A DNA stretch of 64,000 bases from Peribolospora baueri (Eukaryota): positions 62,001 to 126,000 of the forward strand of contig JAMDHS010000037.1 of NCBI GenBank assembly GCA_029717555.1. The letters run 5' to 3'. This document shows, piece after piece, positions 1 through 64,000 of this stretch; positions within the stretch are counted from its first letter, which is position 1; every line of letters begins with the position of its first letter. A program made the translations under genes and the position numbers. Under the pieces are notes generated by a model. The model was not told where the DNA came from and searched no databases. It saw nothing but the letters and a program-made list of their open reading frames with translations.

Positions 1-3219
<3,219 letters not shown>

Positions 3220-3623
3220 CTCACCAGGTCTTCGATGGAAGACGGTGACAAAAGAGACAAGAGGATAAGCCCGAAGCTGTTCTCTGCGGACGTCTGTGAT
3301 CGGCGCCACGTGATGATCGTACGCGCGCCGCGCGGAGGCAGACGACGAGAACCAGCGAGTGATTGTCATATGTTCTTCTTCCCCCGCTGGGAGACTGTAA
3401 ACGTAAAAACAACACAAACGACCTTCTCGAGGACATAGTACACTTGACGAATACGAAGGAGGAGCTCTAGTGCGTACGAAAGGTCTGTCGACGCAGCAGG
3501 CGGCCCCGGAGAAGAGGAAAAGAAACACAAACGAGACCTGGACCGAGAGAGGCCCGCAGTCCAGTGCCAACGAAACCGAACGAGAAAAGTAACGAGCACC
3601 ATGCGCAGTCACCTGTGCGGCCT

Positions 3624-5648
3624 TCAATTCCACCTCGGCCGTGTCGGGGTGCCGTTACCCATACCGAACCCGCTCCGCCTAGGGCTCGTCGGCGGTGGAC
3701 CAGCCGTCGCCCTTCCCGACCGCGCGCCCGTGCTCGACGGGCTCCCGAGCCTCGAAGGAGTGCTCGCGCTCGAGCTCAAACCGGTCTCGAAGCCGACGGT
3801 GCGTTTGAGACCCTGGGTGCGAGCCGACGGGCTAGTTCCCTCAGCGCGGCAGGAATCAGAAGAGGCCAAGGCGCCGGCAGTGCGTGCCCCTAACGTCGCG
3901 CTCAACCGACGTTCGCTTTCCGTTTGCGCGCGCTTAGGCGAGGAAGAGAAATTAGGAGAACCAAAAGGCGCGGCAGAACCCGCTGTCCGAGCGGTACTCC
4001 CGCCGAATGAGGTGTCCAGGACCGAAGGTCTGGCGTAGGGCCTGGCTTTCGCGTTGGGCGCGCCGAATGTGAAAGGTGAGCTGGTAGCTGCACCGACGCC
4101 GCCGGCGCTCGAGCCGTACCCGAAATCAAAGCTCGTCTGAGCTGCGCTCGGCGCCCTGTCGTTCCACGAACCTGGGCCGATGCCCCTAGGCGAGGTGCTA
4201 AAGCTTCCACTTGAATTCCCGGCTGCGCCGCCCTCCGTCCAGTGCAACGGCCCCTTGGAAGAGCTGACGTTATCTCTTCGCGGGCCGAAGGCAAGGCTCC
4301 CCGGTGGACGTGCAAACTTTGTAGGTTCAGGCAAAACGGAAGACGCCGCTCTGGACCAGCCTTGTCCGTCGGGGTCATTTTGGGACGCCAACGGAGCGGG
4401 ACCTCCCTGTGGCGCGAAAGAACGGCCGGCAGAGGCTAGGGTGGGATGAGGCGGAGCCATAAAGGTAAAAGGGGTGACGTTGGGGTGCGAATTCGATTGA
4501 GTAAACGGCCCGCCGGTTCGCCCGCCCAGGTCCACCCAGTCACTACCGGTGGACTCGATTCCCTCCGCTTGACGCGAGTCGCTGACTTCAAGCGCCATAT
4601 CCTGGTCGTCGTCGTAATCCGATATATCCGCCTTGGCCTCCAGCGCTTTCTTCCCCTCGGCGATGAGACCGGCTAGCGTGTCTCCGAAGCGCTTGTACAT
4701 CTCATCGTCATCATCCCCGTCATCGTCCAGCCCGTTCGCTGCGGGGCCGGCACTCGCTCGACCCGCTTTCGAGCCTAGAGACCGAGAGGGATGCTCTGGC
4801 GATGAACGAGAGGGACGATGTGGATGCCGACCGACCCTATCAAAGGTCGGTCGTCGTCTTCGGCGAGAAACGTGGACGGTTCTGGCAGGCGTGTTCGTCC
4901 GGCGTGAAGGCCCCGCTAAAGGGTTGTGCTGTCGCGATCAATACGACGATCAGCATCTCGGCGCTTCGCAGACAGGTGCTGACGGAGAAACGAGCCCGCT
5001 CACATCCAATGAATCATAGGGCGGCGGCGGACCTGGGCCACCGAGCTCGTCCCCTTGCGCCTTCTCCGTCTCCTCCCTCTCCTTCGCCGCCGCCTTCTCC
5101 TCCACTCCTCCGATCTCATCCCCCACAGCCTTCTCTCCCCACGTCTTCCACACCGAGAACGCCGTCAGAGCCGCGGCGCTGGTGTATATCGCAGCATCGA
5201 GCGCCGTCTGAAGAATGGCTCCGCCAAGTCCTCGTCGGCGCTTCGTCGGCGGACCTTCTTCCGGGCCGTCGTCTATCGCATCGTCCGAGGACGGAGGCTG
5301 TTGTCGATAGGAGCCGACAACGCGTTGGGCCGACCATAAAGCTGCGCTCAAGTTGGGGCCAGTGCGGTTGCCGGTGCTGACGCTACTCTCGCCACTAGTA
5401 TCTGCGTCGCTCGACGCCCACGCTCCCGGCAGGTACTCCGAGCCCTGGGCGCTGTTCATGCTCACGCCGATCGTGGGTTGGGAATGAGTGGTCGCCGTAG
5501 ACGAGGTGGCCCAAATGCCTCGCTTCTGAGCAGTGGACACCGATTCGCCTTGGTGAGCAGGCGACGGAGGCGGCCGAGAGGCAGGGTGAAGAGGCCCGGA
5601 GACAGGGAAGCGCCGTCGACCCGAGGCCGTGCGCGAGTTGCTCGCCAT
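3624..5648 (-). CDS. Hypothetical low-complexity fungal protein (2 exons, intron about 4929-5004)
   Basis: ATG at 5648. A GTGAG...CAG intron joins PPPYDSLD to HNPLAGPS in frame with ORF 3624-4700. The protein has a hydrophobic segment (ILQTALDAAIYTSAAALTAFSVW), a PPPY motif and LAGLIAEGKKALE. Confidence 0.7.
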
Positions 5649-6202
5649 GCTAAGTCGTGAGTACCGAGAACCGAGACGCGGCTGACGCTGTGAGGCTAAG
5701 AAGAACAAGAGGGGCGGTAGACGAACTGGCTACCGTTGTCGCCGTGGTGAGTGGTGGTGGAGTTTGTTTATCCGGCTGGCCGTGCTCCCTGTCGATCAAA
5801 ACCGACATTGTGGTGAGCACATATACGGCTGCGGCACGCCCCAACGGCGCTCGCGCGACAGTCGTCCGCATCGCACTCCTCCCCCTGAGACGAGCGAGCG
5901 TATGCCTAATCTCCTTACGTCAGGGCTCCATTCCATACCTCGTTTCGTCTTGCGTCCTACCGACTTGGACGTCGTCAAGCCCTTTCCCCAGCTCCGATGC
6001 GGCTCCCCGCAAGCGGGTCGGAGAGGTCACGTGATGCCAAAGGCATTTTAACGCGGCCATTCCGGTAGACGTTACAACCTCGCCACGTGATGTAAGGACA
6101 AGTCAAGGGACAGGTACGGCGCGACTTCCGAGTTCATCGCGGGATACCTATACCGTCGCTCTCAAGAGGCTTCGTATTCGGCCCTGGGAGCGTACAGACG
6201 TT

Positions 6203-6700
6203 ATGATCGCTTGGAGAACGGCGGAGCGGTTGCTGGCTGAGACTCTCACATACACCCTCGCCATCTTTGCCGTGCGACGAGATGAACGAGCCCCAGCTCG
6301 CCGAGTCTCATCTGCCCCATGTCGTCTATTCTCCTCACCATCTCCGTCTCTCCACCTCGATTGCTATCATTTGGGTCCAATGGCTTGTTGAAGTTGCCTC
6401 TCTTCGCCATAAGCAAATCCTCGAACCGCGTCGAGTCTATGGCAAAGTCGGCCACAAGTGAGCTCGCAGGGACACGCTGACGGACGCAGTGGGCCGGGAC
6501 GAGGCTAGTGCGCGATACAGCAATAAAGAGCTGAAGCGTCGTCGTCCAGCTTTGTTTTGGACGGATGGGAAACGGTCGTGTGGCTCGCTTATTCGCTTCG
6601 TTGCCCTTGTTCCTCGCCGGCTTGCCCCTGATGTGCATGCCCGGCGAGGACCATGCGGCTGACCGTCGTGGCGCTGCATCGTGGCGCTTCGAGCTGTGCC
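6203..6700 (+). pseudogene. Possible degenerate Fic-domain gene relic
   Basis: 6564-6630 reads D-G-(+1 nt)-NGRVARLFASLPLFLAGLP, resembling the Fic motif HPFxDGNGRxxR and the helix after it. HPF is missing and no continuous ORF exists. The boundaries are approximate. Confidence 0.35.
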
Positions 6701-7212
6701 CTTCGCGAATTGCGTTCTTCGCATGGCCAGACCGACATGCTCATTTGAGGTCTTGTTATTTGGGGCTGCGCGCCCAGGCGATTGCGGATCAGTCGTTCAA
6801 AGCTTGCGAGAGGGCCTTCCAGCCCGTCCGATATGGGTTGGGCCTGTGATATATGTCCCCCAGGAAAAACGATGTGGAGGAGGATGGACGATGATAGATA
6901 CCTAAACTTTCCGTCTAGTGCTGTAGCGGATGCTGGAAGCTTTGGAAAGCCTGAACGTAGGGCGAGTAAGATCTCTCGTGTCACCGGAAACCAGCGATCA
7001 AGGGTGATAAATGCATGCTTCCAGCCCAAGTGAAAAGGAGTAGGTTAACGCGATGTCGGCGAGCCCGAGTCGCTCCAAAAGATGCAGACAACGTCCACGA
7101 GCTATGACGCTCGTTTTGGATTTCACTCGGGCACAGCATCGACATTCCGGCTACGTCTCTGCCGTTCTTCCTCGCCTTCTCCACTTCATCATCGCACGAG
7201 TCGGCTGCCTGC

Positions 7213-9227
7213 TCACTTGGCCTCGGCACCCTCGGCCTTCTCGCCTTCCTTGGCCTTCTTGTTCTTCTTCTTCGTCACCCTCACCGGTGCCGAAAGGAGC
7301 GCCTTCAGCTCCTCGTCCTCCACCTTCTTCTCGCTCTGCACCGCCTCTGCATTGTACCACGAAGGAGAGGCCGTCAGTCGGATCGGGCCGTTCTTCGTGA
7401 TCGCCACGGTGAAGAAGAACTGCGCGGTCAACGCATCGGCGCGATCGTACCTGGAAACGAAAAGAGGCCATGGAGGGTGTCAGCGGAAAAACGACGTACA
7501 AGAAAGGAAAGATCAAAGCCACTCACAAAACGTCAAAGGGCGTCAACAAGCCGTGGCTGACGCACTCCTGCACGCCCATCTTGGCGCGCTTCTCGTCCTC
7601 GAGTACGCGAAGCGTGAAGGGGAACGGACCGGCCTTCTTCTGAATCTCAGAGAAGACGGCGCGCGAAGTCTTCATCTTAAGCAGGTAGGTCGAGTTGGTC
7701 TTTTTGTAAATCGTCGTCCGCGCCTCGTCTTGCTTCGGCTTTGAACGGAGGGGAATAACGAGAGGCAAGCTGTTCATGGCTGCGATGACAGGAGCTGTCA
7801 GGCGTCCCACAATGACTCACCTTGTTGTCTGAAGAGGTGGTGACGTGAATGTCAATGCCGTACACCTCTCCTTCCTCGAATTTGATCTTGTCGACCTTGT
7901 TGGACTCGTTCTAAGAGCGAGAGACGGTCGGACGTCAGTCTCCTGAATTCGATCAAGCCGTCTCTTTCGGAAAAACCATGGGCCACATACGGGATGCAAA
8001 ACGATCGTCTTCTTGCCGTCCATGACATTCTGCTCGTGCTGAGCGGAGAGCATGCCTGCGGGCGCACAAATGAACGCCACATATTCGCTATGATCAGCTA
8101 AAATGCGAGCCCAGCGCTTCAAAATGCATCGGTGGGGCTTGAAACTTACCCTCGACGCCTTGGCAGCCAAATTGCGCCGCGACCTGGTCGACGACCTTGG
8201 TCACATCATAGTTCTCGTTGCCGACGTGGAGCTTCCTCAGCGCCGCCTCGGCAGCGTTGTAAGCGGCGGCGACAACGTCGGCAGCGCGAGAAGCCTTGAC
8301 AGGGTTGGCGGCGTCATGGCCCACGACGACGGTCTCGGCGACTGTGGAAGCGAAACCATCGATGTGGGCGCCCAGCTGGATCGAGACGACGTCGGAGGCT
8401 GCCAAGTTGGGCAGGTTGGGCTGAGAGGGGAGAGGGGAGTAGTGGCAGATGATACTGAGAGAGGACGGGAAGAGAGATGAGAACGGTCAACGGACGCAGG
8501 TGAGCTGAAAACTTCAGCTCACTTGTTGACGTTGACGCAAGTAGGGAAGGCGAGACCTGCCAATGGACGAGGGGTCATGTGCGCTATTTTTTAATCCAGC
8601 TCTGCCGCTGCTCGTCCCTCCAACTGTGACGCACCCTTGGAAATCTTCTTGTTGTTGTACACCTTGCCCGTCTCCTCCTCGATGAGCCGGTCGCCGAGCT
8701 TGCAAAGCTCGAGAACGGACGCGCCGTCCTTCGCCGCTTCAATCACCTTCTTGAGTGCCTTGGAGGCGATCTCGCCAGCGGTTTTGTACTGTGGAAACGT
8801 GGAACGCAAAAAAGGCAAGGATCAGCACCAAGCGAATGAAGAGGCCAGTATGGTGTCCCACAAGGACAGCTCGCGGCAGGACGCAAGAGTCAAGAGAAGG
8901 ACCTATACGGGCGTACCTTGGTCAGGTCTGTCCATCACAATTCATGCACCAAGTAAAGGGGAGGGGAGAGAGAAAGACAGTGACAGGTAAAGCACAGCAA
9001 AACGACCGAAAGCAAAGGGACGTCAGCGACCAGAAGGCGCGCGAGCAAAACGTCGGGAACAAGTCCTGAACGGACGCCGGATCGGCTCCTCCATCTGAGC
9101 TTTAGCCAGCTATCGCCCACGCGATACTAGCCCGCGATCTCGCTCTACCCGGGGACTTACCAGCCTCGCTCAGCTTCGGCTGCTCAGCCGCGCCGGCATC
9201 CGTAACATTTTTCTCAGCGTCCGTCAT
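7213..9227 (-). CDS. PA2G4: Proliferation-associated 2G4/Ebp1 (curved DNA-binding protein, M24 fold), multi-exon
   Basis: Peptides DLTKYKTAGEIA, LCKLGDRLIEEETGKVY, LGAHIDGF, TTIYKK...YLLKMKTSR, PFPFTLR, GVQECVSHGLL and AQFFFT, plus a Lys-rich C-terminus. ATG at 9227; stop at 7213. Confidence 0.92.
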
Positions 9228-9868
9228 GTCCTCCCGAGCGGTTCAGTGACAAAAAGAAGGAGAAAAGATCGGCGGTAGGTCGGGAGATCAGGAGGTTAGA
9301 ACGACCGAGACGGGCGAAGACGACGGAGAGTCGTGTCAGGTCAGTGCGGGAGGGCGGAAGGAGTGAGATGCGGTCCAGCCTGGTTCTTTCATGTCGCACG
9401 AGAAGAGGCGCGCAGAGGCGATCGAGAATAAGGCGAGCGGAGATATGCGCTGCAAAGCGGCTGAACTCGGTCGGTATTAACAGACTACTGCGACTACCTC
9501 CAAGCCCGGTGGGCTGGCTCTTGGCTCGGTCGCCATGTGGACATCAACATGATGAGAGGACGAGAGGGTGAGGGGAGGGGAATGAAGGCCAAGACGACTA
9601 CAATTACATTGAACGCGAACCTAGTTCCGGGAAATAAATCGATCTGAGCATCCCTGACGATGGGGAGCCGAAACTGTACAAGTACCGTACCGCGTGCACC
9701 GTTAGCGAAAACACATCAACGGAATGAGAAAGAGGTCGTAGTCTGCGTGAATGTACCGAATAGAGAACGGAGGAGAAAATGCCAGGTCGTGTATCGTGCG
9801 GGGCTCGGAATCTATTGACAAGGAAGGTAGTGCGGAGACGATGCGGTTGTGCAAGCAATGATGAAGGG

Positions 9869-12800
9869 TCAAGCGCTGGGGGAAGATGGCTTGGGAGCCG
9901 GGACGACGTAGTCGGCGCCCCGGCCCCTCTCGCTCGCTCCTCCACCCCCACCGCCTAACCCTTCACCGTGGGCGGCGCTCCGGTAGCGCGAAAGCAACGG
10001 GTCGTCCTTGTCGGTCTCGGGATGGAACTGGAGCTTGCCTCCTTCCCACAGCGCCGCGCTGCTCACGCTGGGGTCTCCCGCCGCGGGGTCGTGGAGCGCG
10101 CTTTCTCGCGGCTGTTGGGGTTGCCATCCAGCGCCGATGGAACTGACGACGAGCGACGGCACCATGGCCATAAGGCTTCTCGGCTCGACGCCCGCTTTGC
10201 GAAGCTGGGCGATTCGGCTGCGGCGGACGATGGAACTGGCGCGCATGCGGCCGCCGCGGATGCGCGAGAAGGCGGCGAGGTTGTCACGCACCTGCTCGAT
10301 CGCATCATTGTACTTGTTCGGCTCTTCCTCTCGTTCAGGCACGACGGTCGGCAGTGCGTCCGGGTCAGGGAAGAGGTGGAGGCGGATCAAGAGACGCTCG
10401 ATGGGCTCGGTGGGGATCGTGCGGATGAGGACTCCGGTGGGGAGCGACATGAGGCCGATGATGATGCTGATCCCCCAGCCGCGGCCGTGCAAGCGACGCA
10501 CCTGGAAAGCGGCGCCACCCACCTCGATGATGAGGATCTGGACCGCGACCACTGAGGCGAGTGAAAGGGGGCAGGCAGACATGTCAGCGCTACGTCACGG
10601 CCCGCAATGTCGATCACGCCGAAACATGGGACTCACTGATGATGAAGATGAGTATGTACCACGGGTTCTTCGAGATGCCTTCGAAGATGTTGTACTTGCG
10701 GTCGAGCCGGCGGCAGTTGATCTGGTTGAAGATTTGGCACCACACGAACGTATTGAAGACGATGGTGCTGATAGCGCAAAGCCAGGAGACGAGTTCAGCC
10801 TCTCCTCCGTGTCGGTCGCACTCAGCGATGGGTCAAGGAAAATCATGAACGGCTCTCCTCCGCCCATGCATTCTGTAAGACTCACTTCAGTTCGCTCGTA
10901 TCGGCGATCTGGTCCGCTTGTTCGACGGAGTGCATGTTGAGGATGTCCTTTCCGGCGAAATGCAAGACAAAGGTGACAACGGTCTGGAAAATGGACTGGC
11001 CGACGATCATCTTCCACATATCCACCGAGATCAGAGGCGCCGAGCGCTTGTCCGGTTTGCGGTCCAGCGACGCCGGCGAAGCCGGGTCGGTGGCGAGCGC
11101 CAAGGCGGCGAGGGTACTGGAAGCACACGCGAAGAGGAACTTGCGCTGTCAGCGCGCGCCAAAGAAGGAACGCACGGGTGACAACGGAAACTCACTCCAT
11201 GATCAGGTTAAGCCAGAGCAGTTGGACGGCGGAGAGGACGGACTCTTCAGAGTTGCTAGCGACGGCGCTCACAAAGGTGACGATGACGGCGACAATGTTG
11301 ACGGAGATCTGGAACTGAAGGAACTTTTTCACCGAGTCGTTCACGCACCGTCCCCACATGATCGCCGAGACGATGCTGGAGAAATTGTCGTCCATGAGGA
11401 TGATGTCCGATGCTTCCTTGGCCACCTCCGTTCCCGCAATGCCCATGGAGAAGCCGACGTTGGCCGTCTTGAGCGCAGGGCCGTCATTGGTGCCGTCTCC
11501 GGTCACTCCGACCACCTCCCCCATCTCCTGCAGCTTGCTCACGAGAATCTTCTTGTCTTCCGGCGAGCTGCGGGCTAGCACCTGCAAGCGCGGCACGACC
11601 TCCATCATGTCGCGGTCGCTGAGCTGCCGAAAGACGGGACCTTCGAGGATGATGCCGCCAGAGGAGTAGATGCCGCACTGCGTGGCGATGCTTCGCGCCG
11701 TCAAGACGTTGTCGCCGGTGCACATCTTGACTTGCACGCCAGCTCGGCGACAGGCGTCGACGGCATCGCGAACGCCGTCGCGGAGCGGGTCTTCGATGGC
11801 CATCACGGCGATCATCGTCAAGTCCTTGGCCAAAAATTCGTACGGCACTTCGTTCGGATCCGCGTCGCCGTCGGCCGCCACGGCGCCCTTGCGCCCCGAC
11901 AGGTTGGCGACCTTGCGTTGCGCTTCGGCCGCGCCCGGAGGCGGCCACGAAGGCAAGTCTCGATAGCAGATGGCGATCGTGCGGAGGGACTGGTTGGCGT
12001 AAAAGATGATCGTGCGCGAGATGTTGCCGCGAGTCTCGTCAGTGAATGCCGTAGTCTCGAGAGGGACGTCGTCGTCGTGCGAATTGTTGCCGTCGGTGGG
12101 TTTGGGAGCGGTGACATGGTACATGCACAGCTTGCTCAGCACCTCGCTGGCGCCCTTGAGGTAGAACCGGTATCCGCCCGCAGGCAGCTTGACGACGACG
12201 CCCATGGCCTTGCGCTCCGAGCTGAACGGAATCATCTGAACCACCTCGGCCTGTTCTCGTGCAACGCGATAATCCCCCCAGCCGAGGTCCTTGGCCAACT
12301 TGAGCAGAGCTGTCTCAGTTTTGTTCCCGACAAAGACGACCTTGGTCGAACCATCCGAGTTCTCGACCTCGTCTTCAAAGGCCGTCGAGTTGATGGCAAT
12401 CGAGTCGTTGAGGAGCGTACGGAGTTCGCCCCTGACCGCTTTACCGAGGTCGCACTGGTCCATGGAGATGTCCTTGCGACCGCGCCGAGGAGCCGGCGAC
12501 GCCGCCTGGTCCTTACCCACGTCATCGTTGGCGTTCGAGCGCGTCTTGTTCTCCTCGAGCCGGTACGCAAACTTGAGATGGACGCCGATCGATCCGGCTA
12601 CGACGCTCATCTCGTTCTGTGTCAACGTGCCCGTCCTGGATGCGAAGATGCAGGGAGGGAGGGGGGTCAATGTCGAGCGAAAACGCAGTCCGGCGACACC
12701 TGCTAGGATTACCCACTTGTCCGTACAAACGACCGTAGCATTGGCCATGGTCTCACAGCTGCCGAGCACACGGACGAGCAAGTTTTGGCTCGTCATGCGC

Positions 12801-13222
12801 TTGGTGGCAAACGCCAGGGCGAGGGTGACGGCCAACGGAAGGCCTTCGGGGACGGCAACGACGACGACGGTGACGGCGATGATGAGGATCTGGATGAAGG
12901 ACTGAGCCTTTTCCTGGCTCGTCCTGAAAGATGCGGAGGGCGAAACGCGGCAAAAAAAGGCGAACGTGAGCGAAAGCTACAGAAGGGAATCGCAAGGCCG
13001 AAGACGACGCTCACCGATGTGGGTCAGTGCCAAGCTGGACGAAGAAGCGAATCATCAGAGCGGTGAAGAGGAGGATGCCCGCGAGGGAGCCCAGTTTGGC
13101 GATCAGTTCGGCGAGGTGGTTCAATTTTGTTTGTAGAGGCGTGTTGTCGGTATCGGTGCGGAGGGCTGTAGGACGAGGACGACGACGTGAGGACTCGGAT
13201 GGAAAAAAAAAAAGAAAAAGAA

Positions 13223-13257
<35 letters not shown>

Positions 13258-15271
13258 TGATGAGAGAAGACGAGGTACGAGCTCGACGACTCACAAAGCA
13301 TGAGCTTTCCGTTAAAGCTGCAAGGGCCGATGGCGGTGACCACGTACTCTCCGACGCCTTCGAGCACCTTACTGCCAGAGATGAGAAAGCAGTCCTTGTG
13401 AAGATGCTTGCCGCCGTCGGCGATGGCCTTGTCCGTGGTCTTGAGACAGTCTTCGTACGTGATCTTGCGGATCGCATCGCTCTCGCCTGTCGCGCCAGAC
13501 TCGTCGCACTTGACGTTATGGCCGCGGAGGAAGACGCCGTCGACGGGCACGATCTCGCCCGGCTCGAGCTGCAAAACGTCGCCGACGAGCACGTCGTGCA
13601 CGCTGATGAGCGCGAGCCGACCGCCGCGCACGCATTTCACGTCCCGCTCCTCCTTCTTGGCGTTGAGGTTCCGGAACTGACGCTCCTTCTGGTAGTCGTT
13701 CAATGAGCCGACGAGGACGACGATGACGATGGCCACGATGATCGCCACGCCTTCCACCCAGTCTACCTTTGGCTCAGTGACGTAGCCAGTCGGCGAGTCG
13801 GGGTCCCTATATTGCTTCGGCGGCGCACCGAGGTCTTGGTAGAGGCCGAGGGCGAGCGATACGACGGCGGCGATGGAGAGCAGAACCTACGACGGGGAAG
13901 ACGAGAGGACGACAGAACACGGGAAACATGATCGGACGCGAGCAACCATGCCGGGAGCGAGCCAGGAGCGAACCGGGGAGGAACGACGGCACTCACCAAC
14001 ACCTTATCCTGCAACGCGAGCCACATAAGCTGCAACAGGGTCTTGCTCTTCCTCTCAGGGAGCATATTCTTGCCGAACACCCTCGTCCTGTCTTCTCGCG
14101 AAGGGCCAGATGCGCCACTACCGCCGCCAGCGTCGCCGGCCGTCGCCGTCGCCGTCGCAGCTTCGAGGTCTGGCCCGTCGTGGTGGTCTGAATGTCTGAC
14201 GTGTCCGTCGTCGTGCACGCCGCCCTTGACAAATTCGTTAAGGCCCCTCTTCCCATCGGTGTGCAGGCCCTTCAAAAGGCCCTCGACGCCACCCAAGTCT
14301 CTGAGCGCGTGCACGTCCTTGGGATCAACGAGCCAGCCGAGCTGTCGAGCGGTAAAGTCGAACGGGCCGGGATCGGTGGGCAGCGAGGCGAGCGGGTCCG
14401 GGTGCGCGTCGTCGTCGTCTTGTACTTGACCTCTGGACCAAAACTTCCACCACTTTCTCTTGCGCCCTCCTCGCGCCTTCTCCTCCTCTTTCCCCACCCG
14501 TCCCTCTGCGCCTTGCGGTCCGATGAACTTGTCTGTCGAAACGGCGGTGACACGGGTTTGCCTGGACGCGGCGTGCTCTTCTGCCGATGGGCGACCGTCC
14601 TCGTCGGTGACGTCGGCCGAGCTGACGAGGGTCTTGGTTGTCGCCTCCGTCGCCACGCTCTGATTGCGGCCGTGAACGTAGCGGCCGTCGAGGATGTGCG
14701 TCGACGGCTGGCGCGGCGTCCTGTTATCATTTTCGCGGAGCTTGAGGGCGGTGGAGAATGGATGGGGGGCGGACGAGTCGGAGACGGCGCTGAGGGTGGG
14801 ACTGGGGGGCATGTGAGAGGAAACAGAAAGGGCGGGAGAGCCGGGGAGGGAGGTGTGGACGGTGGAAGGCGAGCCGGCCAAGGTGAGAGAGGGTGTCGGG
14901 GAGTAGGGACTGAGGCTGCCGCCGGCGGTGAGGGGCGAAGGAGGGACCTGCAAGAGCGTCGGGCTACCGGTGCCGAGCAGACTGGCGTGTTCATGGGCGC
15001 CAGAGCCAGAGCCAGAGCCAGGGCTGATAAGGGCGTTGTGCGAGTCGGACGTGCTGGCACCGCTCCAGCTGGCGCCGCCGAAGCTGCCGGACCGACGGTG
15101 GCTTATGGACGAAGGGGAGAGCGACGGGCCATCTTCGGTCAAAGCCGGCGGCGTGGCGGACGGCTGCGGGGTGGAAGTGGTGATGATGGTGGGCAGAAGG
15201 GGTCGGTGGGAGGCAGCACTCTCGCCGGGCTTGGCGCCGGCTTGGTCTTGGTCGGGACTGGGAGAGGTCAT
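9869..15271 (-). CDS. PMC1: P2B-type (PMCA-like) vacuolar Ca2+-transporting ATPase, multi-exon
   Basis: Motifs DESGATGES, VAVPEGLPLAVTLALAFA, DK|TGTLT (phosphorylation site, split by an intron), KGASE, MCTGDN, GDGTNDGPALK and VQLLWLNLIM. Confidence 0.95.
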
Positions 15272-17377
15272 GGTAGCAGAGAGGGGACGACCGCGGCGCC
15301 CGTCGTACGGTTAGGTGAAGACGGTGCTCGGGCGGAGCCAGTGGACCCCGGTTGGAGGTGCTGGGTAGCACCTCGAACAAGCAGCCCGGATTATCTGGCC
15401 ACGATGTCGAGACGAAGCGGTGGTGCAAGCCGCGGGGGCCTTGTTTGCCCGTGGCCGAGAGTGCTGACGGAGGCGGCGATCGGGCGGTCGGGCGGTCGGT
15501 CCGTCGTCCGCGTGGGGCGAGCTGGCAGCGGGGAAAGAGGGGGCCGAGGAGGGCGAGGGAGACGAGGTTGGAGGGAATGGGGACGGAGGTGGGAAGGAAG
15601 GAGGGCGAGTGGGTATAGGGTAGAAGAAGAGGCCCGATGGCGATGGCGACGAGGTTGGATGGAGGGAGCGTGCCGGGTGAGGGTGAGACACCCCTCTCAC
15701 CGGCGGTCGTGGCTCGCTCCGCGCGGGTGAGAGAGAGCGAGAGCACTTCGCGATGCCGGTTGGCTGGCTGGTGAGGCAAACGGCCGAGGGGGGCAGGCAG
15801 ATCGGACGAGGAGCGAGCGTGCGGGGGGGCCGACCGGGAAGTGTGTTTTAAGAGAATGGAGAATGTCTAGGGCCGATCACGACGATGGGTGCGGTGCGGA
15901 GGGGAGAAGAGAGAGAGGGAAGGAATGAATGGACGGAAGGAAAGGGGACGAGGCGGTGCGAGCGAGCGGCTTGGCTTGGCAGAGGACGAGGGAGGGAGGA
16001 GAAAATGGAATTCGGCGGGGGCCAAGTCCAAGTCCAAGTCCAAGTCGACGAACGACAACAACAGACAGGCGACGATGGCCAGGCGAGGGGAGAGGAAAGA
16101 AGGAGGAGCGTCGGACGATGGGAGGAGGATGGATGATGGCGAGCGGGCGCGCTATCTGATTCTGATTTCTGATTCTGATTCTGACTTCAGATTCGGATTG
16201 ATTCGCTCTTCTTTCTTTTTTTTTCACTCGGACCATCCATGGACGACGACGGGCTGAGCGCTCGGAGGGGAATCCTCCCTCCGCCTCCACCGGCGTCATC
16301 GGCCAAGCAGAGAAAGAAAAAGAAAAGAGAAAGAGAGCGCAGGCAAAAGAGAAGAAGAATGGCTCAGTGACTGACTGATGACTGACTGGCCGACGGACCG
16401 ACAGACGACGACCACCGACGGCCACACAACCATCCACCCCTTCTTCTTCTTCTTCATCCCATCCTCTGCATCCATCCCATCCTTCTTCGGCACTTTCGGA
16501 CGACGACCGACGCGCGCTCTCCCTTCGCTCCACTCCTTCCTTCTTCCTTCCCTCTTCGCTTCCTTCGCCGACGCTCGGCATCGCCCATGGTGGCCGCACC
16601 GTAGTCCCGCAGCGAGTCCTCACCGGCGCCGCCCCCCCTCGACCGCCCGCCTACCCATCCGTCTGTCCTCGCACTCGGTCCGTCCACCTACTTGGCATGG
16701 ACGGATGGATGGACCGGCGGAAGGACGGACGGACGGACGGACGGACGGATGCAAGCGGGCCGACGTCTTCAGGGACCGTCGACGGACTGTCTGTCCGGAG
16801 GACTAAACCGACGCGGAACCTCTCCGTCGAGAGTTCATTCATCAAATCGGATAACCCCGAAACCCGCCTTGACCTGCCTTGGCCTGCATCTAATATGTTA
16901 TCGCCCCTGTCCTTCTCGAATTTGTTGCTGCACCACGCCAAGCCATGGCGGCGGGGTCAGGTCAGGTCAGGTGCTGCACACCGACTGAAACGAGGTCCGC
17001 GCCGTAGTGACGAACGGACGGAGGCTGTGCTCGCCCTCGCCCGGCCAGTCCCTCTGATGCGCGCCTTCTTGCTTCTTCCGGAGCGGAGGAGGGTGGAGAG
17101 AAGAGATGGGGCAGAGCCACATATAATATACAGCGTCGTACAGGATAAATAGATAAACAATAGATAAATAAACAATAGATACGTAAGATAGACATTCACT
17201 CCCCTCGGCACACCTCGTAGACCGACCCGCCCTCCCACTCGGCCACAGACGCCGCTCCCGACCGCCGCAGCCCCTCACACCGTCTCGTCGGTCCGCGCTC
17301 GAGTCGACCACGACTCAGATGAGCAGGAAGAGCTAGCTGATCGTTTGTCGAACGCAGACACGCCCGGCGGTTTATCC

Positions 17378-18471
17378 ATGAGCGAGAACGTGGTGGTGGA
17401 TACCGACAGGATCCGACGCTGGCAGAGGTGCGCAGTGCGGGGGACGTGGGGCTGAGCATGGACAGCGATCGACCGCCATGGTGGCGAGGCGAGCTGACAC
17501 TCTTGCACCCCGCACTGCACCACGCACGGTAAAGGGACCAGCTTGACCTTGGACAATCTCTGCTCGCGACCGATTCACCTCGTCTCTCCCCGCTGCCGCC
17601 AGAACTGCTCATCGCGGGCCTCGACATCACCTACCCCGTCCGACCCTTTCCGAACGCTCCGAAATCGGCCGTCGCCTGCGTCGTCCTCGTCCACTATCCG
17701 TCTCTTCGCGTCCTAGACACCCATTTGGAGGAGGTCGAGGTCTTGGAGCCGTATGTCTCCGGCTATCTTGCTTTTCGTGAAGCGCCCCCTTTGGTTCGGA
17801 CTTTTGAGCGGTGGAAGGAGCAGAGGGCGCGCGATGGCTTGGATGGGCCCGATGTCGTGATGGTGGACGGCAACGGAACGCTGCATCCCAGAGGTGAGGC
17901 GGGGGGGGGAGCGCGATGAATGCTGCCGCTCGAGACTTGCAAACCTGGCCCGGCCCGTCTTTGACCACGCGCGCCGCTCCACAGGCTTTGGCTCCGCATG
18001 TTATATTGGACTCCTGCTCTCCCTGCCCACCATTGGCATTTCCAAGAAGTGGACCGTCTTTCCTGGGAGCGACACCCGCACTGCTGACGGCGTGCGGGCG
18101 CAGTTGGTGCGAGACAAGGCGCAGGCGTGCGAAGGGAAGGAGAAGGAGAAGGAGGATGGCGTGGTCTGGCTGTCCGACGCTCGCGGCGAGGTCCACGGAG
18201 CGGTGAGCGCTGCGCTCGCCGCGGTCGAGCAATGGCCTGTCCGAGTCTTCTGAACCCCCTCGACCTCTGTTCCTTCTCGAAGCAGGCCGTCCTTCCACCT
18301 TCTTCCTCCCATCCCCTCTACGTCTCTCGCGGCCACCTCATCTCCCACACCACCTCAGTCCAGCTCGTTTTAGCCTGCTGCCAGTACCGAATCCCGGAAC
18401 CCGTACGCCAGGCCGATCTGCGAGGCCGCGACTATGTGCGCACCCGTGATGGTGTCGACGGAGCGTCGTAG
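17378..18471 (+). CDS. Endonuclease V (inosine-specific nuclease), about 4 exons
   Basis: Spliced protein MSENV...IAGLDITY, PYVSGYLAFRE, VMVDGNGTLHPR|GFGSACYIG, PTIGISK, PLYVSRGH and YRIPEPVRQAD. The canonical EndoV motifs and acidic catalytic residues are present. Confidence 0.93.
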
Positions 18472-19091
18472 GTCCCCGTTTGGTGCTCCCGTGAGCTAGG
18501 AAACGTGAACACATCGTCCGTCCAGGATCTGGACCAGAGACACTGACTGGCCGAGACTTTTGCGATCGTGAAATACGCGTCGTGTCGTCTGGCATTGCCT
18601 TGCCTATCTGCCGTCCTTGATTTTGTAGCGGTACAGAGTACAGCTGTTCAAACGGCTTGCGAGCGCTCTGCCCCGCCCCAGACATCGTTTATTACGCACT
18701 TGTCCGTGTATGTATACCTTCTTCCAATCAGACAATGAATGGCGTTTGCCTAACACACGTCCCGCCTCGCCGCGCCTTCCGCCTTGCTGGGTAAGGCCGC
18801 AAGAACGCCAGACGCTGATGTCCCCCCGATGCGATCGATGCCCCCGGTCCGGTCCATGCGACACTTGAGCGGCTGCAAGCTCTGAAGGCCGCCCAAGTTC
18901 GCCTCCTCGTCGTCGCTGTTGCCATTTAGCCGGGCATCCGCTTCGGCAGCTCGGCCCGAGGAGCTGGGCAAATAGCCCCGCGCGCGGGGGGGTCGATCGA
19001 GGGCCCGCCCGCCTTTCTGTGCCCCGACATGACAACCATTCTCTTTTCGCGGTTGACGACGCCCGTCCGTCCGACTTGTTTTTTGCCGTAA

Positions 19092-22000
19092 ATGGTTACG
19101 GATCCTGCTAAGCCGACAAAAAGACGTCGTCTGTCTGCGCAGCGGCAGGCCGGTGCGGACGTCGGCGAGGGCAGCAGCGTACCTGGAGGGGAGACGCAAG
19201 CGAAGCCCAAGAGGGTCACACGCGCTTGCGATCAGTGCTGTCAGTGAGTTGGTTGGCGACGACTTTTCATGTCGGCGGCTGAGATCAGAGCGATCATATC
19301 TGACGTTCTCTGCCCCTTAGGAAAAAGGACAAGTGTGATGGGCAGCGTCCCACCTGCTCCATTTGTCACACCACCGGCTCCGTCTGCACGTATGATCGGC
19401 CGACGAAGAAGAGGTGCGGTCCGTCCTGTTCGCAAGTCTGTGTCCGCGCCGTCCGTCGGCTTTGACCGTTCCTCACGCTTGTCTCATCCGTTCATCCAGG
19501 GGGCCCCTCACGGGAAAGTCGTTCTTCCTCCAAGCTCGCATCGAGCGTCTCGAGGCGTTCCTCGGCTTCCTCATCCTCTCTTCGCCATCGCTCCTCGTTA
19601 CCGCCGAAAACCTGCTCGGCCTAAACCCACCTGCAGCGAGTCCAGCCGGCGCGTTGACAGCATATGAAGAGACGCTGGCGGCCAGCAAGCTTTCAGCATG
19701 GACCGTGGAGGAAGAGGTGGCAGTATGGCGGCGCACAAGGGCTAGGGTAGCATTGGAGAAGGCGCGTCCACTACCGGCGATACCGGGGTACGAAGAGGCG
19801 CTGCCGAAAGCAGGACACGCTGGACACCCGCTCGAGACGATCGGTGGTGGTAGCTCTTCCCTGCCTTTATCGAACAACACCCAGTCATCCCCGACACATC
19901 TTGGCCCGTTTGCCAAGTCTCCAGCCCACACGTCCCCATCGTCATCCCTCCACCTGCTCGCCGACGCGTCGGCCAGCCATCCAGCTGTGTCACAATCCGG
20001 TGGAGAGAGCCGACTTTCCTCCGATACCACTGGCGTCGAGGTGCAGGACTCTTTGGTGGACGCATCGTCGGTCGGGGTCGGGGACTATGACGGCGACGAC
20101 GGCCATGACACTGGCCGCTACGAATCATCGGGCGACTTTTGGAAGAATGAGGGCCGTCCTGACGTCCTTCGCTATGCTGGACCTCCGAGCGGCATGTACA
20201 TGCTTCGAGAAGCAGGCGCTCACGACGCGCGAAGCAGGGGTCGTGACTGGACGCATTCCCGGCTTGCAAGTCCCGACAGGGATCTTGGACGATCTGACGG
20301 GCTCTCTGCGACATCGGCGGTCCCGCCGGCAGAACGGGACGGCAGGTCACATGCTGCATCTCTGAGCCTCGCGACCGCCGCATCCCTCGGCAGCGTCCTA
20401 TCTCTACTCTTGGATGAGATTGACACACTCGTCGACGTCTACTTCACCTATTTCCACCCCTTCTTCCCTTTCGTTGACAAGCAGCTCATCCTGCGGTGGT
20501 CAGCTCGACTCGCCTCGGGAGAGCTGCATGCCTTTGAAGACGATGGTGGGGTGTACGTAGCGGCGATGCCGACTTTGCAAAGGGAGCACCACGCACCCAT
20601 CCTTGTCATGATCGCCATCGCCACCGTCGCTTGCGGATACTTTTCGCAGACGCCGTACTCGGATCCGCCAGATACCCTGTTGTCAGGCGAACGCCTTCAC
20701 TACTCCCGCCTAGCCTCCCGTTTCGCGTCAGTATCCCACTCTCAGCTCTTTCACTCCGTCGCCGCACACTCTCCCGACCTCTTCTCTGTCCAGGCCGCCC
20801 TCTTACTTTGTCTCGCCGACTTGCGAGAAGGAAAGGACACCAGGGCATGGGTCCTCTGCGGAATGGCCATCCGTATGGGTCAAGACCTTGGCTTGCATCG
20901 CGCGTCGGTGGAGCGCGAGTCGGCCCCTCCATCGAGGCAGGGCCGTGGCGCTCAGGCGGTCGCACAGGACGTCGGAGCTTCCAAGACGTCTCCTGTAGCT
21001 CCGGAAAAGGCGGCGACGACGAAGGCCAGCTACGCCGTCACTATGCATGCGGACGCACAACAGTCACAACTGTGTCGCTTAACGTGGTGGTCGATCTTTA
21101 CCATAGACGCTGTAATGGCCCTCCAGCTGGGCAGACCCACAGGCATCACCCGCGGCGGGTTCGAGACGGAAATGATCAGCGTGGACGGTCCGGAGGATTG
21201 GGAATTCTGCAAGGTCCCAGTGGAGCAGGTGACGCCGGGATCGAAGCCCCTCCGTGGCCCGGGCCCCACGAAAAGCGTGAGGGCTCAGGCGCTGACTTGC
21301 TTTGCAGCGCTGGCAAGGTTGTCCGTTATCATTTCCGAACTGCACAACCTGGTGAGCGGCGTTTCAAGCTATGTTTAAGGAACTCGAATGTTGACTGGGT
21401 TTTCTCCATGTGTTTGTTAAGTACGCCCTCCCCCCCTCGATAGAGAGACGCGCCCCGACTCTGGTTCCCAAGCTTGTCGGACGCCTCGAAGCATGGAAGA
21501 AGAGCCTCCCCCAGAACCTGCTGGCAGTGATCGATAATTCAAATGCGCCTGCGCAGGAGCAAAGCGGTCTGTCTGGCCTCAGGACGAGACCCGTTCCGCC
21601 AGCCCAGGTCCTCAGTCTGGCAATGCTCTTCCACACTACCATCATCGTTCTCTTCAGGCCTTTGTGAGTGCAGAGATCTAATAGAGTTGGTTTACTTCTT
21701 CTGACTGACATCTCGTGTTGTTTTGGCGACAGCTTGCACACCTCTTCCCTTGGCCACCCTTCCTCTTCTGCCATCGCCATGTGCGAAACGTCAGCCTCGG
21801 CGCTGTCCGCCCTCCTGTCTCGATTCGTTGCCGCCTATTCGCCAGTCCGGGCTCCGCCCTTCTTTTCCTACTTTGCTATGACGTCTTCCACCATCCATCT
21901 TTACAACTTTTGCTTCTCCAAAGCCGAGGAGCGCGGCCGGCGGGCGAGAGAGCTCTTGGAAGGCGTCTTGCAGACCATGAAGCGGGTATCGCCGTATCAA

Positions 22001-22896
22001 GCGGCGACAGCGAGGGTATACCGACTCGTTCGCCGTGCTTTCGACAGCCGACGAGCAGCGATACAGCTCGGCCCTCCGCAAGACCCTGCTGGCGACGGCG
22101 AGCCGCGTCTGACGACGACGACGAGCCAGCTTGCCCTGCCGCCGCTTGACGGCTCAGACGCCGTCACATCATCAGATCTACGCTTCGGTCCACCCCTATG
22201 GTCTCACCCTGATTACGCGGGCGTGGCGGCCTCAGCCGCCAGCGATGATTTCCTGAGTCTCTTTGACTGGAGCCATCCTCCCATTGGACCGCCCTTCTTC
22301 GACCCGTCTCCGCCCTTCCCTTCCCTTGCCGATCGCTCTGTAGCGACCACCCAGGAAACTCCATCTGCTGGCGCACCGTTCAGCTCCATGTCGGTTCTGG
22401 ATCGATTCAGACCTGCTGGCGCACGGCCGGAGGTTGTGGATGGCAACACCGAGGGTCCGGTTCAGGTCAGCTCTGGCGCTAGTCCAGGTCCAGCTCCGGA
22501 CGACGTTTCATTTGCTCCCCCTCCGGGTCGTTTCGAGTGGGCCGGTCTGTGAGTCTTTGACTATGTCTGCGCGTATGACCCGCTGCTCACCTCCTCCCCC
22601 CTCCCCCCGGTCCCCCTTCCCTCGACAGCGACCAAGCACACGTGCTCTATCTCCTCGGGCTTCAACGGCATGCGACGCCTGGCGGCTCGCCAGCAGACGC
22701 AAACACCGACCCGTCCTCCAGTGCTCTTGCGGAAATGGCGGCTCCAATATCGACAGAGCCGGGAACGGCGGCCTCTAGAGCAGCATCGGCAGCGGGCCCA
22801 ACATCGTCCCCACGCGCAAAGGGCGCACCGGCGGATGGGGATTTTGACGGCATGGTGGCCATGTGGTCGCACCGTGGAGGGCGTCTTTCCGGCTGA
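19092..22896 (+). CDS. qutA: Zn2Cys6 quinate-pathway activator (QutA/QA-1F-like)
   Basis: The spliced binuclear cluster RVTRACDQCCQKKDKCDGQRPTCSICHTTGSVCTYDRPTKKRG fits C-x2-C-x6-C-x6-C-x2-C-x6-C. A fungal TF middle-homology region is present (YFTYFHPFFPFV, AWVLCGMAIRMGQDLGLHR, RLTWWSIF, LGRP). A final exon 22629-22896 follows intron 22549-22628. Orthology is inferred from cluster context and remembered similarity to QutA. Confidence 0.85.
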
Positions 22897-23070
22897 ACGG
22901 TATCCCAGAGCGTATCATCATCGTATCGTGTAAAACAGGCGGCGAGCGCAGAGTTTTGGGCTGTGAACGACCTTGGACGACCTGTATTTTGTGTCAGCTA
23001 TAGTTTGTATTGTGATCGTTGCGTGTCACTCGGAACGCCGTGCGTGGGGGCATCGCAGTGGGGAAGATGG

Positions 23071-23088
23071 CGGCTAAAAGTCGTCCCG
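23071..23088 (-). promoter_or_regulatory. Candidate activator site CGGGACGACTTTTAGCCG (CGG-N12-CCG) upstream of the repressor
   Basis: 15/18 identical to the site at 33031; about 130 nt upstream of the repressor ATG. Confidence 0.7.
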
Positions 23089-23218
23089 ACGGCTCCGCGG
23101 CCTCTCCATCATCCGGGGTAATCCTTGATGGCGAAGACGATCTGGCACGCACACGCAGCCCGATCCCTCTCCTTTCTCTCAATTCTTAGCAAGGACGACG
23201 ATCTTACCGTGCGCTATC

Positions 23219-25839
23219 ATGACTGGCGAGGATGTGCTTCATCGACCGGGTCGCTACGCACCGCACGCGACGCTGGTGCTCATCGGCTTCCGAGCAGTGG
23301 GCAAGGTGAGTGAGCAGCCCAACCAGCAACCGTGCGAATGATTAATGACCGCCTCTGAACCGAACGAGCGCTGAGACTGTGCTCGTAGACGACCCTCGGC
23401 CTCATCGCAGCCACCCACATGCGCCGCACCTTCCTCGACGCCGACGCCTACTTCCGCACGAGGACAGGCGTGCCCGTCTCAGAGTACGTCGCTCGCCACG
23501 GCTGGCCCTCTTTCCGAGAGCGCGAGAGCGCCCTGCTCGCCGAACTTTTGCACACTCATCCGACCGGCGCCGTCCTATCCTGCGGCGGAGGCGTAGTGGA
23601 GTCGGCAGAGAGCCGTGAGCTGCTCTGCCAGTACGCTGAACGAAGACCGGTTATCTACATTGTGAGGAGAAAGGAGGAGGTGCTGGCGTATCTCGAAACC
23701 CACCTGGCGGCGCCAGCGTGGAACGAGCACATCCTCTCCGTTTGGGCGCGACGGGAGCCGTGGTATCGACAATGCTCACGGCACGTCTTTGTCAACATGG
23801 CCGAGTCTGGTGCCAGCGTCTTACCCGGACAGCCCCTAGAGCCTCTGGCTCTGAAGAACGTCGAGGAGAGCTTTGTGCGATTTCTGAACGCCATTCTCCC
23901 ACCGGCCGGCAGTCCGTCCTCTTCACGATTCGTCTCCTCGCTACTCTCGAAGCACACCACCACTGTCACCACGTCGTTGGCCGACCTGGACGCTTTGTCC
24001 TTAGCCGCCTTATCCTCGCTGGCCGAGGGAAGTGACGTGGTGGAGCTGCGAGTGGATCTACTCGACTGCATTCGTTTAGCGTCGAGAAATGGAGCCCCCC
24101 AGGCGGAAGAGGGGGACGGCATGGAGGTCGAGCAGGGCGACGACGATCGGGCCCCCGATATCAACTGGGACGTTCTGGCATGGCAGTTCGGCCATCTCCG
24201 GCTGTACTGTCCCGGCGTCCCCGTCCTGTTTACCGTACGATCTCGATCTCAGGGAGGTTCTTTCGACGTCGCAGGCCCCAAGGCGGCGGATCTCTACTCT
24301 CGACTCCTGCGCTTCGGGCTCGCTCTAGGCACCGACATGATCGACGTGGAGCAAGTGTGGTCCGACGCGCTCGTCGCCGACATCGTGACGGCCGCCCGGC
24401 AGAGCGTGGGGACAGCCACCGGCGAGCCGATCGTAGTGGTCAGCAGCTACTTCGATCTCTCTGGAGAGACGGATTGGACAGGAGAGCTGGGCATGCGAGC
24501 GCGATACGAGGCAGGGAAACGAGCGAGAGCAGACGTGGTCAGGTTAGTGAGCGCGGCCGGCGACGTCGCGGACAATTGGCGCCTACTTGCCTTTCAAGCG
24601 ACGGTCAACGCCGCTCCGGCGCCCGGAGGTCGACGAGGTCCGCCACTTGTCGCTTACGATGTTTCTCCGGCAGGTCGACCGTCGCGCCTGTTCAATCCCC
24701 TCCTCACGCCGGTATCCCATCCGGGTGACGTAGGCCCAGACTGCGTGTCGGCACGACAAGTAAAACTTGCCCTCGGTCACATAGGTCTTCTCAAACGGCG
24801 AACGATTTTCCTCGCCGGCCTCGGCGATGGCTCGAGAGGCGCCGTGGCGATGTGCCAAGCGGCCGCGGACGCTGCCGGCCTCCCTGTTCTTGTTGGCGCG
24901 GACCGAGGCAACTTGGGTGCTGTGATAAAAGAGAAGGACTTTGGGGCCATCATGGGTGACCTCACATCAGGGGACGGGGTGCTCTTTGATCACGTCGGCG
25001 AACTAGGCGTTTCCGTCAGCGATCCAGCGCGGCAGGCGCGAGCATTTGACATGGTCGCCCGTCGCTCTGTCGGAGGGACGGAGGAGACATGGTTCGTTGG
25101 TGATTTTCTTCTTCCGTCCGCGATCCAAGCCGTCGTGCGAGCCAATCTGGCGCCCATCAACGCTGTCGGTCCGGGAACGACGGCACTGGTGGTAGATGCC
25201 ATGGAAGGCGAGCATGGGGGGACGGGCTTGACAGTCAAAGCAGTCCTCATGGCGTTGCGGCAGATGGGTGTGCGCAGGGTCGGATGGGCGGACCTGAGTG
25301 ACGGGCACACGGCGGGCGGATCAGAACACATCGCCAAGGACGATGACACTGGATTGCATCGATTCCCGGCTCTCGACGTGGCGGCCGCACTGGCGTTCCT
25401 GCGAGATCGTCCCTCACGGCCTGAAGACGGGATCACCCGCTCCCTGCCGTCGATCATCTTCCTGCTCGACGGCATCAGTGGCCCCAAGACGAGTCTGTCG
25501 GACGCTTTCTTCGCTTCTCCCACCGGCGGCCTCGTTGTTCATCTCCGCCCTTGGCCGTTCGACTGTCGTTCTCGCCCGTCCGACCACCTCCCGCCATTCC
25601 TTCCTCCCTCTATTCTCCCGCGAGGAGAGTCGGAGGCGAGCATGCCTCAGCATGTTCGCGCTCTCACTCGCGGCGCGCCGCCTTTCAAACTAAACCGCGG
25701 CTGGCTTGCCGTCGGCGAAGAGCACGTTCGAGAGGAATGGCTGGTGAATGGCTGGGAATCGATCACAGGCCAAAAAGCTCCAAGATGGAAGATGCGTGCA
25801 GCCGACACCTCTGTACTCTTACAGTCTCCGACATTCTGA
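23219..25839 (+). CDS. qutR: Quinate repressor (QutR/QA-1S-like): shikimate kinase-like, type I dehydroquinase-like and degenerate shikimate dehydrogenase-like domains
   Basis: Motifs TLVLIGFRAVGK|TTLG (P-loop, split by an intron), GWPSFRERE, CGGGVVE, ELRVDLL, VLFTVRSRSQGG, DMIDVE and GRPSRLFNPLLTPVSHP. The domain order matches the C-terminal three domains of AROM, with catalytic residues substituted. Confidence 0.85.
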
Positions 25840-25927
25840 TGATGATAATTATGACTACTACTACTACGACGACGATGATGATGATGTTGCTCAAACTCAA
25901 GATGAATGAACCTAGCCTCCATCACTT

Positions 25928-27177
25928 TCACTTTCCCCAGCCCTCGTCTGGCTTGCTTTGAATGTCTCCCATGTTCTCGATCAGCCGCCGGGCCTGCTCT
26001 TCGACCGCCGCGCCAAGTGGACTCTTGTCGGCGGCAGCGGCGGCGGCCTCTTCGGAAGCCTCGCCGAGCGCCCACATGCGTTGTTGCGAGAGGCCTTGCT
26101 CGATCACTGCGTAAAGGCGGAAGTCAAGAGGCGAGGTGAGCTGGACGGACGGTCATGTGCGAGAGGCGGACAAGGCACCGACTTACTCGCGACGATGCCG
26201 CCGACCTGGCTCCACCCGTATCGGCCAGCCATTTGGAGGATGGGCGTCATCCGAGGCTTGTAGCACATTTCCAAGAAGAGACGTTTGGGTGGGAGTGGCA
26301 ATCCATCGTCGCCCTCCGGTCGAGACGCGGCAGAGAGCGGGGGCAGGGAGAAGAGTTTCTCCGCCAGGGCGTACACCGCCTTTTCCCCCTCCGTCTGTGG
26401 TTCGACGGCGGGGATGGCGCCCACGCCGAGGACGACGGGCCGCTCGGCGAGCTCGTCGTCCGAAGGAAAGTCATGTGCGCGCTCGAGGATGCGAATGTCG
26501 AGTTCGGGGAAGGCGGCTTTTACAGCCTCCATTTCGGACCGGTCTCGGTTCAAGAGGTAGATGCGATCGAGGTTTAGCTTGCGGAGAGCGTAGCAGGTCG
26601 AGCGAGCGGTGCCTCCGCCGCCGATGAGAAACGCCGAGTACTTTCGGGGTTGAAAAGCAGAAGAAGGGGTAGAGATGAACGTGGAAGGAGGTAAGGAGGA
26701 GTCAATGGCGAGTTGTCGGAGCAAGGCGTGTCGGACGCCGAGGTGGTCAGTGTTGGTTCCGATGAACCTCTTGCTCCCGGTCTCCGCCTGCCGCTCGACG
26801 ACAATGGTATTGACGGCGCCGATCGACCTCCCGGCGTCGGTCAATCCGTCGAGGATCGCCCCGGGCTGGCCAGCGGTAGAAGCGACGGCGACCTTGAGCG
26901 GCATGGTCACCGCTGAGCCGGCGAAGTATTCATCGTCGCGGACCGAGGCACGAAAGTGAGGGTTGTCCACGGTCTTGGTATCGACGAGGTCAAAGACACC
27001 CAGGGGAGGAGCGGCCGAGCCTGAGGAGGCTGTCTGGGCGTCGTGAAGGGCGCGGAAGATGGCATTGTGGAGGAAGGGAGAGGCGGAGTGAGAGATGGGG
27101 TAGCCGTAGAGGTGGAAGCGTCGCGTCGCCTGGTCGTGCGCGTGCTCCTCGAGCGTGGCCGTAGCGGTGGTGGTCAT
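25928..27177 (-). CDS. qutB: Quinate/shikimate 5-dehydrogenase (QutB/QA-3), 2 exons
   Basis: Motifs GYPISHSASP, GSAVTMPLK, GAVNT, GTNTD, IGGGGTAR and EMCYKP. The second exon reads MIEQGLSQQRMW and ends at a TGA at 25928-25930. Confidence 0.9.
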
Positions 27178-27362
27178 GCGAGCGCAGCGAAGAGATGTCT
27201 GGCGGCGCGAAAGGAAGAAGGAAGGACGACTGAGAGCGAGGAAAGCGAGGGAAGGAGGCAGATGGCGGCGACGAGGCAAGACGTATGTGTATTTCTGAGG
27301 GAGAGTGTTCACCGTGCGCTGCTGCGGCACCCGGGCCTTCCTTTCTTTCCCCGCACTGTCGG

Positions 27363-27380
27363 CGGCAAAACGTTCGGCCG
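27363..27380 (-). promoter_or_regulatory. Candidate activator site CGGCCGAACGTTTTGCCG in the divergent qutB/qutG promoter
   Basis: CGG-N12-CCG, 12/18 identical to the 30024 site, lying almost midway between the two ATGs. Confidence 0.55.
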
Positions 27381-27546
27381 CGCGCCGACGGCAGGTGGTC
27401 GCGTGTCGTCGCTACGCGTGTCGTCGCTCCGTCAGTCAGTCCGTCGGTCAACCCCCGTCGTCGCCGTTCCGTCAGTTGATCCGTTTCCTAACCCCTCGGC
27501 TCTCGCTCGTCCAACCTCCTCCCACCCACGAACGAGCGACGACGCC

Positions 27547-28968
27547 ATGCCATCTGACGCCGCGCTCGAGCACCTGGCCCCCGGCGTGGACCTCCCCGCC
27601 GTCCACGATCACATGGTCGAGCTCGCACTGACCGCCGGCGCCTTTCTGCGTGCCAACGCGCTCGCCCGTACTCAGTTCTCTTCCTCGGCCTCCGCTTCTG
27701 CACTGGCGCTCAACGTCCAGGACAAGGAGAGCTCGGTGGACATTGTCACAGAGGCCGACACCGAGGCCGAGCGCCTGATCCTGAACGGCATCCGAGAGCG
27801 ATGGGCGGCGCACGGGCACAAGGTCATTGCCGAAGAGACCTACTCTGGCGGCAAGGACAAGCGGTTCCTCTTGGACGACGTGGGTGCCTGCCCTCGCCTT
27901 TGTGGTCTCCTTTTGAAAGCCTCTGGTTGACACTTTCTTCGCGCCTCCGTCCAGGCCCCGACATGGATCGTGGATCCCCTAGACGGCACGGTCAACTTTG
28001 TATGTCGCTCTCACCGCGTTCCCACGGACCCGAGAGGCCCACCGCTTACCGTTGCTCCTCCTCTTGCAGACCCACCTCTTCCCCCTCGTTTGTGTCTCCA
28101 TTGGCTTTTGCGTCAACAAAGTGCCCCTTGTCGGCGCCGTCTACGCTCCAGTCCTTAGTGGACTGAGTCCTGCCGCGGGCGGCACCTTGTTCTCCGCCGT
28201 CCGAGGCAAAGGCGCGTGGCAGTCCTATCCCCCTCCGAACGCGTCCGGTAGCGGCCTCGATCATTCGGCCGTCAGGCTGTCCGCCCTTTCCTCCCCTCCT
28301 CCTTCTCTCTCCGTCCCGCCTCTCCGTCTTCCCCTCGCTCCGCCGAAACCTCTGCCGCGCGAAGCGCCAAAGGGCTGCCTTTTCGCCTCGGAATGGGGCA
28401 AGGACAGACGGGATGGGCCAGAGTCGAACCTACCGCGCAAGGTCGCCAGTTTCTGGAACATGGCGGCCGAACTCGGCGGCCGCGGCGGTCGTGGAGGGCA
28501 CGTGAACGGCGTGCGGAGCCTGGGCAGCGCGGCGCTGGACATGGTCCTCTGTGCGACGGCTGCGGTGGATATTTTTTGGGAGGGTGGCTGTTGGGAGTGG
28601 GTGAGTCGTCTCGTCTTCGCACTCGCCCCCGCTCCCACGTTCGCCCAAGCTAAGAGGGGGTCGTTTTGTTTTGTTTCGTTTCGTTTTTCAAGGACGTGTG
28701 CGGCGCCATGGCGATCCTCCACGAGGCTGGAGGCGTCGTCTTCGACGCCAACCCATCGCCGTCGGCGTCTTTACCGACGACGCCGCTTCAGGAGGCCTCG
28801 CTCGGCGGACGACGATATCTGGCCATTCGCGCGTGCGCTCCGACGGTCGACGAGGGGGGCAGGGAGGTGGAGACGCCGAGACAAGCGCAGGAGAGGGTGG
28901 CAAGAGAAGTGTACAAGAGGGTGGAGGCGCTGACCTACGTGAGGGAGTGCGTCACATATCCTCCTTGA
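27547..28968 (+). CDS. qutG: Inositol monophosphatase-family protein (QutG/QA-X), multi-exon
   Basis: Motifs VDIVTEAD, IAEET, WIVDPLDGTVNF, GVRSLGSAAL and WEGGCWEW|DVCGAMAILHEAGG. Confidence 0.9.
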
Positions 28969-29083
28969 AGGACGCAAGGTTGGAATGTACACAAACTTGA
29001 GACGGACGGTCGCGATGCTGGAATGTACGGACTCGAGTCGGACAGACGCGATGGAGGGGAGTGAGCTCCGTTTCCACCTCGGG

Positions 29084-29741
29084 TCACTTCTTCTTGAGCC
29101 CGTTGTCAAGCACGTGTGAAAGGGCGGCGTGATAGCCGTAGGCGCCCATGCCCATCAGGACGGCGGCGGCCTTGTCGGAGAAGAAGGAGTGGTGTCGGAA
29201 GGGCTCCCGAGCGTGCGGGTTGGAGCAGTGGACTTCGACGAAGGGGATTTCGACGCCGAGCAGGGCGTCGCGAAGGGCGACAGAGGTGTGCGTCAAACCG
29301 GCCGGGTTGATCTGCCGGCCGTGGTAGGAAGAAATAAGGGAGCGGTGGGCCCGGGGGCGTCAAGGGGCTGGCCACTGGCCACTGGGCGACGGACGGCACG
29401 GGACGGACTCACGATGATGGCGTCGACGCCGTTTCCCTTGGCCTGGTGGATGCGGTCGATGATCGCGCCCTCGTAGTTGCTCTGGAAAGCGGCCAAGCGA
29501 GCGCCTCGCTCTTCGGCCAGCTCCTTTGCTCGACGCTCGACGTCGTGGAGCGTATCGTGGCCGTAGAGCTGGGGCTCGCGCGTGCCCAAGAGGTTCATGT
29601 TGGGCCCGTTGATGAGCTGCAGCGCGGAAGGAGAGATCGGTCGTCGAGCTCAGCAGATGCCCATCGTTGTCGTTGTTGTCGTCGTCGTTGCGCTGACGGG
29701 CAGAGCCGGCCAGCGTCGCTCACCAGAACGTTTTTCGCCAT
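29084..29741 (-). CDS. qutE: Catabolic type II 3-dehydroquinate dehydratase (QutE/QA-2), 3 exons
   Basis: Motifs [57 protein letters not shown] and [19 protein letters not shown]. Confidence 0.95.
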
Positions 29742-30023
29742 CTTCGATCCTCAGCGCTGTTGGTCCGAGCTGATGACGACTTGGGCACGGATGCGAGGGT
29801 GGCCATCGCAGGCGCTTTTGAGCGCCGAGAGTGCCCCGCTCACTGTTTCATCTTTTGTCCGGGGTGCGTCGACGAAGCTCGTGGGCCGTCCTGGACATGA
29901 CATGCCCTCCGTTCGTTCTCGCTCGCTCCCTGCCCACCGGTGCGTTCGTTCACCCGGCGACGACGACGATGACGACGACGTTGTGGTCAACGGATGCTGC
30001 GCAGAGCGGAAGGTGGAAGAAGG

Positions 30024-30041
30024 CGGATCGACTTTCTGCCG
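30024..30041 (+). promoter_or_regulatory. Candidate activator site CGGATCGACTTTCTGCCG in the divergent qutE/qutD promoter
   Basis: 15/18 identical to the 33031 site, lying near the midpoint between the two ATGs. Confidence 0.7.
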
Positions 30042-30359
30042 CGGGCGGCCGCAGCCGATGGCGGCGGCAGGCTGTCGCTTCGGGCGTCGGGTTCAGAACG
30101 GTCGCCCGCCAGGGCACCGACGGGGACAAGGCCGCCATGCCAAACGCCAAGCTGGCGACGAGGACGGGCTCCTCTCCAGTCTTCCGTCGGGCGTGCGGGG
30201 GGAAGGAAGGAAAGGAAGAATTGCGGGGTAGTCGCTTTCGCTAGCCGAGCCATCGATGGATCGATGGAACTGAACTGATCCGGCTCGTCATCTTCCCGGC
30301 TATATCTAACTTGCGCCTCGTCGCCCTCGTCGCCCTTCCCCCTCCCACCACCTTCCCTC

Positions 30360-32460
30360 ATGGTCAGCCTTCGACGAAAAGATGACGGCAGGACGCCGGC
30401 GGCCGTCTACAACTTTCGCGTGTGGGCCATGGCCGCCATCGCGTCCATGGCTTCCGTCATGATCGGGTGCGTCCAAGCGAAGGCGGCCCCCCGCTCGCCG
30501 GCTCAAGCTCACCCTCTCCTCCCCCTTTTTTCTTTCTAGGTACGACTCGGCCTTCGTCGGTGGCACTCTCGCCCTCCAGTCTTTCGTCAACGAGTTCGGG
30601 GCGCTCACTGGCACTACGCAAGCCAACATCGTCTCCGTGTACCAGGTCGGCGCCTTCTTCGGCGCCTTCTTCGGGTACCCGCTCGGCCACTTCCTTGGCC
30701 GCAAAAGGGGCCTCTTCTTCTGCGCCGCCTTCTTCACCATCGGCGCCGCCGTCATGTGCGCCACGAACAAGTCCACTGGCCTCGCTCCCCTGTACGCCGG
30801 TAGGACGCTCGCCGGTCTCGCCATCGGTTCCGCCTCCAACCTGACGCCCATCTACATCGCCGAGATCGCGCCGACGGCCATCCGAGGACAGCTCGTCGGC
30901 GTTTACGAGCTCGGATGGCAGATTGGCGGTCTGGTCGGCTTCTGGATCAACTACGGCGTGGATCAGACCATGGCGCCGAGCCATAGTGAGCACCACCGGC
31001 CGCGTTGGACCGTCGCCTCCGTTCGCAGTCGCTCATAACCCTCCGCTCCGAACGCAGCCCAATGGCTCATCCCCTTCGCCATTCAGCTCATCCCCGGCGC
31101 TCTCTTCTGGATCGGCACCCTCTTCCTTATCGAATCACCTCGTTGGCTCCTCACTAGAGGCCGCGAAACGGAAGCGATGGCCGCGCTTTCAAGAGTCCGC
31201 AACCTGCCCTCCACAGATGCCTGGCTCGTCGACGAGCTCGCGACCATGAACGCCGCCGTCCTCGACGAGCGCCGTCTCACCGGCGATGGCTTCTGGGCGC
31301 CCTTCCGAGAGACCTTCCTCGTCCCTCGCATTCTCCGCCGCGTCCTCCTCGGCTGCTCTCTCTTCATCTGGCAGAACGGCTGTGGTATCAACGCGATCAA
31401 CTGTGAGCATCTTCCACGCGCACGCACGCACGCGCCCCTATTCTTCTGCTCACCGCCTTCGTTCGTCGTTCTGCGCAGACTACTCTCCCACCGTCTTCAA
31501 GTCGATCGGCATCTCTGGTACCAGCACATCCCTTCTTTCCACCGGCTTGTTCGGCGTCATCAAGACCGTCGGCTCCATCGTCTGGATCCTCTTCCTGATT
31601 GACCACGTCGGCCGACGGATCCTGCTCATCGTCGGCGCCCTCGGCGGCTCCTTCTGCATGTACTACATCGCTGCCTACCTGGCCATATCCAAGGTTGGCC
31701 ACCGCCCGCCGTCTTCGTCCCTCTCGCCCGGCGGAAAGTCCGCCTTGGCCTTTTTCTACATCTGGACTGTTTTTTACAGCCCGACATGGAACGGAACCCC
31801 TTGGGTGTGAGTAACTCGGGCAGGCTGTGAGATCAAGTCAGCCTCTGTCGCACGGCACGCCGTCTCACCGCCCTGCGCTCCTTTACCTTCGCTCGCAGCC
31901 TCAACTCGGAAATGTTCATGCAGCAGAACCGCACCCTTGCACAGGCGTGCGCAGCCGCATCGGTGAGTGACTGGGTGCTCTGTTGACGCGCTTGATGATC
32001 ATCTCGTACCTCGTCGGTCGCGTCGTTGGTTCTGACGTTGGTCCGAACGATTTGCCTCCATGGGCCGTAACAGAACTGGCTGTTCAATTTCTGCATCGCG
32101 AGGTTCACACCTCAAATGTTCGCCGCGATGGGATACGGCGTGTACCTCTTCTTTGCCTCGCTCATGGTCCTCGCCGCCATCTACGTCTACTTTCTCGTCC
32201 CGGAAACAAAGTGCATCCCGCTAGAGGAGATGGATAGGCTCTTCTCGGCGCCCGTGCGTCCGTGGAAGGCTCACGCGTGGCTCACCGCCGAGCTCGCCTC
32301 CCGGCCTCACCTGAGCGGCGGTGCCGCGCCAGGCCTCTCTCAGGGCCAAGGCAGCCAAGGCGACCCGGAGGCGGGGAATGGGTACGGCGAGACGAGCGGG
32401 CCAGGCGACGAAAAGGAGGGGAAGGAGGCGATGACGGCGCACGTGGAGCGCATCGCTTGA
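30360..32460 (+). CDS. qutD: Quinate permease (QutD/QA-Y; MFS sugar porter family), multi-exon
   Basis: The N-terminus RTPAAVYNFRVWAMAAIASMASVMIG|YDSAFVGGTLALQSFVNEF is QutD-like. Also present are PIYIAEIAPTAIRGQLVGVYELGWQIGGLVGFWINYG, ESPRWL, WQNGCGINAINYYSP, WNGTPWV and PETK. Confidence 0.92.
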
Positions 32461-33030
32461 CCACCAGCTAGCTCGACCTCACGCTTCTTCGGAGTCCGGG
32501 TGCCTTTTTTCACGGATCATGTAATCTTATTTTCTTTTGGTACGCGGTAGTCTACCTGCCTGACTTGCTTGGCGCACTCGCTCGCTAGCTGGCTGCGTTC
32601 CCGGGCCGCACGCACGCACGTCGTTCGTTCGTTCGTTGGCCGTGGGAACTGTTTCGTACCAACAAGCACCGAGAGGTGCCTTGCCTGCATTCGACAAAAA
32701 GAAAAATCGGCAAAGAGAATGAATAAGTCCGCATTGTTCTGAAGAGGCGACTGCGGGCGGAAACGTTTAGGCGGTCTGTGTGTGAACTTTGCCCGCCTTG
32801 CCTTGTCTTCCGTCGTGAGACATGGCATGGCAGTTCGTCGAGTCGACGGAGAGGGGGAAGGTGCTGTGGCGCCTTGAGCTCGGCCGGCGAGCTACGTGGC
32901 CGACAGGTGTGCGTTTGTCTGTCTGTCCGGTGCGCGCAGTGGTTTTTGCTTGTCCTTCGTCATCCGCGATGACGGCGAGACACTCGAACCATCACCGTCT
33001 GTCGTCGCTCATCGGACGCGCGGGCAGGGG

Positions 33031-33048
33031 CGGGACGACTTTCTTCCG
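33031..33048 (+). promoter_or_regulatory. Candidate activator site CGGGACGACTTTCTTCCG upstream of qutC
   Basis: CGG-N12-CCG with the shared CGACTTT core. A second CGG-N12-CCG without the core follows at 33050-33067. Confidence 0.7.
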
Positions 33049-33508
33049 GCGGAGTCCGTCTGGTCCGTGTCACCTGGCGCGTCTGCGGATGATCGTTGTC
33101 TACGGGCCGTCATTGTTCCTCCACCTCTAGCCTCTCGCTCTCGCTCTCCAAGCGCTTCGCCTCGCCTATGCTTTCGCTCTGCCTCACCGGCCGTGGCGGC
33201 TCCGATGTGCCATCGGCGGCGAGGGCGGGGGTAGGGACGGTGGGAAGAGGACAACAGTGCAGCGCAGAGAGCGAGCGTCGCTGGCCCAGGTCGTGGATAC
33301 GATAAGTATCGCAGACAGCGACGCTCCCAACCAACGTCGCCGCCCTCCATATCATATCGTCTGTGCACCGTCACCTGGATAGCAAGCACCTCATCTCATC
33401 TTGGCCCTCATCTTCATCTCCAATCGGCTCATACCGCTTGCCGTGGCAGTCATCGCCGTCGGACGTCCCGTCTCAACAAACTCACCCTCCGCTCCCCCAT
33501 CGCCTACC

Positions 33509-34843
33509 ATGTCCTTTCCACTACCGCCTTTCTCCATCGCCACCATCTCCCTCGGCGACTGCGCTCATCACGCGTTGGACGACAAGTTGCGCGTCGTCGC
33601 TGAAGCGGGCTACCGCGAGGTCGAGGTCTTCCAGGCCGACCTGGACGCTTTCGCGCGGTCACCTCGCTTCGAGCACATCCCTCTTGCCTCCTACTCCCGG
33701 CCGTCATGCCTGCCGGAAGCGAGAAGCGACGCAGAGTACCTCAGCCGTCCGGAAGCGTGGAACGCCACGGCCCACTTGGCCGGCGAGGCGCTGCGCTACC
33801 TCCCCCGCGAGCTGGCCGCCGCCAAGGAGATCGGTGCGCTGGCCGAGCGGCTGAACGTCCGGATCAACTCGCTTCAACCTCTCCGCGACTTTGAAGGTTG
33901 GATCAAGCGGGAGAAGCGGGACGAGGTGATGAAACACGGCCACAGTCGATTCGCCGTCATGCGCGAACTCCGCACCGACCTTCTCCTCATCCCTTCTTCA
34001 TTCCACGTCCCCGGCCGTCCCGAGGCGGACGCCGAAGGAGGCGTGAGCGGCGACGACGAGACGGTGGCGCGGGACCTGGCCGAGCTGGCCGACTACGCCG
34101 CCGCCTTCTCCTCTCCCATGCGCATCGCCTACGAGGCTCTCGCCTGGGGCGGCACCGCGTTCACCTGGCGAGCGGCGTGCAAGAGGGTGTCGCTGGCGAA
34201 CCGGCGCAACTGCGGGCTCGTCATCGACTCATTCAACCTCGTTGGCAGAGAGTGGGCCGACCCGGCGAACGCGTCCGGAAGCGGCCAAGTGGACACAAAC
34301 AGGAAAGAGACGTGGGAGATGGCCGGGGCGACAGTGGACGCGAGGTTGGCCGCCAGTCTGGCCGCGCTCAAGCGTGAGGTGCCCATCGAGCGCATCTTCT
34401 CGTTCCAGGTCGCCGACGCCGCCTTGGTCGACCCGGCGGAGGTGACGCCGGCCGAAGGGGACCCACGGCCATCGCGTCTGCTGTGGAGCAGGAGCAGCCG
34501 ACTGTTCCCGCTGGAGAAGGACCGACGGGCGTATCTGCCCATCGCCGACGTGTGCCAGACGCTCCTTGAGATGGGCTTCACCGGCGCTTGGAGTCTGGAA
34601 GTGTTCAACAAGAGCTTGGCGAGCGATGACCCAGATACGGTCCGACATCACGCCGATCGAGGCATGCGCGGCCTGTCGAGGTTATGGGACGAGGTGAGGA
34701 GAAGGGCGGGCGCGGGTGGTGGTGAGGAGGAGGAGGAGAGCCCATCCACCGCCCCCACCGCCTTCATCGCCTTTCATGTCGACGCCAGGCCGTTTTCGAT
34801 GGACGCCGCGGAGAGCGAGTTGGTGCCTGTCGTGGCGAATTGA
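33509..34843 (+). CDS. qutC: 3-dehydroshikimate dehydratase (QutC/QA-4; xylose isomerase-like TIM barrel), apparently intronless
   Basis: Motifs SIATISLG, LQPLRDFEG, AYEALAWG, VIDSFN, FQVADA, WSRSSRLFP and SLEVFN, which include the metal-ligand positions of the family. Confidence 0.88.
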   Translation: MSFPLPPFSIATISLGDCAHHALDDKLRVVAEAGYREVEVFQADLDAFARSPRFEHIPLASYSRPSCLPEARSDAEYLSRPEAWNATAHLAGEALRYLPRELAAAKEIGALAERLNVRINSLQPLRDFEGWIKREKRDEVMKHGHSRFAVMRELRTDLLLIPSSFHVPGRPEADAEGGVSGDDETVARDLAELADYAAAFSSPMRIAYEALAWGGTAFTWRAACKRVSLANRRNCGLVIDSFNLVGREWADPANASGSGQVDTNRKETWEMAGATVDARLAASLAALKREVPIERIFSFQVADAALVDPAEVTPAEGDPRPSRLLWSRSSRLFPLEKDRRAYLPIADVCQTLLEMGFTGAWSLEVFNKSLASDDPDTVRHHADRGMRGLSRLWDEVRRRAGAGGGEEEEESPSTAPTAFIAFHVDARPFSMDAAESELVPVVAN

Positions 34844-35520
34844 GGATCGATCGATCGCATGCCGTCCGTCGTTTGTTCGTTTCTCTGGTCGCCGTGCCGT
34901 GACAAGTATTTCTTCCCAGTCCGTGAGAATGCATACCACCATCCAAGTGCGCGAAGTTATGATCATCCAAAGAGACGAGACGAGACGAGACGAGACAAGA
35001 CGAGACGCACGACGAGAGTTACCTTTGTGCGAGTCGGAGCGAGTTGAAATACGCCGACCCTTTCTCAGTAGTCCTTTTCGCGACATCACAATGCAATGAC
35101 TCCCACGTCTTCTCCACCTTCCTTCGAATCAAATTCCGCATGGTATGGACTTGTACGCAACACGCCCCCAAGGAGGCGGCCGGCCACCGACGGCGACGGG
35201 CGAGTTCAAAGACGGAGAAGAACATGCATGGAAAAAAGGTCGACTGGAGACCGACGACGAGCAAGCGAGTGGACCATCGAAGGGGAGAGTAACCAGAAAA
35301 AAATAACTTGGGGCGAGCGAGCGAATGGGGCCGACAGGCGAAACGACGAACGAATAGAATGGAGACGAGAAGACCACGGAAGAAAGAGTTGCCAAAGAGA
35401 ACCAGACCAGATAAAGTGAGCGTCCCGGGGCGACCACGCGAAGAACCAAGAGAAGAGAACGAGGGCTAGTCAGGAAAGGAGTGAATATCGTCTATGTGTA
35501 TGTCCAACCGCGACCTCGGG

Positions 35521-38500
35521 TCAGCGGGGACTGCGATTGCCGCTTGACGTCGTCGAATGGGCGCCGGGCAAGTTCGGGGACGCGCTGGGGGCGTAATCGG
35601 AGGGCGTGCTGATGTTGTTGAAACCGTGGCCTGGAGACGGGAAGCCGCCGCCCAAGGGAACGCCCATAGGCATGCCGCCGATCATGCTCATGTGCGAGCC
35701 GGGGCCAGGCATACCGAACGGCATGCCCATCATCGGTGGCGGGGGCATCATACCTGTCCGAATAACACGTCGGTCCGAAACCATCAGCTTCTCCGCTTCG
35801 TCTTGACCAAACCCAACGCTTCATTCCAGAATGAGCAGCGATGGCCCTCACCGGGGAAGGGAGTGGACATGGACATATCGCCCTGACTCGTCTGGACGCC
35901 GGCGACGGACGCGGCTGAGGACAGGTTGCCGTGTTGGGGGGATAGCCTGAGGCGAGGGGAGAAAATCGACTCAGAAGATGATACCACGACAGGCACGAGC
36001 GGGAACAAACGGCACTCACGCGTTTTGATAAGCCTGAGCAGCGGCGGCCATGGCTGCGGCTTGCTGGGGGTCGAAAGCCATGCTGGCTCTGGGATCGAAC
36101 GGGGGCGGGCTGCCGTGACCTCGCATGTTGTACATCATGGCCTGCTGATAGGCCATCTGCTGCATCATCTGCCACTGCATCTGCATCGCCCACGGGTTCA
36201 TGTACGGGTTGCCAGGGAACATACCACCCTGCATGTAAGGCTGAAGCTGGCCCTGGCACGGGAAGGAAAAATTGACAAGAGTGTTGAGCGGATAGATGAA
36301 TGAATGAGACGGACGGACGGCCGTGGTGGCTGAAGAACGACCGACCCGACTACTCACCTGTTCCTCCATCTCCTTCATTCTCTGGTCTTGCACCCTCCTG
36401 TCCCTCTCCCGCTCCGTGAGCGTAGCCCCAAAGCCGCCCTCCCTCTTCCGTTCAGCCTGGTGAGCGTTGATGGCGCCGACGAGACCAACCTGAGGCTCGA
36501 CGGGCTTGTTCGGCATGTGCACCAGGCCCTCGCCCTTGGCCCGCGCGTCCATCTCCTGCTGTCGCGCCGAGCGCTCCGCCTTGTCCTGGGCGCCGGCCTG
36601 CAGGAGGCCGTGCGGGGCAAAGGCCTTGCTCATCGATGCCGTCGTCGGCTCCTCGTCGAGGCTGACGAATGTCTGCTTGGCGTTGGCCGGGGCGCCTCCG
36701 GCCACGCCGTAGCTGGCCGCCTGTCCGTCGGCGCCGTACACGTCGCCGTGAGCGCCGCCGAGGACGTTGGCGAACATGCTCGAGCGATGGTTCGACGGCT
36801 GGAGCAAAGGGTGGCCAGAGCCTGGGCCGACATGGGTCGGTCCCAATCCCGAACGAGGCTGGTCGGAGTCCTGAGGCGGCGTGCTCGTCGTGCGCGCGCT
36901 CCGATCGTCGCCGCCGCTGTACCGGCTGGGCGAGCGCGAGGCGGCGCGCAAGCTCGCACCTCCGCCGATGCTGACGGGACGCGCAGGGTGGAGGTCGTCA
37001 GTGTGCTGGGCGTAGAGCGGCGTGGGCGGGAAAGGTAGACCGGCGGCGTGAGCGGTCCGGCTGAACTCTTCCGCCTCGTGGGCCGAGATGTTGGGAACGC
37101 CCGGAGGGGGAGGCAGCGTCCTGCTGGCACGACGTTGAGGCGGGTTTGACGACGGAGACAGGTTGGAAGGGTGACGGGGGCCCGGTACGTTGAGCGCGCC
37201 AGCCGACGTGGTCGCGCCCTCGCCTTCGTCCGAGCTGGCCTCCTCTTCCTCCTCCGCGCTCTCCTCGTCCTCCTCGCTGCTGCTGCCCCACGCGTTCCTC
37301 GCCTTCTTCGTCCCCCTGACGCCCTTGTCCTTGTTCGCCTTGCCGGGCCTGTGCATGGCCTCTTGCTGAGCCCTCTCCAGCTGCTTGGCAGCCGCCATCC
37401 TTTCCGCTCCTTTCTTGTTCCGAGCGAATGAGCTGGGGAAAGGGCCGGAACCAGCAGGACGGGGACCGGCGAACGAGCTGTCCTCTTTCGAAGACCTCGC
37501 CGAATCGGCGGTGTGCGAATCGGTGCTAGGAGAAGCGGCCGAACGACGGGATTCACCGGCGAAGGAGCGGTCGACGGGGGACGGCGGTTGAGCGAGGAAG
37601 GCGTACGCAGCGGCGGCTTCGGGCGCGAGACCCTCGTCGAGAGACGTCTTCTTCCTCGGCACCGAGTCTCGCTCGCTCAGTCCGCCGGGAACAGAGATTT
37701 CAGCTTTGGGTGGCGGAGGCCGTGTCGGCGTCGCTTGGGGCTGGGGCTGGGGCGGCGGCGGCGGCCTCTCGGTAGCTTTCGCGGGCGGTGGAGGACCGAA
37801 GGGAGGGAGCGCTTCGGACATGCCGATGTAGAAGAGCGCGCCGGGTTCGTCGTAGTGGTACTCGGCGCCATCCGTCGTGCGCGGCTGCTGTTGAGCGGTG
37901 GGGGTCGGCGTCTGCTGTTGATTCAGCAGCTTGTCCTGGGCAGGCGGCGGCGACGGAGGCGCCGCCACCGCTCCGTTCGCCCTTGCGCCAGCCGTGTTGG
38001 CGCTGTTGAGACTGGCCGAGCTGTTGCTCCCGTTGTCGTGCCACGGCTTTTCAGGTACGGCAGGAGGGGGGCCGGTGGGTGCGGAAGACGGAAGGGCTGG
38101 AGCGGGATGGACGGGGAAGCGGGGATTGGGCGAGTTGGCGAACATTGGCGGGGGCACGCCGTTATTGGCCGATGGTACGGTGGGCGCAGAGGAAGGATCG
38201 ATAGAGACGTGAGCGCCGGCGGGGTCGAAGCCTTGACCGCGCTGCGCCGCCGCGTTGGTGGCCGCGTTCCTCTCCCTCTCCCAGAGCACGGCCGGGGGCG
38301 GACCGGGGGCGGGCTGACCTTCAAGGCTGGCGGCGCTGCTCTCCATGCTCTGCCCAGCTTCCATGCTGCTGGCCGCCATGGAGCCATGCCTTCTGCCCAT
38401 CGTGTTGCCGAACGTGCTCGCCCCCGCGCTGCTACCGCTCCCGGCCCTGCCGCCTCCTCCGACACCGATACCGGCACCGCCGGCCGCGTGTGAGCTGGGG

Positions 38501-40962
38501 CTGGTGGCGCTGGTGAACATGCTGCCTTCGCGGCTGAGCTCGCCGATAGGCTCGAGGACTTGAGGGCCCTGGTATGGAGGACGGCTGGGATCGATGGACA
38601 AGTCGAGGGGAGGCAGGCTGATGCTGGGCGGAGGCTGGAAGGAGGGGCGGTCGTCGAGCGTCCTCTCGGCGTTCTCGGCAGCCCGCTGCTGATGAGCAGG
38701 CTCCTGCGCGGCGACGGGACGAGGGGCGGCGCCTTGCTGAGACGGCTGCTGGCTTTGCCGATCAGGCTGCTGCTGCTGCTGTCGCTGGTCGGGCCCGCCA
38801 ACGTTGGCGGCCGGCTCGAGGGTGGCGGGCGCCTCCTGCTGGGGGAGCGGTTGCAACACCGGTGTCCTCTCGCCCCTCATCCTGGCGGCCATGATGCCGT
38901 GGAGATTGGCGCGAACGTGAAGGCTACGGTTCTCGCGGACGTCGAGGAACTCTGTGAGCTCGCGATCGAGGAAGAGCCGGTCTCGGTAAGGGCCGATGGG
39001 GTAGGCGAAGAAGACGGACTGCGGGCTGCGTGCGTCCCAGATAAAGTTGGCGGGCCTTCCGTAGAGTCGGAAGGCGTCCATGAACCCTGAAGAGGAAGGA
39101 AGAGGAAGAAAGTAAATGTAGAAACGGAGACGGAAGAAAAAAAGAAATGGAAAATGAGGGGGGGGAAAGGGGAAGACTAGTCAGCATCCGGCGCGCGTAC
39201 CCGAGGCACGCATCTCCGGATCGATCGACCGGGACGGACGGCTTGCAAGCCACGTGGTCCGTGCTCACCGATGACCCATTTCATCATCTCTGCATTGGCG
39301 CCCTTGCCGGCGATGCCCTCGAGCTCTGGCATGATCATTACCCAGCCCTGGTTCCTTATCCGTCCGTTCGCGTTGAGCACGGAGTGTTGCATCGTCGGGA
39401 ACGTGGCCTCGACCTTGAACAGGCTCGAGCCCTCCACGAGCTCGGGCCGGCTAGGGTAGACCGCGAACGCCTGGGCGGCGCCGATGAGCGACGCGAAGGG
39501 CCGCTTGGCCTTCTTCGCCTCGTAGAAGTGAGCGATCGCGCCGGCGTGGTCGGGTTGGCCGTTGGCACTGAGGAGCGAAGATTTCTCCGACAGAGGCTTG
39601 GACGCGCTCCTCGACTCGCTCGCCGTCGAGTTGTCCCGAGAGTGGTGGCCCAACGCCGCCCCGCCGAGCTTCCACAGCTTCTTGCCGACGAGGCTGCCGC
39701 GATTGCCGCCTTCGCTGTCGTGCTTTTCCGGCTCGGCGTGGTCGGAGACAACGAGCCAGCACTTTTTCCACTCGGTCGAGCCCATGAAGCGTGCCTTGAC
39801 CCAGCCCTCCATCTTGCCCTTGACCAGCGGGCTGTTAACGCGCATCTCCGTCGACGGCGACGGCGACGGCGCGCCATCACCGCCCGGCCCGGCCTGGCCG
39901 GCCTGGCTGACGGCGCCGAGGCGAGCCTTGATGAGAGCGCCGGTGTAGATCTCTTCGAGCCTGCTCTTCTCCCAAGCTGCGAGGCGTATGGCGTTGACCC
40001 AGCTCTGGACGAGACGATTGGAGTGAGGGCCTTCAGCGCAGAAGAAGACGCGGTTCGATCCGGCCGAGTTGAGGGCAAAAACGTTGTCACGACGTCCGCG
40101 AGATGAGGCGTGGTCGGATTGAGAGGGGTGGTTGGGCGTGCCTGGGCCGGCGGGCACGCCGTCGATGTCGTCGAACACGAGTCCGACGTAGTCGACGAAC
40201 TGAGGGAATGGGGAAAGAAACGACGATGAGCGGGATGAGGTGGCGAAAAGGAAAGACTGGGCGAGAGTTGCTCACCGAGTCCTGAATGTTGATGTACGTC
40301 GGCGGCACCTCCCTGCCCTCGGCCGCCGCCGCCTCCATCTCGGCCACGTCCCACACGCTGAGCACGGTGCCGCCGAGCTGAGCGAAGCACATGGCCCACC
40401 TGCGAGCGGGATCGGAGGGGTGCAAGGTCTTGCCGTCGGTGTTCCGATCGATGCGCCGGAGGAGATATCCTTCCATGTAGACCTTGGCAGACTGAGCGGC
40501 TTGAAGGGCTAAGGCGGAGCGGAGGTCGGGCGACTTGAAGGTCAAGGCGGCGGAGGCCGTGGCGTTGATGGCCGGATTGGCCGGGCCGGGCTGGCCGGGC
40601 TTGCCTCCGGGCCCAATGGTGGAGGCACGAGAGGCGGAGGGGCGAAGAGAGTCGCCGCCGGTATAGGACTCGGGATGGTCGAGGGGCTGGAAGGCACTGA
40701 AGGGTCGCATGCTGGCGGTGGGGCTGCTGGGGGAGGAGGAAGTGTGCGAGAGCTGTCCGACGCTCTGGGTGCTCGCATGCCGGGAGAAGGCGCTCGGGGG
40801 AGCGGGACTGCGGGAGAGGGAAGAAGACGACATGGCGGGTGCTCCTCCTCCACCGACGCCGGGGCCGTAATAAGCGGTGCTGACGGGCCGGGAGCTGGCG
40901 CCAGAGGCGGAGGACGGGGACGGGGTGATGATGTGAGAGAAAGGGCGAGTGGAGGTGGCCAT
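35521..40962 (-). CDS. PH-like domain protein of the Skg3/Caf120 type with a long disordered C-terminus, multi-exon
   Basis: Motifs KVYMEGYLL, WAMCFAQLGGTVLSVWD, PTYINIQDS, LNSAGSNR, WVNAIRLAAWEKSRLEEIYTGAL, EGWVKARFMGSTEWKKCW and AFAVYPSRPELV. Confidence 0.75.
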
Positions 40963-41564
40963 GGTGCCTGCACGGCGGCGCAGCTGGCAAGGCGGGGTCG
41001 TGGAGGGGGAGCGAAGGAGGAGGGATGGAGACGGGCGGGGTGGAGAAGAGCGCCGAGGGGCGGAGATTGGCGAGGCCGGGGGCTCGTCGGACGAGGGTGG
41101 GGATGGAAGAAAGGAAGGGGGCGAAGAAGGCGGGGTGGAAGGGGCGAGGTGGGCGAGGTGGGATGGAAGCGAAGGTAAGGAATTGGCGGGGTGGACGAAG
41201 GGAGGATGGATGGAGGATGGATGGATGGATGGATGGCGGATGGATAAATGGATAATAAATGGATGGCGAGCGCGACGCGACGGAGCTGTCTGTGCGCGGC
41301 CAAACGATGAGGCTGACGGTGACGGTTGAGAGTGACGATGAAGGTGGAGCCGACGCTGGCCGCCGTTCGACGACGACGACGACGATGACGACGCCCAGCT
41401 GGAGCGATGCTATGCAGATCGTCCCAGTCACATGAACAGACGGAGAGAGCGCATAAATAATAAAATGGTATTGGTATTCCCACCGCCGACGCGAGCAAGG
41501 CGGTGCACACCAAGCGGACAAAGCGGACGACGGCCGATCGTACATACACCACACAAATCCGCCA

Positions 41565-44500
41565 TCACGTGACCACAACGCTCCCCACCTCCCTCAGCCA
41601 GATCTGCCTCCCGTCATCCAAGTCCGTCAGCACGAGCGGCTCTAGGGCGTGCGTGCCTGCGCCGAGCGCCACGAACCGGATCCGCACCGCAGAGCTCGAC
41701 GATGGCGGCACCGGCCCGATCCGCACCGCATCGTCGATCGCCGTCAGCGCCGGCCGGCGGTGCGCGTGTGTCCGGAGAAGCGTGTTTGCGGGCGCTGATC
41801 GACGCGGGAAGGAAAGAAAGAAAGATGAGAAACGAACGCAGGCAGCAGGAGCGTCGATGAAGGGAGCGCGAGGCCTCCTGCGAGGCCGAAGATAGGTAGA
41901 CAGGCAGACGTCTCCACAACACTCACAAGACATCATCGACGCTCTCTGCGACGGCGCCGCGCCTTGCTTGCTCCCTCGCTCGCCGTCGCCGACGCTGCTG
42001 CCGACGCTGATCGTGTACCTCTTCGAGGCGAGGGACCGGTTGAAGATAAAGACCTCGACGGCGATACGGTCCAGCACCTTGATCTCCGCCTTGGCCTTCC
42101 CTCCCCCCTTCTTTCTACTTCCTTCCGCCCCACCACTCTTCACTCGCTCGCCGTCGCCGTCCCTCCCGTCCTCATGCGCTGTACGCACGACCCGAGCAGT
42201 GATCAGCAGCCCCTCCTTTTCCGCTCCCGGCAAGCCCATCACGTAAGGATCCTCCCCCGCTCCTCCCGGCCCGGGGAAGCCCCACGGCATGACCTCGCTC
42301 CGCCTTGCCTCCCTCTCCGCGTCCGCCACCGCCGATTCCCGCAGGCTCAGCTGCGCCGGCCGGTGTTGCCCAGCCCTGTTTCCGTTTCCGTTTCCGTTCC
42401 CGTTTCCGTTCACGTTCACGCTCACGCTCCCTCCGGAACGCGGGGGGGCGAGCGAGGCGCCGGGCGCGAACGACGATGCGCGCGTGGCCGGCGCCGCGGC
42501 CGACGATGGGTACCTCGGCGAAGACGAGCCGAAGCCGGCGCTCATCGGCGACGGCCTCGACGTCGGGCGAGGTGAAGGCGACGGGGAGCCGTAATAGCCG
42601 CCGCTCAGCGGCGAGTGGGGGAGCCCCTCGGCGACGACGATACCGCCGCCGCCTCCGCCCAACAGCAGACTGCCAGCGCTCCTCCGTCCACCACCTTCCC
42701 CATCGGCCGCCGCCCATGGAGGGACGGGCAAGCCGGGCGAGCGCGGGAAGCCGGCCGTTCGAGGCGTCTGACTGACCGACAGCGTCGCCGCCCGGTCCGC
42801 CGCCGCGTTGGCCTGAGCCTGCGAGAGGTAGTGGGCGATCAGCCGCCTCCGCGCGTCCTTGTCCACTCCGCCCGCTTTGGCCAATGCCGACGCCAGACTG
42901 CCGCTCCCATTCCCGTGGCCGTGCCTTCTCGCGCCCGCCGCCGGCGAATCTGGGAAAATCCGCGATCCAAACGCGGAGCTCGCCGCGCTCGCACCGACGT
43001 ACGCGCTGGCGGGCGTTCGAGCAAAGAAGCCCACGGCACCGGCGCCGCCCACGCCAATGGCGGCAGTGTACAAACCGTGATGCAGGCCGGCTGTAGCGAT
43101 GGCCGCCTCGGACTCGCGCTTGCGCTCGATCGCCTGGCGGAACGGGGAGAGGTCGAGTTGAGAGGTGAAACGGGAGGCGAACGGAGCCATCTCCGCCTCC
43201 GCCGCGCCGTCGCTTGCCGAGCTGGGCACCGGTCTACCCTCGACGGTGATGCTGACGAATCGCTGCGCGTCGGCCATCGCAGCAGCATACTTGTCATGCC
43301 CTCCCAGCCTGCCGAACCCCGTCGTCCGGGGCGTACGTCCACCAAGGACCGTGGACGGCGTCTCGGGGTACAGAGGCGTAGGCGGAGGCAGACCAGGTTG
43401 GTATGCGTCGTCCTCCGGACGGAAGGTGACGACGTAGAGCAGGTTCTGCTGGTCCGCTTCTCGAAGCGTCAGAGGTAGCCTCGTCCGTCCCGCTCCCCCT
43501 TGGCCCAGCGGCGCGCGGATCAACCTCGCCTCCGCGCCTTTGCCAGACACACGCACGTCGACGCCGGTGACCTCAAAGTTGAGGCCGACGCAGTCGGGGT
43601 TGGACTCGAGCTCCACACAGAGAACAAGCGAGCGCTGGTCGTCGCTCGTAAGCTCCTCGTCGCCATCGTCGTCTCCATCAGCGTCCGATTCTTCCGATGT
43701 TTCCGCTGAATTCGACAAACTCGGCGGGCCGTCTTCTGTTTGCTTCCCTTCGCTCGAACGGCCAGATGGTGGTGCCGCCGCCGAAACCGAAGCCGATGAC
43801 CCGACGGCGGTTTCGAACGCCTCTTCCGCAATGCCAGGCGTCCACATGGTCCTCATCCGGACTTGTACGGCACTTCGCACCTCGAGCATCCTCCTTGAAT
43901 TCCTCGTCAGCACCTCTGCTACCCTCGCTTCCGGATCCCGCCTCCCTGGCAGCACGGGGAGCGCCTTGTTGGCGGCAGGAGTAGCAGCGCCCGGGGAAGA
44001 GGAGGTGCCGGCGACAGGTCCTCCCAGTGCGACCAGATCGGCCTCGGAAGACTGCGCGGGCAAATGCGACGAGGAGGCGGAGACGACGGTGGGCGTCGCA
44101 GAAGCGATGCGAGAGAGGGGAATGGCGAGGCGAGATTTGGAAGGGTCGTCCGATGAGATAAAAGATGGGCCTGGCACCGCGGGAAGACGCGCATGTAGCC
44201 GTTCAAAACGTCAGCGTGAATGGACGGAGCTTGCCGACGGCCCGCATCCGTGGAAAAAGGCAGGATGAACTCACTGCCCTGTAACCCCTCGAGTAAGTTC
44301 ACCTCCTCGAACTTGGTGACCTCTCGTCCCTCCTCAGGTTTCTCCTCCTCCTCCTCCTCGTCTGGTTTAATTTCCGTCCCCGAGGTAGTGGTGGACGTAC
44401 GAAGCGTGCAGGCGGCAGTGAGACGGAGGAGCGGCGTAGGGGAACGGGTACGAACCCATACTAGAGCGCATTTGTGCGGGTTGAGAAGGTGAGCGAGAGC

Positions 44501-45441
44501 CGTACTCACGTTAGACGCTCGGTCTATCTGGTAGCCACGCCTTTTCGGACAAGCCTCACTTACCCAGCGGTATTCGCATCTGCCACCGAGCTTCCCAACG
44601 CTCCTCTCGCCCATTCCACCTCACCCATCCGCCTCTCCTCCTCCTCTCGCTCCTTTTTGACCCGGCCACCCCATTCTCTTGCGCCGTTGGCTCCGACCTC
44701 ATCCTCTCCTTCTCCTTCTCCTTCTCCTTCTCTTGCCCCGCCTCCTCCTCGTCTAGCCGTCTCTCCTTCTCCGCGTTCCACACCTCGCCAAAGAACGGCA
44801 CCGCCTCGTGCCTCATCGAACCCCCTCCTCCACCTGCCCCGGCGCCGCCCGTCCTCTGAGCGAGAGCGAGGGGGATAGGAGAGACGTAGGCAGCCTCGAG
44901 GGCGGGTTCGAGAGCGGAGAAGAAGGCGTTCAGGGCGGGTGGGATGACCGGGTCGGACCAGGCTTGGGCATGGAGGGATGGAGGAAGGGAGAGGGTGACC
45001 GGAGGGGACTGGTCGGGTGGACCCGGCAGGTGATCTTTTGAAGACGATGGGAGACTGAGCGAGACAACCACAGGTAGGACCTCGTCTGAAAGTGAGGATG
45101 TGAAGGGGAGAGGAACGAGAAGCACAGGTCCACAGAGGGGGAGACAGGCGGGCAGAGACAAGCGCAGAGAGCGAAAGGGTGAGCGATCCGGCTGTCCATT
45201 GGAAACACGAACCAAACTCACCGTAGAATGCCAAACTCCTGTCTTTTTCCACCTCCTCCCCCAACCCCCCTTCGCCGTCCTCATTTCGCTCCGAATCGGT
45301 GGGCACGCGAACGTCGAGCTGAGCGACCTGAAAGAGTTCCTGCAGCACCACGGCGGATGTAGAATTGGGTGTCGAAGTCGGCGTCGCTCTGGCCGCACCC
45401 ACTAGCGCCGGTGCGTCCGCCATGGGCGATTCGGACGCCAT
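41565..45441 (-). CDS. TRAPP II subunit Trs65-like protein, multi-exon
   Basis: Peptides DRSLAFY|DEVLPVVV, EVNLLEGL, VRSAVQVRMRT, LCVELES, DQQNLLY, VEVFIFN and the C-terminal DAVRIGPVPPSSSSAVRIRFVALGAGTHALEPLVLTD. The family is assigned from memory. Confidence 0.65.
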
Positions 45442-46847
45442 CTCCTGTCCTTGAACCTACGATCTGCGAGACGACCGTTCGTGCACAAAAGACGTTTTGC
45501 GGTGCGAGGCCAGTCAGTTGCAAACGATCGCCGCAGATATAGTGCAGAGAGCCTCGTTGCTCCGCGCCCCTCCTCAAACTTGGAGCGGCTCCAACTTTCT
45601 TGACCGTGCCCAACGGTAGCTGCCAGGCACGCTCGGATCGGCCAGACGACGGTAAGAACAGCGAAGTAGACAGGCTCGTTATCTGCCTCGCCCGGACGGC
45701 GTCCTCAGGGACGACGGCCACGGCGTCTTGTGGTCACGTGCAGGCGCGATCAAGATCGACTGCGGCGACTCTTGATGAATAGGGTTAGGGTCGATGTCGC
45801 CATTGATGGTCCAGATGGCGTGCTCGGCGGCGCCATCGGTCGCTCCACTTGCGACGCCCTCACGGAGACGACGGGCTTTCCGTCGTTCCACCTCCATCGC
45901 TGTGGCCGCCCGCTGTTCTGCTCGGTTGCATCTCTTGCGCAATCGGCGACGACGATCCCGCCTCGCCCGCGTCTCAGATAATGCCGGAGATAGGTGCCGA
46001 CAACAACAAGAAGGACGCAGAAGAGGAAGAGGAAGAGGGAGATGAAAAGAAGCGAGACGGAGGCATGTCATGTTAAGTCACGCATCACGGCTCTCTTTCA
46101 TCGCCGTCGTTCATGGGCGATAATGCGATACGATGACAATGACGATGATGACAAAGTCCCACTAAGAGAGAGATTCACTTGCTGAGGTGGCCAGCCAGCC
46201 TCGCGAGCATGCGCCAGGGAGAGGAATGAAGAAGGGTGACAAAGGTGGGAGCGTCTGTTCGCTTCGCCCATGTTCGTCGCTGGTGGACCGGCGACTTGAG
46301 ACAGGCTGACAGCCGGAGATACAGACGGACAGCAGAAGCGTCGCCCGCCAGCTTGAATCGGGTTGCCAACGTCCGTTGCCTTGTGAAGGTCGGGAGTGCG
46401 CCGTCGCGCAATGTGGGCTCTCTGCATGTGGAGAGAGAGGCACAGCAGGGTTTGAGATGCTTGGCCGGGGTCATCGATTCGAGAAGGTACCACACCACGA
46501 TCGAGCCATACCTAATCCCTCTCATTCATGCAGGCGCTCTCAGTTCTTTTTTTTTTTTTTTTCCCTCGGGCATGGTCCGAATCAACGTGTTGATCCCGCC
46601 TTTTCAAGTCGCCGGCCGGCTCACAAAAGCTACTCCGCAAGGGCTAAAGGATTCCAGGAAGGAAGGAAGCGAAGACAGAGGAGCGCCGAAGGCGCATGCC
46701 AGCTAAGTTAACGCCGGGCCACGCCTTTCTTTCCCGTCTCGGCGGAGTCGCACGGAGAAAGGCAAGTGTGGTGTGTCGGGCGCGGCCGTCGTCCGTAGCC
46801 CAATTGCGTGCTCACCCCGTCCTCCGCCAGTGGCCAACCTCCTTGGG

Positions 46848-46854
46848 TATATAA
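46848..46854 (+). promoter_or_regulatory. Candidate TATA box (TATATAA) of the TauD-family gene
   Basis: A perfect TATATAA about 280 nt upstream of the ATG at 47134, in GC-rich DNA and followed by a pyrimidine tract. Confidence 0.5.
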
Positions 46855-47133
46855 GAGACACCCGTTCCCGCCCCCCTCCCCCTCCCTCTTCTCTTCCCTC
46901 CGCAAAAAAGGTTGTTCTTCCACGTTTCCAGTCCCTTCCAAGCTTCCATCGGTCCCCGTTTTCGACCGGTCGCGTGACTCTTTTCTGCTTCCTCGCTCTC
47001 GCGCCGCCCATTTACCTCGGCGCTTATCGGAATTGTCTCGCTCGCAGTCAGCATCCATCGCCCGTTCCTTTTTTTTCTTCCTCACCCTCCACCCACTCAC
47101 ACGACTTTCTGCCACGCTCCATCCGTCGACGAA

Positions 47134-48578
47134 ATGGCTCCCATCGCCACTCCCATCGCTCAACAGTCCACCAACGTGGACGCCAAGCCCAATGGTGGTG
47201 ACAAAAAGGATATCGCGCCCTCGAATTTCATGTGAGATAAGCTCTCTCTCCGCTCCAGGGCGCCCTTGTTCGTGCTAGGTTGACGCCTCCTACGTTTTTC
47301 CCTCCCTGCCACCGCCATGATAGCGACTTTAACCCTTTCCATCCTCCCCCGTCGTTCACCGACACTTCCCTCGACTCCGACTACCCCTTCGCCGAGTTCA
47401 AGCCTTCCTTCCCGACCGACCTGAACTACGCTCCCCTCGAGCCGCTGCACAATGTCATCGACCGCGGCGCGTTTGCGGACAAGACAAAGAAGAACATTCT
47501 CGGTCCCAACGCGGGCACGGAGGTTCGCCTGACGGCCAACATCGGCTCGGAGATCAAGGGTCTCCAGTTGAACAAGCTCACCGACGCTCAGAAGGATGAA
47601 CTGGCGCTGCTCGCCGCCGAGCGCGGTGTGCTCGTGTTCAGAGACCAGGACTGGACGATCGAGGAGCAGCTGGAACTCGGAAGGTATATGGGCGAGCTTC
47701 ACCAGCACCCGACCAGCGGCATCCCTCGTCGTCGCGGCCTCGAGGACGTGCACGTCGTCTACTCGGACGAGACCCAGCGGCCGACGTCGACGGCGTACAC
47801 CAAGGTGGAGCTGTTCCACTCGGACGTGACGTACGAAGTCAACCCTCCGGCCTTCACCTCGCTTCACAACCTGGTGTGCCCTACGATCGGCGGTGACACG
47901 CTGTACGCCAGCGGCTATGCGCTCTACGACAGCCTTTCCGAGCCGATGAAGAAGTACCTGGAGAGCCTGAGCGCGCTCCACACGAGCAAGGATCAGAGCG
48001 ATGGCGCCAGGGCTGCCGGGTGCGTGGCGTGGCGCTGGCGGATAATGAACGGGGATGAATTGAATAGCTGACGACGTCTTGTTTTCCTTTCCGCATTCGC
48101 CCGCCCGCCCGCGCTCATCTCATTCATCAGCCAACACATCCGCCGTCCTCCGGTGGACAGCGTGCACCCGGTGGTGCGCACCCACCCGGCGACGGGCTGG
48201 AAGAGCGTGTTCGTCAACCCGGGCTTCGTCAAGTGCATCCTGGGCGTGCCCAAGACCGAGTCGGACACGATTCTCAACTGGCTCTACACGCAGATGGCCT
48301 GCAACTCGGACTTGAACGTGCGGATCGCGTGGGAGCCAAAGACGACGGTCATCTGGGACAACCGGATCGTCAACCACTCGGCGTCGTACGACTTTTGGCC
48401 CGAGCGGCGTCACGCCCTGCGCGTCACGGCGATGGGCGAGATCCCGTCGCTGAGGCTGCCGGACGGAAGCGAAGGCAGGAGCAGGCAGGAGGAGATCTGG
48501 GAGAAGCAAGGACTGGACGTCAAGAAGCTCAAGGAGAGGGAGCTCGCGCTTGTTCAGAACCGCGGCTTCAAGGATTGA
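47134..48578 (+). CDS. TauD/TfdA-family alpha-ketoglutarate-dependent (sulfonate) dioxygenase, 3 exons
   Basis: Motifs AERGVLVFRDQD, FHSDVTYE (HxD), GGDT, HPVVRTHPATGWKSVFVNPGF, WDNRIVNHSA and RHALRVT. Confidence 0.92.
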
Positions 48579-49208
48579 GTGAGCTTTCGTTCGAGCTAGG
48601 CCAGAGCAGAGTTTTTCTTTTTTTTTTCTTTTCTTTACGACCATCACGACGTCACGACGACCTGACGGAGCGGTCTCGAGGACGTCCCTTGGGTGTGGTT
48701 TCCTTGACCCCCGACGGCTCTCTTTTCTCCTTCTCCGTCGGTGTTTCTCTCATTCATACATCCACTCCACGCCACAGCTTTCCAGCGTGTATGTACAAAT
48801 AACGCGTTGCTTAAACTCACCCTCCTTGTCCCTCGGTCCTCGTCCGTGGCATCCAAGCATTCATTCATCCATTCATTCATCCATCCATCCATCGTTCCTC
48901 GCAATTCTACGCCTTTTTTTTATTTTATTTTTTTACCTCACCTCGCATCGTCCCATCTGTTCTCTGCCTCGCTTCGGTTTTGTACTCTGAAAGGGCAATG
49001 CATCGCGGAGAAGGCAAGGCGAGGCGAGGCGGAGCGAGTGGTCGACGACGAAACAACCGTTTTACTACTAGATCGTTCGTTCGACCGATTGCGAGTCTAG
49101 GAAACCGACACAGATGATAAGTAGAACCGGGAAGAGATCGAGGAGGAGGATCTCTCGAGTGGGGTCGGTGCTTCGTCTTCGTCAGCGCTCCGCCGTGCTC
49201 GTTCGCAT

Positions 49209-50270
49209 TGTTAGAGGGAACTATTCACTTATTCCCCTCAAGTGAGGTTGAGGCTTAGTCTTATATACATGAGAACAATCAGTCGAGCACATAGCTCAGC
49301 TTGATCTCTCCTCTTGCTACCTTTTTCGCGAACAAAGTGAAAGCTGATGTCAATGTGTTTTGTTCTTGTATGGTGGCGGTCGTCCTTAGCTAGGGATAGG
49401 CTAGCTTGGCTGTCTCGGAATAGGTGGATCGTCGGTGCCTCGGGTTGAAGATCCATGAGCAGTTTCTTGATCCAGATGGCCTCCTTCACCGCGTGGGCAA
49501 TTGCGAGATATTCGGCCTCCGTTGTGTTGATGTTGTCACAACTGTCTGCTTCTTGCTCGACCAGCTCACAGTGCTTCCTCCTACCTTGAACAGGTAACCA
49601 CTTGTAGAGCGCCAGTCGTCAAGATCTCCTGCGTGGTCGGCATCGCAGAATCTTTGGATCGTTGCTGATCCTTGCTCCGTGACGTTGGTGACTCGTCGGA
49701 GATACAGTCCGTAATGAGCCGTACCTCGTAGGTAGCGCATCACCCTTTTGGTTGCCTTCCAATGGTTCTCGCTGGAATCAGCCATAAAACGAGCTAGCTT
49801 GCTGACGGCGAATGTGATGTCCGGTCTTGTTCCCAACGCCAGGTACATCAATGACCCTATTGCTCGCTGGTATCGTGTCCGATCTGCCTGTGGCTCTCCT
49901 TTCTCTCGAGCCTTCAAGCGTCCATCGGTGTGGGAGCTGGTCTGGAGTCTTGCATCCCGAATCTGGCGAGCATGAAGCACTCGGTGTAGGCTTCCTGCGA
50001 GAGGTTACGTTTCCCCATCTCTGTGTCTCGCAACTTTGATGCCCAAAAAAGATACTTGACTTTCGCCGAGATCCTTGATCTTTGAACGTTGCGCCTTCAT
50101 CTGGTCCTTTGAAATTGCATCAGAGCCGTCCAGTTCTCAGCTATGATGGCAAAGGTCATCCACGTAGACAGCCACAATGACCGTGCCCCAGATTGTTGCA
50201 ACGAAGGAAAACGGGTTTGATCGGGCAGTGCCTTTTCCCTGAACTCCATGCTGGTGAGAGGACCTTCGCT
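49209..50270 (-). mobile_element. Degenerate Ty1/copia LTR-retrotransposon fragment (RT, RNase H and a probable 3' LTR remnant)
   Basis: Motifs VYVDDL, YQRAIGSLMYLALGTRPDI, HWKATKRVMRYLRGT, DADHAGD...RSTSGY, SWSSKKQ and HTRTKHID, broken by frameshifts and stops. An AT-richer tail contains TATATAAG and ends ...CTAACA at 49209. Confidence 0.9.
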
Positions 50271-51369
50271 CGTTTTGCGACCGGCGCGAAAGAAGAAAGA
50301 AGAAAGAAGAAAGAAAGAAAAAAAAAAGAAAGGAGGGCGTCCGCATCGAAAAAGGTCAGTGGAGGGTTAGGCAAAGAGCGGACGTGCGCTCTTCTCTGGG
50401 CTACTGGCGCGACCGGCGACCGACGAGGCTCGTCTGCGTCTGAAAAGACTAGACTAGACTAGACGAGGAGAAAAAGAAAAAAAAATGAGGAGGAAGAAGA
50501 AGAAGAAGAGCAAAAGGACGAGAGATGGGCTGGCGACGACGACGACGACTTCTTCGCCGCTTCATGTGACCACCGCCCCGGGCGTTCATCAGCTATAACA
50601 GAGACGGGCGAACGGGTTCGACCTCGAACGACCGTCTATCGTCCGCGCACGGGCCACACGCACGGCGCGCTACGCATGGATGAATGGATGGATGGGATGG
50701 ATGAAATCTGTATGTAATTTACCTCTATCCCGCCCTCCCGTCCTCATCCAGCCCGTCCATATCCGACAGCACCACCACACCACCGCCACACCGTACCGCA
50801 CCGATGTCTGGTCACCACCTATCGTCTTCGTCCACAGCGTCGAAACGAAACGAAAACGGCGGCCGAGCTACTTACTACTTACTAGTACAGCTCCAGCTGA
50901 CGGGGATCGAGGTATATCAGCGAGAAAGAGGGAGAGACGAGCCGCCGGTCGGCTCGGAAGGAGGAGGAGGAGGAGGAGGAGAAGGAAGGAGATCGAGACC
51001 ATGCGGGGAGACCGGGAGGGAGGGGAGGCGGGGTGCGAGCGAAGGAGGGTGCGAGTGAAGGAAGGAGGAGTGAAGGGTGCGAGTGAAGGAGGAGTGAAGT
51101 AGGAAGAAGGGAAGGTCCAGTTGGATGCGTAGACGACGGACGACGAACGATGAGAGCCAAGAGGAGAATGAGCGACGCAAAAAAAAAAAGGAAAAGAAAG
51201 CTTATGAAGGGAGGGTGGGAAAAAAAGGAGCGTCCTGGGCGTCATGAGGGCCCGAATGGTCGACATGGCAAGCGAAACGAGCGAACGAGCGAACAAAACG
51301 AAAAGAAAAAAGAGTCGGTCCGGAAAGGACGGAGGGAGGGAGAGTGGGCGTCGGTCATCGTCGGTCATC

Positions 51370-54196
51370 TCAGTACGGAGAGGCGGTGTGGTCCCCCCCT
51401 CGGTAGTGCGCGGAAAGGTCGTTGCTCGAAAAGGCCGGACTCTGGTGGCCTTGGTAGTAGCCTTCGGACGGGTGTGGGGACGCGTATTGCCCGACTCCGT
51501 ACTGCCCGCTGCCGTATTGTCCTCCGCCGTATCCTCCACCGTACTGTCCCCCGCCGTACTGTTCTCCTCCATACTGTCCCTCGCCATGCTGTCCCCCGCC
51601 GTACTGTCCCCCGCCATACTGTCCCCCACCGTACTGTCCCCCGCCGTACTGTCCCCCTCCATACTGCCCCCCACCATACTGATTAAGGGCCTCCCTCGAC
51701 TCTCCTCCAAAGTCGTTCATACGGTAAGTGTCAGGCGCCTGCAAGCTATCGGCCGCAATGCTATCGCGCCCCCTGTTGTCGCCCATCGCAAGGCCACGGA
51801 CGGACGAGGAGGGCGTGCCGACTTGTGCGTAGCCGGCCGCCGGTGGCACGTTGGCTGCCCAGCCGCTGGTGGGGCCGCTGGAGTAGGGCGGGGCGCCGGC
51901 GCCGCCGACGGGCTTGGCGGTGCGTCGCCAGCGCCAGCAGCCGATGGCGATGGCGGCGACGATGACGACGGCGACGCCGATGATGATGCCGATCCACATG
52001 CCTTTGTGCTGCTCGAACGTGCTCGGGTTAGCCGACGAGGAAAACTTGTTGTTGTTGATCGGCGCCGGGAGCTTGGCGAGGGCGGCGCCGACGTTGGGAG
52101 TGAACGGCATCGAGCCGACGTTCTTGCCGTCGGTGCCGATCATGACCATGGTGCCGTTGCTCGGCACGCCGTCAATGGTGACGAACAGCAGCGCGGGGCC
52201 AGGCGGGAAGATGTTGGGGTTGGGCGGCATCGGGTTGACCATGTATTCGGCTGAGCCGTCGCCCTGAACGGTGTAAGTGTACTCGAGTTCCAACGAGCGT
52301 TGTCCCTGGGGAAGCGAAAGACAGAGACACCGAGTGAGCAGCAAAGCGTGACATCGACGAACAGAGACGGCAACGAACCATGTTCATAGCGTGGGTGGAA
52401 AAGCCAGGACGAATGACCATAAACTTGGTATTATTGGCCTTGTAGTTTGCGTTGATGCCCATGAAACCGCCATCAACGGTAACGTTGAACGTCGCGCCGC
52501 CGTACGGGATCCACGACGGCACGTTCTGCGGGGAGGGGCGGGACTTGAAGAAATAAGGCGGGTACCATTTTTCGATCTCGTAGGTGGTGTTGAACGCCTG
52601 CGGCGTCGAGCCGAGCGGCATGCTGAGCGACACGTCCTGGTGCGGGTTCGAGCCGGCGACAAGAACCGATCCGTCGGGGACGAGGATAGCAGAAGAGTGG
52701 TAGAGGCGGGCGATCGTCGAGGAGCCGAAACCGGCGTTGGTGATCCGCCGTCCCGCGGGCTTGTCGGGGTCGTAGAGGACGGGGGTGTAGGTGGGGGACT
52801 GGGAGAGACCCTCGGTGTAGATGGTCTGACCGTTGACGAGGACCTGGTTCCAGGTGGCGTTGGTGTATCCGGCGGTGCCGTATTGGGCGCCGTTGACGAT
52901 GACCATTTGGCCGGTGGGGAGGTGAATGAACTGGCCCATGGTGCGACCCTCGGGGAGATCATCGTCTTGCTGGTAGGCGACGTTGGGCGTTTGGTTTCCC
53001 TGGCCATCCTCGGGGTTGATAGAGTGGCACTTTTTGGAGGCCTCGACGTTGAGGATGTTTTCGCCGGGGCCGGTGTAGTTGCCCCACTGGAGGTCGGTCA
53101 TGATGGAGCCGCCGCAGAAGAGGATGGTGGGGGCGTAGTTGTTTTTGGCCTTGCTCAAGGGGAGCATGGCGGTGGCGCCGGAGGCGGGATAGACGCGGAT
53201 GATGCCGTCGGGCATGTCGGGCAGGGGGATTTCTCTGTTGGGGATGTGATCCCAGAGGATGGTGGATATGTTGGCCTGAACGAAAAGCTTTCCGGAGGGC
53301 ATCAAGAAGGTGTGAGGGTACATGTTGAGGCCTGGGGGAGGAAAGAGAGGAGATAGATGAGAAGGAGGAAGAGACGGAGGAAGAGACGGAGGAAGAGACG
53401 GAGGAAGAGACGAGAAGAAGTACCGCAACTCACCAGAGGTATCGCACATAAACTGCATCTGCTGCTGAGGGCCCTTGGAAGGAAAGTACTCGTAGGTGGG
53501 GTTAGCTCCTCCGCCGTCCAAGGCCGGGCCTTCGAAGCAAGGGCTGGTGTTGGGCGTGTTGCGGTTGATGTAACCTCCGCTTTGGGCTCCGCCGATGAGG
53601 ATGAGGGAACCGTCGGCGAGGACTTCTGCGCCGGGGTACCAGCGCTGGGACTGCATTTGGAGGGCGGCGTTGGTGGGGGAATCGAGCCACTGGAGGTCCG
53701 AGTCTTGGGCAACGGGCTGCAAGAGGCGGATGGCCTTGCGGCCGTCAAAGTCATCGTAGGGACCGGTGCCGGTGGTGACGGCGGCGCCTCCGTAGCCGAT
53801 GGCCTGGTTTCCGCCTGCGACGACCCAAGTGCCGTTGCCGAGGACGCCTCCGGAGGCGCAAAAGGTGTTGGAGTTGACGTTGACGGGGGTGACCGAGTTG
53901 TCGACGAGGGAGAAGATGGAACCCCATACGGGCTTTCCGCCGAGGGTGTGAGGGTTGCCCTCGACCTTGTCTAGGATCAGGACAGCGGTCTCGGTGGCGA
54001 GGGCCATCATCATGGCGGAGGCCTGCGAGTCTGGGTTGACGACCTCGTACTGGCCGGAGAGGTCTGCGGTGACGAGGCCGGCGGAGGCGGCGAGGAGGGC
54101 GCAGAGAAGCGGGCGGGCGAGGCGGAGGCTACAACTACGGCGGCGGCGGGCGGCACGCCGCGAGCCTGCTGGCGACGTGCGAGCTGGGGGGGCCAT
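51370..54196 (-). CDS. Copper radical oxidase / glyoxal oxidase-like (AA5_1) with signal peptide, C-terminal TM helix and cytoplasmic tail
   Basis: Active-site motifs NTFCASG (Cys), RWYP (Tyr), ARLYHS (Tyr, His) and GFSTHAMNM|GQR (His). Signal-like LLCALLAASAGLVTA; TM segment WIGIIIGVAVVIVAAIAIGCW. Confidence 0.92.
51484..51681 (-). repeat. Coding 15-bp tandem repeat encoding (GGGQY)n, about 13 units
   Basis: Repeated gtactgtcccccgcc-like units on the + strand. Confidence 0.95.
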
Positions 54197-55271
54197 GACG
54201 GCGAGGGCGAGGCTGGGGGAGCGTCTGCGAGGGAAAGAGGGTATGAAAAGAAGAGGGGGCGGCGGGGGGGAGTATGGGGAGGGGGGAGGAGGGAGGGGAG
54301 ATAGGGGCTGAGGATGGGATGGGATAGGGGAGGAGGGGAGGAAGATGGTAGATGGGGAGGAAGATGAGGATGATACGAAAAGACGAGACGATGAAGGTGG
54401 ACGACGGGATGAGACGAGATGAGAGACGATGATGGACGCCGGCGACGCGACCAGCCAGCAAGCCAGCCAAGCCAGTCCACCCGGCCCTGGACAACGGCTG
54501 GACTTAAAGCTTGGCTCTGGCTCTGGCTGGCTCGCTCTCACGCCGCCTCAAGTCCGTCCGTCCGTCCGTCACTCACTCACTCACTCAACGCTCTCAGGGC
54601 GACCGATCGAGGCCAGACGACGACGGGGCCGCCAATGCCAGCACCAGCACCAGCACCAGCCGGCCAGCCCGCCGTCTTGCGCGCCCACCTTGGGGGGGCG
54701 AGCGAGCGAGCGAGCGAGGCCGAGGGAAAGGGGCCAAGCGGATGCGCTCTCGCCCACCGCGCCCCGGCATTTCATTTCATTTGCCCTCGCCGGGTTTGTA
54801 ATATTGTAATTCGACGACCGAACAATAACAATTAACAAGGGCCCCTCCCAGCCGCTCCGCCGCCAGCCGCTCCGGCGCCGGCCTACGTCCCTTCTAGGCC
54901 GTTCTAATCCATTCGGACGTCGGCAGCTTTGCTAAACCTGGAGTCCGGCCGAGCGGTGGTTGGTCGGTCGGTTGTGTCTGAAAAACGACCACCCACCACC
55001 AACGACCAGCCACACGACCGACAGCAGCAGTGAGACGGAGGGGCCGATGGGAAGATGGAAGACGACGACGCAGGAGATGACACCGAACGAAATCCTCACC
55101 GCCCGCCTCCCATCCCATCTCCCATGTACGCGCCTGCGTGGCCCTCACCTCCTCATGCTCATGCGCGCGCAATCTATGCGAGGTGCGACCTTTCCTTTCA
55201 TTTCATTTCCTTTCCTTTCCTTTTCTTTCCTTTCCGCTCGACACTTGACACTGCAGTGTGTATACACGGAC

Positions 55272-55367
55272 AGATAAATAGACAAACAGACAAACAGACA
55301 AACAGACAAACAGACAAATAGACAAATAGACAAATAGACAAATAGACAAATAGACAAATAGACAAAT
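55272..55367. repeat. 8-bp minisatellite AGACAAAY, 12 units
   Basis: agataaat, then (agacaaac)x4, then (agacaaat)x7. Confidence 0.95.
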
Positions 55368-57494
55368 AGATAGACAGGATGCCAACGGACTCACTTCTGT
55401 GCATGTATGTATCGACGAGCCACCCTCTGTTGTCCGTCCGTCCACCACCGCCAGGGGTGCCGACGTCGAGCGGCCACCGTCGAGCAACGATGCCGAACAG
55501 CCGCCCGCCGCTTCCTCTCTCTCTCTCTCTCGCCCCTTCGGCTGTCCCGGCCGGCCGGCCGTCGGCATCGAATGCAAGCCAGCCACAGCCAGCCAGGTAC
55601 AGTGTCGCTGTGTTGGTGTGTGTTGCCGTCCCTCCATCTACCCTTTCAGCCACCCCCTGTATGGCCGGTCTTGCCGATGACCCCCTCCTCCTCTCAACGC
55701 CATCCTCGCCTGCATGCCTGCATGCCTACCTGCCGGCACCTGTCCCATCGCATCAGATAGCATCGCACGGTGTCGTGTCGTGTCGTGTCGTGTCTCGTTT
55801 CTGTCCTGTCTCATCCAAACACATTCCTCCCTCGCCCGCCTCCTTTTTTATTTTTTATTTTTTATATTTTATTTTCATACTTTCCTTCTCGTCGCGGCCA
55901 CGACGACGATGAGATGTGATTAGATCGCCGCGCTGTAGGCGGCGTATATACGAAGGACACAGCGGACAAAGCCGGGGCCGAAAACGGGTCCAGTTGGACA
56001 AGAGTCCGAGCGAGTTCGCCCCGACCGACGGACGTCCCTGGTCACGGTCATGGCCATGGCCACGGCCACGGCGACGGAGCGCGCATGCGTCGCCTACCTA
56101 CAAGCGGACGCGGCGGCCTACCGCAAAGCAAAACAGAAGATGGTGGATGGATGGATGGATGGGATGGACGAGTGGAGAAAAGACCGACGACTGACCGACT
56201 CACCGACCGACCCAGCCGTCATCGACGACCCGTAACCCTCCGTCCATCCGTCCCATCCATCCTCCAGCTCGCCGTCCCCCTCCGTCCACGGCCGACCACC
56301 GCACGCGGCGTTTCATCCATCCATCCATCCACCTTCCACTCCCATCGAACTGCGGCCATTTGGCCATTTGACTTCCCCTGCCGCAGCAGCCCTTCTTCCG
56401 ATCAGGCACGTCTGATGGCCCGCCCACGGTGCGCCCGCCGCAATTCCGCTCACGTCGTCCGTCTCTCTTATATGTAGCTGATGAACGCCATGGGCGGTGC
56501 TGACATAAAGCAGTGTCGTCGTCGTCGTCGCCAGCCCATCTCTCGTCCTTTCCTCTTCCTCCTCCTTTTTCTCCTCCTCGTCTAGTCTCAGACGCGGACG
56601 AGCCTTGCCAGTCATCGGTCGTCGGTCGTCGTTCGTCGTTTGTCATTCGTCGTTCATCGGTCGCCGATAGGCCAGAGAAGAGCGCAGGCCTGCTCTTGCC
56701 TAACCCCTCCCATTCTGACCTTTCTTGACGCGGACGCTGGTCTCTGTTTTTTCCTTCTTCCTTTCTTCTTTCTTCTTTCACCCCCTCGCTCGCTCGCTCG
56801 CTTTACAGTCGTACGTACGACAGCCCGTCCACCGATCCGGCATGACCGCCCCGTTGCGCCTCTTCCTCTCCTCCCTCCTCCTCCTCCTCCTCCTCGCATC
56901 CGCGGCCCAAGCCACGCGCCACGCGCCACGCGCCACGGATCGTCTCACGTCGTCGCCGGCAAAGACGCCCCCTCCTTCGCCACACCTCTCCCCTCTCCCA
57001 CACCCCTCGCCCACCCCTGGTCCCCGGCCTCGACGGTGACGGTCACCTGGGACGCCGCCGACGACGACAACGAGGTGCACCACCGCGGCGTCGGCTGGGG
57101 AAAGCTTCGCCGCCGCTGGGCTCGACGACCACGGTGACGACGACGATGCGCCTTATCGCCGCCATCTCCAACATCGCCATTTGCTCGGTCGACACCGCCT
57201 GTTGCCGCGCGGGAGGACGTCGCAGGTGCATCGCAGCGGATTCGATCTGTGACGGACGGGATGGAGAAAATACCCGGGCCATGATGTGATGTGATGCAAA
57301 GGTATAGCACGTACTGTACACGGACGGCCGGGACGGACGGGGGGAGAAAGGGGGAATGGAGGAATGACGATGGGCCTTGTCCTTTTTGTTCGTTTCGTTT
57401 TGCTTTGCCCGAGCGGAAAAGTAAAATCTCTGTCACCATACAGACTAGATCATGTGGAGACGAGCACGCTAGGCTAGGCGAGCACGTAGGCTAG

Positions 57495-58989
57495 CTAGAC
57501 CTTGGCGGCGAAACCGCCGATCAAGTACCGAGCGACGAGGAAGACGGCGGTAGCGGCGAGGAGCATGGCGCCCGTGTAAAAAGTCATCGAGTCGAACACG
57601 TGGCCGGGCTTCGTGGTGGCCGGCGTTGGCGATGAGACGACTTCCGGCCGGTTCGCCTCCGAGGACGCCCAAGGCCATAACGGTGGACGCCATGCCGACG
57701 TAGACGCCGCTCAGCCGCGTTTCCGGGACGAGGCGGATGACGCCGGGGGTGAGCATGGCGACGAGGCCGCCGGAGAAGAAGCCGTACACGATGGCCCAGA
57801 CGACGATGGCGGCGATGGAGTGGCAGGCCGACCAGCAAAAGGCGAGGATGCTGGCCATGAGGCAGCAGACGGACACCGCGTTCGAGTTGCCCACCCGGTC
57901 GGCTGCCAAGCCGGTGACCCCATCGGCCGAAGAAAGAGGCCGAGTTGAGGATGGCGGTCACATAAAATGCCATCTCGACCGACGCTCCGCGGTACGCGGC
58001 GTAAGGGGTGAGGAAGAAAAAGGGAAGATAGGCGCCGAAGAAGGAGAGGAGACAGGCGAACGTAAAAGTCGAGTAGGCCGCGTTGGAAAAGGCCCTCTTG
58101 AACGGCGGCGGGCCTTTGCTCATATTGCGAGAAAAGCGCGTCTTTCGGATTCGCAAGCGAGCCGAACGTAAGTGAGTCGAACACCTCGAACCGATCTTAC
58201 AATGACGCTCCGCTCACCTTGGTCAGCGCCACGCCGACGAGCATGAGGGCCAGCTGTAGGAAGCCGACGGTCCTGACGGTCCAACCGAAAGATATGCCGT
58301 CAAAGTTGAGCATGCGGTTGACGACGATCGGCCAGATGACGCCGCCGAGCGAAGACCCGCTCAGGGCGAGCGAACTGGCGAGGTTCCTCTTTGTGCTGAA
58401 CCACTGCGTCGGGGCCGTGATGGCCGGGTTTGAACGAGAGGCCGAGGCCGACGCGGTGCAGATGCCCTGACCGAGAACTTCCAGTACTGGGTGCAAACGG
58501 AGGTGGTGAAGACGCCCAAAGTGAGAAAGAGGGTGCCGATCAGGTTGGGCGTCTATATCGAAGGCAGACGAGAATGAACAGAAAGGTCAACGACGTCAGA
58601 CGAGGGCGAGGGAGGGAGCGGCGGCGTGCGCTACGCGGACACGACCACCTAGCACGGCCCCATAGCGGTCGAGTAGAAGGCCGGCGGGCAGGCCGAAGCC
58701 GAAGATGCCCCACAACTGGACGCTGCCGATCCAAGCGATGGCCGACTCGGAGTGCTGGGCGAGCTGGTGTTCCTTGTACCAAGCTTCGAACACGCCGAAC
58801 GAGTTGACCCAGCCAAAGCCGCAGAACATGGTCAAGAAGCCGCCAAAACGACAAGCCAGGCTTCCTTACCGCCGTCGGGAAAGGTCATGGCCGGCGGACG
58901 GCGGGGGAGAGCTCGGGCGGCGTCTCGAGTGTGGCCAGGCTGGCGGAGACGGAGCGCATCTCAGCCATGTTGTCGTGCTCAGAGGACAT
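57495..58989 (-). pseudogene. MFS monocarboxylate-transporter-like (Mch type) gene with multiple frameshifts
   Basis: Peptides FPDGGKEAWLVV, GWVNSFGVF, IAWIGSVQ, QWFSTKRNLA, GSSLGGVIWP, LNSASFFGR and ADRVG. About seven small indels are needed to keep the frame. Confidence 0.75.
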
Positions 58990-59256
58990 TGGGATATGAT
59001 TCGAACGAAGCTAAAGGGGAAGGCGGCGGTGGCGGCCGACGCTGACGAAGTAAGGACAAAGAGGAGGAGGGAAAGAGGCGGATTGGAAGCTTGGGCAGAG
59101 ACGGCGTCATCTTGCGTATTTGTTCTTGACCAGGGCCGGCGGCTCGTTGTCGTTGCGTTGGTTCTCTTGGTCAGGTCGGGCGGACGAAGGAGAGGTGGCG
59201 GGGGCGAGCCAAGTCTGCGCGAGTGGCCTTGAAGCACGGGCGCTGGCAGTGCTGGC

Positions 59257-59465
59257 ACTCGAGGGTAAGTGAGAAAGCCCTCGAGGTACTCGAGTGGTGA
59301 GTGACGTGCTGAGGGTAAAAGAAAAAGCCCTGGAGGTACTTGAGTGGTGAGTGAAGCGCTGAGGGCTACTCGAGTGGTGAGTGTGGAAGCACTCGAGGGG
59401 TACTCGAGTGGTGAGCGAGGAAGCGCTCGAGTCTGCTCCTCGGGGTGTACTTTGGTACTCGAGTA
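59257..59465. repeat. Imperfect tandem array with a TACTCGAGTGGTGAG core
   Basis: Core copies at 59287, 59337 (one mismatch), 59367 and 59401; the palindrome TACTCGAGTA at 59456; many CTCGAG sites. Confidence 0.85.
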
Positions 59466-60857
59466 TCCGCTTTTAAGGCCATGCCGACGTCCCTCGCCGA
59501 CCCATCACCACCCTCGTATCAGCCATCGAGCGTCATTCAGCCCGGCGATTTGTGCTGGAAGGAAGGGATGGAGGTGCGAGGGTCACTCGCGGCGGCCACA
59601 ATGCGCGTCGACGGACCTTCTTTCTTCTCTCTTTACTCCCCTCGCCCCGGCCTCATCACGGAGAGGGACAAGGCGAGCGTGTGTTCGACGATCCGCGGGC
59701 GCATTTCGGGTTATTCTCATCGACTCGAGCTCGAGACGGCGAGGAGAGCCTTTCCGAGGCTGGGGCCGTTGCGATTGCGACGCCACACGTAGCTGGCTAG
59801 AATATAAAGTGCCTGTATCTATCTCATCCGAGTCTCTTAAATGGCGTTAGACACGTGCACCCCACAGTACTCGTACACGAAACGGGAACAGGTGCGAACA
59901 AGGAGCACAGGATCGAGGACGGCAAGACGGCCCATCGTGCGAGCCGGTCCAGCATAGAAGCGCGAGGCGGCTCGAAGGAGGGAAAGAGGGACGGAGGGGG
60001 GTTGATGAGCTTGCGGGAAACGTCGATGAAACCTTCGTCTTCGCTTCAAGTCGCTCGGCGGACTTGCGGGTGATATGAGCGGATCGGCAAGAGCTAGAAA
60101 GGGAGGGAGGGCGAGCGGGCGCGCTTTGCGTTCGTGGCCCATCCACCCATCATCCGTCCATCACCACCCGCCTCCGCTCCTCTCCACGGCGACGCGGCCG
60201 CTCCCGGCGGACTGCTGTCCGACGGGCGGCTCGAACCTCGAAGCGACCTGGCCGGCCCTGCGCTGGGAGGCGACGGCGGCGGCGGCGGCGAGGAGAGCGG
60301 CGCTGGACGGGGGAAAGTGCATGAAGTAGAGACGGGGCACGGGCGACGTCAGCTATGGCTCTGGTTCGGACGGGGTGAGAGGGGGGCATGCCTTATTTCT
60401 GCTTACGCGGCGAGGAGATTGCGAGGGCGGAGAAGGGGACTGGCCGTCATGGTGGTTGTGGAGACGAGACGGGCGTTGGTGGTGGGACTAGATGAAAGAG
60501 GTGAGCGAGGTCGTGCGACGAGATGGACGACAGAAGAGAGTTCAGACAGACTTCTTTACAAGGGTCTTTGGTCGACGGCGACAGCGACAGGTCAATCTCT
60601 TCCAGCCACTTCGCGCGACCCCAACAAAAAGTCGAGCGGAGACGCCGTCCGGGGAAAGCACGTGGTAGAGTTATCTAAGACAGAAGGAGAGCGGGTGCAA
60701 TGACATGAGGCGAGGGCTGGGACGCCGCTCGTCAGACACGACCTGGAATGGATGGACGATGGACGTCGACGATGGACGACGGACGACGGACGACTCATGC
60801 GACCAATGTCGAACGTCAACCACCGTCTACCCTTCGACTCGCACCTTCCAAGCCATC

Positions 60858-63800
60858 TTACGCCGCCTTCCTCTTCTTCTTCGCCCGCCCACCGCCGCCC
60901 TCGGCCATCCTCTTCTCCCTCAACCCCTCCCGTCGGAACCTCTCCTTCCTCTCCTCCTTGCTCTTCTCATCCCTCCCCTCCGTGCTCTTCTCCATCTTTT
61001 TCATTTTGGCAGCTTTCCTCTCCTCCTGCTTCTCCTTCCTCGCCTTCGTCTTCGCCGTGTGCACCGCCCGCATCTGCTGCATCAGAGCCAGCGCCTTCTT
61101 GTCGTCCCCTTCTAACACGACCGCTCGCTTTTGCATGTACGTCGGCCGCGACTGCGCTTTCATCAATCTGCCAGGAGCGTGACAAACGGAGCGCCCGGTC
61201 AACCCACAGCCCACCACCGTGCCAATCCGGTCGCTACTCACTTCGGCTTGGACGCAAAAGGTAGCGACGCCTGCAGCTTGCGCGGGATCTTGAGCTTGTT
61301 GAACCTCCTCGTCGGCCGCTCGATCGGCTGGACGAGAGAGAGCGGCAGCGGAGCGTCACACAACGCCCGGACGGCAAGACGCGTGCGTGAGCACACAGCG
61401 GCAGCGATTGAGTCGGACGAACGATAGTTCCTCCCGCCAACGGCATACGCACCTTGTACTGCGAATTGACGTCCTTCGGCGTCTTGATTCCATCCTCCCT
61501 CCGTACCTGGCCCGTCAGTCTCATCCCGCGCCATTCGCCTCCGCCGTCCTTGCGCGAAAGCAGCAGCGACGTGACGGGGTTGTAAAACTTGCGAGGCTTG
61601 ACCGAGTACCATGCTCGGAGGAAGATGATGTCTGCGACCCAGGCAGGTCGCACCGGCCAGATCAGTGAAAGGCTCCGAGTAAAAGACCTGCCATCACCGC
61701 CTTTCAGATCACTCACCGCTCATCAACAGCTTGTCCTCGAACGTCGCTCTGAAACTTCCCTCAGGCTTGCTGAGCGCCTTCTTCACCTGTCCCCTGATGC
61801 CGGAAACCGTGCGAATGTGGGCGCCTTCGAACTTGGCCACCTCCAGCGCGGTGGAGAACATGTCCTTCACAAACACCGTGTTCTTGAACACTTTCACCGG
61901 CGCACCCGTCAGCTTGAGCTTCTTGACAATCTCCGAAGACCGATCCACGTCCAACACCACTCCCGTCGCCGAGATGCGGAACGCGGGCGTGTCCGCGCCG
62001 AGCGAGTTAAACGCACAGAAGCCCGTGTTAGGCGCGCTGACGGGTCCCCAAAAGGTGGCGAGACAGTGCATGTGCTCGGGCGTGTACTTGAGCATCCGGT
62101 TTCGCTGTCCGCCGTTGTCCTCGATCGAGTAGATCGGCACCGTCTGGAAGCGCCTCCAACCGAGTGAGAAGATGAGCGGGTCGTTCGTCTTGAGAATCTT
62201 TTGGTGCCACCGATGCCGCTTGATCCGCACTTGGAGGTACCCGAACGTCTCTTCACTCGCCAGCAGACCGCCCACGAGGAGCGGGTAGGACGGGTCAAAG
62301 TGCTCGATCAACTCATACGGCACGTCATCCAGCTCGATGCGCACATACGAACCCGGTCGGTAGCCTTCAACGGCCAACCGCGTCTGCGGGTCCGCATCGG
62401 CAAACTCTTCCCGGTTGAGCGCCGCTTGTCGAGCCATCTCCTCCTTCTTCTCCTCGTAGAACGTCTTCTTCTCTCCGTCCGACGCGTCCGGGTCGTCGTA
62501 CTGCTCGTCGAACTTGCGCTTCAATGCTTCCTTCTTCTTCGCCAGCGCCTTTGCTCGCGCCTCCTCGTTTTCCTCGGTAGAGGCGCCGTCGCCGTCGCCG
62601 TCGGCCTCGAGATCCTCGAACCCGCCTTCGTCATCATCGTCCCCCTCCTCTCCATCCGACCCAGCCGCTCCCTTCCCATCATCGTCTTCACCTCCGTCGT
62701 CGCCGGTGATGAAGAGATGCCGGATCGAGTCGAGCATCCCCTCGTCCTCCCACTTTGCCAGGTCGGCCGCTCGTCTCCTTTGTCGCCGGCCCATGAGCTG
62801 GTCCGGCACATCCCTGCTTGCTTCGTCCGCTTCGTCTTCGTCCCGCTCTCCTGCGCCGTTCGTTTCCAATTCGACAGGCTTGAAAAAGTCCTCCTCCTCC
62901 TCCTCCTCCTTTCCCCCTTCTTCTCGTCCCTCATTCGCTCGCCCGCCCCTCCCCGTCCGTTTTCCGTTCTCCACCTCACCGCTGACGATCTGCTCCGCAG
63001 GTACGTCGCTTTGGTAGATGAGCCTCATGAGGTCTTGGCGACGCTGGCGCTGGTGAGAGAAGAAGGAGTCGGCTGCGCGCTCGGACAGGTTCTGCTTCCA
63101 CCGCGGCGCGTCCTCGTCCTCGTCCTCCAAATCCTCTTCCGCCAACGATCCCACCTCCTCCGCCGCTTCCTCCTCCTCCTCGGACCCGAAGCCAATCTCC
63201 GAGTCAGTGTCCGCGAATGCGAAGGTCTCCTCCTTGCCGTCATCGGCGTCAGCGTGCGAAGGGAGCGCTCTCGCCCGACTCGGAGGGCGTCCCTCGCCCT
63301 CGTCGTCCTCCCACTCATCGTCGTCCCCTTGTTCGCTGCTCCCCCCTTCTTCATCATTGTCATCGTCGCCCTCCTCGGAAAGGGGCTCCTCGTCTTCAAA
63401 GGCGGCACGCCGCACCCTTCTTGCACCCGAAGTGCTGCCCTCCGCTTCGTCTTCTCCCTCCTCGTCGTCATCGTTCACGCCGCCCACGGTGAGAGGTGCT
63501 GAGGAGGAGCCGAAGAGTCGGAGCGTGGAGGCGCGCACGCGGTCGTCGAGCGTCTCCTGCGCATCTTGCAGGTCCATCACCATTCGCACTCCTTCGTCTG
63601 GAGCAGCTGCATTGCGAGCCAGTCATTATTGAACTTGGTCAGCTCAATGTTACCGGCTCCTCTCAAATCGGACAGCACCCAACTCACCATCGTCGTTGAC
63701 GAGCTCCCCGTCCTCGCCTCTCGCGCGCGTAAAGTGGCCAGGCACATTGATGTACACGGCGTCCTTGTCAAAAATGACACCCCCAACGTCGCTCATGGGC

Positions 63801-64000
63801 GCGTGAATGAGCTTCTGCTTGTCGCTAAGCTTCCTCTTTTTCTCGCTGTCCTGAGTCGGCAGAGGGCAGGGGTCGGCAAGAAGCTCGATGCTGGTGATGC
63901 TCATGTCTCCCGAGCCGGGGATGTGTACGCGCTGGGATGGTTTGAGGTTCGTACCGTGCAGATAGCCGTATAAAGTCACCTTCCTGTCGCACTTCGGCAT
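60858..64000 (-). CDS. BMS1: 40S ribosome biogenesis GTPase Bms1 (5' part outside the window), multi-exon
   Basis: Motifs [84 protein letters not shown] and FLRAWY. Confidence 0.96.

Follow-up and report, generated by a model that had tools for sequence, protein, structure and literature searches.

An apparently complete qa/qut-type quinate utilisation cluster in a basidiomycete, probably of vertical descent

Introduction

The qa genes of Neurospora are arranged in the order x, 2, 4, 3, y, 1S, 1F. The roles of these genes are taken here from the available text of PMC12610400 and PMC3114802. As the former describes in the part available, cluster organisation varies among the three ascomycetes studied, and further permutation is therefore to be expected in other lineages. 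The locus described here is, with good probability, a qa/qut-type quinate/shikimate utilisation cluster of a basidiomycete, vertically inherited within Basidiomycota.

Results and Discussion

Gene content and gene models

The window, that is the whole stretch of 64,000 nucleotides analysed from Peribolospora baueri contig JAMDHS010000037.1, contains seven contiguous genes between the activator ATG (19092) and the final base of the qutC stop codon (34843), all of them intron-bearing except for qutC. Families were initially assigned by running Pfam-type profiles on stop-to-stop ORFs. The gene models are sequence-based predictions from a codon-usage/GT-AG dynamic-programming script, with the zinc-cluster exons of the activator assembled by hand and the 3' end of the repressor adjusted. 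The features are as follows:

17378-18253, + strand: left neighbour, an unrelated endonuclease V gene
19092..22552, + strand: activator, Zn2Cys6 transcription factor (zinc cluster, Zn_clus, Fungal_trans), 1052 aa, 5 exons (19092-19243, 19321-19413, 19500-21351, 21422-21663, 21733-22552; script and manual model)
23219..25839, + strand: repressor, AROM C-terminal-like (SK-like, DHQase-I-like, SDH-like), 845 aa, 2 exons (23219-23305, 23389-25839; 3' end placed by family consensus)
25928..27177, - strand: qutB/qa-3-like quinate/shikimate dehydrogenase, 389 aa, 2 exons (27177-26187, 26106-25928; 27177 is the first ATG in the ORF)
27178..27546, no strand: divergent promoter region qutB/qutG, 369 bp between the two start codons
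27547..28968, + strand: qutG/qa-x-like, inositol monophosphatase family, 394 aa, 4 exons (27547-27879, 27955-27999, 28070-28600, 28693-28968)
29084..29741, - strand: qutE/qa-2-like type II 3-dehydroquinase, 149 aa, 3 exons (29741-29724, 29616-29413, 29311-29084; manual and script models identical)
29742..30359, no strand: divergent promoter region qutE/qutD, 618 bp between the two start codons
30360..32460, + strand: qutD/qa-y-like permease, sugar-porter MFS family, 558 aa, 6 exons (30360-30466, 30540-30985, 31058-31402, 31479-31806, 31899-31962, 32074-32460)
33509..34843, + strand: qutC/qa-4-like 3-dehydroshikimate dehydratase, 444 aa, single exon
35521-39392, - strand: right neighbour, a large gene without family match

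The preliminary description of this DNA had listed seven contiguous genes at 19092-34843 in the order activator(+), repressor(+), qutB(-), qutG(+), qutE(-), qutD(+), qutC(+), with divergent qutB/qutG and qutE/qutD pairs, the activator and repressor in tandem and no unrelated gene in between: all of this is borne out by the profile matches and gene models. Profile searches recovered all seven families in one unbroken run with one gene each, all seven spliced frames are open, the 16 introns (69-111 nt) are of the GT-AG type, and hallmark motifs are seen in the enzyme translations. The spacers of 666, 618 and 1048 bp displayed no coding potential (script scores of 3 or less, versus 41-122 for the seven genes); the scan covered these three long spacers, the other three being of 369, 115 and 88 bp. 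The claim of a full qa/qut gene set holds at the level of predicted families, and the locus is apparently a complete and intact copy of the Neurospora/Aspergillus quinate-utilisation cluster.

In the activator, a zinc cluster of the form CX2CX6CX6CX2CX6C, read from the sequence, spans exons 1-2; exon 2 matches Zn_clus (1.3e-7) and ORF 19396-21378 (+) matches Fungal_trans (1e-19). Its matches in the Atlas are generic Fungal_trans clusters only, and we assign the protein to its family, as a candidate counterpart of QutA/QA-1F. The qutB ORF (26104-27411, -) matches Shikimate_dh_N (2.6e-11), the gene also matching TIGR01809 Shik-DH-AROM (1.8e-28); the top PDB matches are AROM SDH domains (1.5e-20) and the translation shows the catalytic Lys and the Asn-Thr-Asp motif, with specificity for quinate/shikimate presumed. 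Due to its division by two introns, qutE was missed in the ORF-based family scan: in the spliced model, successive exons match DHquinase_II (PF01220; 3.1e-21 and 4.9e-27) at profile positions 4-70 and 71-137, supported by an NCBIfam type II DHQase match and by 37 type II dehydroquinases in the PDB at 1e-10 or better. The qutC ORF (33383-34843, +) matches AP_endonuc_2 (1.4e-17), with further matches to NF042435 QuiC (3.9e-30) and PDB 5hmq (3.4e-19); among named proteins those of Tilletia come nearest, with 40-45% identity in the search and 46% in the alignment used for the tree.

The exon-by-exon models of qutD and qutG yield continuous Pfam profile coordinates. In qutD, Sugar_tr extends over four exons (14-166, 169-273, 276-372, 395-452), this family also being found on three stop-to-stop ORFs (31039-32460, +), and TIGR00879 matches at 6.4e-33; judged by its gene context, the permease would be specific for quinate. 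In qutG, Inositol_P covers three exons (profile positions 14-76, 100-219, 220-249) and was likewise found in the stop-to-stop ORF scan (27025-28933, +), whilst the PDB matches are inositol monophosphatases. According to the available part of PMC12610400, the function of qutG is unknown even in model fungi and its orthologue in A. niger is not induced by quinate, so that qutG may be a passenger among the seven genes.

In a related organism from the same study (organism B), a single contig of 26.7 kb holds the entire cluster with unchanged gene order and differs from the window by 381 substitutions over 17 kb. Among the 40 substitutions listed, 28 fall in the 495 bp upstream of the activator start codon and the other 12 in the next 750 bp: the first coding stretch has diverged less than the spacer ahead of it. 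Among the 12 indels listed, the two in coding sequence are both of 3 bp, whilst five of the ten in spacers are not multiples of three.

The repressor resembles the C-terminal part of AROM

The repressor ORF (23389-25839, +) matches SKI (1.3e-25) and DHquinase_I (5.3e-27), a Pfam pattern confined to these two families that recurs in 15 of the 21 relatives scanned; the named relatives are drawn from all three basidiomycete subphyla. Its top PDB sequence match is AROM (6hqv, 5.9e-45), and the AlphaFold model (pLDDT 75.6, pTM 0.78) predicts the fold of the three C-terminal AROM domains, with TM scores against the SK+DHQase+SDH fragment 7tbv of 0.67-0.69 by query and 0.76-0.78 by target. Phe takes the place of the catalytic His, and Arg that of the Lys, in the DHQase-like domain, and the SDH-like domain has lost its Lys and Asn-Thr-Asp; the P-loop GKTT is retained. 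All five AROM rows in the alignment, in contrast, keep the DHQase His/Lys and the SDH Lys/Asn-Thr-Asp. Based on sequence and model, we propose that this protein represents a copy of AROM's SK-DHQase-SDH portion that has no enzymatic activity left. The SDH-like domain is more degenerate here than in the sampled ascomycete repressors, where the SDH Lys and Asn-Thr-Asp are retained, and ligand sensing may hence differ.

Host placement and descent

A basidiomycete-type genome had been suggested at the outset, and the BMS1 tree agrees, grouping the window with the sampled Ustilaginomycotina (UFboot 98 / SH-aLRT 95); among the 120 BMS1 matches listed, none of the named proteins is from an ascomycete. 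Placed by this gene sequence, the host is a basidiomycete that branches beside the sampled Ustilaginomycotina. In the repressor tree (32 rows), QutR-like proteins split from AROM (support 98), and a basidiomycete clade holding the window repressor (99) stands apart from an ascomycete clade (100) that includes a Fusarium protein named "Quinate repressor protein" by its depositor. Within the former, the window is sister to a Tilletia/Acaromyces group (95), a position that mirrors that of the host in the BMS1 tree. The tree for qutC is in weak agreement with that of the host (81/67); both qutC and the repressor lie on long branches. Constraining the window repressor to the ascomycete clade was rejected by the AU test (delta lnL 62.7, p-AU 7.8e-12), and the best matches of the repressor and qutC are basidiomycete proteins at 33-46% identity. 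GC3 ranges from 0.66 to 0.85 in the cluster genes and from 0.67 to 0.81 in the flanks, with GC and introns also resembling those of the flanking genes, in line with the earlier view that a recent transfer is unlikely. Since the repressor tree and, weakly, the qutC tree follow the host and base composition matches, the cluster appears old and not recently transferred, and its inheritance within Basidiomycota looks vertical. Of the three origins originally proposed, namely an ancient reshuffled cluster, independent re-assembly and an old transfer, the repressor tree and AU test favour the first and disfavour the last.

Independent re-assembly would mean that genes already old in Basidiomycota were gathered separately in this lineage, selection for co-regulation having recreated the ascomycete pairs. 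The closest repressor-like and qutC-like proteins of Atractiella rhizophila are encoded on different contigs (140,263 and 87,187 bases), showing that clustering is not universal; gene order varies among ascomycetes, with the A. niger genes split over three places (PMC12610400, available part), and a preprint, as far as its accessible text goes, reports that catabolic clusters are much scarcer in Basidiomycota than in Pezizomycotina (10.1101/184242). However, four of the five A. niger adjacencies recur here (A-R, B-G, E-D, D-C), for which p is 0.025 under random order, these adjacencies being taken from gene numbers in the available part of PMC12610400 as order alone. The recurrent qutB-qutG pair is hard to attribute to selection given that the function of qutG is unknown, and overall we regard re-assembly as unlikely. 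The congruence of the repressor tree, and weakly of the qutC tree, with the host tree fits a vertically inherited cluster and re-assembly alike.

The regulators could instead form a GaaR/GaaX-type or TanR/TanX-type module that neighbours the enzymes by chance, or the cluster could serve another hydroaromatic substrate. Four such modules, alike in their repressors, occur in ascomycetes (PMC10512348, in the text available), and basidiomycetes have paralogues as well (Meredithblackwellia with two, Tilletia horrida with two distinct proteins). As GaaX and TanX are not among the proteins identified in our repressor tree, orthology to QutR in particular, as opposed to membership of the wider repressor family, is argued from gene neighbourhood. 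That neighbourhood, however, joins the regulator pair to all five structural genes with no gene between, and among the ascomycete modules only the quinate one is linked to its enzymes in the account available from PMC12610400, making this explanation improbable.

We consider it very improbable that the cluster was acquired, long ago or recently, by transfer out of an ascomycete. The cluster was characterised in ascomycetes, such clusters have often been suggested to move (10.1101/184242, accessible text), and the two Aspergillus qutC-like proteins adjoin a basidiomycete group in the qutC tree, so that individual transfers within this family are conceivable; the repressor nevertheless falls within the basidiomycete clade to the exclusion of the ascomycete grouping, and the best matches, composition and introns described above all oppose it. 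A transfer predating the divergence of the basidiomycete subphyla is possible. Finally, that the cluster is a decaying, non-functional relic, as the long branches of qutC and the repressor might suggest, is scarcely credible given seven open frames, the hallmark motifs of the enzymes and, relative to organism B, reduced divergence in the first coding stretch and solely in-frame coding indels among those listed.

Promoter regions and proposed working

Comparison of the five promoter regions revealed no specifically shared motif, with none in the qutB/qutG region either; the qutE/qutD region contains GAC/GTT-type simple repeats, and the sole recurrent word of the promoters is a GAC-type repeat that occurs throughout the window. 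None of these five regions contains a site of the QA-1F type known from Neurospora: the window holds four matches versus 7.6 expected, three outside the cluster and one within the qutB coding sequence.

The working that we propose is drawn by analogy with Neurospora and Aspergillus, which is also how we reason about substrate, induction, repressor-activator binding and operator sequence. Quinate would be imported by the permease QutD, and QutB would oxidise both quinate, giving 3-dehydroquinate, and shikimate, giving 3-dehydroshikimate; QutE, the type II dehydroquinase, would produce 3-dehydroshikimate and the dehydratase QutC protocatechuate, which genes outside the window would use up. Control of expression would act after translation: the Zn2Cys6 activator would be kept inactive by the repressor until the latter binds quinate or a pathway intermediate, upon which the released activator would act at both divergent promoters (qutB/qutG and qutE/qutD), at the qutC promoter and probably also at the promoters of both regulators.

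Comparison with known systems

The Neurospora qa cluster (qa-1F, qa-1S, qa-3, qa-x, qa-2, qa-y, qa-4) comprises the same seven families, one each, and is also contiguous (about 16-17 kb), with adjacent activator and repressor and with divergent pairs. It shares two of six adjacencies with the present cluster when the order given in the Introduction is used, whereas here the regulators stand in tandem, introns are far more numerous (16), the promoters lack the QA-1F-type site and the repressor has lost its SDH catalytic residues.

The QUT genes of Aspergillus, which form a cluster in A. nidulans, represent the same gene families. In A. niger (11035-11039 and 08520/08521; qutR/qutX, dqdA, qupA and dsdA plus qdhA/NRRL3_08521, from the available part of PMC12610400), the activator-repressor, qutB-qutG and qutE-qutD-qutC blocks match those found here, but are spread over three locations where all seven genes are together in our cluster; the block order differs, and a qutH-like (Gfo/Idh/MocA) gene is missing from the cluster here. 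The arrangement had been described as new: the order does indeed differ, but with most A. niger adjacencies retained in another order its novelty is modest, and the weight placed upon it is not supported as stated.

GaaR/GaaX and TanR/TanX of A. niger likewise pair a Zn2Cys6 activator with an adjoining, presumably non-catalytic repressor resembling the C-terminal half of AROM (PMC10512348, available text); these pairs are unlinked to their target enzymes in the available account of PMC12610400, whilst the pair here is joined to quinate-pathway enzymes. AROM itself (6hqv, 7tbv, 7u5s) is alike to the repressor in the sequence and predicted fold of its SK, DHQase and SDH domains, the last of which is also matched by QutB, but the repressor lacks the DHQ synthase and EPSP synthase parts, has replaced the DHQase/SDH catalytic residues that AROM keeps and forms a clade of its own. 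Bacterial qui/qsu clusters perform the same three-step chemistry under the control of unrelated bacterial regulators; the dehydratase domain of bacterial QuiC (5hmq) is matched by QutC, whereas the bacterial enzyme has an additional HPPD-like domain (Pfam columns). The basidiomycete cluster thus widens the reach of a textbook system, without being a new system itself.

Gene content and gene models

The window consists of fungal DNA with introns and a GC content of 0.55–0.68 (per 2 kb). A Pfam scan of ORFs taken from stop to stop in the 19–35 kb region detected six of the seven protein families that a preliminary description had claimed for the quinate cluster: Fungal_trans, SKI with DHquinase_I, Shikimate_dh_N, Inositol_P, Sugar_tr and a xylose-isomerase-like TIM barrel. 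The seventh, the type II dehydroquinase encoded by qutE, is split by two introns and was found instead by reading the minus strand, which completes the set. Gene models were obtained with a gene finder that combines codon log-odds and GT-AG introns by dynamic programming, nine long ORFs from the window serving as training set: its dehydroquinase model agreed exactly with the one made by hand, but it overlooked the activator's small exon with the zinc cluster, which was placed manually. A terminal intron of the repressor (58 or 268 nt) proposed by the gene finder was rejected, since the unspliced end carries the C-terminal motif of the family. In the final models the profile coordinates (Pfam and NCBIfam) are contiguous from exon to exon, and the splice sites are therefore well supported; the cluster contains 16 introns of 69–111 nt, and the three long spacers scanned showed no coding potential. 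The coordinates, gene order and strands first described for the cluster all proved right by the Pfam scan and the gene models, and the region is made up as follows:

17378–18253, + strand: endonuclease V gene, three exons, PF04493 on two of them (6.8e-21 and 9.4e-6)
19092–34843: quinate cluster; activator (+), repressor (+), qutB (-), qutG (+), qutE (-), qutD (+), qutC (+)
35521–39392, - strand: large predicted gene (~1200 aa), coding score 231, right neighbour

The activator combines a zinc cluster with Fungal_trans and lies 666 bp upstream of the repressor; its motif CX2CX6CX6CX2CX6C runs over exons 1 and 2, with a Zn_clus match on exon 2 (1.3e-7). It could be placed to family level, the Atlas matches being to generic clusters only, and a BLASTP comparison of its middle part with the N-terminal half of AROM, the pentafunctional shikimate-pathway protein, gave no similarity (best E 0.73). 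QutB is a member of the SDH family, with the Lys and the Asn-Thr-Asp motif present in the predicted translation. Inositol_P matches on three exons of qutG, and its PDB matches are IMPases, the family to which qa-x/qutG belong. For qutE, PF01220 extends across both main exons (profile positions 4–137 of 138), in agreement with NCBIfam and PDB, whilst qutD encodes a complete sugar-porter protein with a putative role as quinate permease. QutC matches a TIM-barrel family, NF042435 (3.9e-30) and PDB 5hmq (3.4e-19), its score lying under the NF042435 cut-off because that model describes a longer bacterial fusion.

The endonuclease V gene directly to the left is unrelated to the cluster. To the right, the 1054-aa ORF of the large predicted gene returned no Pfam family, and its product contains low-complexity Pro/Gln/Ser/Ala stretches. 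No protocatechuate-pathway genes were seen in the whole window; a TauD-family dioxygenase (47241–48575, + strand) and a glyoxal-oxidase-like gene (51373–54547, - strand) lie further right, 12–20 kb from the cluster.

Promoters, spacers and the copy in a second organism

The cluster has five promoter regions, amongst them the divergent qutB/qutG (369 bp) and qutE/qutD (618 bp) spacers, and the symmetric QA-1F-type site GGNTAA N4 TTANCC, with two mismatches or fewer, is absent from them; over the 64 kb it occurs four times against 7.6 expected. The best dyad in the promoters (half-sites of 3–4 nt, spacers of 0–15) was found six times against 0.7 expected, which is unconvincing after thousands of patterns, and of the 8–11-mers, only a GAC-type repeat is common to all five promoters, and it is itself spread window-wide. 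The GAC/GGC-type trinucleotide word GGCGACGACG (one mismatch or fewer) has 107 matches across the whole window where 15.8 would be expected, in coding sequence as well as spacers (for example 13226–13256, 29956–29980, 41369–41384 and 56517–56532).

All of the window is present in two runs of organism A, its probable source. A related copy of the cluster occurs in a second organism from the same study (organism B): about 45% of the sampled words of the window are present in two of its runs, and a single contig of 26.7 kb spans the cluster completely and with unchanged gene order, as compared over 18500–35500. The two copies differ over this interval by 381 substitutions (2.2%). Positions were listed for 40 of the 381 substitutions, 28 of these falling in the 495 bp upstream of the activator ATG and the other 12 in the 750 bp that follow, and for 12 of the 70 indels, two of which lie in activator exon 3 (each 3 bp) and ten in spacers, where five of the ten are not multiples of three. 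Small as the sample is, these differences fit purifying selection on the gene models.

The largest structural differences within the cluster are two replacements in organism B: at 23055–23058, in the activator-repressor spacer, 91 other letters stand in place of two window bases, and at 29053–29082, just past the qutE stop codon, 110 other letters stand in place of 28. Reads of both runs pile up at 29664–29690 and 29955–29985, on the same simple repeats as those of the trinucleotide word. The repressor and qutB have convergent stop codons, and the 88 bp separating them (25840–25927) have a GC content of 39%, against about 62% regionally; this stretch probably serves both genes as a terminator or polyadenylation region, and it has a 9 bp deletion in organism B.

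Fold and lost residues of the repressor

The repressor is a homologue of the three C-terminal AROM domains without the two N-terminal ones, and in the PDB its sequence is best matched by AROM proteins (6hqv, 5.9e-45). An AlphaFold model computed from a 19-row alignment (pLDDT 75.6, pTM 0.78) can be superposed on a Candida Aro1 fragment comprising SK, DHQase and SDH (7tbv; TM 0.67–0.69 by query, 0.76–0.78 by target) and also on full AROM: the C-terminal domain of the repressor, undetected by Pfam, is thus SDH-like in its predicted structure.

The residues compared here, using an alignment with AROM and a 26-row family alignment, have an established catalytic status in type I dehydroquinases and shikimate dehydrogenases. 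In the DHQase-like domain of the repressor the catalytic His is replaced by Phe and the Schiff-base Lys by Arg, and in the SDH-like domain the Lys and the Asn-Thr-Asp motif are lost, whilst the kinase P-loop GKTT is retained; all of these residues are intact in the five AROM rows. Judged by its sequence, the repressor of the window would therefore be non-catalytic in the manner of the QA-1S/QutR family, for which loss of catalysis is stated as a working hypothesis in PMC10512348. The lost residues are not the same throughout the family: amongst the three named ascomycete rows of repressor-like type the SDH Lys and Asn-Thr-Asp are kept (3/3) and the P-loop Lys is mostly lost (2/3), whereas Ustilaginomycotina-type rows show the reverse pattern, with the P-loop kept and the SDH residues lost. 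The predicted dead sites within the repressor family hence differ by phylum, and this difference is real in the aligned rows. With the P-loop retained and the SDH-like domain gutted, sensing of the inducer may differ from that of ascomycete QutR.

Relatives of the repressor

A word-indexed search with the repressor returned 44 relatives of 33% identity or less, and an exhaustive HMMER search 1628, of which 77 scored 1e-30 or better and the best were 36–42% identical. Three cluster look-ups gave names to 30 proteins. The nearest named relatives of the repressor belong to Acaromyces, Tilletia horrida, Rhodotorula araucariae, Atractiella, Leucosporidium, Meredithblackwellia, Phenoliferia, Stygiomarasmius and Violaceomyces, and the named relatives span all three basidiomycete subphyla. 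SKI and DHquinase_I alone, as in the repressor of the window, were found in 15 of the 21 relatives scanned. The basidiomycete relatives carry the depositor labels 'SKI-domain-containing protein', 'aldolase' or 'hypothetical', and our results suggest that such entries are AROM-derived repressors.

A tree of 32 rows was computed from the repressor of the window, six AROM C-terminal parts and a choice of 25 relatives, 15 of which are named. The repressor-like proteins stand apart from AROM (support 98) and include an ascomycete clade of six rows (100), which includes a Fusarium venenatum protein named 'Quinate repressor protein' by its depositor, and a basidiomycete clade of 19 rows (99), in which the window is sister to a Tilletia/Acaromyces group (95). 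Violaceomyces and one of the Meredithblackwellia proteins (Meredithblackwellia_b) form a separate deep clade (100) with the DHQase Lys kept. Some genomes encode more than one AROM-derived repressor-like protein (Tilletia horrida, P0243/P0248; Meredithblackwellia eburnea, P0254/P0259), so that several activator-repressor modules may exist outside the ascomycetes.

Host placement and descent of the cluster

The host was placed with the C-terminal 637 residues of BMS1, which have 1514 relatives with a best identity of 54%. The named proteins amongst the 120 matches listed include none from an ascomycete, and all are from basidiomycetes save for a Mucoromycota species, used as outgroup. In both a quick tree (39 rows) and a careful one (24 rows) the window is the sister of all Ustilaginomycotina sampled, with a support of 98/95 for this grouping in the careful tree, which bears out the earlier assignment of the host to the basidiomycetes. 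As the placement uses one gene with rows taken from the top matches, and its class sampling is limited (Malasseziomycetes, Moniliellomycetes, most Exobasidiomycetes and Wallemiomycotina were left out), we state it cautiously: the host can safely be described as a basidiomycete that branches on the stem of Ustilaginomycotina or close to it, and the protein collection contains no close relative.

The window occupies the same position in the repressor tree as the host does in that of BMS1. Constraining it to group with the ascomycete clade worsened the repressor tree by 62.7 log-likelihood units (p-AU 7.8e-12, for a group chosen after the tree was known). For qutC, the 25 best matches are single-domain proteins (15 from named basidiomycetes, two from Aspergillus and eight unnamed), with Tilletia the best at 40–45%, and the remainder are of the longer bacterial type. 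In a first qutC tree long branches were joined and relationships stayed unresolved; a tree rebuilt after omission of the long rows unk_P0188 and Puccinia coronata weakly supports (81/67) the window as sister to a Ustilaginomycotina group. In GC and GC3 the cluster genes do not depart from the range seen in the flanking genes. A very old transfer of the cluster is possible as an alternative to vertical descent; taken together, the repressor and qutC trees, the AU test and the composition argue for vertical inheritance. The ancient, vertically inherited origin, one of the options initially raised, is thereby strengthened, chiefly through the repressor tree and AU test, with composition and, weakly, qutC in accord.

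Gene order and comparison with known quinate clusters

The cluster consists of three blocks: activator-repressor, qutB-qutG and qutE-qutD-qutC. The window has four of the six adjacencies of what we take to be the A. nidulans order, and two of the six of what is presumably the Neurospora order. According to PMC12610400, A. niger dsdA (qutC), qupA (qutD), dqdA (qutE), the activator and the repressor are consecutive genes (11035–11039), and qdhA (qutB) adjoins the qutG orthologue (08520/08521) on another chromosome. Four of these five adjacencies are common to the window, against 1.4 expected at random (P(≥4) = 0.025). The arrangement, initially described as new, is thus new as a permutation, but its blocks are familiar. 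That the blocks recur in A. niger and the window favours common ancestry over an independent assembly. Recurrence of the qutB-qutG pair stands out, as no role of qutG is known and quinate does not induce it in A. niger (PMC12610400); this recurrence hints at a real role of qutG, although no phenotype is known in model fungi.

A metagenome scan with the repressor alignment as query yielded 80 loci, which were compared with the seven cluster proteins by tblastn: at 77 the repressor and qutB matches lie side by side and mark the housekeeping AROM gene, and at three the repressor matched alone, with the activator, qutG, qutE, qutD and qutC matched at none of the 80. Adjacency judged by accession and locus tag could be compared in Atractiella alone, where the repressor-like and qutC-like genes lie on different contigs.

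A full-text search of partial coverage found no report of a quinate cluster with its regulators in a basidiomycete. In the accessible parts of eight sources (PMC12610400, PMC10512348, PMC10512361, PMC3114802, 10.1101/184242, 10.1101/2023.06.06.543907, PMC4466345 and PMC9027234), both quinate clusters and the activator-repressor module are described from ascomycetes only, and basidiomycete papers, to the same extent, mention quinate permeases only. The preprint 10.1101/184242 assigns the great majority of its catabolic clusters, the quinate dehydrogenase class included, to Pezizomycotina and far fewer to Basidiomycota; its supplements lay outside the search and may list a quinate cluster from a basidiomycete.

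The qa/qut-type cluster of this basidiomycete is real and complete, and apparently functional as far as its genes can be read. As the qa/qut system is already known, what is added amounts to two modest points, the antiquity of gene pairs and a differently degenerated repressor. Only tentatively, as a reading that we hold to be possible rather than favoured, do we propose that the whole unit (the regulator pair, qutG/qa-x beside qutB, and the qutE-qutD-qutC block) predates the split of Ascomycota and Basidiomycota, that basidiomycete repressors may sense the inducer through another domain than ascomycete QutR, and that activator and repressor form an orthogonal pair. If true, the unit would rank among the oldest conserved metabolic gene clusters of eukaryotes, and the window would be its first complete basidiomycete example; given an operator unlike that of Neurospora, activator and repressor would make up a system orthogonal by nature and, were that operator found, could serve as another Q-system-like switch, independent of the first. 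We argue here that the cluster is ancient, as are several of its gene pairs, and is neither an invention of Pezizomycotina nor a transfer, and the textbook eukaryotic catabolic cluster with its activator-repressor logic is extended, all seven parts together, over the divide between Ascomycota and Basidiomycota.

Follow-up and report, generated by a model that had tools for sequence, protein, structure and literature searches.

Candidate activator-binding sites within promoters of a basidiomycete gene cluster for quinate utilisation

The DNA analysed here, a single 64-kb stretch referred to as the window, contains a quinate-utilisation (qut/qa-type) gene cluster from a GC-rich basidiomycete. 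The host probably belongs to the Ustilaginomycotina, where protein comparison placed the closest relatives of the cluster products. Pfam searches and inspection of the translations identified a Zn2Cys6 activator, a QutR-like repressor, and qutB, qutG, qutE, qutD and qutC (Table 1). The homologues of the repressor have the same AROM C-terminal domains, and this AROM-derived architecture (shikimate kinase plus type I dehydroquinase) is described for QutR and QA-1S in the available text of PMC10512348. For the qutC-like protein, the best named relatives were Tilletia, Pseudozyma and other basidiomycete proteins with 32–45% identity.

Table 1. Genes of the quinate cluster and 18-bp CGG-N12-CCG elements in the window
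Feature	Position	Strand	Description
Activator (Zn2Cys6 factor)	19092..22552	+	last ORF ends at 22552; Pfam Zn_clus and Fungal_trans
Activator exons	19092-19243, 19321-19413, exon 3 from 19500		introns 19244-19320 and 19414-19499
Site 1	23071-23088	-	CGGGACGACTTTTAGCCG; 131 bp upstream of repressor ATG; strong-trio member
QutR-like repressor	23219..25839	+	ATG 23219; short exon 1, then ORF 23419-25839; Pfam SKI and DHquinase_I
qutB-like quinate/shikimate dehydrogenase	26104..27177	-	Pfam Shikimate_dh_N
Site 2	27363-27380	-	sequence on + strand CGGCAAAACGTTCGGCCG; midpoint of qutB/qutG divergent promoter; outside trio
qutG-like, inositol monophosphatase family	27547..28933	+	Pfam Inositol_P on two ORF pieces
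qutE-like catabolic type II 3-dehydroquinase	29084..29741	-	three exons; Pfam DHquinase_II, E 7e-22
Site 3	30024-30041	+	CGGATCGACTTTCTGCCG; near midpoint of qutE/qutD divergent promoter; strong-trio member
qutD-like permease, MFS sugar transporter family	30360..32460	+	several exons; Pfam Sugar_tr on three ORF pieces
Site 4	33031-33048	+	CGGGACGACTTTCTTCCG; 461 bp upstream of qutC ATG; strong-trio member
qutC-like 3-dehydroshikimate dehydratase	33509..34843	+	ATG 33509; Pfam AP_endonuc_2

The only transcription factor of the cluster is the Zn2Cys6 protein, whose gene adjoins that of the QutR-like repressor. Its splice sites were inferred from GT..AG boundaries, and its DNA-binding domain is interrupted by an intron. 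Zn_clus was found on exon 2 (E 1.3e-07) and Fungal_trans further downstream (E 1e-19). The spliced translation has the canonical C-x2-C-x6-C-x6-C-x2-C-x6-C arrangement at residues 46-73, and a leucine-rich stretch lies 22 residues past the last cysteine. The domains and the cysteine spacing bear out the earlier note's proposal that the cluster encodes a Zn2Cys6 candidate binder. Over the DNA-binding domain and linker, 49 of 80 residues are identical to a C6 factor of Ceraceosorus bombacis. Searches for a named QutA or QA-1F relative gave none: a word-based search returned zero matches, an exhaustive search returned one match below 1e-30, and all 20 clusters looked up were generically named.

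The earlier note had described an 18-bp motif, CGG-N12-CCG, with one copy in each of the four target promoters. When the sequence was re-read, all four 18-mers were present at the coordinates and on the strands claimed. None overlaps coding sequence in the gene models derived in this analysis; all are intergenic, at 131–461 bp upstream of the start codons. Those in the divergent promoters are close to the midpoint, as had been claimed: the site is 9 bp off centre in the qutB/qutG intergenic region (369 bp) and 18 bp off centre in the qutE/qutD region (618 bp). The statement that all four are in one orientation holds for the alignment but not relative to the genes, since the repressor site is inverted and the qutC site direct.

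Three of the sites (23071, 30024 and 33031, hereafter the trio) are near-identical dyads with the consensus CGG-[GA][AT]CGACTTT[CT][TA][GT]-CCG. Pairwise identities are 15/18, 15/18 and 14/18 for the 18-mers and 9/12, 9/12 and 8/12 for the spacers. The closest match to the consensus is 33031; comparison by eye agreed with the earlier count of 15/18 to both 23071 (reverse complement) and 30024, made up of nine spacer bases and the six triplet bases. The trio's spacer lacks symmetry, an uncommon property in a simple homodimer site. Because the likeness is confined to 18–20 bp, with unrelated flanks beyond one or two bases on each side, the trio is not a duplicated piece of promoter. We therefore consider it very improbable that the 18-mers are remnants of promoter DNA copied between cluster genes, and alike through descent and not through selection for binding. 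The trio is closer than many functional site sets, as such copying would allow, but the element is bounded exactly by the inverted CGG and CCG triplets and its orientation relative to the genes varies.

A chance likeness has to be weighed more seriously: CGG and CCG triplets abound in this GC-rich genome, and a reader seeking zinc-cluster dyads could have selected fortuitous matches. The four promoters total 2,703 bp, or 4.2% of the window, and the trio sites lie within this fraction, one in each of three different cluster promoters. Among all 52 CGG-N12-CCG sites in the window, the trio members are the most similar to one another. Spacer identity of 9/12 was found in only 3 of the 1,326 pairs, two of them within the trio, and the third trio pair (8/12) ranks in the top 18. 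On the trio spacer model the members scored 18.6–19.5 bits, against −0.3 bits for the best of the 49 other sites; at three or fewer mismatches the trio consensus matched just these three sites (shuffle mean 0.11). A dyad-guided search through 39 zinc-cluster dyad classes, imitating the procedure behind the earlier note, found an equally similar trio in three different promoters in 0 of 1000 dinucleotide shuffles; of 1000 control sets drawn from real sequence outside the cluster, just 1 contained an equivalent trio. In addition, 8 of the 52 sites fall inside the four promoters, compared with 2.2 expected (binomial p 0.0014), and CGG-N12-CCG headed the 63 zinc-cluster dyad classes in promoter enrichment, with a Bonferroni-corrected p of 0.09.

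Other tests did not single out the element. The bare CGG-N12-CCG dyad occurs in the window at chance frequency (52 copies against a shuffle mean of 54.08, with 62 of 100 shuffles reaching 52). When the four reported sites were removed, 4 of the remaining 48 lay in the promoters against about 2 expected, showing no clear enrichment. A prior-free comparison of 18-mers was likewise unexceptional: the observed score of 30/36 was also reached in 6 of 200 shuffles and in 39 of 120 real-sequence sets, or 22 of 200 when a low-complexity filter was applied. An unrestricted trinucleotide-dyad scan, in which 3,639 of 43,564 classes were tested, left CGG-N12-CCG outside the top 25. At least five dyad classes were present in all four promoters, so that finding a site in every promoter says little when taken alone. 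The degenerate consensus of the earlier note gave 4 matches with 0 expected; this count is circular because the consensus was built from the same four sites. These results are what chance likeness would give, but against them stand the dyad-guided controls, the spacer scores and the confinement of the trio to so small a part of the window. We conclude that a chance origin of the trio is unlikely, and chance likeness as the account of the elements as a whole is quite improbable.

The fourth site, 27363, stands apart from this family, and to that extent the motif is less widely shared than had been described. It has the CGG-N12-CCG geometry in common with the trio and nothing more; its spacer is identical to the trio spacers at 5–6 of 12 positions (hand count) and scored −2.2 bits on the trio spacer model, indistinguishable from background. 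The full trio matrix puts it at about rank 17 to 21 for the window, and at the window density roughly a quarter of 370-bp regions would be expected to contain a bare CGG-N12-CCG. The site is a near-palindrome, with half-sites CGGCAAAAC and CGGCCGAAC that match at 7 of 9 positions. We take it to be a probable second, divergent target of the same activator, which would serve qutB and qutG.

Sites of the Gal4 class of Zn2Cys6 factors consist of inverted CGG triplets with a spacer length specific to the factor: 11 for Gal4, 10 for Put3 and 6 for Ppr1. The elements described here resemble them in their two inverted CGG triplets and equal spacer length at all four sites, and the candidate binder has the canonical cluster followed by a linker and leucine-rich stretch. 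They differ in the 12-bp spacer and in the strong conservation of spacer sequence in three sites, whereas Gal4-type zinc-cluster dimers often do not read the spacer.

CGGN12CCG is also the published consensus of the response element of AtrR in Aspergillus fumigatus, identical in dyad and spacing to the sites here (PMC10294635, available text). Because this dyad belongs to an unrelated Zn2Cys6 factor as well, spacing alone cannot identify the binder. The trio could thus be real and yet be read by an AtrR-like Zn2Cys6 protein that prefers CGG-N12-CCG, or be a composite element in which a second factor recognises the CGACTTT core and the triplets around it are incidental or the activator's. It is the asymmetric spacer that is conserved, the spacer core is missing from the qutB/qutG promoter, and the activator gene has no trio-type site upstream, its best score being 6.3 bits within coding sequence at 19114. 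The last point differs from QA-1F and QutA, for which autoregulation is reported in the available text of PMC5780447. We nevertheless regard a reader other than the cluster activator, or a composite element, as unlikely. The sites are restricted to the promoters of one pathway cluster that has its own Zn2Cys6 factor, whereas the AtrR targets given in the available text of PMC10294635 are sterol, azole-resistance/drug-efflux and iron-uptake genes and not quinate genes, and its elements there often adjoin SrbA sites. Moreover, the spacer of the QA-1F site is conserved too (PMC3114802 section 20), so that spacer reading fits this class of activator.

The Neurospora qa cluster has the same pathway and a similar organisation, with a Zn2Cys6 activator adjoining an AROM-derived repressor, clustered quinate enzymes and permease, and intergenic sites that include divergent promoters. 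PMC8257575 gives the 16-bp QA-1F site (QUAS) in its Methods; for the cluster as a whole, 14 sites, written 6+4+6, are listed (PMC3114802 section 20). The claim that the elements share its GG-N12-CC spacing agrees with both sources; the exact 16-mer given in the earlier note, GGRTAARYRYTTAYCC, was not found in the literature searched. One half of every site scored positive as a QA-1F half-site (8.2, 4.8, 2.0 and 4.4 bits) but the other half did not, and GGCTAA and GGCAAA occur among the printed Neurospora half-sites. In contrast to the Neurospora sites, those here are GC-rich, carry full CGG and CCG triplets and are missing the AT-rich TAA...TTA core; on the Neurospora half-site model they rank only 30th to 77th of 372 GG-N12-CC 16-mers. 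The trio is asymmetric whereas the Neurospora site is partly palindromic, each promoter has one to three dyads compared with the 14 listed sites, and the activator gene, unlike the arrangement in Neurospora, has no site upstream. The basidiomycete host and an activator with no named QA-1F/QutA relative are further differences. The Neurospora-type AT-rich site was absent from all promoters, its sole match at three or fewer mismatches being in qutB coding sequence, which leaves the role of activator site otherwise unfilled. The proposal of a lineage-specific spacer holds only in part, given the half of each site that resembles a QA-1F half-site; that the 18-bp element is a lineage-specific activator site is plausible.

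On balance, the trio elements are rather likely to be upstream activating sequences bound by the cluster's own Zn2Cys6 activator. The activator would bind them as a homodimer, one zinc cluster on each inverted CGG triplet, with the 12-bp spacing set by its linker and coiled coil and the conserved asymmetric spacer read through additional contacts. If the pair behaves like QA-1F/QA-1S and QutA/QutR, the QutR-like repressor would keep the activator inactive until quinate or a metabolite derived from it is present; the bound activator would then induce the gene for the repressor itself along with qutB/qutG, qutE/qutD and qutC. For a quinate cluster of this kind, the elements as putative activator sites are a sensible and testable prediction and not a surprise.

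A fungal quinate-utilization cluster occupies 19−35 kb of the window, whose G+C content is about 62%. Gene content was assigned by Pfam searches with pieces of open reading frames; start codons and introns come from inspection of the sequence and its translations, and splice sites were inferred. The cluster resembles the QutA/QutR (QA-1F/QA-1S) module both in that a Zn2Cys6 activator adjoins a repressor made of C-terminal AROM domains, and in that clustered quinate dehydrogenase, type II dehydroquinase, dehydroshikimate dehydratase, and permease genes are all present, as judged by Pfam. Within 29650−29990, the qutE intron and the promoter between qutE and qutD contain (GAC)n/(GTC)n-type triplet repeats. 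These draw contigs from other places in the genome, with depth rising about twofold over 29340−30006 and many loose ends.

Genes of the quinate cluster and the CGG-N12-CCG sites in their promoters
Feature	Position	Strand	Pfam family
Activator	19092-22552	+	Fungal_trans, Zn_clus (on exon 2)
Site, repressor promoter	23071-23088	-	
QutR-like repressor	23219-25839	+	SKI (shikimate kinase), DHquinase_I (type I dehydroquinase)
qutB-like dehydrogenase	26104-27177	-	Shikimate_dh_N
Site, qutB/qutG promoter	27363-27380		
qutG-like, inositol monophosphatase family	27547-28933	+	Inositol_P
qutE-like, type II dehydroquinase	29084-29741	-	DHquinase_II
Site, qutE/qutD promoter	30024-30041	+	
qutD-like permease, MFS sugar transporter	30360-32460	+	Sugar_tr
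Site, qutC promoter	33031-33048	+	
qutC-like dehydratase	33509-34843	+	AP_endonuc_2 barrel

The earlier note had proposed that one 18-bp motif, CGG-N12-CCG, is shared by all of the target promoters as an activator site. Its coordinates for the four 18-mers were exact, and all four lie in noncoding DNA. Its identities of 15/18 between the qutC site and the repressor and qutE/qutD sites were correct, as was its placement of sites near the midpoint of both divergent promoters. All four have the inverted CGG triplets and fixed N12 spacing of a Gal4-class dyad. The sites in the repressor, qutE/qutD, and qutC promoters (the trio) form a tight family and are asymmetric, their two sides reading CGGGACGAC and CGGMWGAAA. 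The site in the qutB/qutG promoter falls outside that family and shares its geometry only. The 40 bases of flank on each side of the sites are unrelated. Because similarity ends at the element, the sites are a discrete motif rather than a repeated promoter block, and we regard the copying of promoter DNA as a highly improbable source of the identities.

Second, unrelated CGG-N12-CCG dyads stand beside two of the three strong sites, at 23098-23115 (9 bp away) and 33050-33067 (1 bp away). The neighboring dyad is arranged differently relative to the main site in the two cases, which gives no sign of a fixed tandem architecture. The spacers of the additional promoter dyads at 23098, 30281, 32885, and 33050 differ from those of the trio, and these were set aside. 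Also set aside was a segment at 35369-35386 with 13/18 identity to the qutC site. It is outside any promoter, in the interval where qutC and a Q/P-rich gene converge at their 3′ ends; it contains the 10-mer CTTTCTTCCG, identical to that in the qutC site, with TGG replacing CGG, and is probably a chance match.

The significance of the trio was evaluated in several ways. The bare dyad showed no enrichment over the window as a whole (52 copies vs. 54.08 in shuffles), and the degenerate consensus of the earlier note was circular. A prior-free comparison of 18-mers placed the motif at the top of the complex words with a score of 30/36; that score was reached in 6 of 200 shuffles, in 39 of 120 real-sequence sets, and, once simple repeats were filtered, in 22 of 200 real-sequence sets. 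CT-rich and triplet-repeat words, which topped the naive similarity scans, were set aside; the (GAC)n/(GTC)n-type repeats also dominated naive motif scans. An unrestricted scan of trinucleotide dyads left CGG-N12-CCG outside the top 25, none of which, CGT-N10-TCA for example, was significant after correction. Each of at least five zinc-cluster dyad classes is represented in all four promoters. The inverted N12 class was the most promoter-enriched of 63 such classes, with 8 of its 52 sites in the 4.2% of the window concerned (p = 0.0014; 0.09 after Bonferroni correction). Spacer identity of 9/12 was found in only 3 of the 1,326 pairs of CGG-N12-CCG sites, and two of these three pairs are inside the trio, the third pair of which has 8/12 spacer bases in common. 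A search mimicking that of the earlier note, in which any of 39 dyad classes could supply three sites in three promoters at the same identity thresholds, gave 0 successes in 1000 shuffles and 1 in 1000 real-sequence sets, the single success being a triplet repeat. Given the zinc-cluster prior, coincidence is a very unlikely source of the trio; overall, we consider chance resemblance quite improbable.

On a spacer model built from the trio, the site at 27363, in the qutB/qutG promoter, scored −2.2 bits vs. 18.6–19.5 for the trio members; on the full trio matrix, its rank among sites of the window was about 17–21. Its spacer score was second best among the 49 other CGG-N12-CCG sites, it is almost exactly central in its 369-bp divergent promoter, and it is a near-palindrome with halves CGGCAAAAC and CGGCCGAAC that agree at 7 of 9 positions. 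Upstream of qutB, 47 bp from the start, is a GGACGACT half-element with six copies in the window, three of them in cluster promoters. We put the odds that the 27363 site is functional at about even.

The 10-mer TGTCGTCGCT has four exact copies in the window, at 27404-27413, 27419-27428, 33000-33009, and 1700-1709 (reverse strand). Three of them, in the qutB/qutG and qutC promoters, have a CGG-N12-CCG site 22–39 bp away. With one mismatch allowed, its frequency was unremarkable (12 vs. 7.65 expected). Because GTCGTC complements the GACGAC of the trio, this 10-mer may be either another element or a half-site in degenerate form.

The DNA-binding domain of the activator is interrupted by an intron; when spliced it reads C-x2-C-x6-C-x6-C-x2-C-x6-C (residues 46−73), and a leucine-rich stretch lies 22 residues past the last cysteine. 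These features point to a Zn2Cys6 protein with a dimerization element, presumably able to dimerize and a candidate cognate for a Gal4-class dyad. A word-based search with the activator gave 0 matches at E ≤ 1e-10. In an exhaustive search of 1.84 billion representatives, 249 matches had E ≤ 0.001, 16 were below 1e-10, and 1 was below 1e-30. Relatives were named from 20 clusters, the other 130 listed matches being left out, and those 20 had generic C6-factor names or were unnamed; within this scope, neither search yielded a named QutA or QA-1F sequence. By these comparisons the activator protein appears extremely divergent. Those of its relatives that have names are C6 factors from Ceraceosorus, Violaceomyces, and Agaricomycetes, and the best named relatives of qutC (32–45% identity) come from Tilletia, Pseudozyma, Kalmanozyma, and other basidiomycetes; because of these relatives, the host is a basidiomycete, probably of the Ustilaginomycotina.

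QA-1F and QutA are listed as autoregulated (PMC5780447). In contrast, the activator gene here has no upstream site, and the sites would serve the other six genes: no CGG-N12-CCG was present between 15704 and 20100, which includes the region upstream of the activator (18400-19091), and the best trio-matrix score near the activator start was 6.3 bits, within coding sequence.

The Neurospora QUAS 16-mer (PMC8257575) and 14 QA-1F sites printed as 6+4+6 (PMC3114802) have GG-N12-CC spacing, as do all four sites here. A QA-1F half-site matrix was built from those 14 printed sites. The better half of each site scored 8.2, 4.8, 2.0, and 4.4 bits and the opposite half −7.7, −2.4, −2.4, and −7.7 bits, with whole-site ranks of 39, 30, 46, and 77 of 372; on this matrix, each site is shown to be a hybrid. 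Halves GGCTAA and GGCAAA are found verbatim among the Neurospora half-sites, whereas the opposite halves, GGGACG, GGATCG, and GGCCGA, are unlike them, and the QA-1F/QUAS pattern of AT-rich GGRTAA-type half-sites on both sides does not occur here. With three or fewer mismatches, the Neurospora consensus matched only qutB coding sequence and none of the promoters, and it was set aside as a promoter element. The earlier view that geometry is conserved while the spacer is lineage-specific was therefore roughly right, although some likeness to the QA-1F half-sites persists.

The same CGGN12CCG sequence is given as the consensus of AtrR from Aspergillus fumigatus (PMC10294635), so the binder cannot be named from spacing alone. 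AtrR targets are described there as functioning in sterol synthesis, drug efflux, and iron uptake, whereas the genes flanking the sites here belong, by Pfam, to the quinate pathway. We consider it unlikely that the element is real but read by another factor, or by an additional one. The reading that we favor as probable is that the members of the trio, perhaps together with the 27363 site, are upstream activating sites of the cluster's own Zn2Cys6 activator and work in the manner of QA-1F sites.

Contigs of a sister organism (runs X3 and X4) were compared over 18001-38000 and had about 2.3% substitutions. Among the indels listed, a 91-letter replacement at 23055-23058 and a 19-bp deletion at 23134 lie on either side of the site in the repressor promoter, and the site in the qutB/qutG promoter has a 1-bp deletion 2 bp away, at 27382; none of those listed is inside a site. 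At this divergence an unchanged 18-mer would be weak evidence. A metagenome scan with the repressor alignment gave 80 loci, almost all of them AROM-like genes (tblastn), and the qutB matches in them came from the C-terminal domain of those genes themselves. There was no canonical qut cluster among the 80 loci, and there were 0 qutE matches. Metagenome contigs L063 and L064 carry, at 350-11520, a different fungal quinate-type cluster without a QutR-like repressor. It comprises an inositol-monophosphatase-like gene, a Fungal_trans factor, an MFS transporter, and a single long reading frame that combines AP_endonuc_2 (dehydroshikimate-dehydratase-like), glyoxalase/HPPD-like, and type I dehydroquinase domains.

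The site sequence is a variant of a well-known kind of site, from a lineage for which the open-access PubMed Central and bioRxiv papers searched do not describe the system. We suggest tentatively that GG-N12-CC spacing may have been kept since the Ascomycota and Basidiomycota split while the sequence changed: a 16-mer that was AT-rich and partly palindromic would have given way to an 18-mer that is GC-rich and asymmetric, with one QA-1F-like half. If so, a very divergent basidiomycete QutA-like factor and its site would make up a second pair of the Q-system type, orthogonal to the first, and would show in nature how a homodimeric zinc-cluster protein can read half-sites that differ from each other. 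Should the prediction fail, the cluster annotation would stand, the sites would be another CGG-rich coincidence, and little would be lost.

A search of open-access PubMed Central and bioRxiv found no earlier proposal of a cis-element for quinate regulation in a basidiomycete, and the phrase “binding site” appears 0 times in an Aspergillus niger quinate paper, which has no analysis of such sites. If the prediction holds, this would be the first such element proposed. It could offer an orthogonal part for the widely used QF/QUAS expression system, and its matrix would serve to locate the rest of the regulon, such as the protocatechuate genes, whose regulator in A. niger is described as unidentified (PMC12610400). 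It would also separate those features of the qa/qut switch that are conserved (spacing and cluster logic) from those that drift (sequence, symmetry, and autoregulation).
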